Of a stretch of 53,840 nucleotides of DNA, positions 1 to 53,840 are shown piece by piece. The stretch is from the IMG/VR virus record IMGVR_UViG_3300031227_000060, positions 1 through 53,840 of that record; one strand, written 5' to 3'. Both the position numbers and the translations under genes were made by a program. A model generated the notes under the pieces. It had not been told where the DNA came from and did not search any database. It saw nothing but the letters and a program-made list of their open reading frames with translations. Source of the DNA: a virus. Taxonomy: Duplodnaviria; Caudoviricetes. Position 1 is the first letter of the stretch; the number at the start of each line of letters is the position of its first letter.

Positions 1-628
1 TTGTGATTTTCATCTGCTCGGCTGCATCCTGCCCCCACTCGCTCATAAGAGCAATGTCAGACTGATGCTTGTCGATGTCGTCACAAATCGCATTGTAATA
101 CTTGGCACGTTCAATCGGAAACTCAACGAGAGGATTGTCAGGATGCTGAATGTCAAGCACCTGGTTCTTGGTGTAATCAAGAATCTCGATGTCAGGACGG
201 GTACGAATCTTTACAACATCGCCCTGATTTCTGATATCCGTTGTGTTTACGTCCGAGGCTCTTTATCCTCGGCTCCTACATGTTTCCATGCAGACCGGAC
301 TATATCTTCGGTTCTTTTTTAAACAAACCGCAGCGCGCTCGTGTCGCTTTACCACCATGCCCACAAAGTGAGCTTAGGTTCCATGCGTTAGTCTCTGAAC
401 CTTCAACCTGTTTCCAGGAAGCTTGGCTGCTGATTGTCCTCGTCTTTACGTTAGGATATTCCAGCAATTCACGCTGTTTAGAGAGAGCCATTAATAACCC
501 TCGTAATACGTGTTGGCCATCCCGGGGAAGATGGATGCTATATAGTACTTGACTAAAAGCATGCGACTCCATTTTTCCGGGATAAAATTGCCACTGAATT
601 GTGGCGTTCCTGCTGCTGCTGCTATCAT
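1..628 (-). CDS. Major capsid protein, 5' part (exon 1 628..497, exon 2 238..<1); runs off the left edge
   Basis: ATG at 628 after GGGAGA. Spliced reading MIAAAAGTPQFSGNFIPEKWSRMLLVKYY...ANTYYEG|DIRNQGDVVKIRTRPDIEILDY matches the FIPExWS...NTxYEGxIxxxGDxVxI N-terminus of P22-coat-like capsid proteins. Lies directly after the scaffold gene. Confidence 0.9.
239..496 (-). ncRNA. Group I intron (258 nt, no ORF, IA-like)
   Basis: P (AATTGCTGGAA), Q (AATCAGCAG), R (GTTCAGAGACTA) and S (AAGATATAGTCC) occur in order. P1 GAGGGU/GCUCUC has U.G at the 5' splice site; P9 CTGCATG-GAAA-CATGTAG; terminal G at 239. Removal restores the capsid frame. Confidence 0.95.
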
Positions 629-680
629 AAGTTTGTCTCCCTTCTCTGTCAACGCTGCACCTTACAGAGAAGGCGCTTTG

Positions 681-1721
681 TTAACCTTGTATTCGGCCTT
701 GATCCATGGCCGTAAAAATATCCGCATTGATTGAGTCGGACTTGGCTTCTTCTACCGTTCCGACGTATTTTCCCCGGGTGTAATCCTTTGTGAACTGGTT
801 TACAAATGCCTGAGTGTAGATGCGGCCTTTCCCTTTTGATACTTCCTGGGCGTTTGGCGCACTTCGTTCAGGTGAGGGGGAAATATCATTCAAATCTTTT
901 AGCGGAGGGTTATTGTCAATTTGCTGTTCAGGTTCGGTTTCGAGCGAAGCTTTTGGCAAATTAATGAAACCTCTAAAGATTTCAGTTACCGAAGCGAGAT
1001 CTTTTTTAGTGTGTGCATCGGTAAGCAACCCCTTTCTTGCGTAATTCGTTCCTGGTATCATTTCTGACAGATACGCATTAAATCCAGGGCTGTCATTTAG
1101 CACATCAAAGTTAACATGCTCGCCGCCTGCCGCTTTTATATCGGCCTCAACAGTCATTCTAAGGTTATTGATGTATGACGAATGGGTCGTGTCCTGATGT
1201 CCCTTTTTCGCCTCTCCTGCCGTTACTTGCGCCTTGTTAGCCGTATCTGTAGCGTTCTTAATGAGCTTCAACATGGTTACAAACTCTTCCCCGTAACCTG
1301 CGATGGCTTCGGGGTCGATACTTGCGATCAAATCTTCAGCGGTTTTGTCGCTTGGCTCCGGCGCTGGTTTGTCCTCAAGCTGTTTTCGCAGGTCGAAATT
1401 TTCATTCTGCAAACCCTGAACTTGAGAGTTGAGTGTTCTATTCTCGGCTGACAGTCGAGGCACTTCAGCATTGTACTTGCCTTCCAGTACACTAAATCTC
1501 TGTTCGAGCGTCGGATCGACTTTGGCCGGTTCGGATTCCAGTTTTACAGGAGCCGGTTCGTCAGGATTGCTTCCGAGGTCAAGAGTTCCGCTAAGAGTGT
1601 TCTCTTCCTCGCCTGCAGTTGCTTCTCCGGTATTCGCTATCTTTTCCGCCAGATCATTAGCGAAAATCCCTTCATCCAAATCTTTAATATCTTGTTCAAT
1701 TTCCTGTGGTAACCCTGGCAT
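681..1721 (-). CDS. Capsid scaffolding protein
   Basis: Acidic, coiled-coil (LEGKYNAEVPRL), C-terminal AMDQGRIQG, AAAGGAGG RBS, immediately upstream of the capsid gene. Confidence 0.75.
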   Translation of the reverse strand: MPGLPQEIEQDIKDLDEGIFANDLAEKIANTGEATAGEEENTLSGTLDLGSNPDEPAPVKLESEPAKVDPTLEQRFSVLEGKYNAEVPRLSAENRTLNSQVQGLQNENFDLRKQLEDKPAPEPSDKTAEDLIASIDPEAIAGYGEEFVTMLKLIKNATDTANKAQVTAGEAKKGHQDTTHSSYINNLRMTVEADIKAAGGEHVNFDVLNDSPGFNAYLSEMIPGTNYARKGLLTDAHTKKDLASVTEIFRGFINLPKASLETEPEQQIDNNPPLKDLNDISPSPERSAPNAQEVSKGKGRIYTQAFVNQFTKDYTRGKYVGTVEEAKSDSINADIFTAMDQGRIQG

Positions 1722-1735
1722 TTCGTACCTCCTTT

Positions 1736-1779
1736 GAGCCTGTTTTCAGGTATTCCGTAGAGCCTGATTTCAGGTATTC
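1736..1779 (-). repeat. Two 20-bp direct repeats, each containing a small hairpin, next to the scaffold RBS
   Basis: gagcctgttttcaggtattc (1736-1755) and gagcctgatttcaggtattc (1760-1779). Confidence 0.85.
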
Positions 1780-1793
1780 ATTGGGTTAAAGGT

Positions 1794-1997
1794 TTATGTT
1801 GCTATCAGTCCTACATCTCGCATTGCTGCCAAAATAGAATTTATTGCCGTTTCAATCGGTGTGTCATCGGTGGCGTAAGTACCTGTTACGGTTAAATCGG
1901 TAATCGCTGATGCCTGATCTCCCACAGAAGGCGGAGGAATAATTTTTGCCACCGTCAGTTCGTCTATTGCTTTTTTTGGATGTCTCACTTGCCTCAC
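1794..1997 (-). CDS. Small virion protein, head-fibre-like
   Basis: GTG start with AAAGGAGG. C-terminal INSILAAMRDVGLIA resembles head-fibre trimerisation ends. Confidence 0.5.
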   Translation of the reverse strand: MRQVRHPKKAIDELTVAKIIPPPSVGDQASAITDLTVTGTYATDDTPIETAINSILAAMRDVGLIAT

Positions 1998-2006
1998 CTC
2001 CTTTAA

Positions 2007-2058
2007 ATAAAAAAAGCCCCACGGAATTCTGTTTTTTTTAGAACTCCAGTGAGGCTTT
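2007..2058 (-). terminator. Intrinsic terminator-like hairpin
   Basis: AAAGCCTCACTGGAGTTCT...AGAATTCCGTGGGGCTTT followed by a T run on the minus strand. Confidence 0.6.
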
Positions 2059-2127
2059 CGCGTTTGACTGGCTTAACCTGATAGGTGCGGCTTAATCCGG
2101 TAGTATCAGGTTGCTATGTGTTTTATT

Positions 2128-2313
2128 TTATGAGCTCCCGCCTTTTATTTTCGGCCTCCTTTTTTTATTAATAATGCGCCGCCTTGCAGCAGTAATGTCC
2201 ATGCGCGTTATGCTATTTGTTAAGTCAAAACTTGTGAAATAAACCCTTGAATCATAGATGGTTGGCATTTCTTTTGCCTCTAACGCCCAGAATATTTGCG
2301 ATAATCGACTCAT
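2128..2313 (-). CDS. Hypothetical protein
   Basis: ORF in operon orientation with GGAGAG upstream. Confidence 0.4.
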   Translation of the reverse strand: MSRLSQIFWALEAKEMPTIYDSRVYFTSFDLTNSITRMDITAARRRIINKKRRPKIKGGSS

Positions 2314-2411
2314 TTATACCGGCTCTCCTTTCGACACTTTTTCAAGCATTTTCACCAAATATCTAAGCCCTCTAATCAATGCCTTTAATATCTGTTTGTT
2401 ATCAATTTCCA

Positions 2412-2771
2412 CTATATATTCAACTCTTCGGTTTTGCAAGTTATTTTTGGCCTATTCATTATAGTTATTTTGTCTTTGCAATCCTTACGTTTCGGTAATG
2501 GTTTAAAGTATGCGCCCTTCATGTGCCGCCTTACCTGTGCGGTGCTTCTGTTGTTGCGCCGTCCTCTGAAAATAATTCTGTATTGATCTGGGTCAAGTTC
2601 TTTATATTTCCAAAAACCATCCTCTGTTTTTTGTAAAACTTTAACTGCAATAAAATCCATATTATGGACCAGCCCACAGTCACAGCAAGCCATTCTATAA
2701 CCTTTCATGACAGGTGTAACCCACTCACACCATTCGTCTTTTTGAGCTTTTTCTCTTTTAAGTCTTGGCAT
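2412..2771 (-). CDS. Hypothetical protein with a CCDC motif
   Basis: WCEWVTP...YRMACCDCGLVH; operon orientation. Confidence 0.6.
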   Translation of the reverse strand: MPRLKREKAQKDEWCEWVTPVMKGYRMACCDCGLVHNMDFIAVKVLQKTEDGFWKYKELDPDQYRIIFRGRRNNRSTAQVRRHMKGAYFKPLPKRKDCKDKITIMNRPKITCKTEELNI

Positions 2772-2781
2772 TTTTTAGTCC

Positions 2782-3180
2782 TTATCCGTATTCCATATCC
2801 GAAAGCCCAACACCGTCATTGTCAAGACTGTCGAGGTGTTCAGTTAATGAACTTCCCTCGCTTGCCATGCTCCTGTTTTGGTCTATCGTTTCTATATTTT
2901 GAAGCGTATTGCTGGCATTGTCGATTATGCCCAAAAGCTGGTCTATAAACTGACAAACGCCCTGGTGCCCATTGACCTGAGAACCCTCAGAAACATCATT
3001 ATATTTCCGGTAGCTTGCGAGTGATTCTTCCAAAAAATCCTTAACGGAGTTCGTTGACTGACCTGCAAACTTTAAAGCATTCAGGGCCGGTAAGTACTTT
3101 CCTTCTGCGCTTAATTGAATGATTTTCAATGCAATAACCCCTTCCCCCCTGGGAGCACGACGTTTGTTCTGACCAGCCAA
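2782..3180 (-). CDS. Hypothetical protein (start uncertain)
   Basis: ORF in the head module. Confidence 0.55.
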   Translation of the reverse strand: MAGQNKRRAPRGEGVIALKIIQLSAEGKYLPALNALKFAGQSTNSVKDFLEESLASYRKYNDVSEGSQVNGHQGVCQFIDQLLGIIDNASNTLQNIETIDQNRSMASEGSSLTEHLDSLDNDGVGLSDMEYG

Positions 3181-3704
3181 AATGGTACAGAAAGCACCAT
3201 CTCGCTAACCATTTCCTTCGCTTCGCCTATGAAATAAGCAAGTTCCTTGTCCTTGTAAATATGAAGACCTTCCTGCCAAATTTCATCCACCTGGGATTTT
3301 CTGTGCTTTGATACTCTTACACGATGTTCCCTGAACAGTTTTTTCTTTAACTTGTCATCGCTGAAGATTTTCTTTAACTTGGACAAAGTTGGGAAGAAAG
3401 AGAACTCTTCTATTTTTACAAGCTTGAACAGGTCCACACCTAAACTTTTCATGGCATATTCCACACAATCTTCAATCGCCATTATAGCACTTACCCTGTC
3501 GTCTCTCCGGATTTCATCAAGGCTTTTATACATTACAGCCCACTGTTCCTTTTCATCCTCTTCGATATCACCGAATGTCCTGTGGTCGGTAATGTTCGGT
3601 ATGTCTTGAAGAAACGCCTCTTCACCATCTACAAGAACGGTATTAAGTTTATCATGCGAACTTTCGCCTATCTTGTTGAGTTCGTCTTTAAGCTGTTCTG
3701 ACAT
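3126..3704 (-). CDS. Hypothetical protein
   Basis: AGGAGG RBS; overlaps the portal stop. Confidence 0.65.
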   Translation of the reverse strand: MSEQLKDELNKIGESSHDKLNTVLVDGEEAFLQDIPNITDHRTFGDIEEDEKEQWAVMYKSLDEIRRDDRVSAIMAIEDCVEYAMKSLGVDLFKLVKIEEFSFFPTLSKLKKIFSDDKLKKKLFREHRVRVSKHRKSQVDEIWQEGLHIYKDKELAYFIGEAKEMVSEMVLSVPFWLVRTNVVLPGGKGLLH

Positions 3705-5712
3705 CCTGGCCTCCTACCTTGTCTCCTGCCTGATTAGTTTTAGCACCCTCGGTTATTTGACCCCTACCTGTCGACTGTGGAGCGTTTTGCGCCACTATAT
3801 TCTGAAGCAGTATGTCTTCCTTCGACGGTACAATATCCGCAGTTGAACCGTCAAGCCCGGTAAAGAACTGTCTCATGAACTCAGAGAATCCTTCTCTTCC
3901 GATCAATTCAAGCACCGCAGGATGAACTACCATCTGTAAAGCTTCCTGCCGTCTTATTTGCGCCTGTTCTTTGTTAATCAACGACTTTGAGCCTGTAGCT
4001 TGTAAATTTATATCCCCCATTCTTAAAACCGGGTCAGGATCTGTCATTAATAAATAATGATGGAGAGCTTCGATTGATCCTTCAATAACTCCGTCAATGC
4101 TTTTAACAACCTTTTTTATATTTCTGGAAGCGTTTGACATCATCATGCTAAAGCCTGTCGCTGTGTTTATCGCTCCGCCGCCACCCTTTTGACCGTAAGA
4201 ATATTTAGGAATTCCGCTTTTATTATCAGCCTCGTTTGAAAAGAACTCATATAGTTTAATCAACTCACTAATCATGGACTTCGGCTGAAAAAACCAGATA
4301 GGAGCTCTTGTTCCGCTCTGAACATCCTTCATTTTGAATTGCCATATCTTGAGTGGCGTTATTGTTTTTATGGTGTCTCCTGGGGCCATTGCGTCCGTAT
4401 CGACCCCGACTTGAGGCCCTGTTATCATGCCAGCGTTATTTGCAATATTTCTTGCTGCAGCACCACACATTCTGTCGGAATCTTCGATTAAATCAGGAAG
4501 GCCCTCGCCCCACCATTGGTCTTTTCGCTCTCTAAAGGAAGCCTTGAATAAATTATACTTTCCTAAAGGATTTTCATTCAAAACGGCTTTTATAACATAT
4601 CTGCCGATAAGCCACACTTCAGCATCGTAAGACTCGAACAAGTCACCCAATCTCTCAGGGCTCACGCCATGCTGAACCAACTGAAGCCCTTGAACCTGGC
4701 CTTTAAATTGGAGCGCATCGATTGTTCCTTCCGGATCTGACTCAGGATACTGTCTATAAGACAGTCTGTCGAATTCGTTTTGATTGGTTTCATACGTCCA
4801 TTTTGTAAGACCTCCGCTGCCATAGTCCTTTAAAACAAGATCGATTGCATCGTTGTCGTAACCCGGAGCTCCTTTTAAACTCTGGATATATCTTGGTTTC
4901 AGGGTATGTTTCTGTATATATCCGTCTTCAGGTTTTCTACTGGCCGGTAGAGGATATATATCAAACGGACTCGGAGCGTCCCATGTTACCATTAATTTCG
5001 TCGTGGGTTGAGGATTACCTTGTTCATCCCATGCCATTATTCGTTTTTTCCTGATAATCGGACCTTCCAGAAATCCCGCTTTGTAATCCACCAAGTCAGA
5101 GATAAATCCTTTAAGAGCTTCTTTCCAGTTACTTTCTACAACAACGTCTTTTATTTTACTTTCGATAGCCGCCTCAGCTTCATTTGCCACTTCCTGCATT
5201 TTCTTCTGAATATGAGCCGATATCATTTTAATTCTCTGGTCTATATCTGATGGAAGAGTATAAACGCCATTAACTATTACCATTTCAGTTTTTGCCTTGA
5301 CTTCCTCAGCAATCATTTCTTTCTGAGGCGGCGGTAACATCGGCACAGGAGAACGCTTAAAATCAAAAGGCATTTCGTTTAAAAGAATATCGAATAGCCA
5401 TGCTTTCGCAGCTTCGCACTTCTCGTCTGTCAAGCGCATAAAAACCGAAGACCCACCCTGGGCTCTGATTTTAGCCAAAACAGAAGGCTCATATTCTCCC
5501 TTGAGGCGACGCTTAACCTTCAGCATTTCGGCTTCAATCCATGTTTGTTTTTCGTCCCTTGCGGCTTCCCAGGATCTCTTCACATAACTTGATAAAGATG
5601 TAACAACCGGGTCTTGCTGTCTCCTGGTTGCCATTTCATCTTCCATAAACAAGGACTCATCATTGGCTATCTGGTCATTGTTTTTATATCCTTCCATTTC
5701 TAAATTCGGCAT
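3688..5712 (-). CDS. Portal protein
   Basis: 674 aa; WDAPSPFDIYP, WWGEGLPDLI...NIANNAGMITGPQV and ADNKSGIPKYSYG segments typical of podovirus-type portals; upstream of scaffold and capsid. Confidence 0.85.
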   Translation of the reverse strand: MPNLEMEGYKNNDQIANDESLFMEDEMATRRQQDPVVTSLSSYVKRSWEAARDEKQTWIEAEMLKVKRRLKGEYEPSVLAKIRAQGGSSVFMRLTDEKCEAAKAWLFDILLNEMPFDFKRSPVPMLPPPQKEMIAEEVKAKTEMVIVNGVYTLPSDIDQRIKMISAHIQKKMQEVANEAEAAIESKIKDVVVESNWKEALKGFISDLVDYKAGFLEGPIIRKKRIMAWDEQGNPQPTTKLMVTWDAPSPFDIYPLPASRKPEDGYIQKHTLKPRYIQSLKGAPGYDNDAIDLVLKDYGSGGLTKWTYETNQNEFDRLSYRQYPESDPEGTIDALQFKGQVQGLQLVQHGVSPERLGDLFESYDAEVWLIGRYVIKAVLNENPLGKYNLFKASFRERKDQWWGEGLPDLIEDSDRMCGAAARNIANNAGMITGPQVGVDTDAMAPGDTIKTITPLKIWQFKMKDVQSGTRAPIWFFQPKSMISELIKLYEFFSNEADNKSGIPKYSYGQKGGGGAINTATGFSMMMSNASRNIKKVVKSIDGVIEGSIEALHHYLLMTDPDPVLRMGDINLQATGSKSLINKEQAQIRRQEALQMVVHPAVLELIGREGFSEFMRQFFTGLDGSTADIVPSKEDILLQNIVAQNAPQSTGRGQITEGAKTNQAGDKVGGQDVRTA

Positions 5713-5715
5713 AAT

Positions 5716-6024
5716 TTACCCCTTCGGATCGTACTCAATATGAAAGTGGTTTCCTTCTAATATTACATCAAAATCTTTTCCAAGACTCTCCTTTAAGTCT
5801 TTTTCAAGGTCTTTCAGTGTGATTGTAATGCGCTTCTTCGGCCTTCTAAGGTCAATGGCTAAATCGGCATAATGAAGCGAATTTGCCCCATGATCGCCCT
5901 CGTATGTTGACGATATAACGGCTTCTCCATATCCATTCCTCTCGAAGATGTTGTCAATCAGGTCTAATTTGCGCCTGATAGGTCTTTTTAACCTCGCTAT
6001 GTCAACGCCGAGTTTTAAAAGCAT
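5716..6024 (-). CDS. Endolysin, peptidase M15-like Zn peptidase
   Basis: SLHYADLAIDL (H-x6-D) and HFHIEYD (HxH) zinc ligands. Confidence 0.75.
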   Translation of the reverse strand: MLLKLGVDIARLKRPIRRKLDLIDNIFERNGYGEAVISSTYEGDHGANSLHYADLAIDLRRPKKRITITLKDLEKDLKESLGKDFDVILEGNHFHIEYDPKG

Positions 6025-6326
6025 TATCCGTCTCCGTTCTTAATGAGTGTTTTAATTTCGCGAAGCTCCTTAAATGTCAAATCTTTTAGTGTGGTCATCT
6101 CCTGTGTAATATGTTCCCGCATTTTCAACCCCGCATTTTCACATACAAGGCCATGTTTTTCATTTGTGATATGCTCGCCACTTTTCGTTTCGAGTTTTTC
6201 TATCTTTTCATCCTGGGTCTTAGCCTTATCATTAATCTTGTTATTCTGACCCCTTAAAATAAAACCAAGTAGCCCGAATTGAGCAAAAAGTGTCGTCCCC
6301 GCTATTACTGTTACAACATCACTCAT
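6024..6326 (-). CDS. Holin-like protein (one N-terminal TM plus coiled coil)
   Basis: Hydrophobic N-terminus; coupled to the endolysin gene. Confidence 0.45.
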   Translation of the reverse strand: MSDVVTVIAGTTLFAQFGLLGFILRGQNNKINDKAKTQDEKIEKLETKSGEHITNEKHGLVCENAGLKMREHITQEMTTLKDLTFKELREIKTLIKNGDG

Positions 6327-6367
6327 TTTAAACCTCCGATCAGATTGAGTCAGTTGTCTTTATTTTA

Positions 6368-6688
6368 TTACTCCGAAGAAACAAGACGGAAACCCCCCGG
6401 AGTTGTCGGCTTTCCCAAAGACACCGAATCGCTGTGGTCACTTTCGCCTATAATATTTGATGCCGTAACAGTAAAAATAACATCAGCATCTCCACTTGGG
6501 AGAGTAAGCGATGATACAAGAATCTCTGTAACCATCCCAACGTCCTGCGGCGCTCCGTCCACATAGACAGTATATTTTTCTACAATGCCCTCCGAAGCCG
6601 TCCACGACAATGTTGTCTCTGCACTCGCTACCCCTGCCAAAAAACAAACTGCCAAAATTGCGATAAATAAAGCTTTAAACATTTTCAT
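6368..6688 (-). CDS. Secreted fibronectin-III-like protein
   Basis: Signal peptide ending GVASA; TLSWTAS...YTVY...FTVTASNIIGES FN3 pattern. Confidence 0.75.
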   Translation of the reverse strand: MKMFKALFIAILAVCFLAGVASAETTLSWTASEGIVEKYTVYVDGAPQDVGMVTEILVSSLTLPSGDADVIFTVTASNIIGESDHSDSVSLGKPTTPGGFRLVSSE

Positions 6689-6689
6689 T

Positions 6690-8468
6690 TTATTGTGCTC
6701 CTATGCTGTGTGTTGATCCAGCCGTTAAAGAGTGTGTTGATCCAGTTGTCAGTGAATGTTCGTGAGGCAATGCTGGGCTCCCTTGAACAACTATGTCCAC
6801 CTGTGTTGAACTTTCATTTGTATAGCCAAGCTCATCCTGCCCTCTAACATATTGTGTCTCAGTAACTCCACAGGATAGCGAACTTAAAGTCTCTGAATGA
6901 CTCGTATCATCAGTATTCGTAAATGTATCCCCCATGCTCCCAAAAGCCACATCTGAGGAATCATATTTTAATTCTACATTTAATATTGTTGAGAACACCA
7001 TGTCGTGATTCAGTGGGTCGGTTACACAGGAAACAGGGGTGCTTGTCAAATTAGTCAAGGTTGGAGGAACTCCATACAAATCAGCCCCTATTTCCCATCC
7101 TGAACCATAATCATCTTGATCTCCTGCAACCACACTTGCCGGAAACGTTGATCCTTCAGCGTCTACTATAATGTCATAAGGAGAACCTAAGTTTATTGCC
7201 GAATTAATCGCTGGAGAGCCTACTTGAAGTGCAAAATCAGTTACAACTACGTTTTCACCACCCAACTCTCTCCATCCCGACGTTCTTAGAATCACAGGAT
7301 CAGCATAGGAAAGATCGTTAGCTCCCTTGGCATTCGTATCAGGCTCAGATGACCACAAATTGTAGTCAAAGTCTATATCGCTGTCAGCAGTCCATGACAA
7401 ATTACTACAACCCCCGCCCGTAATACAATAAAAAATGTTATCCTTTATTTCAGAGTTTTCAGCATCCTTGTTGCCATAGAAACCCATGTTTCTAACATTA
7501 TCCACAAGAGTATTACTGTAAATTTTATGATCTTTAAAAACAGCATCCTCATGTGAAGTACCGAAGTAAAATCCAACATAGCAGTAAGCAATAAAGTTAC
7601 CATATATTTCTACATTTTCCGAGTAAGCGTCATTGTGCCACTGTTCGTCATCTATCATAATTCCGTGACCGTTAGAATCACTTCCATGTCCAAAGATTAG
7701 ATTATATCTTATTATATTATTCCTGCTTGAACCGTTATATATATTAACTCTTCGGTTCTCATAAACGAAGTTGTTTTCAACAAGACTATTGGTAGTGTGG
7801 TAGTAAAGACCAATACCCTCTCCCCAATTATTATGGACAGTGTTGTCGCTAAAAGTCATGCTATCGCAACCATTCATACAAAAAATTGCAGCAGGCCAAT
7901 CAGCTACTTGATATACCCATGCAACATCTGTTACTGTGCACCCTATAGCAGAACAGTTATTGCTTGGGCCACCAAAACCAATCCCCGTTCTATATGCTTT
8001 GTTTACGTCACAATTTAAGACATCAATATACGAAGACTCATCAACCCAAATAGCCCTGGCAAGAGAGTTGACCACTCTGATATTCGTAAGAGTTATATAG
8101 GATTGAGTATCTATGCCGATTAGATGTGACCACGTAGCAGTTGGATAAGTATATTCTCCGTCTATTGTTGGCTTGGTTCCACTTACCCCTATTGTTCCAG
8201 ACCCATAATAAGCTCCGACAATTGCCGGGTTGCCTGCATCAACACCACTCCAGTCTATATTTAAAGTTTCGCCTGTCCAAGTGTCATCACACTTGAAATA
8301 AACGTCATCACCAGCTACCCAGTCACTCTTTGCATTCACTTCAGCCAAAGTAAAAGCGGTGGCATCTGACAAACCATCTCCGCCACTTGCATCATCTCGA
8401 CAGTAATAATTAGTAGCCCAAACACTCTGAGCGTAAAGCAAAAACAATACGATAAGCAGTTTCTTCAT
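6690..8468 (-). CDS. Secreted right-handed beta-helix protein
   Basis: Signal MKKLLIVLFLLYAQSVWA; Asn-ladder repeats (NTVHNN, ENNFVYEN, RYNLIF); FALQVGSPAINSA...EIGAD. Confidence 0.8.
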   Translation of the reverse strand: MKKLLIVLFLLYAQSVWATNYYCRDDASGGDGLSDATAFTLAEVNAKSDWVAGDDVYFKCDDTWTGETLNIDWSGVDAGNPAIVGAYYGSGTIGVSGTKPTIDGEYTYPTATWSHLIGIDTQSYITLTNIRVVNSLARAIWVDESSYIDVLNCDVNKAYRTGIGFGGPSNNCSAIGCTVTDVAWVYQVADWPAAIFCMNGCDSMTFSDNTVHNNWGEGIGLYYHTTNSLVENNFVYENRRVNIYNGSSRNNIIRYNLIFGHGSDSNGHGIMIDDEQWHNDAYSENVEIYGNFIAYCYVGFYFGTSHEDAVFKDHKIYSNTLVDNVRNMGFYGNKDAENSEIKDNIFYCITGGGCSNLSWTADSDIDFDYNLWSSEPDTNAKGANDLSYADPVILRTSGWRELGGENVVVTDFALQVGSPAINSAINLGSPYDIIVDAEGSTFPASVVAGDQDDYGSGWEIGADLYGVPPTLTNLTSTPVSCVTDPLNHDMVFSTILNVELKYDSSDVAFGSMGDTFTNTDDTSHSETLSSLSCGVTETQYVRGQDELGYTNESSTQVDIVVQGSPALPHEHSLTTGSTHSLTAGSTHSIGAQ

Positions 8469-9052
8469 TCCGTTACCCTCAAAATAACTCCCATATCATC
8501 TGCCGCAGAAGTAGCCCAACTCGTAGCCGTTGGATCAGGTGCGCCCGAATGCACCGGCGCAGTGTCATAAAAAATATCAACACTACTTCCCCCATCGTCG
8601 TAACCTAATTTTGGATCTCCATCACTCGCATCCCACGCAAGACCATAGTAAAGATCATTGTCGCCCGATGTGTAATTAAGGTTCTGCCCACCGACCACAT
8701 TTAGCGATAAATAACCTGTCCAGCCAACCCCAGGCGTACCCAAGGCATCTGAATATCCAATTAACGCAGTTTCGCGATAGACAACGAGCCACGCATTTGT
8801 AGTCCAGCTATCATTCCGCACATACGCATTGATCCCTGTGATTGTCCCGCTTACTATAGGGTCATATTTGTTACAGTATGTACTATCAACAGGAGTCCCC
8901 CACGAAGTCCAAGAGCCAACAGGAGCAGAGGGCGTTCCGGCAGTATTCGGGAAGCCGTAATATTTAACTTCATGTGTTCCAGCGTAATACCAGCCCCCGG
9001 AAGCGAGTGCCGGAATCAGTAATAGAATGAGTATGTATTTAATCAACCGCAT
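8465..9052 (-). CDS. Secreted beta-rich protein (probable start 9052)
   Basis: MRLIKYILILLLIPALASG signal peptide; the start overlaps the end of the upstream gene. Confidence 0.7.
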   Translation of the reverse strand: MRLIKYILILLLIPALASGGWYYAGTHEVKYYGFPNTAGTPSAPVGSWTSWGTPVDSTYCNKYDPIVSGTITGINAYVRNDSWTTNAWLVVYRETALIGYSDALGTPGVGWTGYLSLNVVGGQNLNYTSGDNDLYYGLAWDASDGDPKLGYDDGGSSVDIFYDTAPVHSGAPDPTATSWATSAADDMGVILRVTE

Positions 9053-10025
9053 AATACCACATTTCAAAGATAACTTGTTCCCCTGTCGCTGTATAGGCTG
9101 TATCAAAGTCGAGGAAGATAACTTGTCCATTTGCCACCACGCTTCCATCAGTGTTAATATTTGTATATGTGTCTTCTCCGGACACTCCACTTGTAGTTTC
9201 GAGGTCACCCATTGTTGCAGCAGAACCTTGCCCAATAAACGCTGTTGCTCTTTTTAACAGCACATGGACTGTACCGAATTCAGTACCAGGGTCTTGTGAA
9301 AAAGATACTGACCACTCAACAATCCTTATACCATTAGGGGCATTGTCCCCTACAGTCATAAGCAATAGAGCATCAACATCTCCGGCGCAAACCGCTACCG
9401 GATCAAATGACCAAGACTTATGAAGCGGCCCACCTACGAGATACTCTTCAGCTATTTCATCTCCTGCGCCTACGACATGAATAAAGTCATCAGTAGAGGT
9501 TATCTGTCCGAACTCAGCCTTGCCCGTACCGTGAAAGCTGATTGTTGGATCACCCGAATCATTCGTAATGTCTATCCTATCCGTACCATCCTTACGAAAA
9601 CTAATAAATCCAGCAGTGCCAAGTGTCCAAGCGTGTCCATACGTTCCCATGTTGTAATTCATGGCTCCGGTCGGATTGTCCAAATTATTAATCGGAGCCG
9701 TGAAAAGACTGAATGTTATATTACCATAATCAAGCTCATTGTCGGCCACTGTGCTTGCACTCAAAGCGCCTCCAGCTTCCAGGTCGGTTCCCACTCCAAG
9801 TATGTTTGCATAAGTATCCGCCGTTGACAGGCCGGTAGAAACGTCTATGATATATGCTTTGTCTCCAGGTGCAGGCCCACCGGCCGGAGCCGATAGATCC
9901 GACACTTTACTATCAGCAGCCCATACAGTCGAGACACTAATAAATAAAAACACGAACCAGACTGTCGTTTGGGCCTTGATCGTTGGATTTTTAAGGAAAG
10001 CTGTTATTCGTTTCATATTTTTCAT
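9039..10025 (-). CDS. Tail-fibre-like protein with signal peptide
   Basis: VWFVFLFISVSTVWA followed by ADSKVSDLSAPAGG, paralogous to the mature N-terminus of the 1303-aa protein. Confidence 0.7.
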   Translation of the reverse strand: MKNMKRITAFLKNPTIKAQTTVWFVFLFISVSTVWAADSKVSDLSAPAGGPAPGDKAYIIDVSTGLSTADTYANILGVGTDLEAGGALSASTVADNELDYGNITFSLFTAPINNLDNPTGAMNYNMGTYGHAWTLGTAGFISFRKDGTDRIDITNDSGDPTISFHGTGKAEFGQITSTDDFIHVVGAGDEIAEEYLVGGPLHKSWSFDPVAVCAGDVDALLLMTVGDNAPNGIRIVEWSVSFSQDPGTEFGTVHVLLKRATAFIGQGSAATMGDLETTSGVSGEDTYTNINTDGSVVANGQVIFLDFDTAYTATGEQVIFEMWYYAVD

Positions 10026-10048
10026 TTTATCACTCCGGTCTATGCTCC

Positions 10049-13000
10049 TTATTTAATCTGATGCAAAACCTTAAATGCAAAAGCAAGTGTCCCACCTATC
10101 TGGTTCTCAAGATAAAACACGCCATCAGCGTCTACCGAAGCTGTTACTTTGCCGCCATTTCCAGTTGTTCCATTTAACGCCACCGTCAAAACTTCAAAAT
10201 CAGAACCTCCACCTACGATTGAGATAGTATTTGTTCCTGCCGTCTCAGCCATTATCTGACCGCCACGCTCTACACTACTCTTAGCCATAACAGAAATTAA
10301 ATATGAACCTTCACCTAAAGCATAACTTGCAAAACCCTCATTAGCTATATTCCACTCACCACTTGCCAATGGCCCTTCATAGTACATAAAATCAGCAACA
10401 ACAGGTGTGGTTCCAGTATAATTAGACTCTGAGAAATCCATAGGTCCAATGTACCCACCATTATCTGTAGCAGTAACAGTTATTAATCGTGTTGAGGCAT
10501 TCTCATCTGGGCCAAAAGAACAACCATCAACCATTATGCTGTCGCCATCATTCCACATAATAGCTGATTGAGTTTGCGCCCCATCATATGCATTATCTTC
10601 AAAGTGGACATCTTTCACTTGAAAGTTTGCTATATCAACTTTAGATTGGGCCGTACCGTCAACTCGAATGGCGGTTATTCCTGCTTGACGCATTGTACCA
10701 CCATGAAATGAAATATTACTTGGAACAATCTGAGCAGCGGTAATGGCTATATAAACTAAATAATCTGCAAATGTAAGTCCACCATCGGAGGCCAGCATGC
10801 CCCTTAAATAACAATTAGCAAATTTAATGTTTTGATAAACACCTGCCTTACCTACACCGCTACCAGAGGCAGCTACCGTTCCGCCTATAATAACGCAGTT
10901 ATTCTCAGGTTCATCAAAATAGCAATTATCAACCATTACATCGGTAATAAAATTACCTCTATTTGTGCCATCGGGTGTAAAATTAATACCAAAAGCATAT
11001 TTATACAGATGACAATTCTGTATATATAAACCATCAACAGACCTTATAACAAAAATATTAGACCATACATGATCTTGTGTTGCCCCCGAACCCCTAAACT
11101 CGCAATTAGTTATGTGGTTTCCACCTGAAGTGAAACCATCTGTAGCGCGTCCAGATAAAGCGATTGCAGCAGGGGCAGGAGTGTTCGCTCGGCTCCATTG
11201 AGTAAAAAGGCAGTTGTCTATTGTGCTTGTATTAAACCTGTAACCGTCAATGGCATACGCCCAATTGTTAAATTTACAATCTCTAATAGTTGTAAAAATA
11301 GCATCGTGCGCTTCTATAGCCTTTGTTGTTGTGCTTTCATCTATTGCTCCACCGGCAGCAAAGATAATATTTTCAATATGTACAAAATAAGTTCGTTCAT
11401 TTGATGCTAATACCAATTCCGATGTTTCAGAAATAGTCCAAAACTCATTAATCACCGATCCAGTATCAGGAGTCACCGTGACAACCGCTGCAACTGCCGA
11501 AGCTGAAATACCAGAAACAGCATCTATAGCTGCTGCAATATTTGTGGCAGTAACATCATTACTTGTTTCTGCATCCCATGTATCTCCTTCTTCAAGAGTT
11601 GTATCGGTAATCCCTGATCCATCTATTGTAATTGTATCAGCTACACCAATCGTTGAATAATCAACAACTGTTAGTTTATACCTATTATCACCAAGCTGTA
11701 GAAGTACAATGTCAGCAGTACTGGAAGATAACTGCGCTCCACGACCAACAGTACCTACAAGTCCAACGCCATCTGCATTAATCATTTTAACTGTTGAAGT
11801 TATATTATATTGACCATTTAACCTGACCTCACACCCAATATCTCCAACATCTAAAAACGTACCTGACGCAATAGTCACAGCGGTGTCTATGGCATATTGA
11901 ACTTCCGCTGTGTCATCACCAGTGCCATCGCCGTTAGCACCCCACCATTCAGGATAAACAATTTTTTCTCTTGGACTACCTGCGATTGTGAGAGCTGTTC
12001 CCTGTATCCATTTATGCAAACCGGCTTGAATACTTCCATAAACAGTTAAAGTTTCATCACCTGTGTTACCAGTAAGCGCAGCCCCATTTTCAATTACCAT
12101 GCTAACTGTGGACGGTATAGTTTCATCAGTGTCAAATGTATAAACTGTCTGAGCATCTTGATCAGTGTGTTTAAAACGAAGCGTCAAAGGATTACCAGCA
12201 GCAGCATCTATCAGAGCGTTTACTGTTTGACCATTACCGGCTGCACCTTGATCCGCTTCAGAAGCATCAACGTCCGAAAGTAGCATAACTACATTATCAG
12301 CAAATGTCCAAGAAACTGATATAGTTTCTTCTTCGTCTGATTTTACTATCGCTGCATCGGCAGCTTCAACACTCACACCAATATCTGCACTGTCTACTAC
12401 CTGAGCCCATGCGGCCAGATAAAACTCAAGTTGGTCTGTTGAACTGTTGAATCTCATATCCCCGTACGAAGGACTTCCGGGTCTTGTCCCTGTGGTTCCA
12501 GCAGGCAGCTGCATCTTTTCATTGCCAGGAATTATCGGATTGCTGACAATCCCGAAAGCCGTACCTGTTAAATCTATTTCGTTTGCTGTGCCGGTGTATA
12601 CGACATTTGCCTCTGCACCATCCGCAACATTAAGTATCACCCTTGCTTCAGTTGGGGTTTTATAATCATACTCACCAGAAGTATTATTCCAATATAAAGA
12701 ATCGTTGTTCGCTGTTCCTGCATTAGTATTGCTCGCAGTTGCGACACTGCCGCCTCCGCCTTTTGACCCACGTAAATCAATCGCATAAAGACCCGTGCCT
12801 GTTTCCGGAATTTCTTGTAGATAATCATTCACATCATTTTTAATAATAATCCTACAAACCGGTATAAAAATACCTTTCAATAATGTATCCGATGGAGCTA
12901 AAACCAGAGTTCCATATTTATCCTCTGTTGCTTCTTTTGAATTCTTATACTCCTTTCCGCCTGGGATTGTATCAGCCTTCTGAACTAAGGCCATAATTCT

Positions 13001-13960
13001 TGTTGTATCTTCTTCAACTACTCCAAGAACTACATTATAAAATTTATTAGCCGATATCGCTTCTCCAGTTGAATAATGGGTAAAAGCAAAATCGGTTAAT
13101 GTGCTATATGTCCCAGCATTTAAAATGTGAAACAATCCATCAGTTCCAACAACCTTTTGAGTTGTGGTAATTGTGTCAAAAATTGTATTTAGAGATCCAG
13201 TGGCTATCGTAACATTGGCTTGGACTGCTGTGATATCCATTCCTGAATAGTATGCTGAACCATCTGTCCAAAATCTATGATAGGTATGATGAACCACTTC
13301 ATAACTTGTCATTGCGGTAGTAAACCCGCCATACAGAGTCAAAGAGGAAGCGGAAACAGCACCAGCTTTATAATTTGCAACATCCACATGTTCTAATACT
13401 CCTTCTGGACTTGTATTCGAAGCTGTTAATGTTGCCGTTCCAGTGACATTTCTTACATAAACATAAACGGTGTTGGGGCTAGCATCTGTTCCGGCAAATG
13501 ATGTAGCGATAACAGACATAGTGTCGTCATCGTTTTTTAAATGTACTTTGTCTATATTAAACGCAAGATCAAGCCCATCGTCTTGAGTTATTGTAACTGT
13601 CCAAACTCCACCCGACACAGCGCTTGATACTGTAAATCTATTCAAAGCAACATCATCAGTTATATCCGTTAAAAGAAATCCATTTTTCTGAAGTGCGGCC
13701 TCTACCTCGCCACCTTCAAAATACCCTCCAGCATCTACTATAGGAACGTCGGAAGCGGTCAAGAGCGAGCCGAAGTAAGTCCATACGTTAGTGAGCGTAT
13801 CGCCGACAGAAACAGAGCCGGAGTCATCCACCATGTAGAATTTATCATCACCGGCAACCCCGCCTGACGGAGCCGGAAGTTCGGAGACTTTCTGGTCAGC
13901 GCCCTGCGCTATTCCAAAGGTCAAGAACAAAATAAATAATATTCTCAATAAATGTTTCAT
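10049..13960 (-). CDS. Tailspike/tail fibre with pectate-lyase-like beta-helix and signal peptide
   Basis: MKHLLRILFILFLTFGIAQG then ADQKVSELPA; LPAGTTGTRP...GDMRFNSSTDQLEFY fibre motif; PEWWGANGDGTGDDTAEVQYAID beta-helix cap. Confidence 0.85.
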   Translation of the reverse strand: MKHLLRILFILFLTFGIAQGADQKVSELPAPSGGVAGDDKFYMVDDSGSVSVGDTLTNVWTYFGSLLTASDVPIVDAGGYFEGGEVEAALQKNGFLLTDITDDVALNRFTVSSAVSGGVWTVTITQDDGLDLAFNIDKVHLKNDDDTMSVIATSFAGTDASPNTVYVYVRNVTGTATLTASNTSPEGVLEHVDVANYKAGAVSASSLTLYGGFTTAMTSYEVVHHTYHRFWTDGSAYYSGMDITAVQANVTIATGSLNTIFDTITTTQKVVGTDGLFHILNAGTYSTLTDFAFTHYSTGEAISANKFYNVVLGVVEEDTTRIMALVQKADTIPGGKEYKNSKEATEDKYGTLVLAPSDTLLKGIFIPVCRIIIKNDVNDYLQEIPETGTGLYAIDLRGSKGGGGSVATASNTNAGTANNDSLYWNNTSGEYDYKTPTEARVILNVADGAEANVVYTGTANEIDLTGTAFGIVSNPIIPGNEKMQLPAGTTGTRPGSPSYGDMRFNSSTDQLEFYLAAWAQVVDSADIGVSVEAADAAIVKSDEEETISVSWTFADNVVMLLSDVDASEADQGAAGNGQTVNALIDAAAGNPLTLRFKHTDQDAQTVYTFDTDETIPSTVSMVIENGAALTGNTGDETLTVYGSIQAGLHKWIQGTALTIAGSPREKIVYPEWWGANGDGTGDDTAEVQYAIDTAVTIASGTFLDVGDIGCEVRLNGQYNITSTVKMINADGVGLVGTVGRGAQLSSSTADIVLLQLGDNRYKLTVVDYSTIGVADTITIDGSGITDTTLEEGDTWDAETSNDVTATNIAAAIDAVSGISASAVAAVVTVTPDTGSVINEFWTISETSELVLASNERTYFVHIENIIFAAGGAIDESTTTKAIEAHDAIFTTIRDCKFNNWAYAIDGYRFNTSTIDNCLFTQWSRANTPAPAAIALSGRATDGFTSGGNHITNCEFRGSGATQDHVWSNIFVIRSVDGLYIQNCHLYKYAFGINFTPDGTNRGNFITDVMVDNCYFDEPENNCVIIGGTVAASGSGVGKAGVYQNIKFANCYLRGMLASDGGLTFADYLVYIAITAAQIVPSNISFHGGTMRQAGITAIRVDGTAQSKVDIANFQVKDVHFEDNAYDGAQTQSAIMWNDGDSIMVDGCSFGPDENASTRLITVTATDNGGYIGPMDFSESNYTGTTPVVADFMYYEGPLASGEWNIANEGFASYALGEGSYLISVMAKSSVERGGQIMAETAGTNTISIVGGGSDFEVLTVALNGTTGNGGKVTASVDADGVFYLENQIGGTLAFAFKVLHQIK

Positions 13961-13963
13961 AAC

Positions 13964-14161
13964 TTACTCCAATAATAGATAATCGCCTGATTCAAGCAGT
14001 AAAAAGTCGCCTGACTCCAATAGTACGGCATCGGCTGAAGGTCCACCAGCGCCTCCACCAACTGCTTCCGGTGAGCCCTGATCCCTGTAAAACCAAAAAG
14101 AACCGTAAGCAGAACCGGCGAACAATAATATTGTAAGTGTGATAATAAGTATTTTTTTCAT
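13964..14161 (-). CDS. Small fibre-associated protein with signal peptide (probable start 14161)
   Basis: MKKILIITLTILLFAGSAYG; C-terminal LLESGDFLLLESGDYLLLE repeat; TGATG coupling to the upstream gene. Confidence 0.7.
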   Translation of the reverse strand: MKKILIITLTILLFAGSAYGSFWFYRDQGSPEAVGGGAGGPSADAVLLESGDFLLLESGDYLLLE

Positions 14162-14541
14162 CAGTAACCAGCCCCACACCTTCCAGTCGATGTCCCATAT
14201 TCTACCGAAAACGTAGCTCCGGTTTGGGTAATCGAATAATAAAGTCCTGTTTTGAACAAAACATCGTCGTATGTTCTTCCGGACGTTAATGGACTCGCAG
14301 ACCCGGCAGTTGACCAATATCCAACAACCCTGCCGGAAGCCGCAGTTTTGCTATCATACAACGTCAAGATAACGTCATTTGTGTCCGGTGTAAGCTGAAT
14401 AGCCCTTAGATATCCTCCACCGGTAAAGAGCAACCCTGAAGCCGATCCTGTTGTATTCCCCGTGGTGCAGGTTTCGTCAGCCGCGTCAGCAATTCCACAA
14501 AGAACGCTGAAAATTAGAAGTATTGCAATAGATAGTTTCAT
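14161..14541 (-). CDS. Small beta-sandwich-type protein with signal peptide (probable start 14541)
   Basis: AGGAGAG RBS; MKLSIAILLIFSVLCGIADA; LTLYDSKTAASG...VLFKTGLY. Confidence 0.7.
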   Translation of the reverse strand: MKLSIAILLIFSVLCGIADAADETCTTGNTTGSASGLLFTGGGYLRAIQLTPDTNDVILTLYDSKTAASGRVVGYWSTAGSASPLTSGRTYDDVLFKTGLYYSITQTGATFSVEYGTSTGRCGAGY

Positions 14542-14564
14542 TTTCTCTCTCCTGTGTCGGGCAA

Positions 14565-14603
14565 TAAAAAAGGCGGCATGAGTGTATGGCCCCATACCGC
14601 CTT
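14565..14603 (-). terminator. Intrinsic terminator-like hairpin before the fibre cluster
   Basis: AAGGCGGTATG...CATGCCGCCTT followed by a T run. Confidence 0.65.
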
Positions 14604-14649
14604 AATTATTTGGTCTTCAAAGTAGCGAACTGTCGGACTGCCCGAGTTG

Positions 14650-14853
14650 TTAGTTATTTAATAGGTTTAGCTCCTTCATTTCACTTTTTATTTCAATATG
14701 AGGACCGATTGTAAATTTCAAATTATCAAATATTTTTTTCATGAATTGATTGTGCGCTATTTCCCTTTCTCTATATATTTCCACCACAGATTTGCCCCAA
14801 CATTCTTCTGAGCCTTCTTGTCTTATCGCCATTTCTGTAGCAGTTCTGTCCAT
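14650..14853 (-). CDS. Hypothetical protein
   Basis: ORF in operon orientation. Confidence 0.45.
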   Translation of the reverse strand: MDRTATEMAIRQEGSEECWGKSVVEIYREREIAHNQFMKKIFDNLKFTIGPHIEIKSEMKELNLLNN

Positions 14854-14856
14854 AAC

Positions 14857-15480
14857 CTACCCCCAATGATGGTCAGCGACCTCAATCTTCCTCGGGCCGC
14901 TATGTTTCCCTATAGTACTGTCAGTCAAAAAACCACCTACTATTTGCCTTAACGCTTGAAATCCTGGCGGTAATGTCTCTTCGGTTGATTTTGTTAAATG
15001 CTGAGTCAAAACAGTGTCTTTTGGAATGTCCAGGCTTTCATCCTTCAGCCATTGATGAACAAGTATTTTTCCATACTTCTCGTCATCCCCAAAAGGAAGA
15101 TGCTGAGGCGCGTACAAGGTAGGTATGCGCTTCTTTAATTCGTACAAGAATCCTTCTTCTGGTTGACAGTATATCATCCTGCACCTTAATCTGATCGCAT
15201 CGTCAGCAAACTTCTCGAGTAATTCTGCGTACCCATGGTATTCCCCTTCTGCTAAAAACACAAGAGGATTCTTGTTAACTTTGTTTCTTTCAAACTTTTC
15301 TCCCATAAATAGATAATATCCCGGGATTGAAGGCGAAGGGAACACAGCTGATGATCTGACACCGTTTATCGCTATCTTTAACGACTTTGGCTCAGTGGGA
15401 GGTCTTTTGTAATGAACAATGAAACCGCCTGCTGATGCCTCGGCTACGTGTGACACTTCTTGTTTTATGTCTTCAGTCAT
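14857..15480 (-). CDS. Hypothetical protein downstream of terminase
   Basis: 207 aa, AGGA RBS. Confidence 0.65.
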   Translation of the reverse strand: MTEDIKQEVSHVAEASAGGFIVHYKRPPTEPKSLKIAINGVRSSAVFPSPSIPGYYLFMGEKFERNKVNKNPLVFLAEGEYHGYAELLEKFADDAIRLRCRMIYCQPEEGFLYELKKRIPTLYAPQHLPFGDDEKYGKILVHQWLKDESLDIPKDTVLTQHLTKSTEETLPPGFQALRQIVGGFLTDSTIGKHSGPRKIEVADHHWG

Positions 15481-15522
15481 CCTGTATGGTTCCGCTCCAG
15501 TCTCGCTCTCTTTCAGTTATTT

Positions 15523-17157
15523 TCACAACAACCCCGCAAATAATAAGTTTCCGCCACTTTGAAACGCCATGGTGAAATAGTTGCCAGCATGGCGATAATG
15601 GTCGGGACCCGTCTTTAAATAAACGTATCTTGAAGCGCCAGTTTCCGGATCTGTCTGTAATACTCTGGCTATATTGCTGCATTGAGTGGCGAACTCCTGA
15701 ATAATTTCAGACTCTTTGGGCAGCACAACCCGGCCTTGTCTTAACTCTTCATGGGAAGCGTCAAGAGATTCAGTTCTGTTTACAGTCACGGTCAATTCCT
15801 TTTCATTCCAACCATATGAGCCCTTTTGATGTTCATTATAAAAACAGCAATAGACTTTTCCATGATTGTCTTTTGCAAATTCCCTTGAAAGTCTTGTTTC
15901 CGGAAGTCCATCGATAACACCCCGGACAACATTAAATCGCTTCACAAGGCTATTAAGTTGCGACCATTCAGGGAATGCACCGGCATATACAATCTCAGCG
16001 CCCTTGTCGTGCTTTTTGCCGATAACACAGTGAATAAGACTCCCAACATCTACACCCATGTAACAGGGGCCCTTGTCGCTTTCTTGAATCGATTCGATAC
16101 CGCATAGCTTAATAACCTCGGAATAGGTCAGTCTGTTTTCTGCAGCGATATGAGCCTGTGCGAGTTTTGAGTTGTAAACCTCGCTGATATTTCCATTTGG
16201 AGGATCAAGATATAATTTAAGTATCTGAGCAGGATCGACAGGCATGGAGTTTAACTGACTGATTCTCCAACCCACGAGATCCTTAGCTTTCTCCGGATAC
16301 TTCGGGACCCACTGACCGTCTTTAGGAAAGATCTCTGCCCTTCTGCATCTCTGACACAATCGAAGGACTTTTCCGTTCTTTAATTCATGCAAACAATCAG
16401 GAAACTCCGTCTCAAGACAGGTAAGCCCACCGCACTTTGAACACTTTATGAGCCAGTGTCTTTGATCTGAGTCCTGAAATAGCTTATCAACCCCATAATC
16501 AGGAATAGTCGGAGTGGAAAGATGAACCTCTTCCTTAATTTCAGAGTGAGACATTCGCTCAAGTGCAAGGTCAACCATATCGTTAGCCATTTCATCACGT
16601 TCATCAAACACAACTCTATCAACCGGCACCGATTTTAATGCAGTAGATGACCGTTTCATCCCATGGATTTTAGAAGTTGCTCTCGCACCACGCATGTAAA
16701 GCATGGCCCTGCCAATTCGCTTAATATTTTTAGCATCAGTGCTTTTGATATACTTAGCCATTTCCTCATTGTCGTTAATAAGGGGATTAAACCGGCCACT
16801 TGAAAAGTCATTTACATCATCTCTGGAAGGAAATAGATATAAAGCTCCCTGTAAATACCTGGCTGAAATAAGACCATAAAGAGTTTTAAGCATGATAATT
16901 GATGTCACACCAACCTGAGCGCCTTTAAGGAAGACCTGTCTTATAGCTTCCTCTTCAAGCATGTCTCTTTGATATTCATGGCCTTCTAAGCTGAACGGCC
17001 TGCCATCCAGCAATAACGCTTCAGCCCAAGGGACAACATCGGGAAGAGTTGTTATGTCTCCCAACAAACTAAGGCTCGCAAATAGCCTGTCGTAATGCTC
17101 GCTTGCTGCTAAGTTTGTATATAATTCGGTCCCTAACATCTTTGTCCACTTCTCCAA
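15523..17157 (-). CDS. terL: Terminase large subunit, lambda GpA-like (true start probably downstream, near 17070-17100)
   Basis: LKGAQVGVT Walker A, VVFDERD Walker B, STPT coupling motif, CSKC/CQRC Zn ribbon, MGVDVG and C-terminal DHY nuclease motifs. Confidence 0.9.
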   Translation of the reverse strand: MEKWTKMLGTELYTNLAASEHYDRLFASLSLLGDITTLPDVVPWAEALLLDGRPFSLEGHEYQRDMLEEEAIRQVFLKGAQVGVTSIIMLKTLYGLISARYLQGALYLFPSRDDVNDFSSGRFNPLINDNEEMAKYIKSTDAKNIKRIGRAMLYMRGARATSKIHGMKRSSTALKSVPVDRVVFDERDEMANDMVDLALERMSHSEIKEEVHLSTPTIPDYGVDKLFQDSDQRHWLIKCSKCGGLTCLETEFPDCLHELKNGKVLRLCQRCRRAEIFPKDGQWVPKYPEKAKDLVGWRISQLNSMPVDPAQILKLYLDPPNGNISEVYNSKLAQAHIAAENRLTYSEVIKLCGIESIQESDKGPCYMGVDVGSLIHCVIGKKHDKGAEIVYAGAFPEWSQLNSLVKRFNVVRGVIDGLPETRLSREFAKDNHGKVYCCFYNEHQKGSYGWNEKELTVTVNRTESLDASHEELRQGRVVLPKESEIIQEFATQCSNIARVLQTDPETGASRYVYLKTGPDHYRHAGNYFTMAFQSGGNLLFAGLL

Positions 17158-17533
17158 TAACCGTTAAAACTTCGTTCTGAAACTCTGCTGCAGCCTGAAT
17201 GTCATAAAGTGCCTGAAATAATTCAAGCTGTAATTTAAGCTGTCCTCTGATTTCAGCCATAAGCTTAACTGACATGGCCGGATCGTCTTCAACCTCATTA
17301 AGAAGCTCATTTGCCTTTTTGTTAATCTTTTGAAGCTGCTCAACTGTGTCCAGATTCTTTTGGATAACAACAGGAGCCGCTTTCGTTGCCGTTCTAATAG
17401 CAACAGCCCTCCCGAGCTTCTTTCTCGCTTGACTAATAGCTCCCTCAGAAACGCCAAATATTTTAGCGCACTCAACCGATTTTCTGCCTTCGTCAAGAAG
17501 TTTTCTAAGTTTAACAACATCTATTTTCGCCAT
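17069..17533 (-). CDS. terS: Terminase small subunit
   Basis: N-terminal HTH (SVECAKIFGVSEGAISQA) plus helical region; directly upstream of terL. Confidence 0.7.
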   Translation of the reverse strand: MAKIDVVKLRKLLDEGRKSVECAKIFGVSEGAISQARKKLGRAVAIRTATKAAPVVIQKNLDTVEQLQKINKKANELLNEVEDDPAMSVKLMAEIRGQLKLQLELFQALYDIQAAAEFQNEVLTVIGEVDKDVRDRIIYKLSSKRALRQAICEP

Positions 17534-17584
17534 AAGTTAAGTTAAGTTAATCTTTAGTTTATTAAGTTAAGTTTTATTAACATT

Positions 17585-17794
17585 TCACGCCTCAAACATC
17601 TCGTTTATAAAATCTTTCATTTCAACACATTCTTTTAGTGTGAATTCATCAACGCATTTAGGTTCTGTCTCGGCTAACATGTTAGTCATAAGATAACGAA
17701 TTGTTACTTTACACATATTGTTCAGAGTTTTAACATCCTCACCGCTTATTGTTATTTTTACATCTTTTTCTGTTTTTATCATATTTTCAACCAC
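17585..17794 (-). CDS. Hypothetical protein
   Basis: ORF in operon orientation. Confidence 0.45.
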   Translation of the reverse strand: MVENMIKTEKDVKITISGEDVKTLNNMCKVTIRYLMTNMLAETEPKCVDEFTLKECVEMKDFINEMFEA

Positions 17795-17864
17795 CTGTTT
17801 TTAGCCCGTTTTTTAATGTCTCTCCATGGGCGGGAGACTCATTAAACTCATTGTTTGGCACTTA

Positions 17865-18716
17865 TCACTCTATCCTTTCAAGCACACCGCAATCAAGACA
17901 CCTGAAATGTGTTGCCTGGTTTCTTTCGTCTCGCTCTACAATAGTAATGTTTTCGTGCTCACAACCCATTGGGTCTTCATTGGTTTCAATTTCATTCAAA
18001 ACCTCGGCTATGAGTTTCTTGGCTGCTTTGATTTCATCTGCAATAAAATACTTTTTCGACCTCAATTCTCGATCTAAAAACCACCTGTCTGCCATTTCAC
18101 AAACTGTCTTTAGGGCAAGTGTGGGTTTTGCAGTTTCAGTTTCTTTATTAATACCGGGATACAAAGCCAAACCATGAGTAGTCCACGCCACCGCGCATTT
18201 TTTTGAACAAAACATATATTTTGTAACTGTGCCGCATTGATAACACACGGTTTCCGACTTCGGAGCTTCTTTTTCATGCTTACATTCCTGCTCTTGTTGT
18301 TGTTTCTTCATTTCTTCTTTATGGAATGCATTTAAACCGTCCCATGAACAGAAATGGAATGTATTTAAACAGTCCCATGTACAAAATATATTCTCTCCGT
18401 CAGACACGGATGTCCAATAAGCATTTTTCCCACACTGGGGACAAAGACGGTGAACATCGGGTTTATCCTTCTCACGCGCCTTTCCTAAGTTTATGACCTT
18501 TCCGTCTATAAATTCTAAGGCTTCTCCGCAGTCTATACATTCCATGCTTGTGCCATTTAAAGGCTTAGGGTTAGGATGTTTGCATTTCTCCGGAAACCGC
18601 TTGTCGAAAGCTTCGAGAATGTCATCAGCATAGTTGCGAGGAGTTATCCCAGGGATTTTATATGTTGTCGGGCTGATAATCGCCCTCAGCCATACTTCCT
18701 CTCTTGATAGTGTCAT
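17865..18716 (-). CDS. Cys-rich multi-Zn-finger protein
   Basis: CKH..CIDC, CPQC..FCTWDC, CYQC..FCSKKC, CEH..CLDC; AAGGAG RBS. Confidence 0.65.
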   Translation of the reverse strand: MTLSREEVWLRAIISPTTYKIPGITPRNYADDILEAFDKRFPEKCKHPNPKPLNGTSMECIDCGEALEFIDGKVINLGKAREKDKPDVHRLCPQCGKNAYWTSVSDGENIFCTWDCLNTFHFCSWDGLNAFHKEEMKKQQQEQECKHEKEAPKSETVCYQCGTVTKYMFCSKKCAVAWTTHGLALYPGINKETETAKPTLALKTVCEMADRWFLDRELRSKKYFIADEIKAAKKLIAEVLNEIETNEDPMGCEHENITIVERDERNQATHFRCLDCGVLERIE

Positions 18717-18730
18717 ATATCTCCTTGTTT

Positions 18731-18958
18731 TTAAACATAATTCTTAAACCACTGAACTACGTCCCACAAGATACTCGCTCTTGAATATTCCCTATTCACT
18801 GAGCTCGGAAGATAGCTAGTCGTTTTTTCGTTGTTATAAATAATCATCATATTAGTTACGTTCCCCCTGTCGATTTCGTCTTTTATGAAATTAACGGCTT
18901 CGATAGGAGTGCGCTGTCTTGTTTTCTGATGTTCAATTATTGGTATCGGTTTGCTCAT
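18731..18958 (-). CDS. Hypothetical protein
   Basis: Coupled to the GNAT gene. Confidence 0.55.
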   Translation of the reverse strand: MSKPIPIIEHQKTRQRTPIEAVNFIKDEIDRGNVTNMMIIYNNEKTTSYLPSSVNREYSRASILWDVVQWFKNYV

Positions 18959-19504
18959 TTACGCCTCATCTTTTAAAATAGAATAGCAATTAATATCGTG
19001 AAAACAACCGTTTATAAATGTTCCTCTTCTAAAGGTTCCTTCATGAACCATACCAAGCTTTATCGCAACCCTATTCATTCCTTCATTTATAGATGCTGTG
19101 CCTGCCCATATTCGCTCTAGTCCAAGGCGTTTAAATCCGTGGGCGAGAACCAGCTTCCCAGCTTCAGTGCATACCCCTTTTCCCCAATATTCTTTTTCCC
19201 CTATTACTACCATAAGTTCAGCGGAACGATTTATCAAATCGATTCTTCGCAATGACATATTGCCGATGTGATAATCTAAAAAAGGGGAGGTTCCTTTATG
19301 TTCAATGAATATTCCCCAAACAATTTGGCTTTTATCATTTCCAAGAGAATCGCCATAATCCTCAATTCCTTTTTGTGTTTGAGGGAACAAACCGTGCCTG
19401 TTAAATTTCGTAACTTCTGTGTCGTTTCGCCAGTTTAGATAATTACCTATTAAATCTTCTTTTGTTAATGGCGAAATCATCAACCTGTCGGTTTTATATA
19501 TCAT
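18959..19504 (-). CDS. GNAT acetyltransferase, RimJ/RimL-like (probable start 19504)
   Basis: IGEKEYWGKGVCTEA acetyl-CoA motif; GFKRLGLERI; KLGMVHEG. Confidence 0.85.
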   Translation of the reverse strand: MIYKTDRLMISPLTKEDLIGNYLNWRNDTEVTKFNRHGLFPQTQKGIEDYGDSLGNDKSQIVWGIFIEHKGTSPFLDYHIGNMSLRRIDLINRSAELMVVIGEKEYWGKGVCTEAGKLVLAHGFKRLGLERIWAGTASINEGMNRVAIKLGMVHEGTFRRGTFINGCFHDINCYSILKDEA

Positions 19505-19609
19505 CCGCCCCCTACCAGATATCCACCGATGATCATTAAGACCATGGTTATCCAAATCCAAAATACATCAGGCCTCACTTTCGTGCCGTGATAAGCTGTC
19601 TTTATTTTT

Positions 19610-20068
19610 TTAGTAAAGTCGCTCATAAGCTTTTGACCCCGCATAAGAACCATCCTCCAGAAAGTTAAGTTGCTTAACAGAAAAACCTTCTGTCTTCATG
19701 GCTCTTTTTATTTGTAGAGTGTTTTGTCTTACTGAAACAGTCAGCCCGGTAGCTTTACATTCAATCTCGAATCCGTCCTTGATTAACATAACCGGGCCAG
19801 TTCCTTCGTCGTGTTCTATTGCATCGATAGAGTGATTTGGATCTATCTTGTCAAGAACCCAATCTGTCGCTTTAGAGAACGGCATTCTCCACGGTATTTT
19901 TCCGCCATGGGCTTGCTTCACCTTTCCGAGTTGAGACGATATGGTTTCGTCGTGATGTCCTCCCAGGAAAGCGTGTCCAAGCTGGTCAAAGGCCAGGAGT
20001 AGGTTCATAACGTATGAAGGTTTTTTGTTGTTGTCGTTCACACTATCGGTATATTTGTAGTTTTTCAT
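19610..20068 (-). CDS. Hypothetical phage protein
   Basis: NLLLAFDQLGHAFLGG..DETISS..G motif. Confidence 0.6.
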   Translation of the reverse strand: MKNYKYTDSVNDNNKKPSYVMNLLLAFDQLGHAFLGGHHDETISSQLGKVKQAHGGKIPWRMPFSKATDWVLDKIDPNHSIDAIEHDEGTGPVMLIKDGFEIECKATGLTVSVRQNTLQIKRAMKTEGFSVKQLNFLEDGSYAGSKAYERLY

Positions 20069-20634
20069 TCAAGCCCTTCCTTGAACGCCTGAACGCCGAC
20101 TTTAGCAAGTGCCATATCAAGAGTGTTTACGTCAAGTTCGACTGATATTTTGAGCTTTTTTGCAAGCCGTTCGGTAACGCTCCGAATTTCAGGATCTTTA
20201 ATGTATTTCGATAGGTCTGCAAGCGCGTCTCGAAGCGCAGTTCCAATATACTCCGGATCGTCGGAATTTAATATCAGGTCGCAGACCCTGTTTGCATGAC
20301 CGATGTATTCAGGATGCTGTTTCTTAAACTTTGAACCGAGTTCATAGCCGATAGCGTCAATAACAGCTTCTTGAGTTTCTATGCTTACACCAGTGTCTTT
20401 AATGAGTTTGTTAAACTGAGTGCAGCCCGAGAATACGACGAACATTGACAAGATAAGAATCGGAATTGTTTTCTTTTTTGAAGCCTTTACCACTCCACGA
20501 TATAAAAGCGTGATAAGGTCTGCTTCGGGGCCTCCGAACTTATTAATGTATTTTGTGATTGTGTTGGCGATAAGACCGAAAAGAATGCCTGATACTTCAG
20601 GATTTGCCGCAATCCATAACGCTACTGCTTCCAT
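20065..20634 (-). CDS. Membrane protein with an internal lipobox-like motif (probable start 20634)
   Basis: AAGGAGG RBS; N-terminal hydrophobic segment, then KKKTIPILILSMFVVFSGC. Confidence 0.6.
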   Translation of the reverse strand: MEAVALWIAANPEVSGILFGLIANTITKYINKFGGPEADLITLLYRGVVKASKKKTIPILILSMFVVFSGCTQFNKLIKDTGVSIETQEAVIDAIGYELGSKFKKQHPEYIGHANRVCDLILNSDDPEYIGTALRDALADLSKYIKDPEIRSVTERLAKKLKISVELDVNTLDMALAKVGVQAFKEGLE

Positions 20635-20732
20635 AATAGCCTCCTTGTGGTTAGCTCCTTGATATGACTTGGGGCCTTCAGGCGTGAGCCCAAAAGCCCC
20701 GAGCCTCAAGGAGAATAATGGAAATAAAGCCT

Positions 20733-20761
20733 ATCATACTTCGTATATTGCATTATAGCAA
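20733..20761 (-). promoter_or_regulatory. Sigma70-type promoter
   Basis: TTGCTA-17bp-TATGAT on the minus strand, in an intergenic gap. Confidence 0.55.
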
Positions 20762-20768
20762 GATAATT

Positions 20769-21251
20769 TTAGCTCTTACGACCCACCACTAAATATTTCT
20801 TGCCAAGTTCAGCGTTTTGAAGTTTTTCATCCCAATGTGGTATTAAAACATCTTCTTCCGGAATGCACGAATAACATCCCAATGAAACGTCATGTGTTGG
20901 TTTATGCCATAGTTTTCCATCAATCCATTCCCATAAATAAACACGAATATAATAAGCATTACCAACACCGCCTACACATGAACTTATCGGTTCGCGCTTA
21001 TATATTAAACTCCCGCCCTTAGACCACGCGAGATTATCAATCGCCGTTATTTGACAATTTTCGTATTCTCCTAACTTTTCTGATATTTGTTGTATGATAG
21101 GGCTGACTGTATTCGCCATGTTTAAAAGCTTTCGATTTTTTAAATAACTTATTTTATTTCCTTTTTCTTTTACTACGCCCTCCTGGTAATAAAGTAAAAA
21201 AACGGCTGCTGCACCCACAATAGCACCAATTAAAAACGATTTAAACCTCAT
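20769..21251 (-). CDS. Hypothetical protein with N-terminal membrane anchor
   Basis: GGGGGAG RBS; FLIGAIVGAAAVFLLYY. Confidence 0.6.
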   Translation of the reverse strand: MRFKSFLIGAIVGAAAVFLLYYQEGVVKEKGNKISYLKNRKLLNMANTVSPIIQQISEKLGEYENCQITAIDNLAWSKGGSLIYKREPISSCVGGVGNAYYIRVYLWEWIDGKLWHKPTHDVSLGCYSCIPEEDVLIPHWDEKLQNAELGKKYLVVGRKS

Positions 21252-21268
21252 ATAACTCCCCCTTTCGG

Positions 21269-21499
21269 CTACTTACCCAGGCTCGGGTTCTCTATCTTCC
21301 ACATTACAACCTCATCCACTCGCGCACCAGCCTTAACCCATGATTGTAATTTGCTCATACATTGGCGTTTTGTTATGTCTATGGGGCGCGTGAACTGAAT
21401 CAATCTGCCCTGTTTATAAGCCTGCATGATCGCTTTTCTGTTTTTAACCTTTGTTATTTTTAACGGATTAAATATCCGGTCGTTTTTTCTGTTATTCAT
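21269..21499 (-). CDS. Hypothetical protein
   Basis: ATGA coupling with the upstream gene. Confidence 0.5.
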   Translation of the reverse strand: MNNRKNDRIFNPLKITKVKNRKAIMQAYKQGRLIQFTRPIDITKRQCMSKLQSWVKAGARVDEVVMWKIENPSLGK

Positions 21500-21786
21500 A
21501 GCTTTCTCCTTCTTCGGCTCGCAGCGATCCCAATCAATCCGGCTCCCAGTAAAAACATTGTGGCTGGTTCTGGAACCGGAGCAGGGGCTTCAACCTCTGT
21601 GAAAATATATACTGGTGTGGACACAGGGCTACATAATGACTCAGAGACAACTTCTGTAATAGCCGGAAACATATACACATCCAGCTTGACCGGCTCAAAA
21701 ACATCCTGGTCAGACAGCCCGGTAAATGGTACGGCTGACACTGAAATCGGCATTAAAACAATGAATATAATTATTAAAGTTTTCAT
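21496..21786 (-). CDS. PEP-CTERM sorting-domain protein
   Basis: Signal peptide ending SVSA; C-terminal VPEPATMFLLGAGLIGIAASRRRRKL (PEP, TM, basic tail). Confidence 0.9.
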   Translation of the reverse strand: MKTLIIIFIVLMPISVSAVPFTGLSDQDVFEPVKLDVYMFPAITEVVSESLCSPVSTPVYIFTEVEAPAPVPEPATMFLLGAGLIGIAASRRRRKL

Positions 21787-21881
21787 GCTATTCTCCTGTT
21801 TGATTGATAAAGGGCTCGGCCCGAACCAAGCCCTTTCCGTTTAATTTCTCGACTTGAAAATGTTTTTATTTCATATTGGCA

Positions 21882-22184
21882 TCACCTCCCCTTTTTCTTT
21901 ATAGGTATTGCCTCATTTAGCTTGTCGAAAAACTCAATAGAAACCGAGCACAGATCCTTCACTTGGCCCAACAGCTTATTGGCCGCGTGGAGCTTAAACC
22001 CCGCTTTTTCTTCCAACTCCATTACCCTTTTGCCGATTCTGTCAGCATATCGCACTTTCGCAATGTCGATGTTATCAAGTGTGGTTATGTTGATAATATC
22101 TTCCCTAACCTCTTCTTTGAGGTCACGGAACATTTTTTCAAGAGCCTCTATCCTTTTTGTTAGTTTCTTAAACGGGTTCCACAT
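21882..22184 (-). CDS. Hypothetical coiled-coil protein
   Basis: AGGAGG RBS. Confidence 0.6.
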   Translation of the reverse strand: MWNPFKKLTKRIEALEKMFRDLKEEVREDIINITTLDNIDIAKVRYADRIGKRVMELEEKAGFKLHAANKLLGQVKDLCSVSIEFFDKLNEAIPIKKKGR

Positions 22185-22213
22185 TTTTATCCTCCTGTTT
22201 TGTCAAGTGTTAT

Positions 22214-22762
22214 TTACACAATGAGTTTGCGTCTTAACTTTCTGAGCGCCTTCGATTCTATTTGCCTTATTCTCTCTTTATCCACACCTAACACCCTGCC
22301 TATCTCATCAAGTGTTTTGGGACGGTCATCAAAACCGTTCCTTTCCCTAATCACGCATTCTTCTCTTGGAGAAAGTATTGATAATAACTTTCTTGTTTGG
22401 CCTGATTGCTCCCTGTCGAGAATTAATTCCTCTGGATTTTTTATTATATTAGAAAAACACAATGCCTCTTCTTTATTAATTTCTATCTCTCCAATATTTT
22501 TATTTAGCACCTCATGTAAGTGCTGTGGCGGGAATAAATGTGATGGTGGAACATCTAATACGGCTGCTATTTTTTTAATACTTTCTAGGTATTCACCATT
22601 TTTACCATATGGTGTTTGTTTTAAATTAAGAAAATCTCCAACACTTGATTGTGCAACCCCGGAAAGCCTTGAAAGTTCTGCAGCTATACGTATCCCTTTG
22701 TTCTCCATATGTTTTAATAAATAATTGTTTTTAACTTTTAATATTATTCTATAATCTTTCAA
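22214..22762 (-). CDS. XRE-HTH plus sigma70 region 4 fusion regulator
   Basis: [29 protein letters not shown]...[28 protein letters not shown]. Confidence 0.85.
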
Positions 22763-23879
22763 TTATTTCCCTTTCTTTCATATCCACCATCGCAGCATAC
22801 GTCATAGCAATCACTATTATAGGCGCAATCCTCATAGGAAAGTTAGGAACGCAATTAGCCGCAATAATGACTAATCCTGTCACCGGGATAATATTTTTAT
22901 AGTTCGCCTTTATCAATAAATTAACCAAATACCCAAATATTAAAAGAACGCCTATCCAACCCTGATCATAAAGCACTTCAAAATATTCGTTATGAACATG
23001 GTCCGAAACCTTGTAATGAAATCGATGTCCTGGCGGGTGCATTCTTACATTCTCGGCTTTCCACGCCCCTATACCATGACCAAACACAGGGGACTCGAGG
23101 GACATATTATAAGCCCTGGTCCATCTTAGGTGCCTCTGAAGATTAGGATTATCGATAAACTTCCAGTAAAGACCGAGACTTGTTGATAAAATAAGTATCA
23201 CGGCAAGAGGAATAATCCAGGGCTTTGTGGTAAAAGGTAACCTATTACCAATTTTATATCTCATAAAGTAAACATAAAAGACCACACCTACCGCAAGGGC
23301 TAAAATGCCGCCATAGGTTTTGGCTATTACCATACAAATGATCACCACAGGAATTAATTTCCAGCTTCGTTTATAAAAAAACGCCGGTAAGCAGGCAGCT
23401 AAAAACGCAGACTGCATGTTTTGATTGCCGAAAAGTCCTATCTTTCCATCAGTCTTGAGAAAAAGACTCCATCCGGACGCTTCCAAAATTATCGGAAATA
23501 AATAATACATGAACAATGAAACGCCTATAGTGAAATATGCTGAAATTCGGATAGCTTTTAATAAAGATTCGGTCTTGGGTTTTACAACACATATTATGTA
23601 ATAGAATCCGATAGCAGCCGTAACATACCCCAGTGAGGCCATGGTCGCGTCTGAATTGGATATAAATAGCTGAACAGCGCATAATCCCAAAAAGACCGCT
23701 ATCCAGCGATTGTACCCCCATATAAACGGACAAAAACACGCCAAGCAGCATAAAACCAATACGGTCAACATAGAGAGTCTGAAATCGACACCAAACCAGA
23801 AAGGATTTATACCATGTTCGGATATTGGAATTCTTATAACACAAATTAAAACTATTATGATCGGGATTAGTTTTTTCAT
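22749..23879 (-). CDS. O-antigen ligase / O-oligosaccharyltransferase family (Wzy_C) membrane protein
   Basis: Many TM segments; [18 protein letters not shown]...[17 protein letters not shown] loop motif. Confidence 0.85.
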
Positions 23880-24508
23880 TTTCCACTCCTGAGATATTTC
23901 CACTTCCAATTTGAAGTTATTTGTTTTATAACACTTTCTGGCACATCATAAATATCACATTCGGAATAAACCGGGCCAGTTAACCTATTGCCTAAATCAT
24001 CACCTTCTGTCCCGATAAAGACATATTTTTCAGCGTCTACCTGACACAACATAGCTTCTTCACCATCAACCATAAACCTATCGCCTATTCCATACGTCCT
24101 CTCGCTGGCCGAGATAAACTTATTATTAATAAGCCAGTCGAGCCAGCATTGAGGTTTATTGGCTTGGATATGTTTTAATATCCTCGCGGTGTCTGTGATG
24201 CGGCCGGAATAAAATTCCTTTACATAGTACAATATTCCTTCGTCTGGACAATCAGCTTTTTTTAATGTAAGTAGGTTTATTTCCTTCAATATTTTATACT
24301 TCATGTCTCCTCCTTTTGGTGGCCACGCATCACAGGCCGAATATAAATTTGCGCCATACACACATAAATTATATATTTTACATGTGGCGCAACTCTTTTC
24401 CTCCTTTGGTTTCCAATTAATACAATTATCATTCTTGTCATTGGTGGTGGTGCATGCCGGTGTCCCCTTCCCATTATACCTGCAATTAGAACATACCTTT
24501 TCCATCAT
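23876..24508 (-). CDS. Hypothetical protein with two N-terminal Cys4 repeats
   Basis: CSNC..C..CINW and CATC..C..CDAW. Confidence 0.6.
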   Translation of the reverse strand: MMEKVCSNCRYNGKGTPACTTTNDKNDNCINWKPKEEKSCATCKIYNLCVYGANLYSACDAWPPKGGDMKYKILKEINLLTLKKADCPDEGILYYVKEFYSGRITDTARILKHIQANKPQCWLDWLINNKFISASERTYGIGDRFMVDGEEAMLCQVDAEKYVFIGTEGDDLGNRLTGPVYSECDIYDVPESVIKQITSNWKWKYLRSGK

Positions 24509-24735
24509 TCCCCCTCAGTGTTGAGCAGTTTTTCTGCTCGCTTTGCTAATTCTCGATATCTATAGAGAATTTGTGTTACGGACAGTATTTTATCATCTCT
24601 GTGTTTTACAACTAAACCATTTGTGAAAAGAACCAGGTCTTTAGCCAAGCTCGCAAGCTGCAGATTCTTTTCGTGCTGATGCTGCATTTGAGTTATAAAG
24701 TTTTTCATGGCAAGCCTCCTTGAATAGTTAGCCAA
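24505..24735 (-). CDS. Hypothetical protein
   Basis: Coupled ORF; likely starts at MKNF. Confidence 0.5.
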   Translation of the reverse strand: MANYSRRLAMKNFITQMQHQHEKNLQLASLAKDLVLFTNGLVVKHRDDKILSVTQILYRYRELAKRAEKLLNTEGE

Positions 24736-25142
24736 ACACCCGGATTGTCCTTATCTATCGAATAATACTTATCATTCACCTTGAACGTATATGGAATTAA
24801 ATGACTTGCATCATCGTCCGGTATAAATCTATGAGCAACTAACAAATCACAAATAACCTGCATCATGTTTATTATATCGAACTTCCGCCTTGAATCCCTT
24901 ACGAAATGAAATCCAACCTCAAGAGGAAAATCAGACCGTGAAAAGAACGAACCTACTTCAAGCGCAAAGCTGTTTGGGCTGCGCTTATATTCCTCAACTT
25001 CTCTTTTTTGCATAGAATATGACTTGACACCTATCTGTCTGAGATACTTTGAGACAGTTTTCGAATGAAATATTCCACGCTCGGTCTTAATTTTACTATT
25101 TTTAGAGGATGGAACATTGCCTGATATGAATATTTGTTTCAT
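24705..25142 (-). CDS. RusA-like Holliday junction resolvase
   Basis: GNVPSSKN; RRKFDIIN...ICDLLV...IPDDD. Confidence 0.7.
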   Translation of the reverse strand: MKQIFISGNVPSSKNSKIKTERGIFHSKTVSKYLRQIGVKSYSMQKREVEEYKRSPNSFALEVGSFFSRSDFPLEVGFHFVRDSRRKFDIINMMQVICDLLVAHRFIPDDDASHLIPYTFKVNDKYYSIDKDNPGVWLTIQGGLP

Positions 25143-25303
25143 ATCACCCTCCAATCCCATCAATAAGATTCTTTATTTTTATCATTTCCCTGCCTCATCC
25201 GGAATATTCTCATTAACCTTCCCATATTTTTTAAACTGCTTTTTGTTCTGCTTTTTAATTAACGCCTTATACCGTTCTCTTAGTTCTTCTAGTGATGGTT
25301 GCT

Positions 25304-27490
25304 TCATTTATCAAGCCTCTTTTTGTTTAATTTTTGTAATATTCCAGATATCTGAAAGAAATACCCTGACTCACTTAAAAACGGCTTCTTGTTACTGTCA
25401 GCTGACATCCTTAAAAGTTCGGCTTGGACATCTATATTTGTAAATTCATCAGCCCAATTCAAAGCTGCGGCTTCTCTAACGCAAACCTGATTCCCATCTT
25501 TAGACATAAATGTAAAATCATTATCGCCCAAAGGTTTTCTTCTTATACTCTCATATTCAGCGATACATTTTTGACGGTCTATCTTGCGCGATAGTGTCCA
25601 ATCGTTTAAAGGTTGAATAATACAACCGTTTGAGAGTTTAAAATGAATTTCATGGTTTAATAGATTTTTATTTCGCCATTCTTTTAACTTCGTAATCTTC
25701 AACGCACAGATTATATCATTTCCAACCAGCGCCATAAAATCAAGTGTCATATATAGCCGAGCTTTCTCTTGGGTCGCCTCACCACCCCTTGCGAATTCAC
25801 TACCTTTTTTCTTTTGTATATTAAGAAAAACAACACCTTCACCAAGAGAATCATAAATATCCCTGATCGAACTCGCTATTTTAAAATATTCACCTTCGAT
25901 TTCTTCTAAAAAATCTATACAGGTCAAACCGTCTTGGTTGTGATGTTCGATAACTCCGTCAAAACCATAACTTTTATCAGCAGCCTTAACACAATCCCAA
26001 TCTGATAGTGGTAATTTAAAAGACATAATTCTGGATTTATATTCACTTAAACCCATTTCTGAAAACAAATATATTTTTTCATATTTTTGTTTAAGATTAA
26101 GTTTTAATATATTCAGTGCAAGGGCGGTCTTCCCAGCATTTCCAGATCCGGCGCAAACAATCATTGCCTTGCGTGGAATTTTCACATAGTCGTGCAGGTT
26201 GAATGGTAAAATAATAGAAAAAGATTTTTCCTCAACAGCGTGAAGATTTACAAACTCAACCTGTGTGTCGAGAATATGGTACTTTCCTTTTATTCGTTTA
26301 TCCCTTCTAACTAATTTATTTTCTATATATACAGTGAGGCATTTTGAACGATTCTTTTTTTCGTTGCGAGATGTAAGACAAAACTCTCTATCAAGTTGTT
26401 CTGTGGTGAAAGAACCAGTTGAATTTGTTATCCATTCTCTTATATGAGCTGCTAAGTTTTGTGGGCCGGTGTCTGGATGTGGGCTGTCGCCCTTGTCTAC
26501 TTCTTGTCGCCCTACGTCGCCATCTGTCCCCTCATGCCGTCGTTTGTCTACTCCGTCTACCTTGTCTACCTTGTCTACATCCCAATAATCATTATTTTCT
26601 TCTCTTTTCGCATACTTAGGATTTTCTTCGATAGTTATAGGGCTTTGTTTGCCTGATGCAATACCATCCCTAACCGTTTTCATAGCTTCAGATACTTTCT
26701 TAGCGCCCGAATCAATAACGGCCTGCTCAAGTGCTGAAAGTGCCTCAGATTCATTTACAACACTTCCTATAAATCCACCTATTAAATATGCTTTTCGAAG
26801 TCTAATAGCATGTTGTTCCCCAGGCTGGCTATTTCTTATCTCATCACAGGCGGTTTCAATAACCTTACGACCATATTTTTCTTGCCAGCCATTATTTCGA
26901 TTTTCTGGTAAAATATATTCAGGCAGGCCATTGCTTGTCCATTTTTTTATATTAAAGTAATACGGATCTGAATTAATAAATAATTTAGGATCGTGAGATA
27001 TGAACGTGAGCCTTGAAATATCTTTACAGGCAGGGTCTATTTTGATGTTGTAGACACTTTTAAAGTAATGCTCTATTGCTGCGTATAGTTTTTTAATGTC
27101 TTCATCTGTGGCTATAGCCTTTGCTCTGATACCACATTTTATCCCATTGCCGGACGGAGAACGGAAAGCGAACCATATATTTTCATCCTGGCTTAATAGA
27201 TTAAAAACCGATTCAACATTATCAATATGGTCAATATCAGGAATTATGAAGCCTGTGGTGGATTGAATATTTCCTTTTTCTCGATTATCCTTAAATTCTC
27301 CACAAAACGTCACAGCAGGAAGTTTTGTTTTAAATTCTCTATATTTCACAGGGTCAGTAAATCCACGACATTTTTCAATAACTGATTTATATTTGTCTGA
27401 TTTTATATTTTCTAAAACGGTGAGCCAATCCGTTGACTCGGTTGGAATAGGATTTTTAGCACCCTTGAACACAGACACAGTTTCAATCAT
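25304..27490 (-). CDS. Replication protein: VirE-N/BT4734-like primase domain plus C-terminal P-loop helicase-like domain
   Basis: KTKLPAVTFCG, IPDIDH, FRSPSGNGIK, DPACKDISRLTFISHDP; Walker A AGSGNAGKT; CIDFLE. Confidence 0.8.
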   Translation of the reverse strand: MIETVSVFKGAKNPIPTESTDWLTVLENIKSDKYKSVIEKCRGFTDPVKYREFKTKLPAVTFCGEFKDNREKGNIQSTTGFIIPDIDHIDNVESVFNLLSQDENIWFAFRSPSGNGIKCGIRAKAIATDEDIKKLYAAIEHYFKSVYNIKIDPACKDISRLTFISHDPKLFINSDPYYFNIKKWTSNGLPEYILPENRNNGWQEKYGRKVIETACDEIRNSQPGEQHAIRLRKAYLIGGFIGSVVNESEALSALEQAVIDSGAKKVSEAMKTVRDGIASGKQSPITIEENPKYAKREENNDYWDVDKVDKVDGVDKRRHEGTDGDVGRQEVDKGDSPHPDTGPQNLAAHIREWITNSTGSFTTEQLDREFCLTSRNEKKNRSKCLTVYIENKLVRRDKRIKGKYHILDTQVEFVNLHAVEEKSFSIILPFNLHDYVKIPRKAMIVCAGSGNAGKTALALNILKLNLKQKYEKIYLFSEMGLSEYKSRIMSFKLPLSDWDCVKAADKSYGFDGVIEHHNQDGLTCIDFLEEIEGEYFKIASSIRDIYDSLGEGVVFLNIQKKKGSEFARGGEATQEKARLYMTLDFMALVGNDIICALKITKLKEWRNKNLLNHEIHFKLSNGCIIQPLNDWTLSRKIDRQKCIAEYESIRRKPLGDNDFTFMSKDGNQVCVREAAALNWADEFTNIDVQAELLRMSADSNKKPFLSESGYFFQISGILQKLNKKRLDK
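26484..26580. repeat. Short tandem repeats (TTGTCTAC, 9-bp period) inside the replication gene; candidate iterons
   Basis: Four copies at 26544-26578 (one variant CCGTCTAC), one at 26493, plus GTCGCC copies. Confidence 0.65.
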
Positions 27491-27577
27491 CTTGCAACCT
27501 ATCGACTATTCTTGATATATAGTCATTATATGGTAGCGCTGTAAGAATCGCTATTAGTATTTTAGATATAAACTTTT

Positions 27578-27742
27578 TCACATCACCTCTATCAACGCAT
27601 CATTCTTTTTCATCTCAGCCTCAAGAGCCGCCTCACAAACTTTGTATTCATCCGCAAACCTTGAGTCTCTGTATAAAAGTTTGAGCCGGTAGAGATAGTT
27701 CTTTAACCGCAGATTTTTAAGTTTTAGGTCTAATTTTTTCAT
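27578..27742 (-). CDS. Hypothetical protein (probable start 27742)
   Basis: GGGAGG RBS before MKKLDLK. Confidence 0.5.
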   Translation of the reverse strand: MKKLDLKLKNLRLKNYLYRLKLLYRDSRFADEYKVCEAALEAEMKKNDALIEVM

Positions 27743-27759
27743 TGGATTATATACCTCCC

Positions 27760-27799
27760 AAAAAAACAAAAGGCCCGAAGCGGTTAACTCCGAGCCTTG
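27760..27799 (-). terminator. Terminator-like hairpin
   Basis: AAGGCTCGGAG...CTTCGGGCCTT followed by TTGTTTTTT. Confidence 0.55.
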
Positions 27800-27946
27800 A
27801 GTAATTCTGATATCGAGTGGATTGACCTTTGACGAGGTTCCCCGCCTCACGGTTATAGGGCAACTCAATACCAAATTGTATTTTCATTTTGTCAGTTTCA
27901 ATCATACCCATATCTTATATCCTGTAATTTGAAAGTCAAGGGTTAT

Positions 27947-28222
27947 TTAATGGCATTCACACAATCCGCCATTAAAAGCATACGGGCCAAGCTCACCCAT
28001 AGGGTCGTCATTATTATAATGCTCACCAGGAACACCATACCAATTTTCTCCGTCGCCACAGCAATCACAGACTTGAACATCATGGTCGTTATGTTCTTTA
28101 ATCCATTTTAAAATTTCGTTTTCATCAGAGCAATCACAGACATCTTCACCATAAAACTCAGAATCTATCTGATTAAGATTTAAGAATCCTGTACAATCAC
28201 ATCTTGTGCAATTTTGACTCAT
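27947..28222 (-). CDS. Cys-rich acidic hypothetical protein
   Basis: CTRCDC, CDC, CDCC, CECH. Confidence 0.55.
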   Translation of the reverse strand: MSQNCTRCDCTGFLNLNQIDSEFYGEDVCDCSDENEILKWIKEHNDHDVQVCDCCGDGENWYGVPGEHYNNDDPMGELGPYAFNGGLCECH

Positions 28223-28354
28223 ATCCCTACCCCCGTTATCTTCGCAGTCTTTAAATAATCTTTCAAGTGTGGTTTTGGCCCAGGCTTCAGGTATTTATCC
28301 AGGTATGCCCTGCCCTGCTTTTGGGCTGCTTTTGCTCGGATCTTTATCATTTCT

Positions 28355-28615
28355 TTACTTGTGGGGAGTTTCTTTTTCATAGTATCCCCTGAAATATGGC
28401 CGGCCTTCCATCTGGCATTTTTTAATAAACTTCTTTAACCTTTGAGACATAGATGATATTTCGCAACCATGACAACGCTGCGGGCCCTCAACAGCACGAC
28501 ATTTCATCAAACCTGCCGTGATGCTCCAACACCACATTAAAACCTCATAATGGGCCTGTGCTGTCCTTAAACTACAGGCGTGAGGTATTAATTTTTCATA
28601 TTCTTCTATTTTCAT
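28355..28615 (-). CDS. Hypothetical protein
   Basis: ORF with AAGGGA RBS. Confidence 0.5.
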   Translation of the reverse strand: MKIEEYEKLIPHACSLRTAQAHYEVLMWCWSITAGLMKCRAVEGPQRCHGCEISSMSQRLKKFIKKCQMEGRPYFRGYYEKETPHK

Positions 28616-28657
28616 AATTTCCCTTTAGTTCCCTTTTACATGGTTTGCGGTTTCTGG

Positions 28658-29008
28658 TCATAATCCTGCCTTATATAATTCGAAGAAAAATACTATGGGC
28701 CTTTCGAATATTTCAATTTGATGAAATCTTAACGCTCTGTCAAACTGAGCGTTTTTTCGCAATCGTGTGACTTGCAATGATAATTCTTTCCGCCATTCTT
28801 CGGGCTTCATGCCACCCTTGTGGATATTGCACTTACGACAAGATGGCATAAGGTTCCCAGGCCTATTATTGTCTAGATCCGGCTGAAAATGAGCAAGGAA
28901 TTGAGGCCAGAAATGATCGACTTGCATTTGTTTAAATTTAATTTCTCTGCCGCAATAAGCACAGTGGCCGTCGTATCTCTCATATACTTTTTGCCGGTCT
29001 ATTTTCAT
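28658..29008 (-). CDS. HNH endonuclease
   Basis: GHCAYCG...MQVDH..P...NLMPSCRKCNIHK. Confidence 0.9.
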   Translation of the reverse strand: MKIDRQKVYERYDGHCAYCGREIKFKQMQVDHFWPQFLAHFQPDLDNNRPGNLMPSCRKCNIHKGGMKPEEWRKELSLQVTRLRKNAQFDRALRFHQIEIFERPIVFFFELYKAGL

Positions 29009-29024
29009 AATCCTGCCGGTATTT

Positions 29025-30407
29025 TCATTCCCTTTTCATACATGGCTTCAAATTTATATTCTTCAGAATCCTTTCACCTATCCATTTCGCCACACTAACG
29101 GTCACGGCGTTTCCTAAAGTTTTATATCTCTGAGTGTCCGATATTTCTATTTTTTTTCCATTTTCGTCTATTCCGTATTTTGTCCAATCATCAGGAAAAC
29201 CTTGAAGCCTTTCGCACTCTCTTGGGGTTAGCCTCCGGACCACACTCTTTTGAACCGATAATGTTTTATTCGGGCTTCCAATCGTTAAGGATTTATCAAC
29301 CTTGTTTATATACATTCCACCATTCGGACGATCTTTTCTTTTATTGGGCCCTCCATCATTGGTATGAATATCGAAACAAACAGCGTGGCAATGAGCCTGA
29401 CTTATTGTGTTAGCAGGATCACCGTTTTTACCTATACCACTCCCCATCCTGTCTTTATCAGAGGGTCTTCCTTGTGCTGTCATGGTATTGATCGGAATAC
29501 AAATACATGGCTGTTTTAATCCACCCTGATTAGTCCTCAGCGTTGGGCTTATTCCCTTTTTTTGGATTCTTGGGGCTCCATCTTCAGAAAAAGGTTCAAA
29601 AATTACCGGGTCAGCGGTTTTTTTCTGACATATCAGCTTGTCTTCCTGGGATAAATTATCTGCATAAGGGTTAGTTGTTAAGGCGTTTACATTTGTTTTT
29701 TCCTCAATCACACAAGGAAATCTCTTTTTATCTGGCATCATCTGCCCTTTTGATAACATCGACACATCAAGCGTGTCAGTTATTTGGCTTCCGTCATAAG
29801 AACAGCTTTCAATGCCGTTTTGAGTTGTTCCGGCAACTCCTTCCCTCTTTTTTCTGCTCTCCGCAGGATTCCGCGACAGGCTTTCGGACTCAAATAAAAC
29901 TTCTGCGCTACTTCCATTTCCAAGACTTCCGACAATGAACAAACGTCTGCGTCTTTGGGCCACTCCGAAATACTGACTGTCAAGCACCCTCCAGGTTGTG
30001 CCATACCCGCATTCGACCAACCCTCCCAGGATGACTCCAAAGTCCTTTCCTTTATTGGAAGAAAGTAATCCCGGTACATTTTCAATGACAACCCAAGATG
30101 GTTGTATTTCTTCAATAATTCGATGAAAATGGAACCATAAGCCTGATCGCTCTCCAGCCAAGCCTTTCCGCTTTCCGGCAACGGACACATCTTGGCAAGG
30201 GAATCCACCGCAAATGAGGGAAACAGGCTCAAGTTTTCTTCCTCCGATTTTTTTGACATCTTTAAACCTTTTAGTATCTTTAAATTGATGTTTTAATACT
30301 GCGATTGCGTGTTTATCTATTTCACATTGCCATTTACAGGTCATACCGGCCTGTTCAAATCCAAGACCGAAACCTTCTATTCCGGAAAACAATGTGCCGA
30401 AATTCAT
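29025..30407 (-). CDS. dcm: DNA (cytosine-5) methyltransferase (probable start 30407)
   Basis: LFSGIEG (I), GGFPCQD (IV), ENV (VI), QRRRR (VIII), RRLTPRECERLQGFP (IX), LGNAV (X). Confidence 0.95.
   Translation of the reverse strand: MNFGTLFSGIEGFGLGFEQAGMTCKWQCEIDKHAIAVLKHQFKDTKRFKDVKKIGGRKLEPVSLICGGFPCQDVSVAGKRKGLAGERSGLWFHFHRIIEEIQPSWVVIENVPGLLSSNKGKDFGVILGGLVECGYGTTWRVLDSQYFGVAQRRRRLFIVGSLGNGSSAEVLFESESLSRNPAESRKKREGVAGTTQNGIESCSYDGSQITDTLDVSMLSKGQMMPDKKRFPCVIEEKTNVNALTTNPYADNLSQEDKLICQKKTADPVIFEPFSEDGAPRIQKKGISPTLRTNQGGLKQPCICIPINTMTAQGRPSDKDRMGSGIGKNGDPANTISQAHCHAVCFDIHTNDGGPNKRKDRPNGGMYINKVDKSLTIGSPNKTLSVQKSVVRRLTPRECERLQGFPDDWTKYGIDENGKKIEISDTQRYKTLGNAVTVSVAKWIGERILKNINLKPCMKRE
29780..30259 (-). 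CDS. Nested alternative-frame ORF resembling the M.EcoHK31I beta polypeptide
   Basis: GLSLKM...WSNAGMA...CSLSEVLE...LSPKACRGILRRA, same strand, inside dcm. Confidence 0.55.
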   Translation of the reverse strand: MSKKSEEENLSLFPSFAVDSLAKMCPLPESGKAWLESDQAYGSIFIELLKKYNHLGLSLKMYRDYFLPIKERTLESSWEGWSNAGMAQPGGCLTVSISEWPKDADVCSLSEVLEMEVAQKFYLSPKACRGILRRAEKRGKELPEQLKTALKAVLMTEAK

Positions 30408-30498
30408 CCTATCCCCCACGACAGATAAGAGACGCACGACCAGAAGACCCATAGCCAGTAGAATGAACCTGTAAATATTGCTGTTAAAAGTGTATTTG

Positions 30499-30819
30499 TC
30501 ATTTATCTTCCCTGGTGGGAATATTAAAATCCTTACAAATTTGCTTAATTGATTTGTCAAGCCGGGTAATGCATTCATTGCAAAACTCAACAAGCATATT
30601 TCTTCCCTTAAATTTTGGTCTTGGATAATTTCTATCTTCCACTAATCCCTTTAATCTTAAACAAACTCCGATATAATATAGGCTGTGCGCCCACGGAATT
30701 TTCGGGAACCTTGTAAATATTTTCATATCTTCAGGCCCGTTCTTTCCAGGCTCAGTATAAATTTTTTCATTATTCGGTGTTACTATGTCGTAATCCTGTT
30801 TAGCCAAACGCTTCCTCAT
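30499..30819 (-). CDS. Hypothetical protein
   Basis: Overlaps the end of the MT-A70 gene. Confidence 0.55.
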   Translation of the reverse strand: MRKRLAKQDYDIVTPNNEKIYTEPGKNGPEDMKIFTRFPKIPWAHSLYYIGVCLRLKGLVEDRNYPRPKFKGRNMLVEFCNECITRLDKSIKQICKDFNIPTREDK

Positions 30820-31597
30820 TAAACAAATCTCTTTCTATTTCATTCCCCCAAACCGTCCAACCTTCTCGCACCCTTCTTCCAAAAAGTTCAAGGTATGGTG
30901 CAGGGCTAACAAGTTCGATGGCCCGTGCAACTTCTTCCGGTTTTTGACTGTGCTTGGTGCGATTAATTTCTTTCCAGCTTTTTTGCGCTCGGTTTAAAAA
31001 CGGCTGCTTTCCTTTAATTCCAAAAAACATAAATTCATGGGACACCCGCCAGTAGTTTCCTATTCCCATTTGAGGCTTTACCCATACAAAACAGCTTTTA
31101 TATTCAAAACCCCACGCTTCGATTATTTTTTTAGCGTCAAATAAAAAAGCGTTTGTTGTCCATAGGTGAAGGTGGGCGTTTTCTTCTACAAGTTTACTTA
31201 TAGGAAGTTCGGTTAATTCCTGCACCGTCATTGTATCGTAATGATTATTTGTCGCTGAACGTGTTCCTTGATTTGAATATTTCCATGGCGGGTCTGCGTA
31301 TATGGTCGGAAATTTTTTACCAGACTTTATAAGCCTGTCTAAATCTTCCACAGCACAAGTTTTAACGCCGATATCGGTTTTACCTATATCAGGTGGAGCG
31401 TTTTGCTCCAGTGGTTTGTTGTGAATATATCTTCGCCTTAAAGCGTCGGCTGAATAAACAGCCTCACCAATACTTTCCACCTGCTCTGACTCAAGGCGTT
31501 TAGCAGCTTTTCTTTGACTCATGCCCGATTTTATTAATTCATCGAATCGCGAACACAGACCAGCATTGCAAATTTCACATTCTTTTAACCATTTCAT
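30800..31597 (-). CDS. MT-A70 family N6-adenine methyltransferase with N-terminal extension
   Basis: IYADPPW, LHLWTTN, WGFEYK..FVWVK, HSQKP, LELFGR...WGNE. Confidence 0.9.
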   Translation of the reverse strand: MKWLKECEICNAGLCSRFDELIKSGMSQRKAAKRLESEQVESIGEAVYSADALRRRYIHNKPLEQNAPPDIGKTDIGVKTCAVEDLDRLIKSGKKFPTIYADPPWKYSNQGTRSATNNHYDTMTVQELTELPISKLVEENAHLHLWTTNAFLFDAKKIIEAWGFEYKSCFVWVKPQMGIGNYWRVSHEFMFFGIKGKQPFLNRAQKSWKEINRTKHSQKPEEVARAIELVSPAPYLELFGRRVREGWTVWGNEIERDLFNEEAFG

Positions 31598-31632
31598 TAT
31601 AAAAGTTTTCCTTTGCGGTGCAATATATCCTC

Positions 31633-31812
31633 CTAACGAGTTAAATCATAAATAGAAATGCCCGAAGCAGCCGATATTTTCTTGATATTTTCAAGCGATG
31701 TTCCCTTGTTGTTCAGGAACCGATAAACACTTGACGGTGACAGCTTGTGCCTTACGCTCCAAGGAGTGTACTTTAATTTGTTTCGTTTCAAGTATGACTT
31801 TAATTTTTTCAT
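31633..31812 (-). CDS. Cro-like HTH protein (59 aa, below the ORF-track cutoff)
   Basis: MKKLKSYLKRNKLKYTPWSVRHKLSPSSVYRFLNNKGTSLENIKKISAASGISIYDLTR; first gene of the leftward operon. Confidence 0.7.
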   Translation of the reverse strand: MKKLKSYLKRNKLKYTPWSVRHKLSPSSVYRFLNNKGTSLENIKKISAASGISIYDLTR

Positions 31813-31903
31813 AATTCAACTTATCTCACAGATCAAACATCAATGCAAGCTGTTTTTGTTTTATTCTTAAAATAATTTAATTTCATGGATGAAATAATAA
31901 TCC

Positions 31904-31931
31904 TTGACATATGATTCTGGCGTGATAAAAT
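31904..31931 (+). promoter_or_regulatory. Rightward early sigma70 promoter
   Basis: TTGACA-16bp-TAAAAT with an extended -10 TG. Confidence 0.7.
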
Positions 31932-32012
31932 ACGTTCACAATCCAACAAATCTTACTATATGTAGAATGAGGATTGAATCCTAAAAGTAGTTTTATCGTT
32001 CTTTTACAATTT

Positions 32013-32197
32013 GGGGTAGTAGCGGAATTAATGGTTAAGGGTTGGCAGCTTGAAAAAGTCTGGATAAAAGAAGCCAAGTAAACACGCCGAGCCAGAACTG
32101 CCAGAAAATGCTGTGATTAAAACCATTGTCCTCACTAAATGAGTGTTGGCTAAACAGCAATAAGCCCGTGCAGGGTGCAAATCCCTGCACTACCCCA
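32013..32197 (+). ncRNA. tRNA-like structured RNA (not a canonical tRNA)
   Basis: GGGGTAG/CTACCCC-A acceptor-like stem with adjacent GCAGGG-TGCAAAT-CCCTGC T-arm-like hairpin; 185 nt. Confidence 0.55.
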
Positions 32198-32209
32198 ACA
32201 ACTTTTACA

Positions 32210-32403
32210 TGGTCGGTTTAGTTCAGTCGTGATGGGGATGAACACTGGAAGCGCATTCGTAAAACCCGCGTTTCAGGTTCTTAGTAGCTACTCCTGTCGG
32301 TGTGGGCGCACCAGGCGGCGAATGCCATGCGGAACAAGGCCAATCTGGGTCTTGGCGCTCACAGATATCAGCCGTAAACGTCACGATTGAATTAAGCCGA
32401 CCA
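32210..32403 (+). ncRNA. Structured RNA closed by a 23-bp stem
   Basis: TGGTCGGTTTAGTTCAGTCGTGA pairs with TCACGATTGAATTAAGCCGACCA; all differences are G.U pairs on the + strand. Confidence 0.6.
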
Positions 32404-32537
32404 ACATTTAGACGCGGGTTACACCGCCCTGGGTGCGGACTTGATAAGTAGCAACCTGTCGAAAGAGGCATAGACAAGAGTGGATACCGCACTATCCTTA
32501 ATATCTCTTTAAAGAGCTTTATCGACATAGTTCTTTT

Positions 32538-32654
32538 TGGTTGAACCGGGTTTTAAGACTAAGACGCTCGTGGTTTCTGACGAGATAAGCACAGAAGGCC
32601 GAAGAGACAGAGACTATACCCTGTGCGGTCGTTTATCTTTGTCCGGTTCAACCA
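32538..32654 (+). ncRNA. Structured RNA closed by a 12-bp perfect stem
   Basis: TGGTTGAACCGG...CCGGTTCAACCA with internal CTCGT/ACGAG and GCACAG/CTGTGC stems. Confidence 0.5.
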
Positions 32655-32937
32655 TTTTTCACATGATTAATTGAAAAGGAGGCGTGATGAAACAATTCAC
32701 CAGATACATATACGAAGCAATCTTTATGATCGAAATTGTTGTTCTCGGCATGATGATTCCGATTGCAACGCTTTTCAGGGGGTAGATTATGACCACCCAA
32801 GAGTTTAATAAACTGCAAGACGATATAGAAGAATATGAATGGCAAGAATATTTATGGAGGACTCTCTTTCATATCCATACAAAATATAATTATAGGGGGT
32901 CGTGGAGCCTCGAAAACTTTAAACATATGTGGGAATA

Positions 32938-33477
32938 ATGACATACGAAAACACCACAGGATTGCCAAGTGTAACCGATGTTTTATCTCCTTATATAGAT
33001 AAAAATTGGTTCACCGAAGAGTCGAGAATGAGAGGTACTGCCGTCCACGCAGCAGCGACCTGTCACGTAACTGGCGTGTGGTCACTACCTCTTGAGCCTG
33101 AATATAAGGGGTATTTAGAAAGCTTCAAAAGGTGGAGCGACCTGATGATTGACAAGGTTATCATGGTTGAGGAAAGGCTTATTAGTAAAGCCAGTGGTTT
33201 TTGCGGAAAGCCTGACTTGGTTTGCGTTTTAAAGGGCGATGAAAAATTAACTTTAGTTGATTGGAAAACGAGCGTTGCGCCTTCAAAGACTTGGCCTTTA
33301 CAAGTAGCCGCATATCGCCATTTGGCTAATTATGATAAAAAGATAGTCACGTATAGAGGACTGTGTGTCAGATTGAATAAGGACGGTAAGATGCCAAAGC
33401 CTGATGAATATATGGAATACGAGAATGATTTGAATAAATTCAAAGCAGCTTTATCGCTGTATAAACATTTTAACTAA
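32938..33477 (+). CDS. PD-(D/E)XK exonuclease
   Basis: LPSVTDVL, RGTAVH, GKPDL, LVDWKT, LQVAAY. Confidence 0.85.
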   Translation: MTYENTTGLPSVTDVLSPYIDKNWFTEESRMRGTAVHAAATCHVTGVWSLPLEPEYKGYLESFKRWSDLMIDKVIMVEERLISKASGFCGKPDLVCVLKGDEKLTLVDWKTSVAPSKTWPLQVAAYRHLANYDKKIVTYRGLCVRLNKDGKMPKPDEYMEYENDLNKFKAALSLYKHFN

Positions 33478-33487
33478 GGAGGATAAT

Positions 33488-34534
33488 ATGAGCAAGGGGA
33501 TAGATTTTGGTGCAGCACTTAATGGCGGTAAAAAAGACCCGGACAGCGGCTTTCACGCCAATGCTCCAATTATGGAACCCGAAGTTCTTGACGACGGGGC
33601 TATTGTAATCGCAGAGAAGCTCGACCCTGAACCTTATCGAAAACAGTTTGATGTGTACGAGGTCGCAATAGTTGATCTCAGCACACAGGCCAACGCTCTT
33701 ATTGTTGACTCAGACGAATCGGCAGAAAAGGCTACGGGCATGGCAAATCAGGCGAAAGGTCTGATTAAGAAGCTGGAAGGAGCCAGAAAGATCATTATCG
33801 GCCCTTTCAAGAAATTCACCTCTGCGATAGACAGCTTCGCAAAAGGCTATCGTGACCAGCTTGAGGGTGTTCCTGAAATATTAAGGCCCAAGGTCACGGA
33901 GTATAATAAACAAATGCGATTGAAAGCTGAAGCTGAAGCTGAAGTTGCGCGAAAAGAAGCCGCCGAACTACAGGCCAAGCTTGACCGGGAAGCCGAGGAA
34001 AAGAACCGCCTTGTCCGTGAAAAAGCCGAAGCCGAAGCAAGGGCAAAAGCCGAAGAGGAAGCCCGAATAGCCGCCGAAGAAGAAGCGAAGAGGGCCGAGG
34101 AAAGAGCTGTGAAAGCGGAGGAAGAAGCGCGGAAACAGGCAAAAAATAAAAAAGAAGCTGAAAAGGCTGCTGCTATCGCAAGGGTGAAGGCTGAGAAACA
34201 GGCCAAGGAAACCGCCGAAAAAGCTGAGATAGAGGCCAGAAAAATAGCAGACGAGGCGGCAGAACAGGCACGAATCGAAGCTGAAAATAACAAGATTGAA
34301 GCTGCGAGGGTGGCCCCGGTTATTGTAGAGAGCAGAGACACCATAAAAACAGCAAGCGGATCGGCAAAAACTAAGCTAAAATGGACTTTCGAGCTTGAGG
34401 ACATCAAAAAGGTTCCTGCCGAGTATATATTGCTGGACGAAAAGAAAATAAAACACCTGATCGAAGCCGGTTTTCGTGAAATTGCCGGAATCAGAATATT
34501 TCAGGCCGATGTAACAACTTTCAGGAAAAAATAA
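33488..34534 (+). CDS. Coiled-coil protein of the recombination module
   Basis: AAGGAGG RBS; E/K/A-rich core; WTFELEDIKKVPAEY...IAGIRIF end. Confidence 0.7.
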   Translation: MSKGIDFGAALNGGKKDPDSGFHANAPIMEPEVLDDGAIVIAEKLDPEPYRKQFDVYEVAIVDLSTQANALIVDSDESAEKATGMANQAKGLIKKLEGARKIIIGPFKKFTSAIDSFAKGYRDQLEGVPEILRPKVTEYNKQMRLKAEAEAEVARKEAAELQAKLDREAEEKNRLVREKAEAEARAKAEEEARIAAEEEAKRAEERAVKAEEEARKQAKNKKEAEKAAAIARVKAEKQAKETAEKAEIEARKIADEAAEQARIEAENNKIEAARVAPVIVESRDTIKTASGSAKTKLKWTFELEDIKKVPAEYILLDEKKIKHLIEAGFREIAGIRIFQADVTTFRKK

Positions 34535-34546
34535 GGAGAAGGAATT

Positions 34547-35677
34547 ATGGAAGACAATTTATTCCCGGTAGCAAAAAAACAGGAGAACGCACTTGTTGAG
34601 ATAGAATCAGCAAGGGCAGTTCAGGAAGTCCAGGCCGCAATGATCATCGCTAAAAAATTCCCGAGAGATCAACACTTAGCGTTTGATAAGATTATGGAAG
34701 CCTGTAAGAGGAAGTCTCTCGCTGAAACAGCCACCTATGTTTACCCAAGAGGCGGTAAAAAAGTAACCGGCCCTTCAATCCGGCTTGCTGAAGTTCTGGC
34801 TCAGAATTGGGGGAACATGCAGTTTGGAGTACGGGAACTTTCCCAGGAAAACGGATGGTCAGAGGTTGAATCTTTTGCGTGGGACGTTGAAACCAACACA
34901 AGACAGGTCAAAAACTTTAAAGTCCCGCATGTTCGGCACACAAAACAGGGAAGCAATGCTCTCACAGACCCAAGAGACATTTATGAATATGTTGCCAGCC
35001 AGGGAGCGAGAAGGCTCAGGGCTTGTATTCTTGGGGTGATACCGGGTGACATAGTGGATGAAGCCGTAAAAGCCTGTGGGAAGACTCTGGTGGGTGCTGG
35101 CGGAAAGCCGATTGAAGACCTGATAAGGGCCATGCTGGTCAAATTTAAGGAGATCGGGATCACACAGAAAATGGTTGAGGACAGACTTCAGCACAAAACA
35201 TCAGCAATGGTCAGAACTCAAATCGTTGAAATGGGTCAAATTTACAACTCTATCAATGACGGAATGAGCAAAAAGGAAGATTGGTTCGGCTCTAATGCGG
35301 CAGATCCAGTAAAAATAGACACTTCCGGTTTTGATGCCAAGCTGAAAAGAAGAAAATACACCGACCAGATTGACGAATTTGTTGAGGTCACAGCCAAGGC
35401 TAACGGCATCGAAGAAGATGAGTTGAAGGTCAGCGCGATGGAAGATTTTGACGGATTCTGGAAATCTTATCTGTCATGGAAAGACACCGAAACAAAGCCG
35501 GAAAAAGAAAGTTCCAAAAGCGACCTGTCCGCCGATACCCTCAAGCTGATTATGGACTGCATTAATAAGGATAAAAAATCCTGGGAGCAAGCCGTAAAGC
35601 AGGAAGGCGATGTCGACAGCGAAGAACAGTTTGATAAGGTTGCTGCGGTGTTCCAGGAGATAGTGGAGAATAAATAA
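34547..35677 (+). CDS. Putative ssDNA-annealing/recombination protein
   Basis: AKKFPRD...YVYPRGG..VTGPSIRLAE...WGN; located next to the exonuclease. Function is inferred from context. Confidence 0.6.
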   Translation: MEDNLFPVAKKQENALVEIESARAVQEVQAAMIIAKKFPRDQHLAFDKIMEACKRKSLAETATYVYPRGGKKVTGPSIRLAEVLAQNWGNMQFGVRELSQENGWSEVESFAWDVETNTRQVKNFKVPHVRHTKQGSNALTDPRDIYEYVASQGARRLRACILGVIPGDIVDEAVKACGKTLVGAGGKPIEDLIRAMLVKFKEIGITQKMVEDRLQHKTSAMVRTQIVEMGQIYNSINDGMSKKEDWFGSNAADPVKIDTSGFDAKLKRRKYTDQIDEFVEVTAKANGIEEDELKVSAMEDFDGFWKSYLSWKDTETKPEKESSKSDLSADTLKLIMDCINKDKKSWEQAVKQEGDVDSEEQFDKVAAVFQEIVENK

Positions 35678-35854
35678 AATGAAAATAATAGCGATTGTAA
35701 ACGAGAGGGATAGTGACATGATCGAGCTTTACAGCGATAATGAAAAATATATGCTCGGTGCGGTACATTTAGATTCATTCATGTTTGATGAGGATATCTT
35801 TAAAAGGCTGGATGCTGGTGAAAAAATAGTGTTAAATGTCTCAATGGTGGCTTA

Positions 35855-36304
35855 ATGACAACTAACTTTTCAGATCCTCATAGCAGGTTTTATTTCGACT
35901 CGGAAAGCTTTATTGAGCATATTCCGGCTGTGTGTAGTCCCTGTTCAGAAGGGAAATGTTTTTACGCCGACAATGCTAAAAATGATTTCCCATGTGATGA
36001 CTGCGCCCGGCCTTATTTGTATGATTTATCTTTGTCTGGTGAATATGATTATAATGATATTCCAGACCCTCCACAAAAACCTGTTAAAATGAAAGTTAAG
36101 CCGATATCTAAAAGCAACCCGGTGGGTCGGACTCTCAGTTCTACCGATTGGCAAGTGGTAGCGGATCTTTACGGGTTTGAAAATCATATAGATATGTTAA
36201 GGTATTATCGAATTGAAAAAAAGATGGGCTTACAAAAGTTACGGAAATTGCTTCATAAACAGTATGAGACAATTCGATTAGAAGTTAAGAGGTTAGGATT
36301 ATGA
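35855..36304 (+). CDS. Hypothetical protein (Cys cluster, possible C-terminal HTH)
   Basis: ORF in the early operon. Confidence 0.55.
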   Translation: MTTNFSDPHSRFYFDSESFIEHIPAVCSPCSEGKCFYADNAKNDFPCDDCARPYLYDLSLSGEYDYNDIPDPPQKPVKMKVKPISKSNPVGRTLSSTDWQVVADLYGFENHIDMLRYYRIEKKMGLQKLRKLLHKQYETIRLEVKRLGL

Positions 36305-36747
36305 TAGAAATCTCAACACAGTGGCGCCGGGTCGAAAACTACACTGGATATGCCCTTATTCCATACTCAGACGAGGATATGGAAGAGGCCAAGGTCTATA
36401 AGCCAAACCAGATATTAAGGGCCAAACTCAAGGGAACTCGCAAGGAGCGTTCATATCAGCAATTAAAATGGGTACACGCTATATTTAAAATCGTGGCTGA
36501 GAACGCTACAGATGAAGATTGGGACACACCAGAGAAGGTGAAAAACCGATGTAAGTTAGCAATGGGTTATTATGATGTATTTGAAGTTAAAAATAATCAG
36601 GTATTCTTTCATTTTAAGTCATTTGCATTCGACCAAATGGAGCAAAACATGGTTGACCTTAAATTTAATGAGGCGAAATTAATATGTGCCAAGGTTATAG
36701 GGGTTGACCCTGAAGAACTCGAAGCGCAGGCTAAAGAAAGGGGATAA
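36301..36747 (+). CDS. NinB/DUF1367-like protein
   Basis: RSYQQLKWVHA...KSFAFDQMEQ pattern. Confidence 0.55.
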   Translation: MIEISTQWRRVENYTGYALIPYSDEDMEEAKVYKPNQILRAKLKGTRKERSYQQLKWVHAIFKIVAENATDEDWDTPEKVKNRCKLAMGYYDVFEVKNNQVFFHFKSFAFDQMEQNMVDLKFNEAKLICAKVIGVDPEELEAQAKERG

Positions 36748-36934
36748 CATGAGCGAATATCCAGAAGATACTTGTCCATGTGCTGAGTGCCCAGATCGTG
36801 AAGAGGAGCATTGCGTGTGTGACAACTCCATAGACCAAACAGAGAAAATAAAGGACTGCGAGCGTTGTTATCATAAAGATAACTGCGAAACGCATAATTG
36901 GATTAAAGATAACAGTGAACGAACTCATGGATAA
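36704..36934 (+). CDS. Cys-rich hypothetical protein (likely start MSEY)
   Basis: CPCAEC, CVC, CERC. Confidence 0.45.
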   Translation: MTLKNSKRRLKKGDNMSEYPEDTCPCAECPDREEEHCVCDNSIDQTEKIKDCERCYHKDNCETHNWIKDNSERTHG

Positions 36935-36943
36935 TAAGGAGAG

Positions 36944-37126
36944 GTGATTATGAAAGGATACGCTTTAGTAAACAAGAAAACAAATAAGGTAATACCCATC
37001 AGCCTAGATTGGGAAACTGACAACATTCTTGTTTTTAAGTATAAAAGAAGCATTGTTGAAATTATTGAAGAGCCTGAACACGACGAAGAAATAAGGCGGG
37101 TTGAGATAGATGTTACAAAACCGTAA
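36944..37126 (+). CDS. Hypothetical protein
   Basis: AAGGAGAGG RBS. Confidence 0.5.
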   Translation: MIMKGYALVNKKTNKVIPISLDWETDNILVFKYKRSIVEIIEEPEHDEEIRRVEIDVTKP

Positions 37127-37430
37127 AATAGTTTCAATGCCCAAAAGGGGTGTGAAGGTCAGCGAACATATATGGAGAGGTCTTAAAAAATTGGTTGCTG
37201 AGAGAGATAATTTCCAATGTCAGATATGCAGTCGGAGCAGGCCGATGAATCGCCTCGATTTCCATCATATTGTGCCCAAGGGCAGATTACACCTTGGTAT
37301 CATTGAGAATATCCTCACAATGTGCCGCAGATGCCACAGGCTCTTACATGACGGATTGTTAGACGTGTCAGTGGATGATTTAATAGATAAACATAATCTA
37401 AGGCATTATTTATATGTGGAGGGGAAATGA
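37110..37430 (+). CDS. HNH endonuclease
   Basis: RDNFQCQIC...LDFHHIVP...NILTMCRRCHRLLH. Confidence 0.85.
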   Translation: MLQNRKIVSMPKRGVKVSEHIWRGLKKLVAERDNFQCQICSRSRPMNRLDFHHIVPKGRLHLGIIENILTMCRRCHRLLHDGLLDVSVDDLIDKHNLRHYLYVEGK

Positions 37431-38023
37431 TTTTAATACCTGAACTTAAAAAAATATTAATTTTAATACCGAGAACAGGCTCTACATCTTTAAAAACCGC
37501 AGTTCTTGAAAAGTATAAAAAGAGCATTTGTCTTTATAGGCACATGGAAGCTGATGGTGTTCCTTATGGGTATGACAGGTGGGAAAAAATCGGTGTTGTT
37601 AGAGATCCTGTGATAAGACTATGGAGTTTATATAAGTTTTTGAAAACCATTAATGGTGACTATCATCCGCCATATATTGATGCAATGAATGATAGTGTTC
37701 GAGATATAACTTTTTCAGAGTGGATTATTAAAAACAAAACCGTATTTACCAATCCGTATGATTCAGGCGGCAGTGATAAATATTTCCCATATTACTCCGT
37801 TCTACACTCGCTACCGGAGAATAGAAAAAGTCAGTTTATATATTTAAGGCCAGACCTGGGAACAAAGGTCTTTAAATATGAAAACTTAGACATGTTGGCT
37901 TTAAATTTAAGCATAGATATAAAGAGGCTTAATGAAACGCCTTCTGATCCGGTGCCCTGTTTAAGCGATGAGGCTCTCGATCATATCTCACGATTTTTTT
38001 CATGGGACATATCTGTGTTTTAG
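37427..38023 (+). CDS. Sulfotransferase family 2-like protein
   Basis: 5'-PSB loop LIPRTGSTS; 3'-PB VRDPVIRLWSLY. Confidence 0.75.
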   Translation: MILIPELKKILILIPRTGSTSLKTAVLEKYKKSICLYRHMEADGVPYGYDRWEKIGVVRDPVIRLWSLYKFLKTINGDYHPPYIDAMNDSVRDITFSEWIIKNKTVFTNPYDSGGSDKYFPYYSVLHSLPENRKSQFIYLRPDLGTKVFKYENLDMLALNLSIDIKRLNETPSDPVPCLSDEALDHISRFFSWDISVF

Positions 38024-38073
38024 GGTGATTAATTAGAACAAGTTATACCGATAGGCAGTGTTGAAAGGAGAGG

Positions 38074-38322
38074 ATGATGTGGGTAAACGATATGTGTATT
38101 AACGAGCCAGGCCGACCAGGAGTATATGGTGGCGGATCCATTTGCATGTGTGATACATGCTGTTTAAACCGAAGTGACCCTGAGCGTAAGAAAAAAGAAT
38201 CTGAAAAAGAAGGTGATGATATAGTGTCCGATATGACCGAAGCCCTGAAGTCCCTTGATGAAAATCTTGAGACTGAAATTAAGGTTGATGAACCGGGAAC
38301 AGGAAGGAGCGTGAGGGGATGA
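38074..38322 (+). CDS. Hypothetical protein
   Basis: AGGAGAGG RBS; CMCDTCC. Confidence 0.5.
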   Translation: MMWVNDMCINEPGRPGVYGGGSICMCDTCCLNRSDPERKKKESEKEGDDIVSDMTEALKSLDENLETEIKVDEPGTGRSVRG

Positions 38323-38474
38323 TTATGGAAAAATTAGAAAAAGAAATGAGAGAACTGTTCTTAAAAATTAAAAGTCCGTACATCGACGAAAATAAAGAGC
38401 CGACGTTTGCCAAGATATATAAAAAGGTTAATCAATTAGATTTCGACAAAAAACTTCCGGCAACAAAGGAATAA

Positions 38475-41400
38475 TCACTCTGCCTTGCTCCGATAAACCT
38501 TATTAAAAAATCGCATTAGTTTCTCTTGCTTTCTTCTCTGCAATGCGATCATGTCCCTTTTCTTTTCTTCGCTGAATCTGGAATTCTCAATCACTTTAAT
38601 AGTTTTTCTGTATTTATTCATCTTTCTTGTAGTAGCTTCCATTATAGGGATAAGCTTTCTCTCAGCCTTATATTCTTTGGCGATTTGTACCACCCTCCTT
38701 GGGTCGTCTTTACTGTCTATTATTTGTTTCTTTACTGATTTCACACTTTCCATATTGGTGATAAATTCTGCATCAACACCCTTTTCGCTGAGTTTATCCC
38801 ACGAGACAGACTTCTCATAAATAGTCTTAACGTGCTCATTCCTCTCTTTTGTTAATTCGTCCAGCCTTTCCCTTTTTATTTCAGGTTTTAAATCAGACTC
38901 ATATATCGATTTAATTTTCTTATTAATAGCCGTAAGCTTCCTTTTTACATCGCTAAATTCCTCTTTTGCCTTAAATTTACCAACGTTCTTTTGAATCAGG
39001 CTCGCGGCTTTTAAATGTTCCCCGGTTTCCTGAAAGTGTCGCATACCCCTTACAAGCTTATTGATTTCGTCTGAGGTTTCATAAAAATGCCTCATGTATT
39101 TTGTATTCCTGACCGGCTTGTCACGGCGAACAAATCCACCCGTACCTATAATGTCATCGATTATCATCTCTGGATTTTCCGGAAAGTCAAATAGATAGTG
39201 TGTGACAATATCCGTGGAGCCCAGCAAGAACATTCCAAACGTGCTAAAATATCCCCTTACAAGAGCTTCAGCGCGTTTAGGGGACATGTTCATAGCTCCG
39301 CCCATGACTTGCATTGTTTCGCTCGTCCAAGGGTCAGCCTGTTGTCCTGCGGGTAAACCCTGAAGCCCCATCCCTACTATTGGACGGCCTGTGAATGTGT
39401 TTTTGTTGGCCCATTGTTCCATTAAAGGCTTTACGGCTTGAGGCCAATCTAATGAAAACACGTCTCTGGCTGCGTAACCCATAAAATCAGCGATGTGTTT
39501 TGTGTCCTCGTTTCCGTTCATAACATTCGCCATTGTCTCTGGAAGTGTTGAAAAAACAACGCCTGTCTCAAAGGGTTTTGGAATTCTATAATGAGTTTCA
39601 CCTAACCAGAAGTGATAATATGTCCATTTTTCCCAATCTTCCATTTCTTTATATCGCTCGTCGTCTTTAAATAACGACCATAAAGCTATTGAAGCCACTG
39701 ACAGCATACCACCTTTTAACATAAAGGCCTTCTTGTCTGATTTATATCCTCTTCCCATTCTATATAAACCCTGCATTCGAGCATTTAAGAAGGGAATTGT
39801 CCGGATTAAGAACTGAACAGCACCAGACCCACCGCTCATACTAAAATCCATGATATCTCGAGCAGCGAACGCAGCCCCGAGTTGAGTTTCACCTTTTGCA
39901 AGCTTATTTTCCATAAGCATGATTCTCGCTGCATTTTCAGAAGCAGCACCTATCTTGTCCCAAAAATCCAGCAGTCTTTTAGGAGAATTTAGTATAATAT
40001 TTTTAGGTCCCTCGGCTTTCATTACCCTTCTAACATATCTCGCTCCAGCTTCAGGGTCATCATTCACATATGATCCACCAAAACCAGCACCGGAGGCCAT
40101 AAATTCAATCCAATCTTGATCTTCGCGCATGGACTTTATGAAGCCTTTAAAAGAATCGTAAAACGGTTTAAAGTCTTTCTCGACTATTGAGGTATGTAAA
40201 GTGTCCCTTAGCACGTTTCTGATTCTAAATCCTGGTCCGAATGTAGCCCCATAGGATAGCCATCTTTTTGTTTTACCCATGAAGTTTATAAGCACGTTGT
40301 CCATCTTATTGACGTTCACATTCGCTAATGCCTGGAATAAGTCAGGGTCATGGACTTTAAAGTAGACAGGTTTTCCTTCTCTTCTGAATGTAAGAACATT
40401 GTCGGCCTGTCTCATTTTATTGGTAATGTACTTTGAAACACCTTCTTTATATTCTATTTCTTCAATAACTTCAGAGCCTATTTCCTGTGAAGCGTCAAAA
40501 GCTGCTGCCCGAGCTTTGTTCCTTATAGATTCATGGATTAAATGCAGCCAGTTATGTAAATAGTTTTCGACAGGATCTCCAAGCTTCTGATCGGCACCCT
40601 TTAGTTTTTTAATCTGCGCTGAAATATGTTTATTTGAAAGTCTCGGGCCTGTTAAAAATTCGTCTCTGGCAAGTTCGTTCTCGAATATTCTATAAAAAGG
40701 TACGTAAAAGTCAGACTGCCATTCTTTTCTTGCCACGGGGTCTATAAGACCAGCCTCGACAGCTACGTCCAGTATGTTTGAATTGAAATCCTGTAGCTTC
40801 TTGGAAGCCTCAATCATCTTTTTATCAAGAGGAGAACCAGCCCATTCAAATATTTTCTTTCTCGCGTCTGCATCAAGCCATCTTTCCCGGCCTTCGCCTT
40901 CGAGAACCCCTGCTCTTTTAGCTGCAGTCCAGTATAGAAGTTTCTCCCAATCTTTCCCTAACGATCTCAGGAACGGAAGAACGCCCTCGTTTTTAGTTTC
41001 GACAGTAAAAACACCTTCCTTCCATTTTAACTTGCCATGCTCAAGAAACGTTCCAAAAGGCATCATAAAACCAGTTTCCATTCTATGAAGTTGATAAGGA
41101 AAATCACCGAGTTGGGTTTTGATAGGTCTTAATTTATCAAGACCTTTCGTTATGGCTTTGTCAAGAAGCTCGTCTCGTTTCTCTTTTACCTTAATGCTTT
41201 GGATTGAATCTGTTACTTTTTCATCCCATGTTTTTACTGATTTCCCGAACTTCTGGTCTATTATGTCCGGCTTTTTCACCTGATACAAAGGCATCCCTTC
41301 TCTGAGGGCCTTTGATTTCATTTCTGGGGTTATTGGGAGTGAAAATAAAATTTGTTTTTCTTTCTTGCTGTTTATCCCCCGTTGTGGTAAGCTATTTATA

Positions 41401-44400
41401 TTTTCAATAAACCTTTTTACAGCGAAAGGAGTAACGTCATGGCCGATGGAAGAAGCGATAGAGGCGTGCAACACACTGTCTTTTGTGACATCTGCGGAAA
41501 AAGTATCATCAGGCACACTTATGAACTCAAGAAAACCTCCACGTTTTTCTGCTCTAATGCTTGTGCCGGGATAAATTCCAGAAACAGAATCGACATCACC
41601 TGCCAAGAGTGCGGAAAGGTCTTTAAAAAACCCTTGTCCAGGCTTGGTAAGGTTAAGTTTTGTGGTAAGGAATGCTACACGCTTAATCAAAGAGTCGGCT
41701 ATATCGCTACTGATGGGCATCGTGCCGTTACTATCAACGGTAAGGATGTCAAAGAGCATCGACTCATTATGGAGAAGCATATCGGGAGAAGCCTCGCCCC
41801 TGATGAAATCGTTCACCACACCAACGGGGATAAGCTCGATAACCGCATCTCTAATCTCAGCATTGAGAGCAGAAGTTCTCACGCCATCAAGCACCGTCCG
41901 CTTAGTTGGAATATCGAGGCCGCTAAAGCCCTTAGAAAGAAAGGGCTCTTTTTTCGTGAGATCGGTAAGAAACTCGGGGTCAATGCCACCACTATCCACC
42001 GGCAGTTTCAGAAAAGGGGCATCCCTACGAATTGACTTTTTCTGGTACATTATATTTGGCTCAGTTGGGGAGAACGTGCCTCTGTTGTAGATTGATTTTA
42101 TTTGAGTTGGGAAAAAAGCAATGTAAGAATCTTCGGCGTTGGCTTTTATGTGCCCCTGGTATTCTTTTTCTCTCGTTTGATATTCTTTATATTCTGGAGT
42201 TTTTTGTTCCTCGGCAGAAACTCGACTCGGAAATTTTTTCAGTATCTTGTCGAAAGCTTTATCCCTTCGTCTTATATATTCATTCAAGCCTTTAACTTCG
42301 CCTGTGTTTGTATAAACAATACCATCAAAGCCTTTCTGTTGGATTAAATCACGTATGTTTTTTAATTTAGTTGCAGGATGAGAGGCTGACATGGCCCTAT
42401 CAACTTCGGCTTCAGAAAAATATTCTCGGAGCCGATGCGTTTTTAGTTCATATTCAAGGTTTTCAGCGTCCCACCATCCGGCATCATCAAGCCTTAAAGG
42501 GTTTTTAATGGTGAGATAAACAGGCATTAGATTCTGTCCTTCTGTCGGCCTGTCTCTGTCTCCAAGATATGATATTCTGTCGATAGCCTGTCCTTCTGTG
42601 CCGAAGTGAATGCCAATATCGTTCCGTCTCTTTTTAAATCGGTCAAAAATTGCAACCGTCCCATGATAAACCACCAAGGGCTCACCGTTCTCATCAACAA
42701 CCTTTGATTTCCCAAACCACTTCCCAAACTTAGGATTATCCAGAATACTCTTAATGGCCTGTGCTAACGAATAAGAAGGGCTTACTGCAAAGTCAAATAC
42801 CGGAGAAGTTTTACTATCAAAAACTTTCCCTGACTCAACATCTTTAGTAATCCCTCTCGCAGTCCTCTTGAACAAATTAACTAAGCTATCAATAAAGTCG
42901 GCTATCTTCTGCAATACTCTACCGACAGGAGTTCCACGATAATTCTCACGGTTTTCGAGTTCTTCCGCTATAAATGTGGCCCTCTTTTCCTTGTCTCCAA
43001 GCTTGGTGGGACCGTGTTTTTTAATGTATGCGTTCTTGAGGACGTTCAATTCGAGGTTATTTAAAAGGCCTGCTTCCTCAATAAAATGTGTAGATTCATG
43101 GGCAAGCGTGAACTTGTCACCAATGCCTTTTACAATCTTTATTATTCCCTTATGTTCTCCTGATTCAAACTCAAACCCTTGATAAGAGCCAGCTATCTTT
43201 TCACCAGCGCCCCTAACCTTACCATAGGCTATCTTAAATTCGGCTTCATCTGAAGCGATTTCATTAACTTCCGTAATAACTAAGGCGTGACCACCGGTTG
43301 TCTTGACCCAAATATCGCCATCAGAATTCAAACCTACCGATTGACCTTTAAATAAGGATTGAGCGTCTTTTAGGGTTAGCCCGGAGTCTGATATTTTTGT
43401 GGAATAGAGCTCAACGCCCTTATCGGTTTCCCTTGACTCCATCACTTCAAACAGATTATTAAAGGCCGAACTGACGCTATCTATTTCGCTATCCAATAAA
43501 TATGGATACATATCCGTGGCGGTCAACGAACCGGACAATAATCCTTCAAGCATGTCCTGTGAATATTCGCCCGATGAAACTATGTTAGCAAGATAGTCAT
43601 TAACATTTGTTCGCTCAGACAACTTTTCAATAACGTAACTTTCAAAAGCCCTCGCTGTCATTTCGATACGTGTTGACCAGTACGGCTTAGTCCTTCTCTT
43701 GTCGAGTTCCTCAGACCGTTTTTTCATTCCAGTCGAATCAACGGTTTTTATAAGCCCATTAAACGCCTTGAGTAGTTCTTCCCTTATAGAATCGTCTTGA
43801 GTCTTACGTGGTCGATCTGTAATATATTCATGCTTCACGCCTCGTTTTCTGGAAAAGTAATTATCCAGAGCATGAAACCATTCATGGGCAAGGGAACCAG
43901 GACCGTTCTTTTTTGTTAAGTTGATGACTATCTTTCCGGGTTCATAGTGTGCAGAAGGAGCCTGTTTGCCACCATGCCCCCTCGAACCGAAGCCTATTCC
44001 GAGCTCTCCGTTTAAAGAAATAGCTTTGGCAGGAATATCAAGGATAACTGACAGGTCTATCAAGGCATCATAAGCCCTGTTGAGATTGTCCTGTCTTTCC
44101 TTATCGTTAACCCAATTACCAAACTCAACGCCACGAAAACCGAGCGCTTCATTGAACATTTCAGGAGTAACGTCTTTACCGTTCCTATGATCTTTTCCGA
44201 TTCGTTCTCTATTAACAGCCCTGCGTTCATCTGGAATGGTTTTATATTGTTTTAACTTTTCTTCTAATTTTTCCTGATTGGCTTTAAGGTATTCCCTTGC
44301 CTCTTTAGTTGAATCAAATTTCTCAAGGTCAATATAGTTCCGGCCTATCTTTTTTCCGATATAAGTTCCCTTTTCACCATGCTTGGAATACATATTAAAT

Positions 44401-47400
44401 CTTACGCCTTTGGACTTTTTAACTGTGTCGAAAGTAGCATAGTTTTTCTTAAAGTTTTCAAGGGTTTCCTCTTTTGTATTTCCCTCGGCAAGAATGGTCG
44501 GCATGTTGGAGAACAGTGTTGCCTTGCGGCTTTTACCGACCTGCCATTTTGTTACGTTTTTTTCGCCCTTATATAATGACCAATGGTGTTTTTCAAATGT
44601 TACGCCCTTGAGTGACTTGTCATGTCCAACAGCAAGGTAGAGGTCTGCCCTGCCGCCAACACCAGTTCTAAGCGCAGATCGGTCTTTTTCATCAAGTTTA
44701 GTTTTTATTTGTTCTTTCGTAATCTTATCATTTATCAGGTCGTCAGCAAACCCCCTAAGCATTTCTACCTGATTAGTCCACGTTCTTAGCTTCCAACTTT
44801 GACGAGGTTTCGCAGGGATCTCGTCTCTGGCCGACCGAACGAAAGCAACTACCCATGGATCTACGCCATCCTCGATTAGCTTTTCATAGTTGGGTTCGGG
44901 CCATGCCTTAGACAATGGAACAGAAGCTATGTCCATGTCTTTTGCAGCCGTCATTTTATCGGAATACTCAGCGTAATAATCCTTTCTCGCACCGCCTATT
45001 TTTTCTCCGAAGTCTTCAATTTTGTCGGTTTCTTTCTGCTCCGGCTTCTTGGTTGCGACCTGATATAACGAATCAATTTTTGGTGATAAAATATTCTGTG
45101 CGGCGGAGCTTAAATCTTCCCATTTCGACTCCGATATTTTTTCTCCGAGTTTTGATAATTTTCCTTTTTTTGTTACCCAACCGCTATCTGAAACAAGAGA
45201 CACTTTTCTTCCAAGCTTTATCTTATTATCCCAATATTCTTGGTAGTTCCTTGTGGGAGTGCTCAAAACCGCCTCTCGCGAGACGGCTTCAATATCTGTT
45301 TGTACGCTTGGCACATCAGGCTCTTTGGCTGCTTTCTTGGGAAGGTCTATCGGATTTCTATCTCGCAAATCTTGAACCGTTTGCTTCAATGCGTCCTTAA
45401 ACTTCTTAGAAGGCTTGCCCTTACCGTCCCACTTTTCGTTAATTAAAGAAGCCCTATAAGCTAATTCCCTTGCATCCTTAGATGTTAATTCGCCCTGCAC
45501 CGCCATTGTTGAAGAGATATGTGCGACCACATAATTATCACCTTTAACATCTTTGTGATAAGCATAATCGCCCATAGCCATGACAGGAACACCTGCTCTT
45601 GAAACGCTGCCGTCTGTGGCGAGGATGTCAAGTTTCTGTTTCTTGGCCTTGGCCTTTTTTAAAGCCTCCACGATTTGAGGTTCATTGCCTCTCATGCGCT
45701 GAAGATTTTTTAATATTTCATCGTCCCCTTTCTTTTTTTCCGCTGCCTCTTTGGTCGTTGTCTCCGTTTTTTTAGCCCGCACTATCTTTTCTTTGTCAAT
45801 ATGTTTTTGTAACCCTGGATCTGAAATCTCTAATTTTTCTAAAGATGTATGAAAAGCGCCAGGATATTTTTCAGCAAACTTCCTGAGCGCAGCATCTTTT
45901 GACACAGACATACCAGTCATTGACGATTCCCACTCGTTACTTGAACCAGCTTTCCGCATTTGCACTTGATGGGTCAACTGAGGGGCATCTGTTACGTTTA
46001 TTCTCCCAACACGAAATTCATACTCAATGTCACCAGACTTATCTACGGCTATGATTTTTGAACCGCCCTTCTTCTCCCATTCTTTAGGTAGTCCAATCCT
46101 TTCACCCTTTATATCAGCGCCGACCTGTCCTGTCTCAGCCTCTTGAATGTTACGAGACAGTTTTAAGTGTTCACTTACCGACAAATCAGGAAACCGCTTT
46201 TTAATTTCAGCAAACCTTTCCATCGAGCCTAATTTTGCAAGGTCTTTATTGTCTTCGACGGTAGGCTGTTTTAAAACTTTGGGTTCTTGTTTTGGTAAAA
46301 CCTTACCTTTTACCAACTTTCCAGGCTTCTCAACCTTCTCTTTGGGCTCCGCTTTTTGTAGGTCGGGATAATCCTTGAGTACAGATTCGGGAACTGGCTT
46401 GCCCTGTTGGATGGCATGTTGAACTTCTTCTTTGTGTCGATTATATTCATCAATTAACTTAGTATTAATCTTTTTCTTATGGTCGAAGGCTTTTGATTGT
46501 GCATCTTTCTTCGTTTTATGCTTTGTTGGGAAATCCACGCCAGACATAGACGTTGTGACCCAATGTTTCTTACGACCTTCTATAACTTGCTTAATGGAAT
46601 TTAATGGAGAATAATTATCAATTTGTTCTTTTGTAGCACCCACTATTTTTACAGACGATTCATCCCTAGTCATCTCCCACGGTTCTTTGGCTTTTTCCTC
46701 AGCCTCAACCTCCAAATCGGCTTCAGGTTGAACGATTTCTGTTTCAGGCACACTAACACCCTCATCAACAACCCTTTCGCTGCCCTCAACAGCCCCTTCG
46801 TGCTCAGGGCCCTCCATAATGGTTCCGTCTGGCATCTCATGGACAACTTCGGCCTTCTCAGCCCACGGCATTTCAGAAACAGGCTTGGTCTTTCTCTTGC
46901 CGTCAAATGCCCACTTCTTAAATTCATCCATGGACATTTCAGTTATCCCGGCTCCACCGTTCCAATTTTCGGCATAATTACTCTGGTATAATTTAGCAGC
47001 CTCTTCTTGAGTATCAGCGCCAAGAATTACCTTCAATTCATCGAAGTTTCCCTTTTCATCAACTTGATCGACTATAAATACCTTTGGGCTTGTTTCTGTC
47101 CCGGGCTTAACGAATATATCAAGATAATCTTTGTCGGCCCCCAAGACTGAGGGCAAATAGCCATAATGCGCGGTCATCTCCTGCTGCCATTGTGGAGGAT
47201 CATTCTGTTTATCGGTTCTAACTGAACCCTGTGGATTCTCAATAGATATTTTCAGGCCATCAACTTCAACATGGCCGAGTTTTGCATTATTCGCCTCAAT
47301 TTGTTTATCGGTAGGCTCTGGCCTTTCATTTAACGGAGAGCTTGCCGCCTCATTCGCCTCAACGTCAAGCTCTCCCATCTGAGAAAGATCAACCAAGGGC

Positions 47401-48821
47401 TCCGGCTCTATTTCTGGTTCTATCTCAGGCTGATATACGTCCTCTTGTGGCAACCCTCTTAAATCAGGCACGCCTTCAGGAGTTGTGAATATGGCTTCTT
47501 TCCTTTTGGCCTCTTCCTGCAATTCCGCTTGACGTTCGGCCTTGGCTTGCTGCTGCCGTTTTATTTCATATTCCATGTCAGCGGCTTCTTGCTCAACAGC
47601 CCGAGCATCAGCTTCCTCTTCTAAATCAATGGCTCTCTCAACGTCCTTCATTGGATCAATTAGATTTATGGCTTGCTGTGTCTGATCTCTTTGCTGAAAT
47701 AATGGATCCGCCTGAACACCAGGAGGTGTCCCTGTTGGAATCGCCTGTTCCGGTGCCTTTTGTTCTTCCATAAAGTCAGTAGATTGGTCTTGGGATATTG
47801 GTTCTAATGACACCGCTGGTTTTAAAGCCCTATATGTTCTGTCAACAGCAATAGCACCACCACCCATAATCCCGGTAGTAATAGCGGTAACAGGGGCAAC
47901 CTCTTTGGCAACCTCCATAGTCGTCTTGGGTTCACTCAGTCCAAGCAGCACCTCTATAGGGTTTTGTAATTTTCCGGCTGCAATTTCTTGGGCTTGCTCC
48001 TCGGTCATGGTAGCAGCACCACGGAAAATTCCTCGTGTTACCTTGTTTTCGGCAAGCATTTTAAATATCTTACCACCCATTCTGCCAGTAATAAGTTTGA
48101 ATCCCACCATGTTGCCAACGCCTTCTGTAACAGCTTCAATAAGAGCGTGTTTTGTGGTCGCAGAATTAACATTTTCAGCAAAAGGTAGCCATTCGGCTTC
48201 AGTAAAAGGAGGCAGTCCCTTTTCGGCTCTGTCATAATTGGCTGCGTCTCGAACTTCCGTAACAATTTGAGACTTTGCCATATTAAAGGTAGCTCCGCCC
48301 ATCGCAACCATAGGAATAGCTGTTGTTGCGCCCGGAACAGGAACAGGTATAGAGGCTAATGCAGATGCGCCTCCAACTGCTGCTACCGTAACACCGTAGC
48401 CTAGCTGGCTCATGGCATCTACCACATGGTCAGAGGTAAGTCCTAAAAAAGAATCATAAGGATTTACATGGCGCTTCTTTTTATACGCTTCTATTTCACT
48501 ACGGCTTTCCGCCCTTAATCTGCCTGCTGCGGTAGTTTCGTCAACGGCATGAACTGTAGGATCTACAATAGAGGCAATATTAGCTTTTACTTGTCCCGGC
48601 AAGGTCATAAGGCCAGAGCCAAATGCTCTCGCAGCGTCCACAATACCACTTCGTGTAGCAGCTACGTGTTCCCCTAAACCGGCTTGTTCTGCAAACTCTT
48701 CGTATCCGACTCCACCAGCTTGCAATTCGGGATTGGAATTATAAACCTTTCTTGTGAGTTCTTGAGGATCTGTGTCTGCATGCTCTGGATTTTCCTGTAT
48801 GAATTGACCGATATTAAACAT
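38475..48821 (-). CDS. Giant polyvalent (injected internal virion) protein, 3448 aa
   Basis: InPase-like ([22 protein letters not shown]); LPD5-like ([14 protein letters not shown]); LPD1-like ([27 protein letters not shown]); HESTH zincin; ART-PolyVal-like ([16 protein letters not shown]); LPD38-like C-terminus (RIPKPFETG). Follows the ejection genes. Confidence 0.85.
41365..41431 (+). promoter_or_regulatory. Promoter and RBS of the nested HNH gene
   Basis: TTGCTG-17bp-TAAGCT with extended TG; AAAGGAG 7 nt before ATG 41439. Confidence 0.65.
41439..42035 (+). CDS. HNH homing endonuclease (Zn fingers, HNH, HTH), nested antisense in the giant gene
   Basis: [33 protein letters not shown]...[36 protein letters not shown]. 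Confidence 0.92.
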
Positions 48822-48875
48822 TGAGATCCTTTAAAAAGTTACATATAGTGGAAACATATATAAATAATTCTATTA

Positions 48876-50909
48876 CTAAATTAAACCTGAAGCTTCTTGC
48901 TTTTTGAGTTCTTCAATGCGCTGTTGAGCCTTCGCATAATCGCTTCCTGCTCCACGTCCGGCAATACCCGACTGACCACCAACATCCACACCAAACTTGT
49001 TCTGCGCTATTATATCGCCTACCGCGACGTTGCCAGCGCCATAATCCTGTGCTATTGTATCGCTTACCGCAGAGAATTTCCTGTTTGCGGTTGCGCCCAC
49101 ATGCTCTTGTGTTACTTCCGGTGCCATTTTAAAAGGGTTCCGAGTTTCAGCCCCGCCACCTTTCCCCCAATATTTTTTATAGTTTTTAGAAAACCATGCA
49201 GCTTCTTTTTCAGTATTGAACTGTATCAAATTTCCACTTTCCTTGGCGTGAGCCCACGCCTCATCGTCTGAAAATTGCTTTAATCCTTCATTAGTCTCTA
49301 CAATCGTTGGATAAACATAAAAGTTTCCATCTGCCTCACCATAAGCCATTAAATGCGTTCCTGTTTCTCCCTCACCGAGACTAATCGCCTCTTGTCCTTC
49401 TCCCTGTAATATTCTTTGCACGAAAGGCTTGTCTTTATTTGCATTCAGAATTTGACTGATTTTTCCTATTTCCCCACCTTTATCAGTCCCCCCCTCAGGT
49501 GTGTCAGACGCACCCATTTTGCTTGACACATCAACAGCTTGCGTTCTTGGCAACATAGACTTTATAAGCTGTATGGTTTGATTGGCAAGATTCTTTTCTA
49601 GCTCTGAGCCTGTTTTAGCAAGACCTTCTATATAATCAATGTTAGTTTGCAGTTTTGCCTGGGTTTCTGGAGAAATCTCGCCCTTTGAAGCAGCAAGTTC
49701 GGCTTCAGCCTCTTCTATATCTCTATCAGTCTCAGAAAGCTTTTCTTTATTCTCATTGCTTAAAGCTTTTAACTGTTTGATATTAAAGTTTATAATATCA
49801 TATTTTGATTTCCTTTCTATGTTTCTTATTTCCAATGCGGTCTTCACAGCTTTCTGTCCTGGTTTTTTGCGATACCCTTCTTTTCTAATATCTTCTTCGG
49901 TGAACGGTGTGCCGTCTGGTTTATTGTGAACCCCCCCATCTTTATAAAATTTCCGATCAACCTCGCCAGAGTCGTTAATCAACGGAAGAACCTCTATGTC
50001 TTCAGCGCCTTCTTTTGAAAACCAAACACCTTCTCCGATTAGAGTTTTTGCGTTTGCATCGTTTATGGTTTCTCTTCTTTTTATGTCCAATGGGAAAAAT
50101 ATTTCTTGCTTGGAAAAATGATCCATAAACCCCATGGCTTGTTTAGCATTCACAGTTTTAATAAATTTCTTGTCCTGGCCGTCTTCTGAAAAGAGTATGT
50201 CTGCCGATTTTCCATCCTGACTTATTTCGGCTGAATAAGGAGAGTTTGTACTATTGACAATCTTAGCCGCCTCCCTGATAACAGCCTGATTATTGCCTTC
50301 TTTCCAATAAGAGCCCATGGTTTTCTTTGCCTCAAGAACCCTTTGGTATGATGCAAACAGGTTGCCATTGGTTATTTCCTTCATATCAGCTTTACCTTCT
50401 GCTGTTTTTCTATATTTTAGAGAAGCATTAGCGGCACCTGTAGACGCTGCCCTTCCCTGTGTGTCCGGATCATACCAGTCCTTCTTGACGTTTGAATCAA
50501 AATTAATTAGTTTCGTTTTGTCAGCAAGGAATAAAGACTCAAAATGTTTTTCCATGGACGTTTGATCCAATTTTTTAATCTTTGCCTGTCCGGTTTTTAA
50601 CTCACCATACTTTTTTACAACAGCCGTCCACTGTGTTCCTGTTAAGCCCTCAGGTTTGGATATCTTGTCAATCGGTATAGCTTTTTCTCTCACTACATGA
50701 CGAGGCGTAGCCCTGCCCGGAGTTCCTTCTGTGATAACGTCTTTATATTCTGTTTGAACGCTTTCTTTCCCTATGTGCTCTAAACCAGTATCGACAGCCT
50801 GCCTGTTTTGTCGATCTTCCTCCCTGTCTTGTGCTGCGCCAACCTGTCTTAGCGCACCAGCAAACCCTATGCCAGCACTATATAATTCTCTTCCTAATTC
50901 GTCTACCAT
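48876..50909 (-). CDS. Internal virion/ejection protein
   Basis: Helical charged 677-aa protein between the small ejection genes and the giant gene; GAGGTG RBS. Confidence 0.6.
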   Translation of the reverse strand: MVDELGRELYSAGIGFAGALRQVGAAQDREEDRQNRQAVDTGLEHIGKESVQTEYKDVITEGTPGRATPRHVVREKAIPIDKISKPEGLTGTQWTAVVKKYGELKTGQAKIKKLDQTSMEKHFESLFLADKTKLINFDSNVKKDWYDPDTQGRAASTGAANASLKYRKTAEGKADMKEITNGNLFASYQRVLEAKKTMGSYWKEGNNQAVIREAAKIVNSTNSPYSAEISQDGKSADILFSEDGQDKKFIKTVNAKQAMGFMDHFSKQEIFFPLDIKRRETINDANAKTLIGEGVWFSKEGAEDIEVLPLINDSGEVDRKFYKDGGVHNKPDGTPFTEEDIRKEGYRKKPGQKAVKTALEIRNIERKSKYDIINFNIKQLKALSNENKEKLSETDRDIEEAEAELAASKGEISPETQAKLQTNIDYIEGLAKTGSELEKNLANQTIQLIKSMLPRTQAVDVSSKMGASDTPEGGTDKGGEIGKISQILNANKDKPFVQRILQGEGQEAISLGEGETGTHLMAYGEADGNFYVYPTIVETNEGLKQFSDDEAWAHAKESGNLIQFNTEKEAAWFSKNYKKYWGKGGGAETRNPFKMAPEVTQEHVGATANRKFSAVSDTIAQDYGAGNVAVGDIIAQNKFGVDVGGQSGIAGRGAGSDYAKAQQRIEELKKQEASGLI

Positions 50910-50917
50910 AAGTCACC

Positions 50918-51163
50918 TCACGACATTAAATATCCACCAAGCAACATAATACCGCCAGCTATAGCTCCGGTACCAGCACTACCAAGTAAAGCGCCAGCCT
51001 GTGCGCCAGCCGCAATACCGCCAGCAGTCGACATAAGAGCGCCACCAACAGATTTTCCAGGCTCTTTAACGCCTGAACTTTGAGCGCCAAAAGCACTTGT
51101 AGCGCCGCCCATATATTCCTTTGCTTTCTCCATTGGATTCTGAACATTGAATAAAGCTGGCAT
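50918..51163 (-). CDS. Small Gly/Ala-rich ejection-type protein
   Basis: GGIAAGAQAGALLGSAGTGAIAGG glycine-zipper-like segment. Confidence 0.6.
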   Translation of the reverse strand: MPALFNVQNPMEKAKEYMGGATSAFGAQSSGVKEPGKSVGGALMSTAGGIAAGAQAGALLGSAGTGAIAGGIMLLGGYLMS

Positions 51164-51171
51164 AATACCTC

Positions 51172-52158
51172 CTAATATACGTCAATCGCAGGCCCACTTG
51201 TCACGCCTGTTTCTAATCGTTTAAAGCTTTCTTTTTCAGCGTCGGTTCTTGCTTGTGTTCTTGCGCCTGCCAATTTGCTACCGAAAGCAAGACCTTCTTC
51301 AGAAAAAGCCTGCTGGCCTCTTCCTTCTCCTGGGTCAGCACCATATCGGCTTAAATTCAGAGCCGCACGTTCACCACCACCCTTGAACGCTTTGGCTACG
51401 TCACCGCCTGCCTGTGCAACTCTTTTTTCTGAATCAACGCCCTCTAAAGCTGATTTATAAAATGCTTCGGTTACAGGCTTTCTAAGACCTATATTTGTCT
51501 CTTGTTCGGATAGAAGCCCCCCTGTGAGCCTTTCCCGCTGAGGCAATAATCTTAACGCCGCCTCGGACTCAGCTGTACTCAACCCGGCTTCCGCAAGCTT
51601 GGCTTTTATTTCGGCTTCGGGAAGCCCTGCATCCTTGCCGAGCTTAATTATTCTTTGTGCCTCTTCTGCTGCATCTGTTCCCAAATCAGCCTCAGCTATG
51701 CCTTGCGCTGTTAAAGAGGGAATCATTTCAAGATTAGCGCCTATCTGCGCGGTAGTCATGTCCATAAAGGATGGCGGAGGATTCTCAAAGTCGTAAGCAA
51801 ACTCTTCGGTGTCCCCCCGGCGAATCATCTCAACGCCTTCCGGAGCGCCAGTACCTTCGGGAACATCTGACACCCATACTTCTGTGTCATTGAAATCATT
51901 AGACCTATCTCCCTGTACTGTTTCATAGTGTCCGGTTGAAGTATCCCCTTCTACTGATTCAGTCTTGTCAACTGGAGCAGCACTGGCAATAAACTCACCA
52001 GTGCCAGGATCTATATACCCCTTTTCGTTGGGATCATAGTTAACTCCAAACCAAGCAAAGTTTTTGAACTCCTTGGCCCACTCCTGCTGTTCCTCGGAAA
52101 GTTCGAGCATTCCTGCGTTAAAAGCCGCGTCGAATGTATCTCCACTGCCACCGCCCAT
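51172..52158 (-). CDS. Internal virion/ejection protein
   Basis: MGGGSG start, Ala-rich, LSRYGADPGEGR; position in the virion module. Confidence 0.6.
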   Translation of the reverse strand: MGGGSGDTFDAAFNAGMLELSEEQQEWAKEFKNFAWFGVNYDPNEKGYIDPGTGEFIASAAPVDKTESVEGDTSTGHYETVQGDRSNDFNDTEVWVSDVPEGTGAPEGVEMIRRGDTEEFAYDFENPPPSFMDMTTAQIGANLEMIPSLTAQGIAEADLGTDAAEEAQRIIKLGKDAGLPEAEIKAKLAEAGLSTAESEAALRLLPQRERLTGGLLSEQETNIGLRKPVTEAFYKSALEGVDSEKRVAQAGGDVAKAFKGGGERAALNLSRYGADPGEGRGQQAFSEEGLAFGSKLAGARTQARTDAEKESFKRLETGVTSGPAIDVY

Positions 52159-52159
52159 A

Positions 52160-52657
52160 TCACACCTCTCTTTCTATACAAAACTGAACGCCATCGATTC
52201 CGTTAAAATGCTGAGGGATGTCACATAAATACTTCATCCCGGTTTTTTCGCAAAATTGAATCGCAAAAGCATTATCTTTAGGTATTATTCCAATTAAAAC
52301 CGTGAATTGTTTTTCCAATAAACGCCTGTAAACTTCCTTTGTGGCCGAAATAGAAGCCTCGTGCCCCCAATATTCTGAAAACACGCAAAAATGGCCCTGG
52401 CCTGTCCGGTGTCGAATATTATCCACTAGTCCAAATCCGGCAATATCCCCCTCGTAAAGAATAGTGAAAAACATTAATCTTGGTTCATATTTTATTCGCC
52501 TAACAAATCCTTGTTTGTCCGGCTTCCTGTCTCCAAAAAAGAACATTTCTAAAGTTCCGTCTTTTTCGCATCTATCAAGAAGACTCACAATAAAAGAGTC
52601 TTTCATAGACGGAATGCCGTCTTTAATATAATAAAAATTCATTTCTACGTTATTCAT
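52160..52657 (-). CDS. GNAT-fold virion-module protein
   Basis: IAGFG..GHFCVFSEYWG..LIGIIPKDNAFAIQFCEKTGM; usual position after the tail tube gene in podoviruses. Confidence 0.65.
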   Translation of the reverse strand: MNNVEMNFYYIKDGIPSMKDSFIVSLLDRCEKDGTLEMFFFGDRKPDKQGFVRRIKYEPRLMFFTILYEGDIAGFGLVDNIRHRTGQGHFCVFSEYWGHEASISATKEVYRRLLEKQFTVLIGIIPKDNAFAIQFCEKTGMKYLCDIPQHFNGIDGVQFCIEREV

Positions 52658-52935
52658 ATGCCATACTCGTAAGGATTCACCTGTTTCACAGGATCACCAG
52701 CTTTGTCGATTAATCCCAAATTTATTAAGTCCTGATATGTCATTACTCTATCGTTTGAAGCCCCTGAATATATTTCAAATTTCTTTTTTAGTTCGGTCAA
52801 AAACACATAAAGTCCTTTCGGTTCTAGCCGTCCGGGCACGTTAGGCAACTTATAATAATTAGCCCCGAAAGCCGTCACAACTGCATATATTATTCCAAGC
52901 GCAATAAGCACCACAATTAAAAAGACTTTCTTCAT
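52654..52935 (-). CDS. Small tail-module protein with signal-peptide-like N-terminus
   Basis: MKKVFLIVVLIALGIIYAVVTAFGA; RVMTYQDLINLGLI. Confidence 0.6.
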   Translation of the reverse strand: MKKVFLIVVLIALGIIYAVVTAFGANYYKLPNVPGRLEPKGLYVFLTELKKKFEIYSGASNDRVMTYQDLINLGLIDKAGDPVKQVNPYEYGI

Positions 52936-53840
52936 TGTCCCAACTCCCTCACGGATGTTGATATATCTATCGTCTTTACAGGCACGTAACCTGATAATTC
53001 AATCTCGAATATCCTGCTCTTATATCCTGCAGGCAATTTAAACGGCTTTGAGTTTGTTATTGTTTTTATTAATTTTGGAGTAGGGGAACCTTCTACATAT
53101 AATTTAAACGTAACTGTATTATTTAATGTAGTATTTTGTATGGTATAGAGATAATCATCATTGATAGCCAGTTCATTTATAGCGGCACATCCTATGGCCC
53201 CGAAAAGTTCCTGATTGTCCATCATGTCCTCATTTAAGTCTTCAAGGTAATCACTGTCAGACATTGCAGATATAAGATCATCATACCAGTATTCGTCTCT
53301 TGTCAGTCTCGCTGCAGAAAAATTCACCAATGAATCAAGCTGGAATTTTTTAGTCTTCCAAATGTATCTTTTATAATTATAAGTTTCGCCTTCCCATTGT
53401 TTTATTTTGTTAGTGAGCGCAGAATTTGGGTCTTCTGGATCTTCCAATTCATTTACGACAACATAAAAGTTGCCGTCAGCAATAGAAACATATCCGGCGT
53501 AAACTGTATCTTTTAATTTAGTGAACGTGTTTAATTCCAGGTCAATCATAAAACTCGTACCCGAAGCCGATTCGTTAAACGCAAAGTATTTATTATTATA
53601 AACAAACCCTTGGAGAGTAGTTGGTTGAAAATCAACCCAATCATCCCTTGATAGAAAAGAAGTCGTTAAAGTGACTATTCCGTCTTGGTTTATTACTTTA
53701 AGGCCGCTTCTTTTGGATGCAAATATAACACTGTTTTTAATCCTGGCTATAGACTTTTTAGCAGCTGCAGGGCAGAAATCATTTAACTGATTAAAAATCA
53801 TCGTAGCCGGATCGTCACCAAACCCGACAGAATGATAACC
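52932..53840 (-). CDS. Tail tubular/stabilisation protein, 5'-truncated
   Basis: Frame is open from the window edge; beta-rich; YIWKTKKF and PFKLPAGYKSRIFEIEL. Confidence 0.7.
   Translation of the reverse strand, partial: GYHSVGFGDDPATMIFNQLNDFCPAAAKKSIARIKNSVIFASKRSGLKVINQDGIVTLTTSFLSRDDWVDFQPTTLQGFVYNNKYFAFNESASGTSFMIDLELNTFTKLKDTVYAGYVSIADGNFYVVVNELEDPEDPNSALTNKIKQWEGETYNYKRYIWKTKKFQLDSLVNFSAARLTRDEYWYDDLISAMSDSDYLEDLNEDMMDNQELFGAIGCAAINELAINDDYLYTIQNTTLNNTVTFKLYVEGSPTPKLIKTITNSKPFKLPAGYKSRIFEIELSGYVPVKTIDISTSVRELGQ

Follow-up and report, generated by a model that had tools for sequence, protein, structure and literature searches.

Morphogenesis of tailed phages is, in the textbook account, entirely cytoplasmic. 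Virion proteins with signal peptides are known from the Inoviridae, whose pIII and pVIII enter or cross the inner membrane before they are assembled; these viruses differ from the arrangement considered here in their ssDNA, extrusion without lysis, lack of head and tail, and assembly at the membrane rather than after lysis. Outer parts that join or mature after leaving the cytoplasm are exemplified by P22, whose tailspikes add in vitro to tail-less heads, and by Acidianus two-tailed virus, which grows tails extracellularly; the former is a laboratory reaction, the latter virus is archaeal, and both differ in having no signal peptides. SAR endolysins and spanins are Sec-dependent late lysis proteins; they resemble the present case as late phage proteins that rely on host sorting, and putative lysis genes adjoin the cluster described below, but they are non-virion lysis effectors encoded by one to three genes rather than ten. 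Spanins use host Sec or lipoprotein sorting (PMC13001222).

The MAT fibres of Bdellovibrio are described as tail-fibre-like trimers that carry a signal peptide directly before a conserved N-terminal domain and are exported and folded outside the cytoplasm (PMC10769870). By that description they share the position of the signal peptide with fibre-like proteins found here, but as described they are encoded by the bacterium and displayed on its own surface, with no virus particle. Signal peptides were also reported for 3261 of 64,678 prophage carbohydrate-active enzymes (5%), Sec-directed polysaccharide enzymes among which the beta-helix protein g6 described below would fit; that study left out tail fibres and structural proteins and does not extend to central tail, fibre and cement proteins (PMC13507307). 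The closest cultured phages are Bcep22-like, Ralstonia GP4-like and Stx-933W-like podophages, which have nozzle-like homologues and a giant polyvalent protein in common with the lineage studied here. Bcep22 and the Ralstonia phage UAM5 further share the order tail fibre, nozzle-like protein, virion structural protein, and the modelled fold of a cement-like protein of the lineage matches the GP4 capsid chain 8h89_J. In Bcep22 and UAM5 the nozzle-like homologue is leaderless, whereas the present lineage prepends 20-23 hydrophobic residues to its nozzle-like, fibre and cement-like proteins.

The window is the whole stretch of 53,840 nucleotides that was analysed. Its relevant features are:

15523-17157, minus strand: terminase large subunit, TerL (phrog_675, 7e-92); leaderless
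14161-14541, minus strand: g1, 126 aa; Sec-type leader, then a small beta-rich protein with 2 Cys
13964-14161, minus strand: g2, 65 aa; leader, then a mature peptide of 45 aa containing LLESGD twice
10049-13960, minus strand: g3, 1303 aa; leader at residues 1-20, docking-type N-module beginning ADQKVSEL (21-65), IVDAGGYF..ALQ repeat (74-95), conserved fibre core (65-447), GDMRFN motif (488-505)
9039-10025, minus strand: g4, 328 aa; leader at residues 1-36 with a long n-region, then a g3-like ADSKVSDL N-module
8465-9052, minus strand: g5, 195 aa; leader, then a beta-sandwich-like protein
6690-8468, minus strand: g6, 592 aa; leader, then a right-handed beta-helix
6368-6688, minus strand: g7, 106 aa; leader, then a weak fn3-like domain
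6024-6326, minus strand: putative holin-like protein with one N-terminal hydrophobic helix
5716-6024, minus strand: putative endolysin (label of the original prediction), 102 aa; same place in the relative G007
3688-5712, minus strand: portal protein, confirmed; leaderless
38475-48821, minus strand: polyvalent (ejection-type) protein, 3448 aa; leaderless, no cysteine
52654-52935, minus strand: eighth leader-bearing late gene, 93 aa; mature N-terminus YKLPNVP
52932-53840, minus strand: last 302 aa of a nozzle-like central tail protein (phrog_511), truncated where the record ends

The genes g1 to g7 are tightly packed, as had been noted, with successive gaps of -1, 3, 23, -14, -4 and 1 nt. Their placement between terL and holin-like and endolysin genes stood on the terL side, where two leaderless ORFs (207 and 67 aa) between terL and g1 correct the earlier layout; on the other side, neither the holin-like nor the 'endolysin' gene had a family or PDB match. 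The holin label derives from the single hydrophobic helix near the N-terminus and from resemblance to a protein of contig L002 whose gene, judged by eye, precedes a lysozyme-like gene.

Sec-type leaders had been proposed for all seven genes. All seven passed a test for n-, h- and c-regions, compared with 6% of shuffled N-termini of window ORFs (225/3750), the test being a liberal, home-made heuristic that placed some cleavage sites two residues away from those originally proposed. Homology boundaries favour the original sites for g3 and g6. The test flagged 14 of 64 ORFs, and the probability that all seven named ORFs would be among them by chance is 5.5e-6. In each of the seven, an n-region with a net charge of +1 to +5 precedes an uncharged hydrophobic h-region about 7-18 residues long (mean Kyte-Doolittle 2.06-3.14), followed by small residues at -1/-3; the sites from g1 to g7 are IADA, SAYG, IAQG, VWA, ASG, VWA and ASA. 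Reading of the g1-g7 leaders revealed neither an RR motif nor Cys at +1. By these features the leaders resemble genuine Sec signals of type I, and every g1-g7 product would be made with a cleavable one.

All records are metagenome assemblies and the gene calls are our own ORF picks, so that an artefact has to be considered: start codons could be misplaced, assemblies faulty, or the hydrophobic N-termini meaningless. We regard this as very improbable. Besides the low pass rate of shuffled sequences, the same leaders recur in the independent assemblies L031, L035 and G007; AGGAG or GGAG sequences resembling Shine-Dalgarno sites lie upstream of several leader ATGs, and the genes abut or overlap. 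Nor are alternative starts available: ATG, GTG and TTG are absent from the six codons before every predicted site in g1-g7; a GTG lies at +5 in g4 and a TTG at +4 in g7. Nozzle-like genes likewise have no start codon at the junction of leader and mature part in 3/3 relatives.

Fibre-type motifs proposed for the mature parts were recovered where expected. The ADxKVSxL motif stands directly after the leader twice, as ADQKVSEL at g3 21-28 and ADSKVSDL from g4 residue 37, in N-modules that are 40% identical over 60 aa; LLESGD occurs at g2 residues 47 and 55, and a GTT..RP..GDMRFN-type motif at g3 488-505 (GTTGTRPGSPSYGDMRFN). It had been suggested that homologues might begin at the ADxKxSEL position without a leader. 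The closest g3 homologue, P0002 (64% identical in the core), indeed starts with MADEKIS at g3 residue 21, and P0087 starts, leaderless, at the same residue. On these alignments the leader is a separable add-on module. All three g4 homologues (3/3) carry leaders, and the g4 C-terminal domain recurs within a leader gene of L018.

The assignment of the seven proteins to phage fibres held in part. For g3, the family was found in 9 viral loci as against none confirmed in genome_contigs in a scan with two peptide patterns, and a core model (pLDDT 62) matched fibre-like models: 27 BFVD entries with E <= 0.001 and a TM of about 0.3, the greater part being uncharacterised proteins of Caudovirales, and, as best relevant PDB match, the cyanophage A-1(L) tail fibre at E 0.05 over 107 columns. 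Against PHROG, none of g1-g7 matched a tail family at E <= 0.1, the sole match of g3 being phrog_19055 (unknown function, 0.028). In its C-terminal half, residues 669-683 are presumably a pectate-lyase-like start.

The predicted beta-helix of g6 was confirmed by Pfam Beta_helix PF13229 (8e-14, 52 bits, cut-off 25.9) and NosD PF05048 (1e-13, 51.6 bits, cut-off 23.6), and g6 is probably a polysaccharide-acting enzyme. Leaders were found in 58/74 homologues; 7/74 start M-x-YYV (M-TTYYV) exactly at the predicted cleavage point, and in 28 a conserved motif begins two residues past the predicted site. The family also occurs as single, secreted-type genes with leaders in polysaccharide-type loci of bacterial MAGs. 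For g6, then, relatedness to ordinary bacterial secreted proteins, which had been named as an argument against a fibre role, was partly found, and its leader could simply be inherited. Among the smaller proteins, g1 had no Pfam or PHROG match, g7 matched Pfam fn3 at E 0.038, below Pfam's cut-off, and an Atlas model of g5 may resemble PEP-CTERM-tagged proteins of bacteria (TM 0.66) as well as a viral cluster, which we take as a lead only.

Relatives of the window extended the pattern to virion proteins. Contig L031 bridges the two ends of the window (100% and 97.5% identity), and G007 is a complete relative (DTR) with an 86% identical TerL. Between them they show leaders on four more late proteins: a tail fibre, the central tail protein, a capsid-cement-like protein and a small neighbour. 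The proximal tail fibre on L031 matches, with residues 25-122, positions 5-102 of the phrog_8469 profile (3e-20), and also phrog_30299 (2e-15). The leader-bearing N-terminus of the nozzle-like protein is located on L031, where residue 21 aligns with residue 3 of a leaderless homologue in G003 (1e-38). The family profile (A3) matches the solved virion chain 8jov_A (9.5e-56), which we take to be the nozzle and which is present in six chains in that entry; the 302-aa fragment in the window matches phrog_511 (9.5e-30). The 8jov_A match, cultured homologues and synteny after the tail fibre gene identify it as a podophage central tail protein. Beside the capsid gene, a 171-aa leader-bearing protein had no PHROG match; its model, of mediocre quality like that of the g3 core (pLDDT 62, pTM 0.61), matches 7eel_H (4.5e-5), 8h89_J (1.7e-4) and 7dou_4, the KHP40 'trimeric cement protein' (2.6e-3), suggesting a capsid cement-type fold. 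The YKLPNVP mature N-terminus of the 93-aa protein is kept in relatives and heads a 639-aa protein in L035.

In G007, 10 late genes encode leaders, but no leader is present on the head, connector or ejection proteins. It retains g1 (40% identity, with leader), g7 (36%, with leader) and, judged by eye, a g2-like leader gene in the equivalent place, while g3-g6 are replaced by other leader-bearing proteins, as is usual for host-range cassettes. The original prediction had left undecided whether the exported proteins join virions or are displayed on the infected cell. Leaders on the central tail, proximal fibre and cement-like proteins strengthen the former possibility, through the nozzle-like, fibre and cement-like proteins of L031, G007 and L035 rather than through g1-g7 themselves.

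Homologues of the nozzle-like protein occur in 363 cultured records, and among the matches listed 29/30 start at query residue 21-23; the Bcep22 gp67 and UAM5 coding sequences begin 3 and 2 codons before the match and are leaderless. At IMG/VR loci, 21/23 distinct N-termini of this family are leaderless. Leaders drift faster than the adjacent mature parts (9/21 versus 46/60 identical residues in the nozzle-like protein, 9/19 versus 47/60 in the fibre), which points to evolution under a constraint on composition. These data bear on the idea that the hydrophobic N-termini do not direct export but are retained or hold the proteins at a membrane, either to bring tail parts together at the inner membrane for assembly or to insert into host membranes at infection, with virions completed in the cytoplasm as usual. 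Classical assembly needs a cytoplasmic central tail protein; certain leaders, those of g4 and of the 93-aa protein, are long or poorly terminated, and the AlphaFold model of the cement-like protein has a helix at residues 2-25 (low confidence). Against this idea, the small residues at -1/-3 are kept in all relatives despite drift of the h-region, and leaderless homologues begin exactly at the predicted mature residue. By the positive-inside rule a basic n-region predicts N-in, C-out topology, and therefore the bulk of each protein would lie outside the cytoplasm; hundreds of exposed hydrophobic helices on a cement protein would also be hard to square with a soluble particle. In some unrelated contigs, moreover, cleavage sites are followed by Gln, which we take to be Bacteroidota-style, and one contig has an RRDFIK Tat-type motif, both pointing to use of host export machinery. 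On balance we consider retained N-termini unlikely.

Runs of 3-8 leader-bearing distal tail genes occur in unrelated viral contigs. Whole modules tend to be either all-leader (L005, 4 genes; L007, 3; L012, 5; L013, 4; L017 and L030, 8; L018, 6) or all-leaderless (L016). In the relatives G003, G004 and L005, leaderless fibre-like genes lie beside the leader clusters, and the clusters there could be non-virion accessories. The same may be asked of g1-g7: they could be exported as a late, envelope-directed set beside the lysis genes, in which fibre-like binders and beta-helix depolymerases strip or cut host surface polysaccharide from the periplasmic side or from outside, freeing progeny, destroying receptors on debris or blocking superinfection. 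Such a set would fit the leader-bearing g6 relatives in bacterial polysaccharide-type loci, a leader cluster adjoining a holin-like gene in the window, L007, L013 and L017, the missing PHROG tail matches of g1-g7, the Wzy_C and PEP-CTERM genes also carried by the phage, and the 5% of prophage carbohydrate-active enzymes reported with signal peptides (PMC13507307). It does not account for the leaders of the phrog_8469 fibre, of the cement-like protein and of the nozzle-like protein, which is present in single copy. The docking-type N-module shared by g3 and g4 is moreover the very N-terminus of leaderless P0002, the g3 family was confirmed in viral loci only in the scan with two peptide patterns, and virion receptor-binding proteins typically undergo cassette swapping of the kind seen in G007. 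We judge an accessory set to be rather improbable.

The reading we prefer, and put at about an even call, is that g1-g7 are virion parts exported through Sec and added to heads formed in the cytoplasm, once the lysis proteins break through the inner membrane. They would be the distal, variable complement of receptor-binding proteins and depolymerases in a short-tailed phage of the Bcep22/GP4 kind. Leaders appear to be present on all, and confined to, outer virion proteins added after packaging (cement-like, central tail, proximal fibre, small neighbour and g1-g7), and the leaderless proteins are those that build or fill the head: capsid, scaffold, portal, terminase, connectors and ejection proteins. 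This division suggests that the outer parts of the lineage are made outside the cytoplasm and do not meet the DNA-filled heads before lysis. Export and cleavage, like folding in the periplasm and the union with heads at lysis, are steps we infer from the sequences. Heads would be assembled and filled in the cytoplasm, and outer parts would pass through Sec, lose their leaders to signal peptidase I, and then fold and form oligomers in the periplasm. The two sets would meet only once holin-type lysis proteins open the inner membrane, and particles would therefore become infectious at lysis; exported beta-helix enzymes may act on envelope polysaccharide before then. Counting against this reading, we know of no tailed phage that adds its central tail protein after lysis, and heads without that protein may not hold DNA, as established for P22 and T7. 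A cysteine comparison gave no clear signal: leader-bearing members contain slightly more Cys than leaderless ones (1.65 versus 1.44%, 1.30 versus 0.71%, 0.82 versus 0.45%) but have no even-number bias.

More tentatively, we propose a two-compartment lineage of tailed phages in which cement, central tail, fibres and spikes are Sec-exported and pre-assembled in the periplasm, particles become infectious just after holin opening, and partial versions, in which export is limited to the distal fibres, appear to occur widely among unrelated phages whose hosts belong to several phyla. In agreement with the original assertion that no such system is characterised, searches of the literature on tailed phages found none. 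If this is true, tailed phages have a second assembly topology, lysis controls infectivity, the phage depends on host Sec and signal peptidase, and envelope-directed enzymes may act and fold outside the cytoplasm. Tail proteins may then be hidden from cytoplasmic immune sensors, which bears on phage escape from defence systems that sense structural proteins there. Annotation would be affected because signal peptides are commonly used to rule out structural proteins; the reading of 'secreted' phage carbohydrate enzymes would change, and the design of recombinant receptor-binding proteins would be touched as well. In keeping with the preferred reading, the phage also makes use of host envelope sorting elsewhere, for a PEP-CTERM protein and a lipobox protein.

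All seven fibre- or spike-type genes for which the original prediction had claimed Sec signal peptides (g1 to g7) were confirmed to bear leaders and to lie in tandem on the minus strand, with intergenic gaps of -14 to +23 nt. Leader here denotes a Sec-type N-terminal signal, and mature the part following the predicted cleavage site.

Features of the window (coordinates, strand where recorded, description)
14161-14541, minus: g1
13964-14161, minus: g2
10049-13960, minus: g3
9039-10025, minus: g4
8465-9052, minus: g5
6690-8468, minus: g6
6368-6688, minus: g7
15523-17157: terminase large subunit, TerL (phrog_675, 7e-92)
3688-5712: portal (phrog_332, phrog_1216, Pfam SU10_portal)
20065-20493, minus: lipobox (..FSGC) protein, read from an internal start
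20769-21251, minus: N-terminally anchored 160-aa protein
21496-21786, minus: PEP-CTERM protein, 96 aa, with Sec-type leader and C-terminal sorting signal (Pfam 3.8e-9; TIGR02595 29.6 bits, cut-off 16)
22749-23909, minus: multi-pass membrane protein with Wzy_C (O-antigen ligase/polymerase) domain (7e-14)
38475-48821, minus: polyvalent protein, 3448 aa (InPase, LPD5, LPD1, ART-PolyVal and LPD38 domains)
19610-20068; 21922-22224 (plus strand): two doubtful flagged ORFs

In each of the seven genes (7/7), an MK or MR start is followed by an uncharged hydrophobic run and a small-x-small site. All seven passed a simple n/h/c test, compared to 225 of 3750 shuffled N-termini (6%), and the chance that all seven would be found within the 14 flagged of 64 ORFs is 5.5e-6. 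An overlap filter removed g2 and g5 from the ORF-wide scan, and the n/h/c test was run on both separately. Given these figures, we regard an artefact as very improbable. The seven other flagged ORFs were the PEP-CTERM, lipobox (internal start), anchored 160-aa and Wzy_C membrane proteins, a 93-aa late protein and the two doubtful ORFs. A dual start yielding a leaderless isoform by internal initiation was rejected, since the junctions carry no start codon: none was present in the six codons upstream of each predicted cleavage site of g1 to g7; a GTG occurs at +5 in g4 and a TTG at +4 in g7. The predicted fibre-type motifs were all found where they had been placed, and g6 matched a Pfam beta-helix family. 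The labels "holin-like" and "endolysin" for genes flanking the cluster found no library match in support, and the 102-aa protein called endolysin had no match among PDB sequences.

The window is an entire IMG/VR virus record (linear, 53,840 bp, about 95% complete), and a search with its cut-off last gene retrieved a 5.6-kb viral contig, L031, which overlaps both window ends (100% over 127 nt; 97.5% over 238 nt). It joins positions 1-624 and 53714-53840, adding approximately 5.1 kb. Window positions 239-497 have no counterpart in L031, which marks an indel between two nearly identical phages. The window's 90-aa ORF at 300-572 is the first part of the major capsid gene; the window's capsid-region protein had no match in a search of viral contigs.

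Genes of the bridging contig L031, in order
1: major capsid protein (phrog_267, 2e-37)
2: 171-aa protein with leader
3: three connector-type proteins without leader (phrog_399, phrog_437)
4: 303-aa protein with leader; hit to tail fibre profile phrog_8469 (3e-20; residues 25-122 on profile positions 5-102)
5: N-terminus of the window's last gene (nozzle-like central tail protein, phrog_511), with leader

The distantly related genome G003 had suggested that the real fibres of the virion are leaderless and encoded in the missing 5 kb; this was rejected, as the fibre of L031 has a leader. The model of the 171-aa leader protein, of moderate quality, is a jelly roll whose best PDB matches are small phage capsid chains: Pam1 7eel_H (4.5e-5), GP4 8h89_J, a KHP30 chain and the KHP40 "trimeric cement protein".

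For the nozzle-like protein, the leader could be compared with many leaderless homologues. In the alignment with the leaderless G003 homologue (E 1e-38), residue 21 of the L031 protein falls on residue 3. A profile of both matched the solved chain 8jov_A, "virion-associated phage protein" (9.5e-56), residue 4 of which aligns to profile position 21; a literature search found no relevant paper on 8JOV. The family extends to Ralstonia, Bcep22, Stx-converting and Vibrio phages, with homologues in 363 records of cultured phages, and in 29 of the 30 matches listed (best 30 of 363) the match begins at query residue 21-23. The annotated CDS starts 3 codons (Bcep22) or 2 codons (Ralstonia phage UAM5) before the match, and in both phages it comes after a "tail fiber protein" gene. 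Among 50 IMG/VR loci with a match reaching the N-terminus, 23 distinct N-termini were found; 21 were leaderless and two (L035, L037), both of the window lineage, had a leader. No alternative start was found at the leader/mature junction of three nozzle-like genes. By gene content the window phage is one of the Bcep22/GP4-like podophages; the cultured members of this group lack leaders, in contrast to the window lineage. None of the cultured phages is close to it, the top TerL match being 27% identical.

G007, a relative with TerL 86% identical to that of the window, is a complete genome (100%) of 56.6 kb with direct terminal repeats, and it has six leader genes between terL and portal. Compared with window 6368-14541, its positions 26765-33204 retain the edges of the cluster, with a g2-like gene and homologues of g1 (40%) and of g7 (36%), whereas unrelated leader-bearing proteins (235, 1047 and 483 aa) take the place of the middle part, g3 to g6. 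A whole-genome census gave ten late leader genes: these six, the 85-aa gene and the genes for the cement-like protein (the 171-aa type beside the capsid gene), the fibre and the nozzle-like protein. No leader is present on the capsid, scaffold, portal, terminase or connector proteins, on the ejection-type proteins (336, 556 and 2721 aa) or on early gene products; flags on TerL and a 210-aa ORF arise from internal Met residues and were discounted. After L031 and G007, the notion that only the seven genes are special was rejected. Identity is lower in the leader than in the adjoining mature sequence for both the nozzle-like protein (9/21 versus 46/60) and the fibre (9/19 versus 47/60); leaders thus diverge faster than their neighbouring sequence, yet retain composition and small -1/-3 residues. 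The alternative that the hydrophobic N-termini have a role other than export is one that we consider unlikely. Cysteine content, taken as a disulfide test, was slightly higher in leader-bearing members, with no even-number bias.

The division is clean: components that make up the head or fill it have no leader, whereas those added outside afterwards bear leaders. The best-supported reading, to which we give an even chance, is that the latter are exported and join virions at lysis. The outer proteins would be exported via Sec and cleaved, would fold in the periplasm, and would encounter heads once lysis proteins breach the inner membrane; g1 to g7 would form the variable, host-specific end of the exported set. 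The original leader observation stands and extends beyond g1 to g7; the original interpretation is partly supported, translocation being a step that we infer. We know of no precedent for a central tail protein added after lysis.

In the families of g3 and g6, members with and without leader indicate that the leader is a separable add-on. A 60-residue N-terminal stretch common to g3 and g4 (40% identity) starts right after the leader. With g3 residues 21-120 as query, an exhaustive HMMER search gave 84 proteins at E <= 0.001, most of them limited to a repeat motif at about residues 65-100. Residue 2 of homologue P0002 aligns to query residue 1, and homologue P0087 behaves alike; as both align from their own start to the mature g3 start, both are without leader. 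P0002, which starts MADEKIS, is the closest full homologue (64% identity over the core, E 1e-155). Eleven other proteins share the 380-residue core (g3 65-447) at 37-64% identity, and of this family of 12 including g3, judged by eye, 8 have a leader and 4 do not. Among 74 g6 homologues, 58 were flagged as leader-bearing (one, P0165, doubtful), 7 start M-x-YYV exactly at the others' predicted cleavage point, and 9 are incomplete or, although hydrophobic at the start, do not pass the test; in 28 homologues the predicted site lies two residues ahead of the start of the conserved motif. The g4 homologues all have a leader (3/3).

The g3 core was present in 9 viral loci (7 distinct), and none of 58 hits to two peptide patterns among genome contigs was confirmed. 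Exact peptide patterns revealed no close g3 relatives in viral contigs; g3 core, g3 N-terminus and g6 had no matches in cultured phages, nor g3 and g6 among PDB sequences. The AlphaFold model of the core was mediocre (pLDDT 62) and, at E <= 0.001, matched 27 viral structure predictions, most of them uncharacterised proteins of Caudovirales and a few of them named as tropism determinants, tail collar or receptor-binding proteins; in the PDB it weakly matched a cyanophage tail fibre. P0087, which has N-module and repeat, has matches among genes of cultured phages that are named "tail fiber" and "minor tail". For g6, 8 viral loci were found together with 6 relatives in MAGs of Deltaproteobacteria/Desulfobacterota and Sedimentisphaerales, the latter being single leader-bearing genes adjoining glycosyltransferase-like genes (by eye), an arrangement typical of a polysaccharide enzyme secreted by bacteria. 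Such a context favours the alternative that the set is exported but accessory, outside the virion; with leaders also on the fibre and nozzle-like proteins, we hold this alternative to be rather improbable.

Leaders also occur on runs of adjacent distal tail genes in other viral loci.

Leader genes in other viral loci
L005: 4 consecutive
L007 (=L006): 3 consecutive, with genes for membrane proteins and a lysozyme-like protein following
L004 (=L003): 1 Sec-type and 1 RRDFIK Tat-type
L012: 5 consecutive
L013 (=G003): 4 consecutive
L017 with L030 (=G004): 8 consecutive
L018: 6 consecutive
L016: 0; no leader on the neighbours of the beta-helix gene, which starts MTDYYV

The window's TerL and portal had no match in G001-G005, nor the G003 nozzle-like protein in G001, G002 and G004-G006. 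As no TerL or portal relationship to the window is detectable, leader clusters recur in unrelated phages. G003 and the window have nozzle-like, 165-aa, 328-aa, giant and g6 proteins in common. G003, G004 and L005 keep leaderless fibre-like genes, their leaders being confined to the distal cluster. For clusters of this kind on their own, the case for a place in the virion is weakened by these more distant relatives. In the cultured Tenacibaculum phage JQ, a relative of the L007 tail module, distal genes are leaderless. Leaders in L004, L006/L007 and many g3 N-region matches end in A/S/G followed by Gln, which we take to be Bacteroidota style; as window leaders lack this style, leaders seem host-tuned. 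Pfam gave no notable match to T9SS or other sorting domains in the leader proteins of L004, L005 and L007. The Tat-type signal of L004 (14787-15365; MKRRDFIK and a hydrophobic run) lies in the tail module directly after a leader-bearing 1680-aa fibre gene. In locus L002, a 336-aa ORF (2834-3844) two genes past a leaderless g3 homologue resembles a reverse transcriptase (by eye) and may belong to a diversity-generating retroelement targeting the fibre.

Exported virion proteins are known from filamentous phages, and Sec-dependent late proteins from phage lysis genes. In full-text literature searches, no paper was found that describes signal peptides on the tail proteins of a tailed phage. Two studies describe exported fibre-like trimers in Bdellovibrio (PMC10769870) and signal peptides on 5% of prophage carbohydrate enzymes (PMC13507307). 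None of these four systems covers tail or capsid add-ons of a tailed phage.

Hints to the host come from the PEP-CTERM and lipobox genes and from the g6 relatives in Desulfobacterota and Sedimentisphaerales MAGs. The PEP-CTERM signal on a 96-aa phage protein points to a diderm host with exosortase and to sorting of the phage protein to the host envelope. No tRNA genes were found in the window. The anchored 160-aa and lipobox proteins look like an i-spanin/o-spanin pair, located 14 kb away from the holin-like gene; neither had a family match. The 3448-aa polyvalent protein contains no cysteine, and the same holds for the neighbouring 677-aa and 328-aa proteins. The Wzy_C protein may remodel surface polysaccharide, and G007 carries a similar gene at 40270-41364.

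Follow-up and report, generated by a model that had tools for sequence, protein, structure and literature searches.

Homing endonuclease genes are generally taught to survive by way of self-splicing introns, inteins, or intergenic sites. A homing endonuclease with neither an intron nor an intein, mobE, was reportedly found by Friedrich et al. in 2007 within nrdA of Aeromonas phage Aeh1, with the gene remaining functional. More recently, a hidden, out-of-frame HNH domain named ShiLan was described in the DNA methylase genes of mycobacteriophages (Arsenault, Gosselin, and Gogarten 2025, PMC11855218); this HNH lies in another frame of the same transcript, lacks an RBS, and is proposed to start, leaderless, at a GTG. 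The locus compared here with these systems belongs to a stretch of 53,840 nucleotides of viral DNA (hereafter the window), in which an HNH gene lies antisense inside a giant gene. The relevant features are as follows.

38475..48821, minus strand: host polyvalent-protein gene of 3448 codons (protein P0003, 3448 aa; ORF list and Pfam)
P0003 aa 506-637: InPase domain (Pfam)
P0003 aa 1424-1559: LPD5 domain (Pfam)
P0003 aa 1706-1796: LPD1 domain (Pfam)
P0003 aa 2043-2246: ART-PolyVal domain (Pfam)
P0003 aa 3054-3224: LPD38 domain (Pfam)
42036..42730, minus strand: ART-PolyVal module (approximately host aa 2031-2262), adjoining the cassette on its upstream side in the host sense
41349..42035, minus strand: antisense-derived segment, host aa 2263-2491 (229 aa; Cys and Trp absent, a single Tyr)
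41268..41348, minus strand: 27-aa LPITPEM motif, host aa 2492-2518, which travels with the cassette in the giants P0132 and P0133
41439..42035, plus strand: putative HNH_3 endonuclease gene, 198 aa (ORF list, Pfam, PHROGs, and predicted structure)
41424..41430, plus strand: Shine-Dalgarno sequence AAAGGAG, 7 nt before the HNH ATG
41349..41438, plus strand: 90-nt HNH leader, opposite host aa 2462-2491 and stop-free in the host frame
41251..41272 and 42040-42061, no strand assigned: imperfect direct repeat (17/22 nt, spacing 789 nt) flanking the insert

The 3448-aa host is a typical phage polyvalent protein with five Pfam polyvalent-protein domains, and its InPase, LPD5, LPD1, ART-PolyVal, and LPD38 are of the type described by Iyer et al. 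(2017, PMC5512222). It is described here as a phage injected-protein gene, and terminase, portal, and internal virion protein genes are found on the same record (PHROGs). The C-terminal module located 3' of the insert in the host sense is the most conserved stretch across these giants, so that a stop within the insert would be costly.

The initial annotation had recognized a 198-aa zinc-finger/HNH gene antisense to the 3448-aa ORF, with the host frame unbroken, and the ORF list, Pfam, and PHROGs all support this arrangement. The protein matches HNH_3 (PF13392) over residues 107-148 (E 3.3e-10; cut-off 24.8 bits) and 12 HNH-endonuclease families in PHROGs (best E 1.4e-17), together with an HTH_38 match (E 8e-4) that falls under the family cut-off in Pfam. 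Two zinc-finger-like CxxC...CxxxC pairs precede the HNH core, the C-terminal part is a three-helix HTH, and the catalytic columns (H107 R108 ... H126 H127 N135 N139 H148 H152) are all invariant in a 19-sequence alignment. In a comparison of the predicted structure (pLDDT 87.7) with the PDB, the top Foldseek match was I-HmuI of phage SPO1 (1u3e_M), an enzyme of the same class, with a probability of 0.99, but the match is weak (E 0.011, TM 0.29/0.33). Judged by its motifs, the 198-aa protein appears to be an HNH_3/I-HmuI-like HNH endonuclease, and its gene is intact, conserved, and under selection. The AAAGGAG RBS reported for it is present 7 nt before the ATG, and GGAG occurs at similar spacing 5' of the start in most other cassettes. 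The promoter that had also been assigned to the HNH gene found no such support, a promoter scan of 41000-42400 returning no sigma-70 site on the plus strand and six aligned regions upstream of cassettes showing no conservation past the RBS and start codon; the region taken for this promoter is stop-free in the host frame as stated, with 0 stops over 41349-41438. No terminator was found 3' of the HNH stop, and GC and AT skew flip sign over 41450-42050.

The HNH and host frames use identical triplets, because 48821-41441 = 7380 = 3 x 2460. Within this shared register, a host stop corresponds to an HNH TTA, CTA, or TCA codon, a host Cys to GCA or ACA, and a host Trp to CCA, and the HNH stop TGA and start ATG are read in the host frame as Ser and His, respectively. 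The in-register antisense frame contains 0 stops over 41349-42035, and the other two antisense frames contain 10 and 27. Our recount agrees with the initial annotation on the shared triplets and on the absence of TTA, CTA, and TCA among 12 Leu codons (CTC 7, CTT 4, TTG 1) and 13 Ser codons (AGC 4, AGT 3, TCC 3, TCT 3). Among the 13,191 codons of 29 other ORF pieces in the window, TTA and CTA account for 38.0% of Leu codons and TCA for 24.6% of Ser codons, giving P = 8e-5 for the HNH protein to be encoded without these three codons at window codon usage, and the longest in-register antisense-open run in these pieces is 135 codons. The avoidance of stops in the HNH gene is not due to chance. It could be argued that a free-standing HNH gene lies between two genes with an accidentally open antisense frame, or that the assembly is chimeric, given that, in any gene, the in-register frame is open more often than the other antisense frames and that 4 of 90 unique HNH records are open antisense across the ORF yet lie outside giants. 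We give this explanation next to no credence, since the probability for stop avoidance alone comes before accounting for the 1-in-3 phase and the stop-free 30-codon leader (P about 0.17), the layout is found in 27 distinct cassettes, and the avoidance of Cys described below is an independent signal. As to an artefact, contigs from other salt-lake metagenome runs cover both cassette junctions with 0 differences (X2 over 41381-42116 and 41077-41359, X7 over 41201-41381), so that the assembly, for which the initial annotation had raised the matter of read support, is backed by matching contigs from other runs.

The same layout recurs in other viral loci. When the HNH protein (sense) was used as the search query and the best 80 of 552 confirmed viral loci were kept, the in-register antisense frame was open for at least 1000 codons in 16 of the 80, including 12 of the 13 best matches, and was too short to span the HNH match in 52. 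Deduplication left 90 HNH records (27 embedded, 59 free-standing, and 4 other), and all 27 embedded cassettes have an open frame in one and the same register. The depletion expected relative to free-standing homologs is borne out: free-standing relatives use all three codons (TTA and CTA, 234/814 Leu codons or 29%; TCA, 149/733 Ser codons or 20%), and embedded copies use none (0/476 and 0/385, respectively). At E <= 1e-3, the antisense peptide matches 222 protein clusters; of the 150 listed among these matches, 123 are at least 1000 aa long. The embedded state clusters on the HNH tree, with 5 changes against a shuffled mean of 23.5 and 0 of 500 shuffles as low. The backbone of this tree is weak (43/87 inner branches unresolved); therefore, the embedded copies cannot be counted as independent, and part of their common codon preference is inherited.

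A second filter concerns Cys. P0003 contains none in 3448 residues, the host flanks of embedded cassettes contain 16 in 49,368, and 119 giant homologs contain 0.042%, with 71 of the 119 lacking Cys altogether, as compared with 1.42% in the other window ORFs. In embedded HNH genes, GCA encodes 1 of 339 Ala and ACA encodes 1 of 284 Thr (together 2/623), and CCA encodes 11 of 153 Pro; the corresponding values are 28, 34, and 34% in free-standing relatives and 18, 19, and 23% in the hosts' own usage. This avoidance of antisense Cys, as in the Cys-free hosts, suggests that the insert is most likely translated in the host frame. The model of the 229-aa segment is partly helical (pLDDT >= 70 at 116/229 residues) and gave no fold match against the PDB; the segment is not simply disordered and could have a role of its own.

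An alternative to translation is that the insert is removed before or during it by an undescribed mechanism, such as a new type of intron, long-range bypass, or protein excision, leaving the antisense peptide absent from the mature giant protein. In favor of removal, RNA splicing does occur elsewhere in this phage, where an intron of group I lies at 276-506 (80.3 bits). Processing of polyvalent proteins into units has also been proposed (Iyer et al. 2017, PMC5512222), which makes post-translational trimming possible. Nonetheless, if the insert were removed at the RNA level, nothing would select for keeping the frame open or for avoiding antisense Cys, yet all 27 embedded cassettes have an open, in-register frame and only 2/623 of their Ala and Thr codons correspond to a host Cys. 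Rfam intron models gave 0 matches at E <= 1 over 40500-43000, where the insert leaves only about 170 nt outside the HNH ORF, and a Pfam search of P0003 (E <= 0.01) detected neither a Hint nor an intein family. A group I or II intron carrying the HNH gene was rejected for lack of a ribozyme core in that interval, the intron at 276-506 having been detected with the same library and window as a positive control (Intron_gpI), and an intein was rejected because P0003 has no Hint splicing domain. Both searches agree with the initial annotation, which had seen no intron or intein signature. Removal of the insert is thus highly improbable, and trimming of the translated protein by proteolysis agrees with the main explanation and hardly counts as a rival to it.

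With regard to its borders, the insert is flanked by the end of ART-PolyVal (...PNIMYQKK) on one side and by the conserved C-terminal module on the other, and Pfam and homolog comparison both agree with the site originally proposed, between the end of the ART-like domain (NIMYQ) and the C-terminal region. The estimate of about 230 added residues holds for the antisense-derived part (229 aa) but not for the insert relative to homologs, which spans about 256 codons (aa 2263-2518). The LPITPEM motif also closes a host domain in HNH-free giants, and for this reason the 5' boundary of the cassette is uncertain. The two copies of the direct repeat encode PDIIDQK and PNIMYQK. Cassettes are carried by 6 of the 119 giant homologs, at aa 89, 874, 1040, 1087, 1245, and 3017, and are lacking in the nearest relatives (P0004-P0008 and L097). 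P0132 and P0133 match P0003 over aa 2256-2520 only, that is, the cassette region, with 55-56% identity. Taken together, the sequence comparisons point to a sporadic distribution, at varied positions and in unrelated contexts. In P0005, about 50% identical to P0003, the ART end is joined directly to the C-module. L097, the closest relative, has 12 aa opposite 510 aa of P0003 and lacks ART-PolyVal, the cassette, and the LPITPEM motif as one 510-aa block, so this indel may have arisen by shuffling of modules and not by homing. None of the homologs offered an exact empty allele, and no contig joining across the cassette was found in four runs.

The distribution bears on a further possibility, namely that the HNH is domesticated and benefits the phage, perhaps by cleaving host DNA or that of co-infecting relatives or by aiding the terminase, and is kept in the giant gene for regulated antisense expression, its positions being due to module shuffling. 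Long branches within all-embedded groups mark the embedded lineages as old and stable, this genome has only one HNH of the family, polyvalent proteins vary by whole modules (ART, cassette, and motif between L097 and P0003), and a comparable possibility was raised for ShiLan (section 4.2 of PMC11855218). On the other hand, presence in 6 of 119 homologs and absence from P0004-P0008 and L097 fit a dispensable element, giants with nothing else in common have cassettes that are 55% identical, and the terminase is 24 kb distant. We therefore regard domestication as improbable.

The explanation that we consider probable is that a selfish HNH gene settled antisense in the giant gene, the host frame reading through it and the HNH being expressed antisense; the HNH gene itself is probably selfish. 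An HNH_3 gene of the I-HmuI-like kind would settle at an inter-domain junction of a polyvalent-protein gene, on the opposite strand and in the sole antisense register sharing host triplets. Because the problem codons all have synonyms, the HNH protein can be kept while the host peptide stays open, Cys-free, and Trp-poor. Ribosomes on the giant mRNA would pass through the insert (host aa 2263-2491 and then the 27-aa motif) and continue into the conserved C-terminal LPD38 module, an intron or intein being unneeded, and translation of the HNH would begin at its own RBS on a transcript antisense to the giant gene. The cassette would have spread by DNA cleavage and repair (homing). We infer translation through the insert, antisense HNH expression, homing, and the giant as one chain from this layout. 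It may also be asked whether antisense HNH cassettes are more than tolerated passengers and drive module shuffling in polyvalent proteins, a bolder proposal that we think rather unlikely. Cassettes at domain junctions would then cut cassette-free relatives during co-infection, and repair would copy the cassette plus neighboring modules, here ART-PolyVal and the LPITPEM motif; if so, a selfish nuclease would be a motor of domain mix-and-match in phage anti-defense giants.

These results point to another survival route for homing endonuclease genes, in which synonymous codons avoid stops, Cys, and Trp in the host frame. Hundreds of giant proteins carry such a backwards segment, so that part of many "giant protein" sequences is the mirror image of a nuclease, never annotated as an HNH because gene callers hide the antisense cassette. 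The cassettes offer a natural and widespread case of long antisense dual coding in which the signature of selection is measurable on both strands. They also connect, in a way that can be tested, the modular evolution of phage polyvalent proteins with selfish nucleases, and the near-absence of Cys in the giants is a useful constraint on packaging and ejection. A term search of Iyer et al. (2017, PMC5512222) returned no homing, intein, or linker, and HNH once, in an unrelated context.

Intron- and intein-borne homing endonucleases likewise live in important genes without destroying them, but splicing of the RNA or of the protein removes them, whereas the present cassette keeps the frame open instead. 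Similarly, mobE reportedly splits nrdA into two genes and two polypeptides, whereas the present host frame is continuous. The closest published case is the same-strand ShiLan domain (2025), and no paper was found for the antisense form; in a term search of the ShiLan paper, "antisense," "reverse," "opposite strand," and "complement" were absent (PMC11855218). Both elements combine an HNH gene inside a phage coding gene with a stop-free host frame and no intron or intein features, and in ShiLan, too, the insert is believed to form an additional loop of the translated protein and the distribution is sporadic and homing-like (PMC11855218). A ShiLan-type element on the same strand and without an RBS was considered for the present locus and set aside, the HNH here being on the opposite strand with AAAGGAG and an ATG. 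In comparison with ShiLan, the present HNH thus lies on the opposite strand, in the triplet register, and with its own GGAG RBS and ATG, and its hosts are giant Cys-free polyvalent proteins whose cassettes also filter antisense Cys and Trp.

The record, 53,840 bases long in its entirety and with an estimated completeness of 95%, contains terminase, portal/adaptor, and internal-virion-protein genes. Its largest gene encodes a giant polyvalent protein (P0003) and carries an HNH gene backwards within it; these two and other genes of the window are as follows.

38475-48821, - strand: largest window gene, encoding the 3448-aa polyvalent protein with InPase, LPD5, LPD1, ART-PolyVal (residues 2043-2246), and LPD38 (residues 3054-3224)
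41439-42035, + strand: HNH gene, 198 aa, with two CxxC...C pairs, an HNH_3 core (Pfam E 3.3e-10), and a C-terminal helix-turn-helix
29025-30593, - strand: C-5 cytosine DNA methylase (Pfam E 3.7e-70)
32929-33477, + strand: PD-(D/E)XK nuclease-like ORF (E 1.2e-4)
37427-38023, + strand: weak sulfotransferase-like ORF adjoining the giant gene (E 0.0096, below the family cut-off)

The initial annotation had described a 198-aa zinc-finger/HNH/helix-turn-helix gene with an AAAGGAG motif on the + strand inside the 3448-aa ORF, and the ORF positions, Pfam, and PHROGs, in which 12 HNH-endonuclease families match the protein, all agree with this description; AAAGGAG lies 7 nt upstream of the ATG. Both genes use common triplets, also as annotated; in the host frame, the HNH stop codon TGA becomes Ser 2263 and its start codon ATG becomes His. 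Residues 2263-2491 of the giant protein mirror the HNH gene together with its 90-nt leader; GC and AT skew reverse sign exactly over this stretch. The HNH protein appears functional, as judged from catalytic residues that are invariant in the HNH protein alignment, a predicted model with a pLDDT of 87.7, and a weak top structural match to the homing endonuclease I-HmuI (E 0.011). A PDB sequence search with the HNH profile was uninformative, giving only two weak matches over the helix-turn-helix region (E 4e-4 and 4e-3), and a "distant" blastn search of 40800-42700 against the phage collection gave no match. On the other hand, the promoter that had been attributed to the HNH gene could not be substantiated: a scan of the + strand for sigma-70-like promoters gave no site for this gene, and the upstream regions of six cassettes, i.e. 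HNH genes with their leaders, share no conserved block, only GGAG and the start codon being conserved there. Terminator-like sites on the + strand occur inside or upstream of the HNH ORF, and none was found after it.

The codons TTA, CTA, and TCA, which would be read as stops in the host frame, had been reported as absent from the HNH gene, and our count finds none of them among its 12 Leu and 13 Ser codons. In the window, Leu is most often encoded by TTA and Ser by TCA (TTA+CTA, 38.0% of Leu codons; TCA, 24.6% of Ser codons; 13,191 window reference codons), and, given the HNH protein sequence, stop avoidance by chance has P = 8e-5. The longest in-register antisense-open run in any other window ORF is 135 codons, and the cassette's two remaining antisense frames contain 10 and 27 stops. 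The genetic code would account for this register: only in the antisense in-register arrangement are host stop, Cys, and Trp codons each matched by individual HNH codons for which synonyms exist; therefore, the nuclease would pay nothing for sharing its register in this way. The assembly, which the initial annotation had singled out for checking, is borne out by contigs from other salt-lake metagenome runs, those of X2 being identical (0 differences) to 41077-41359 and 41381-42116 and those of X7 to 41201-41381; because they match across both junctions, the layout of the cassette is not an assembly artefact.

The cassette is not an intron or an intein. An Rfam scan of 40500-43000 returned nothing even at E <= 1, Hint/intein families had no match to the giant protein, and only about 170 nt of the insert lie outside the HNH ORF. 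A group I intron at 276-506 on the - strand (Rfam RF00028, 80.3 bits, E 6.9e-19, full-length model match) provided a positive control for intron detection in the same window. These results are in agreement with the initial reading, in which the group I intron had been recognized as an ORF-less intron of the capsid gene and no intron or intein signature had been seen at the insert. The HNH as a trans-acting partner of this ORF-less intron was considered and set aside, the two being 41 kb apart with nothing connecting them.

Our searches show that this arrangement recurs in other viruses. By blastp against homologues of the giant protein, the antisense segment was found in P0074, P0009, P0041, and P0097 at quite different positions, and its conserved motif IPVDVVDNL mirrors the HNH motif VHHIDGN. 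A search with the antisense alignment gave 16 IMG/VR loci, 15 of which have an in-register HNH ORF inside an open frame of 1091-3167 codons; because such a search is biased toward open frames, the HNH protein alignment was used as a second query. Among the best 80 of 552 confirmed loci retained from this sense search, an in-register antisense frame spans the HNH match in 28 and is at least 1000 codons long in 16, including 12 of the 13 top matches, and the remaining loci are ordinary free-standing HNH genes with antisense frames closing after 7-199 codons. Once duplicates were removed, the set comprised 27 cassettes of the embedded type, 59 free-standing genes, and 4 intermediates; the register is the same in all 27 embedded cassettes, and no other antisense register is open for at least 600 codons at any of the loci. 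An exhaustive profile-free search with the antisense peptide yielded 222 protein clusters at E <= 1e-3, and among the 150 listed, 123 are at least 1000 aa long and 12 are shorter than 350 aa, the antisense ORF having been called by itself in the latter. In a phylogeny of the 90 HNH proteins, the embedded copies group together strongly (5 changes of state versus 23.5 in shuffles; equalled in 0 of 500), and the window's HNH falls in an all-embedded group of 11, although the backbone is poorly resolved. One locus, L025 (HNH match 6001-6555), is nested among embedded lineages as sister to locus L027 (SH-aLRT 94) and has an antisense frame open for 234 codons only; either escape of the cassette or decay of the host gene may account for this. 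Another locus of the free-standing type, L048 (HNH match 6001-6318; GC 0.62), has a sense +1 frame open for 636 codons through the gene, which could be a same-strand arrangement like that of the ShiLan domain discussed below or a high-GC accident.

Among 119 homologues of the giant protein, only 6 carry a cassette, at residues 89, 874, 1040, 1087, 1245, and 3017. The protein homologues P0132 and P0133 are 55-56% identical to P0003 over aa 2256-2520 and have nothing else in common with it, and in six hosts with known Pfam domains the cassettes overlap none of these domains. Such a distribution is disjoint, as it should be for a mobile element, and we infer that the HNH of the cassette may act through cleavage and homing. 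The closest relative with DNA, locus L097 (2376-5475), is 85% identical over P0003 aa 1806-2001 (peptidase-like module) and 76% over aa 2512-3336 (C-terminal module), with 12 residues in place of the 510 of P0003, so that the ART module, the cassette, and the 27-aa motif LPITPEM...GMPL are missing; module shuffling could equally explain this indel. The N-terminal half of L097 differs from that of P0003 and contains an NPPF methylase-like stretch. In the homologue P0005, the ART end is joined directly to the C-terminal module. No exact empty insertion site was found, nor any joint across 41345-42045 in runs X2, X5, X6, and X7 as far as their contigs cover the stretch. In X5 and in X7, a single contig connects 42111 directly to 42658 and so lacks 546 nt, the ART core; its shorter side measures 29 nt, and it probably comes from other polyvalent genes that have short conserved ART edge motifs in common.

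The 27-aa motif lies at 41268-41348 on the - strand (host aa 2492-2518). The motif recurs at a domain end in many polyvalent proteins (P0004, P0008, P0005, P0006, P0120, P0025, P0118, and P0069), and short DNA stretches coding for it (41290-41333) occur elsewhere in these metagenomes, in contigs whose flanking sequence on either side is unrelated. In giants that lack the HNH, the LPITPEM motif forms the end of a host domain, which leaves the 5' boundary of the mobile unit uncertain. A universal flanking motif, G[MLIV]P[LMFIV][YFM], was rejected, because just 3 of 152 hosts have it close to the end of the cassette; thus LPITPEM...GMPLY is specific to the window's sub-lineage and not a general target. 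An imperfect 22-nt direct repeat (17/22) at 41251-41272 and 42040-42061, 789 nt apart, lies either side of the insert and encodes PDIIDQK and PNIMYQK. We did not adopt it as a target-site duplication, because both copies are ordinary host motifs also present in cassette-free P0005 and P0004.

Upkeep of the open frame and avoidance of Cys are indirect signals that would both point to translation through the insert; among 12 runs listed for the stretch, none is RNA. The host frame stays open across lineages whose HNH proteins have come to share only 35-47% identity, and the most conserved part of the giants is the region downstream of the insert. Cys is absent from the 3448 residues of P0003, accounts for 16 of 49,368 residues in the host flanks of embedded loci, and averages 0.042% across the 119 giant homologues, 71 of which have none, versus 1.42% in other window ORFs. 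The codons read as Cys in antisense are correspondingly rare in embedded HNH genes (GCA, 1 of 339 Ala; ACA, 1 of 284 Thr), whereas their use is 28% and 34% in free-standing relatives and 18% and 19% in the hosts themselves, a signal independent of ORF calling. CCA (antisense Trp) is also depleted, at 7% versus 34% in free-standing relatives, and antisense Phe, Tyr, and Trp are 2-6 times rarer in embedded than in free-standing antisense frames. The window's HNH has no GCA, ACA, or CCA, and its 229-aa mirror segment has 0 Cys, 0 Trp, and 1 Tyr. The mirror peptide thus follows the Cys rule of the host protein, as expected if it is part of that protein, and removal at the RNA level, which would not give such a codon filter, is disfavored. 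The two upstream neighbors of P0003, both on the - strand, are also Cys-free (48876-50909, 0 of 678; 51172-52158, 0 of 329), and the absence of Cys from these three proteins (38475-52158) may reflect a constraint on packaged and ejected proteins. The notion of a disordered linker was only partly borne out by the AlphaFold model of the antisense segment, which combines confident helices at residues 20-130 with 76 residues of pLDDT below 50 (mean pLDDT 65.1) and resembled no solved fold in a fold search; "benign spacer" would be a safer description.

Together, these data confirm what the initial annotation had observed, the promoter excepted, and support its interpretation of a homing endonuclease tolerated antisense by dual coding without intron or intein. 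We consider it likely that the cassette is a splicing-free "hidden HNH" insertion, antisense and register-locked, with a protein-level codon filter, and that such insertions are widespread in giant phage proteins; our confidence is higher for read-through translation and lower for active homing. In a search of freely accessible literature, we found no report of an in-register HNH gene lying antisense within a coding gene. The available text of the polyvalent-protein paper (PMC5512222) mentions neither homing nor inteins nor inserted HNH genes, and cox2 fission, as described in the accessible part of PMC5374615, was rejected as a precedent, not being the antisense in-register arrangement. The published case that comes closest is the ShiLan domain, an HNH located within a mycobacteriophage methylase gene on the same strand but in another frame; the host frame is open, splicing features are absent, and initiation at a leaderless GTG has been proposed (PMC11855218). 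An antisense arrangement is nowhere mentioned in that paper, whereas the HNH of the window is antisense to its host gene.
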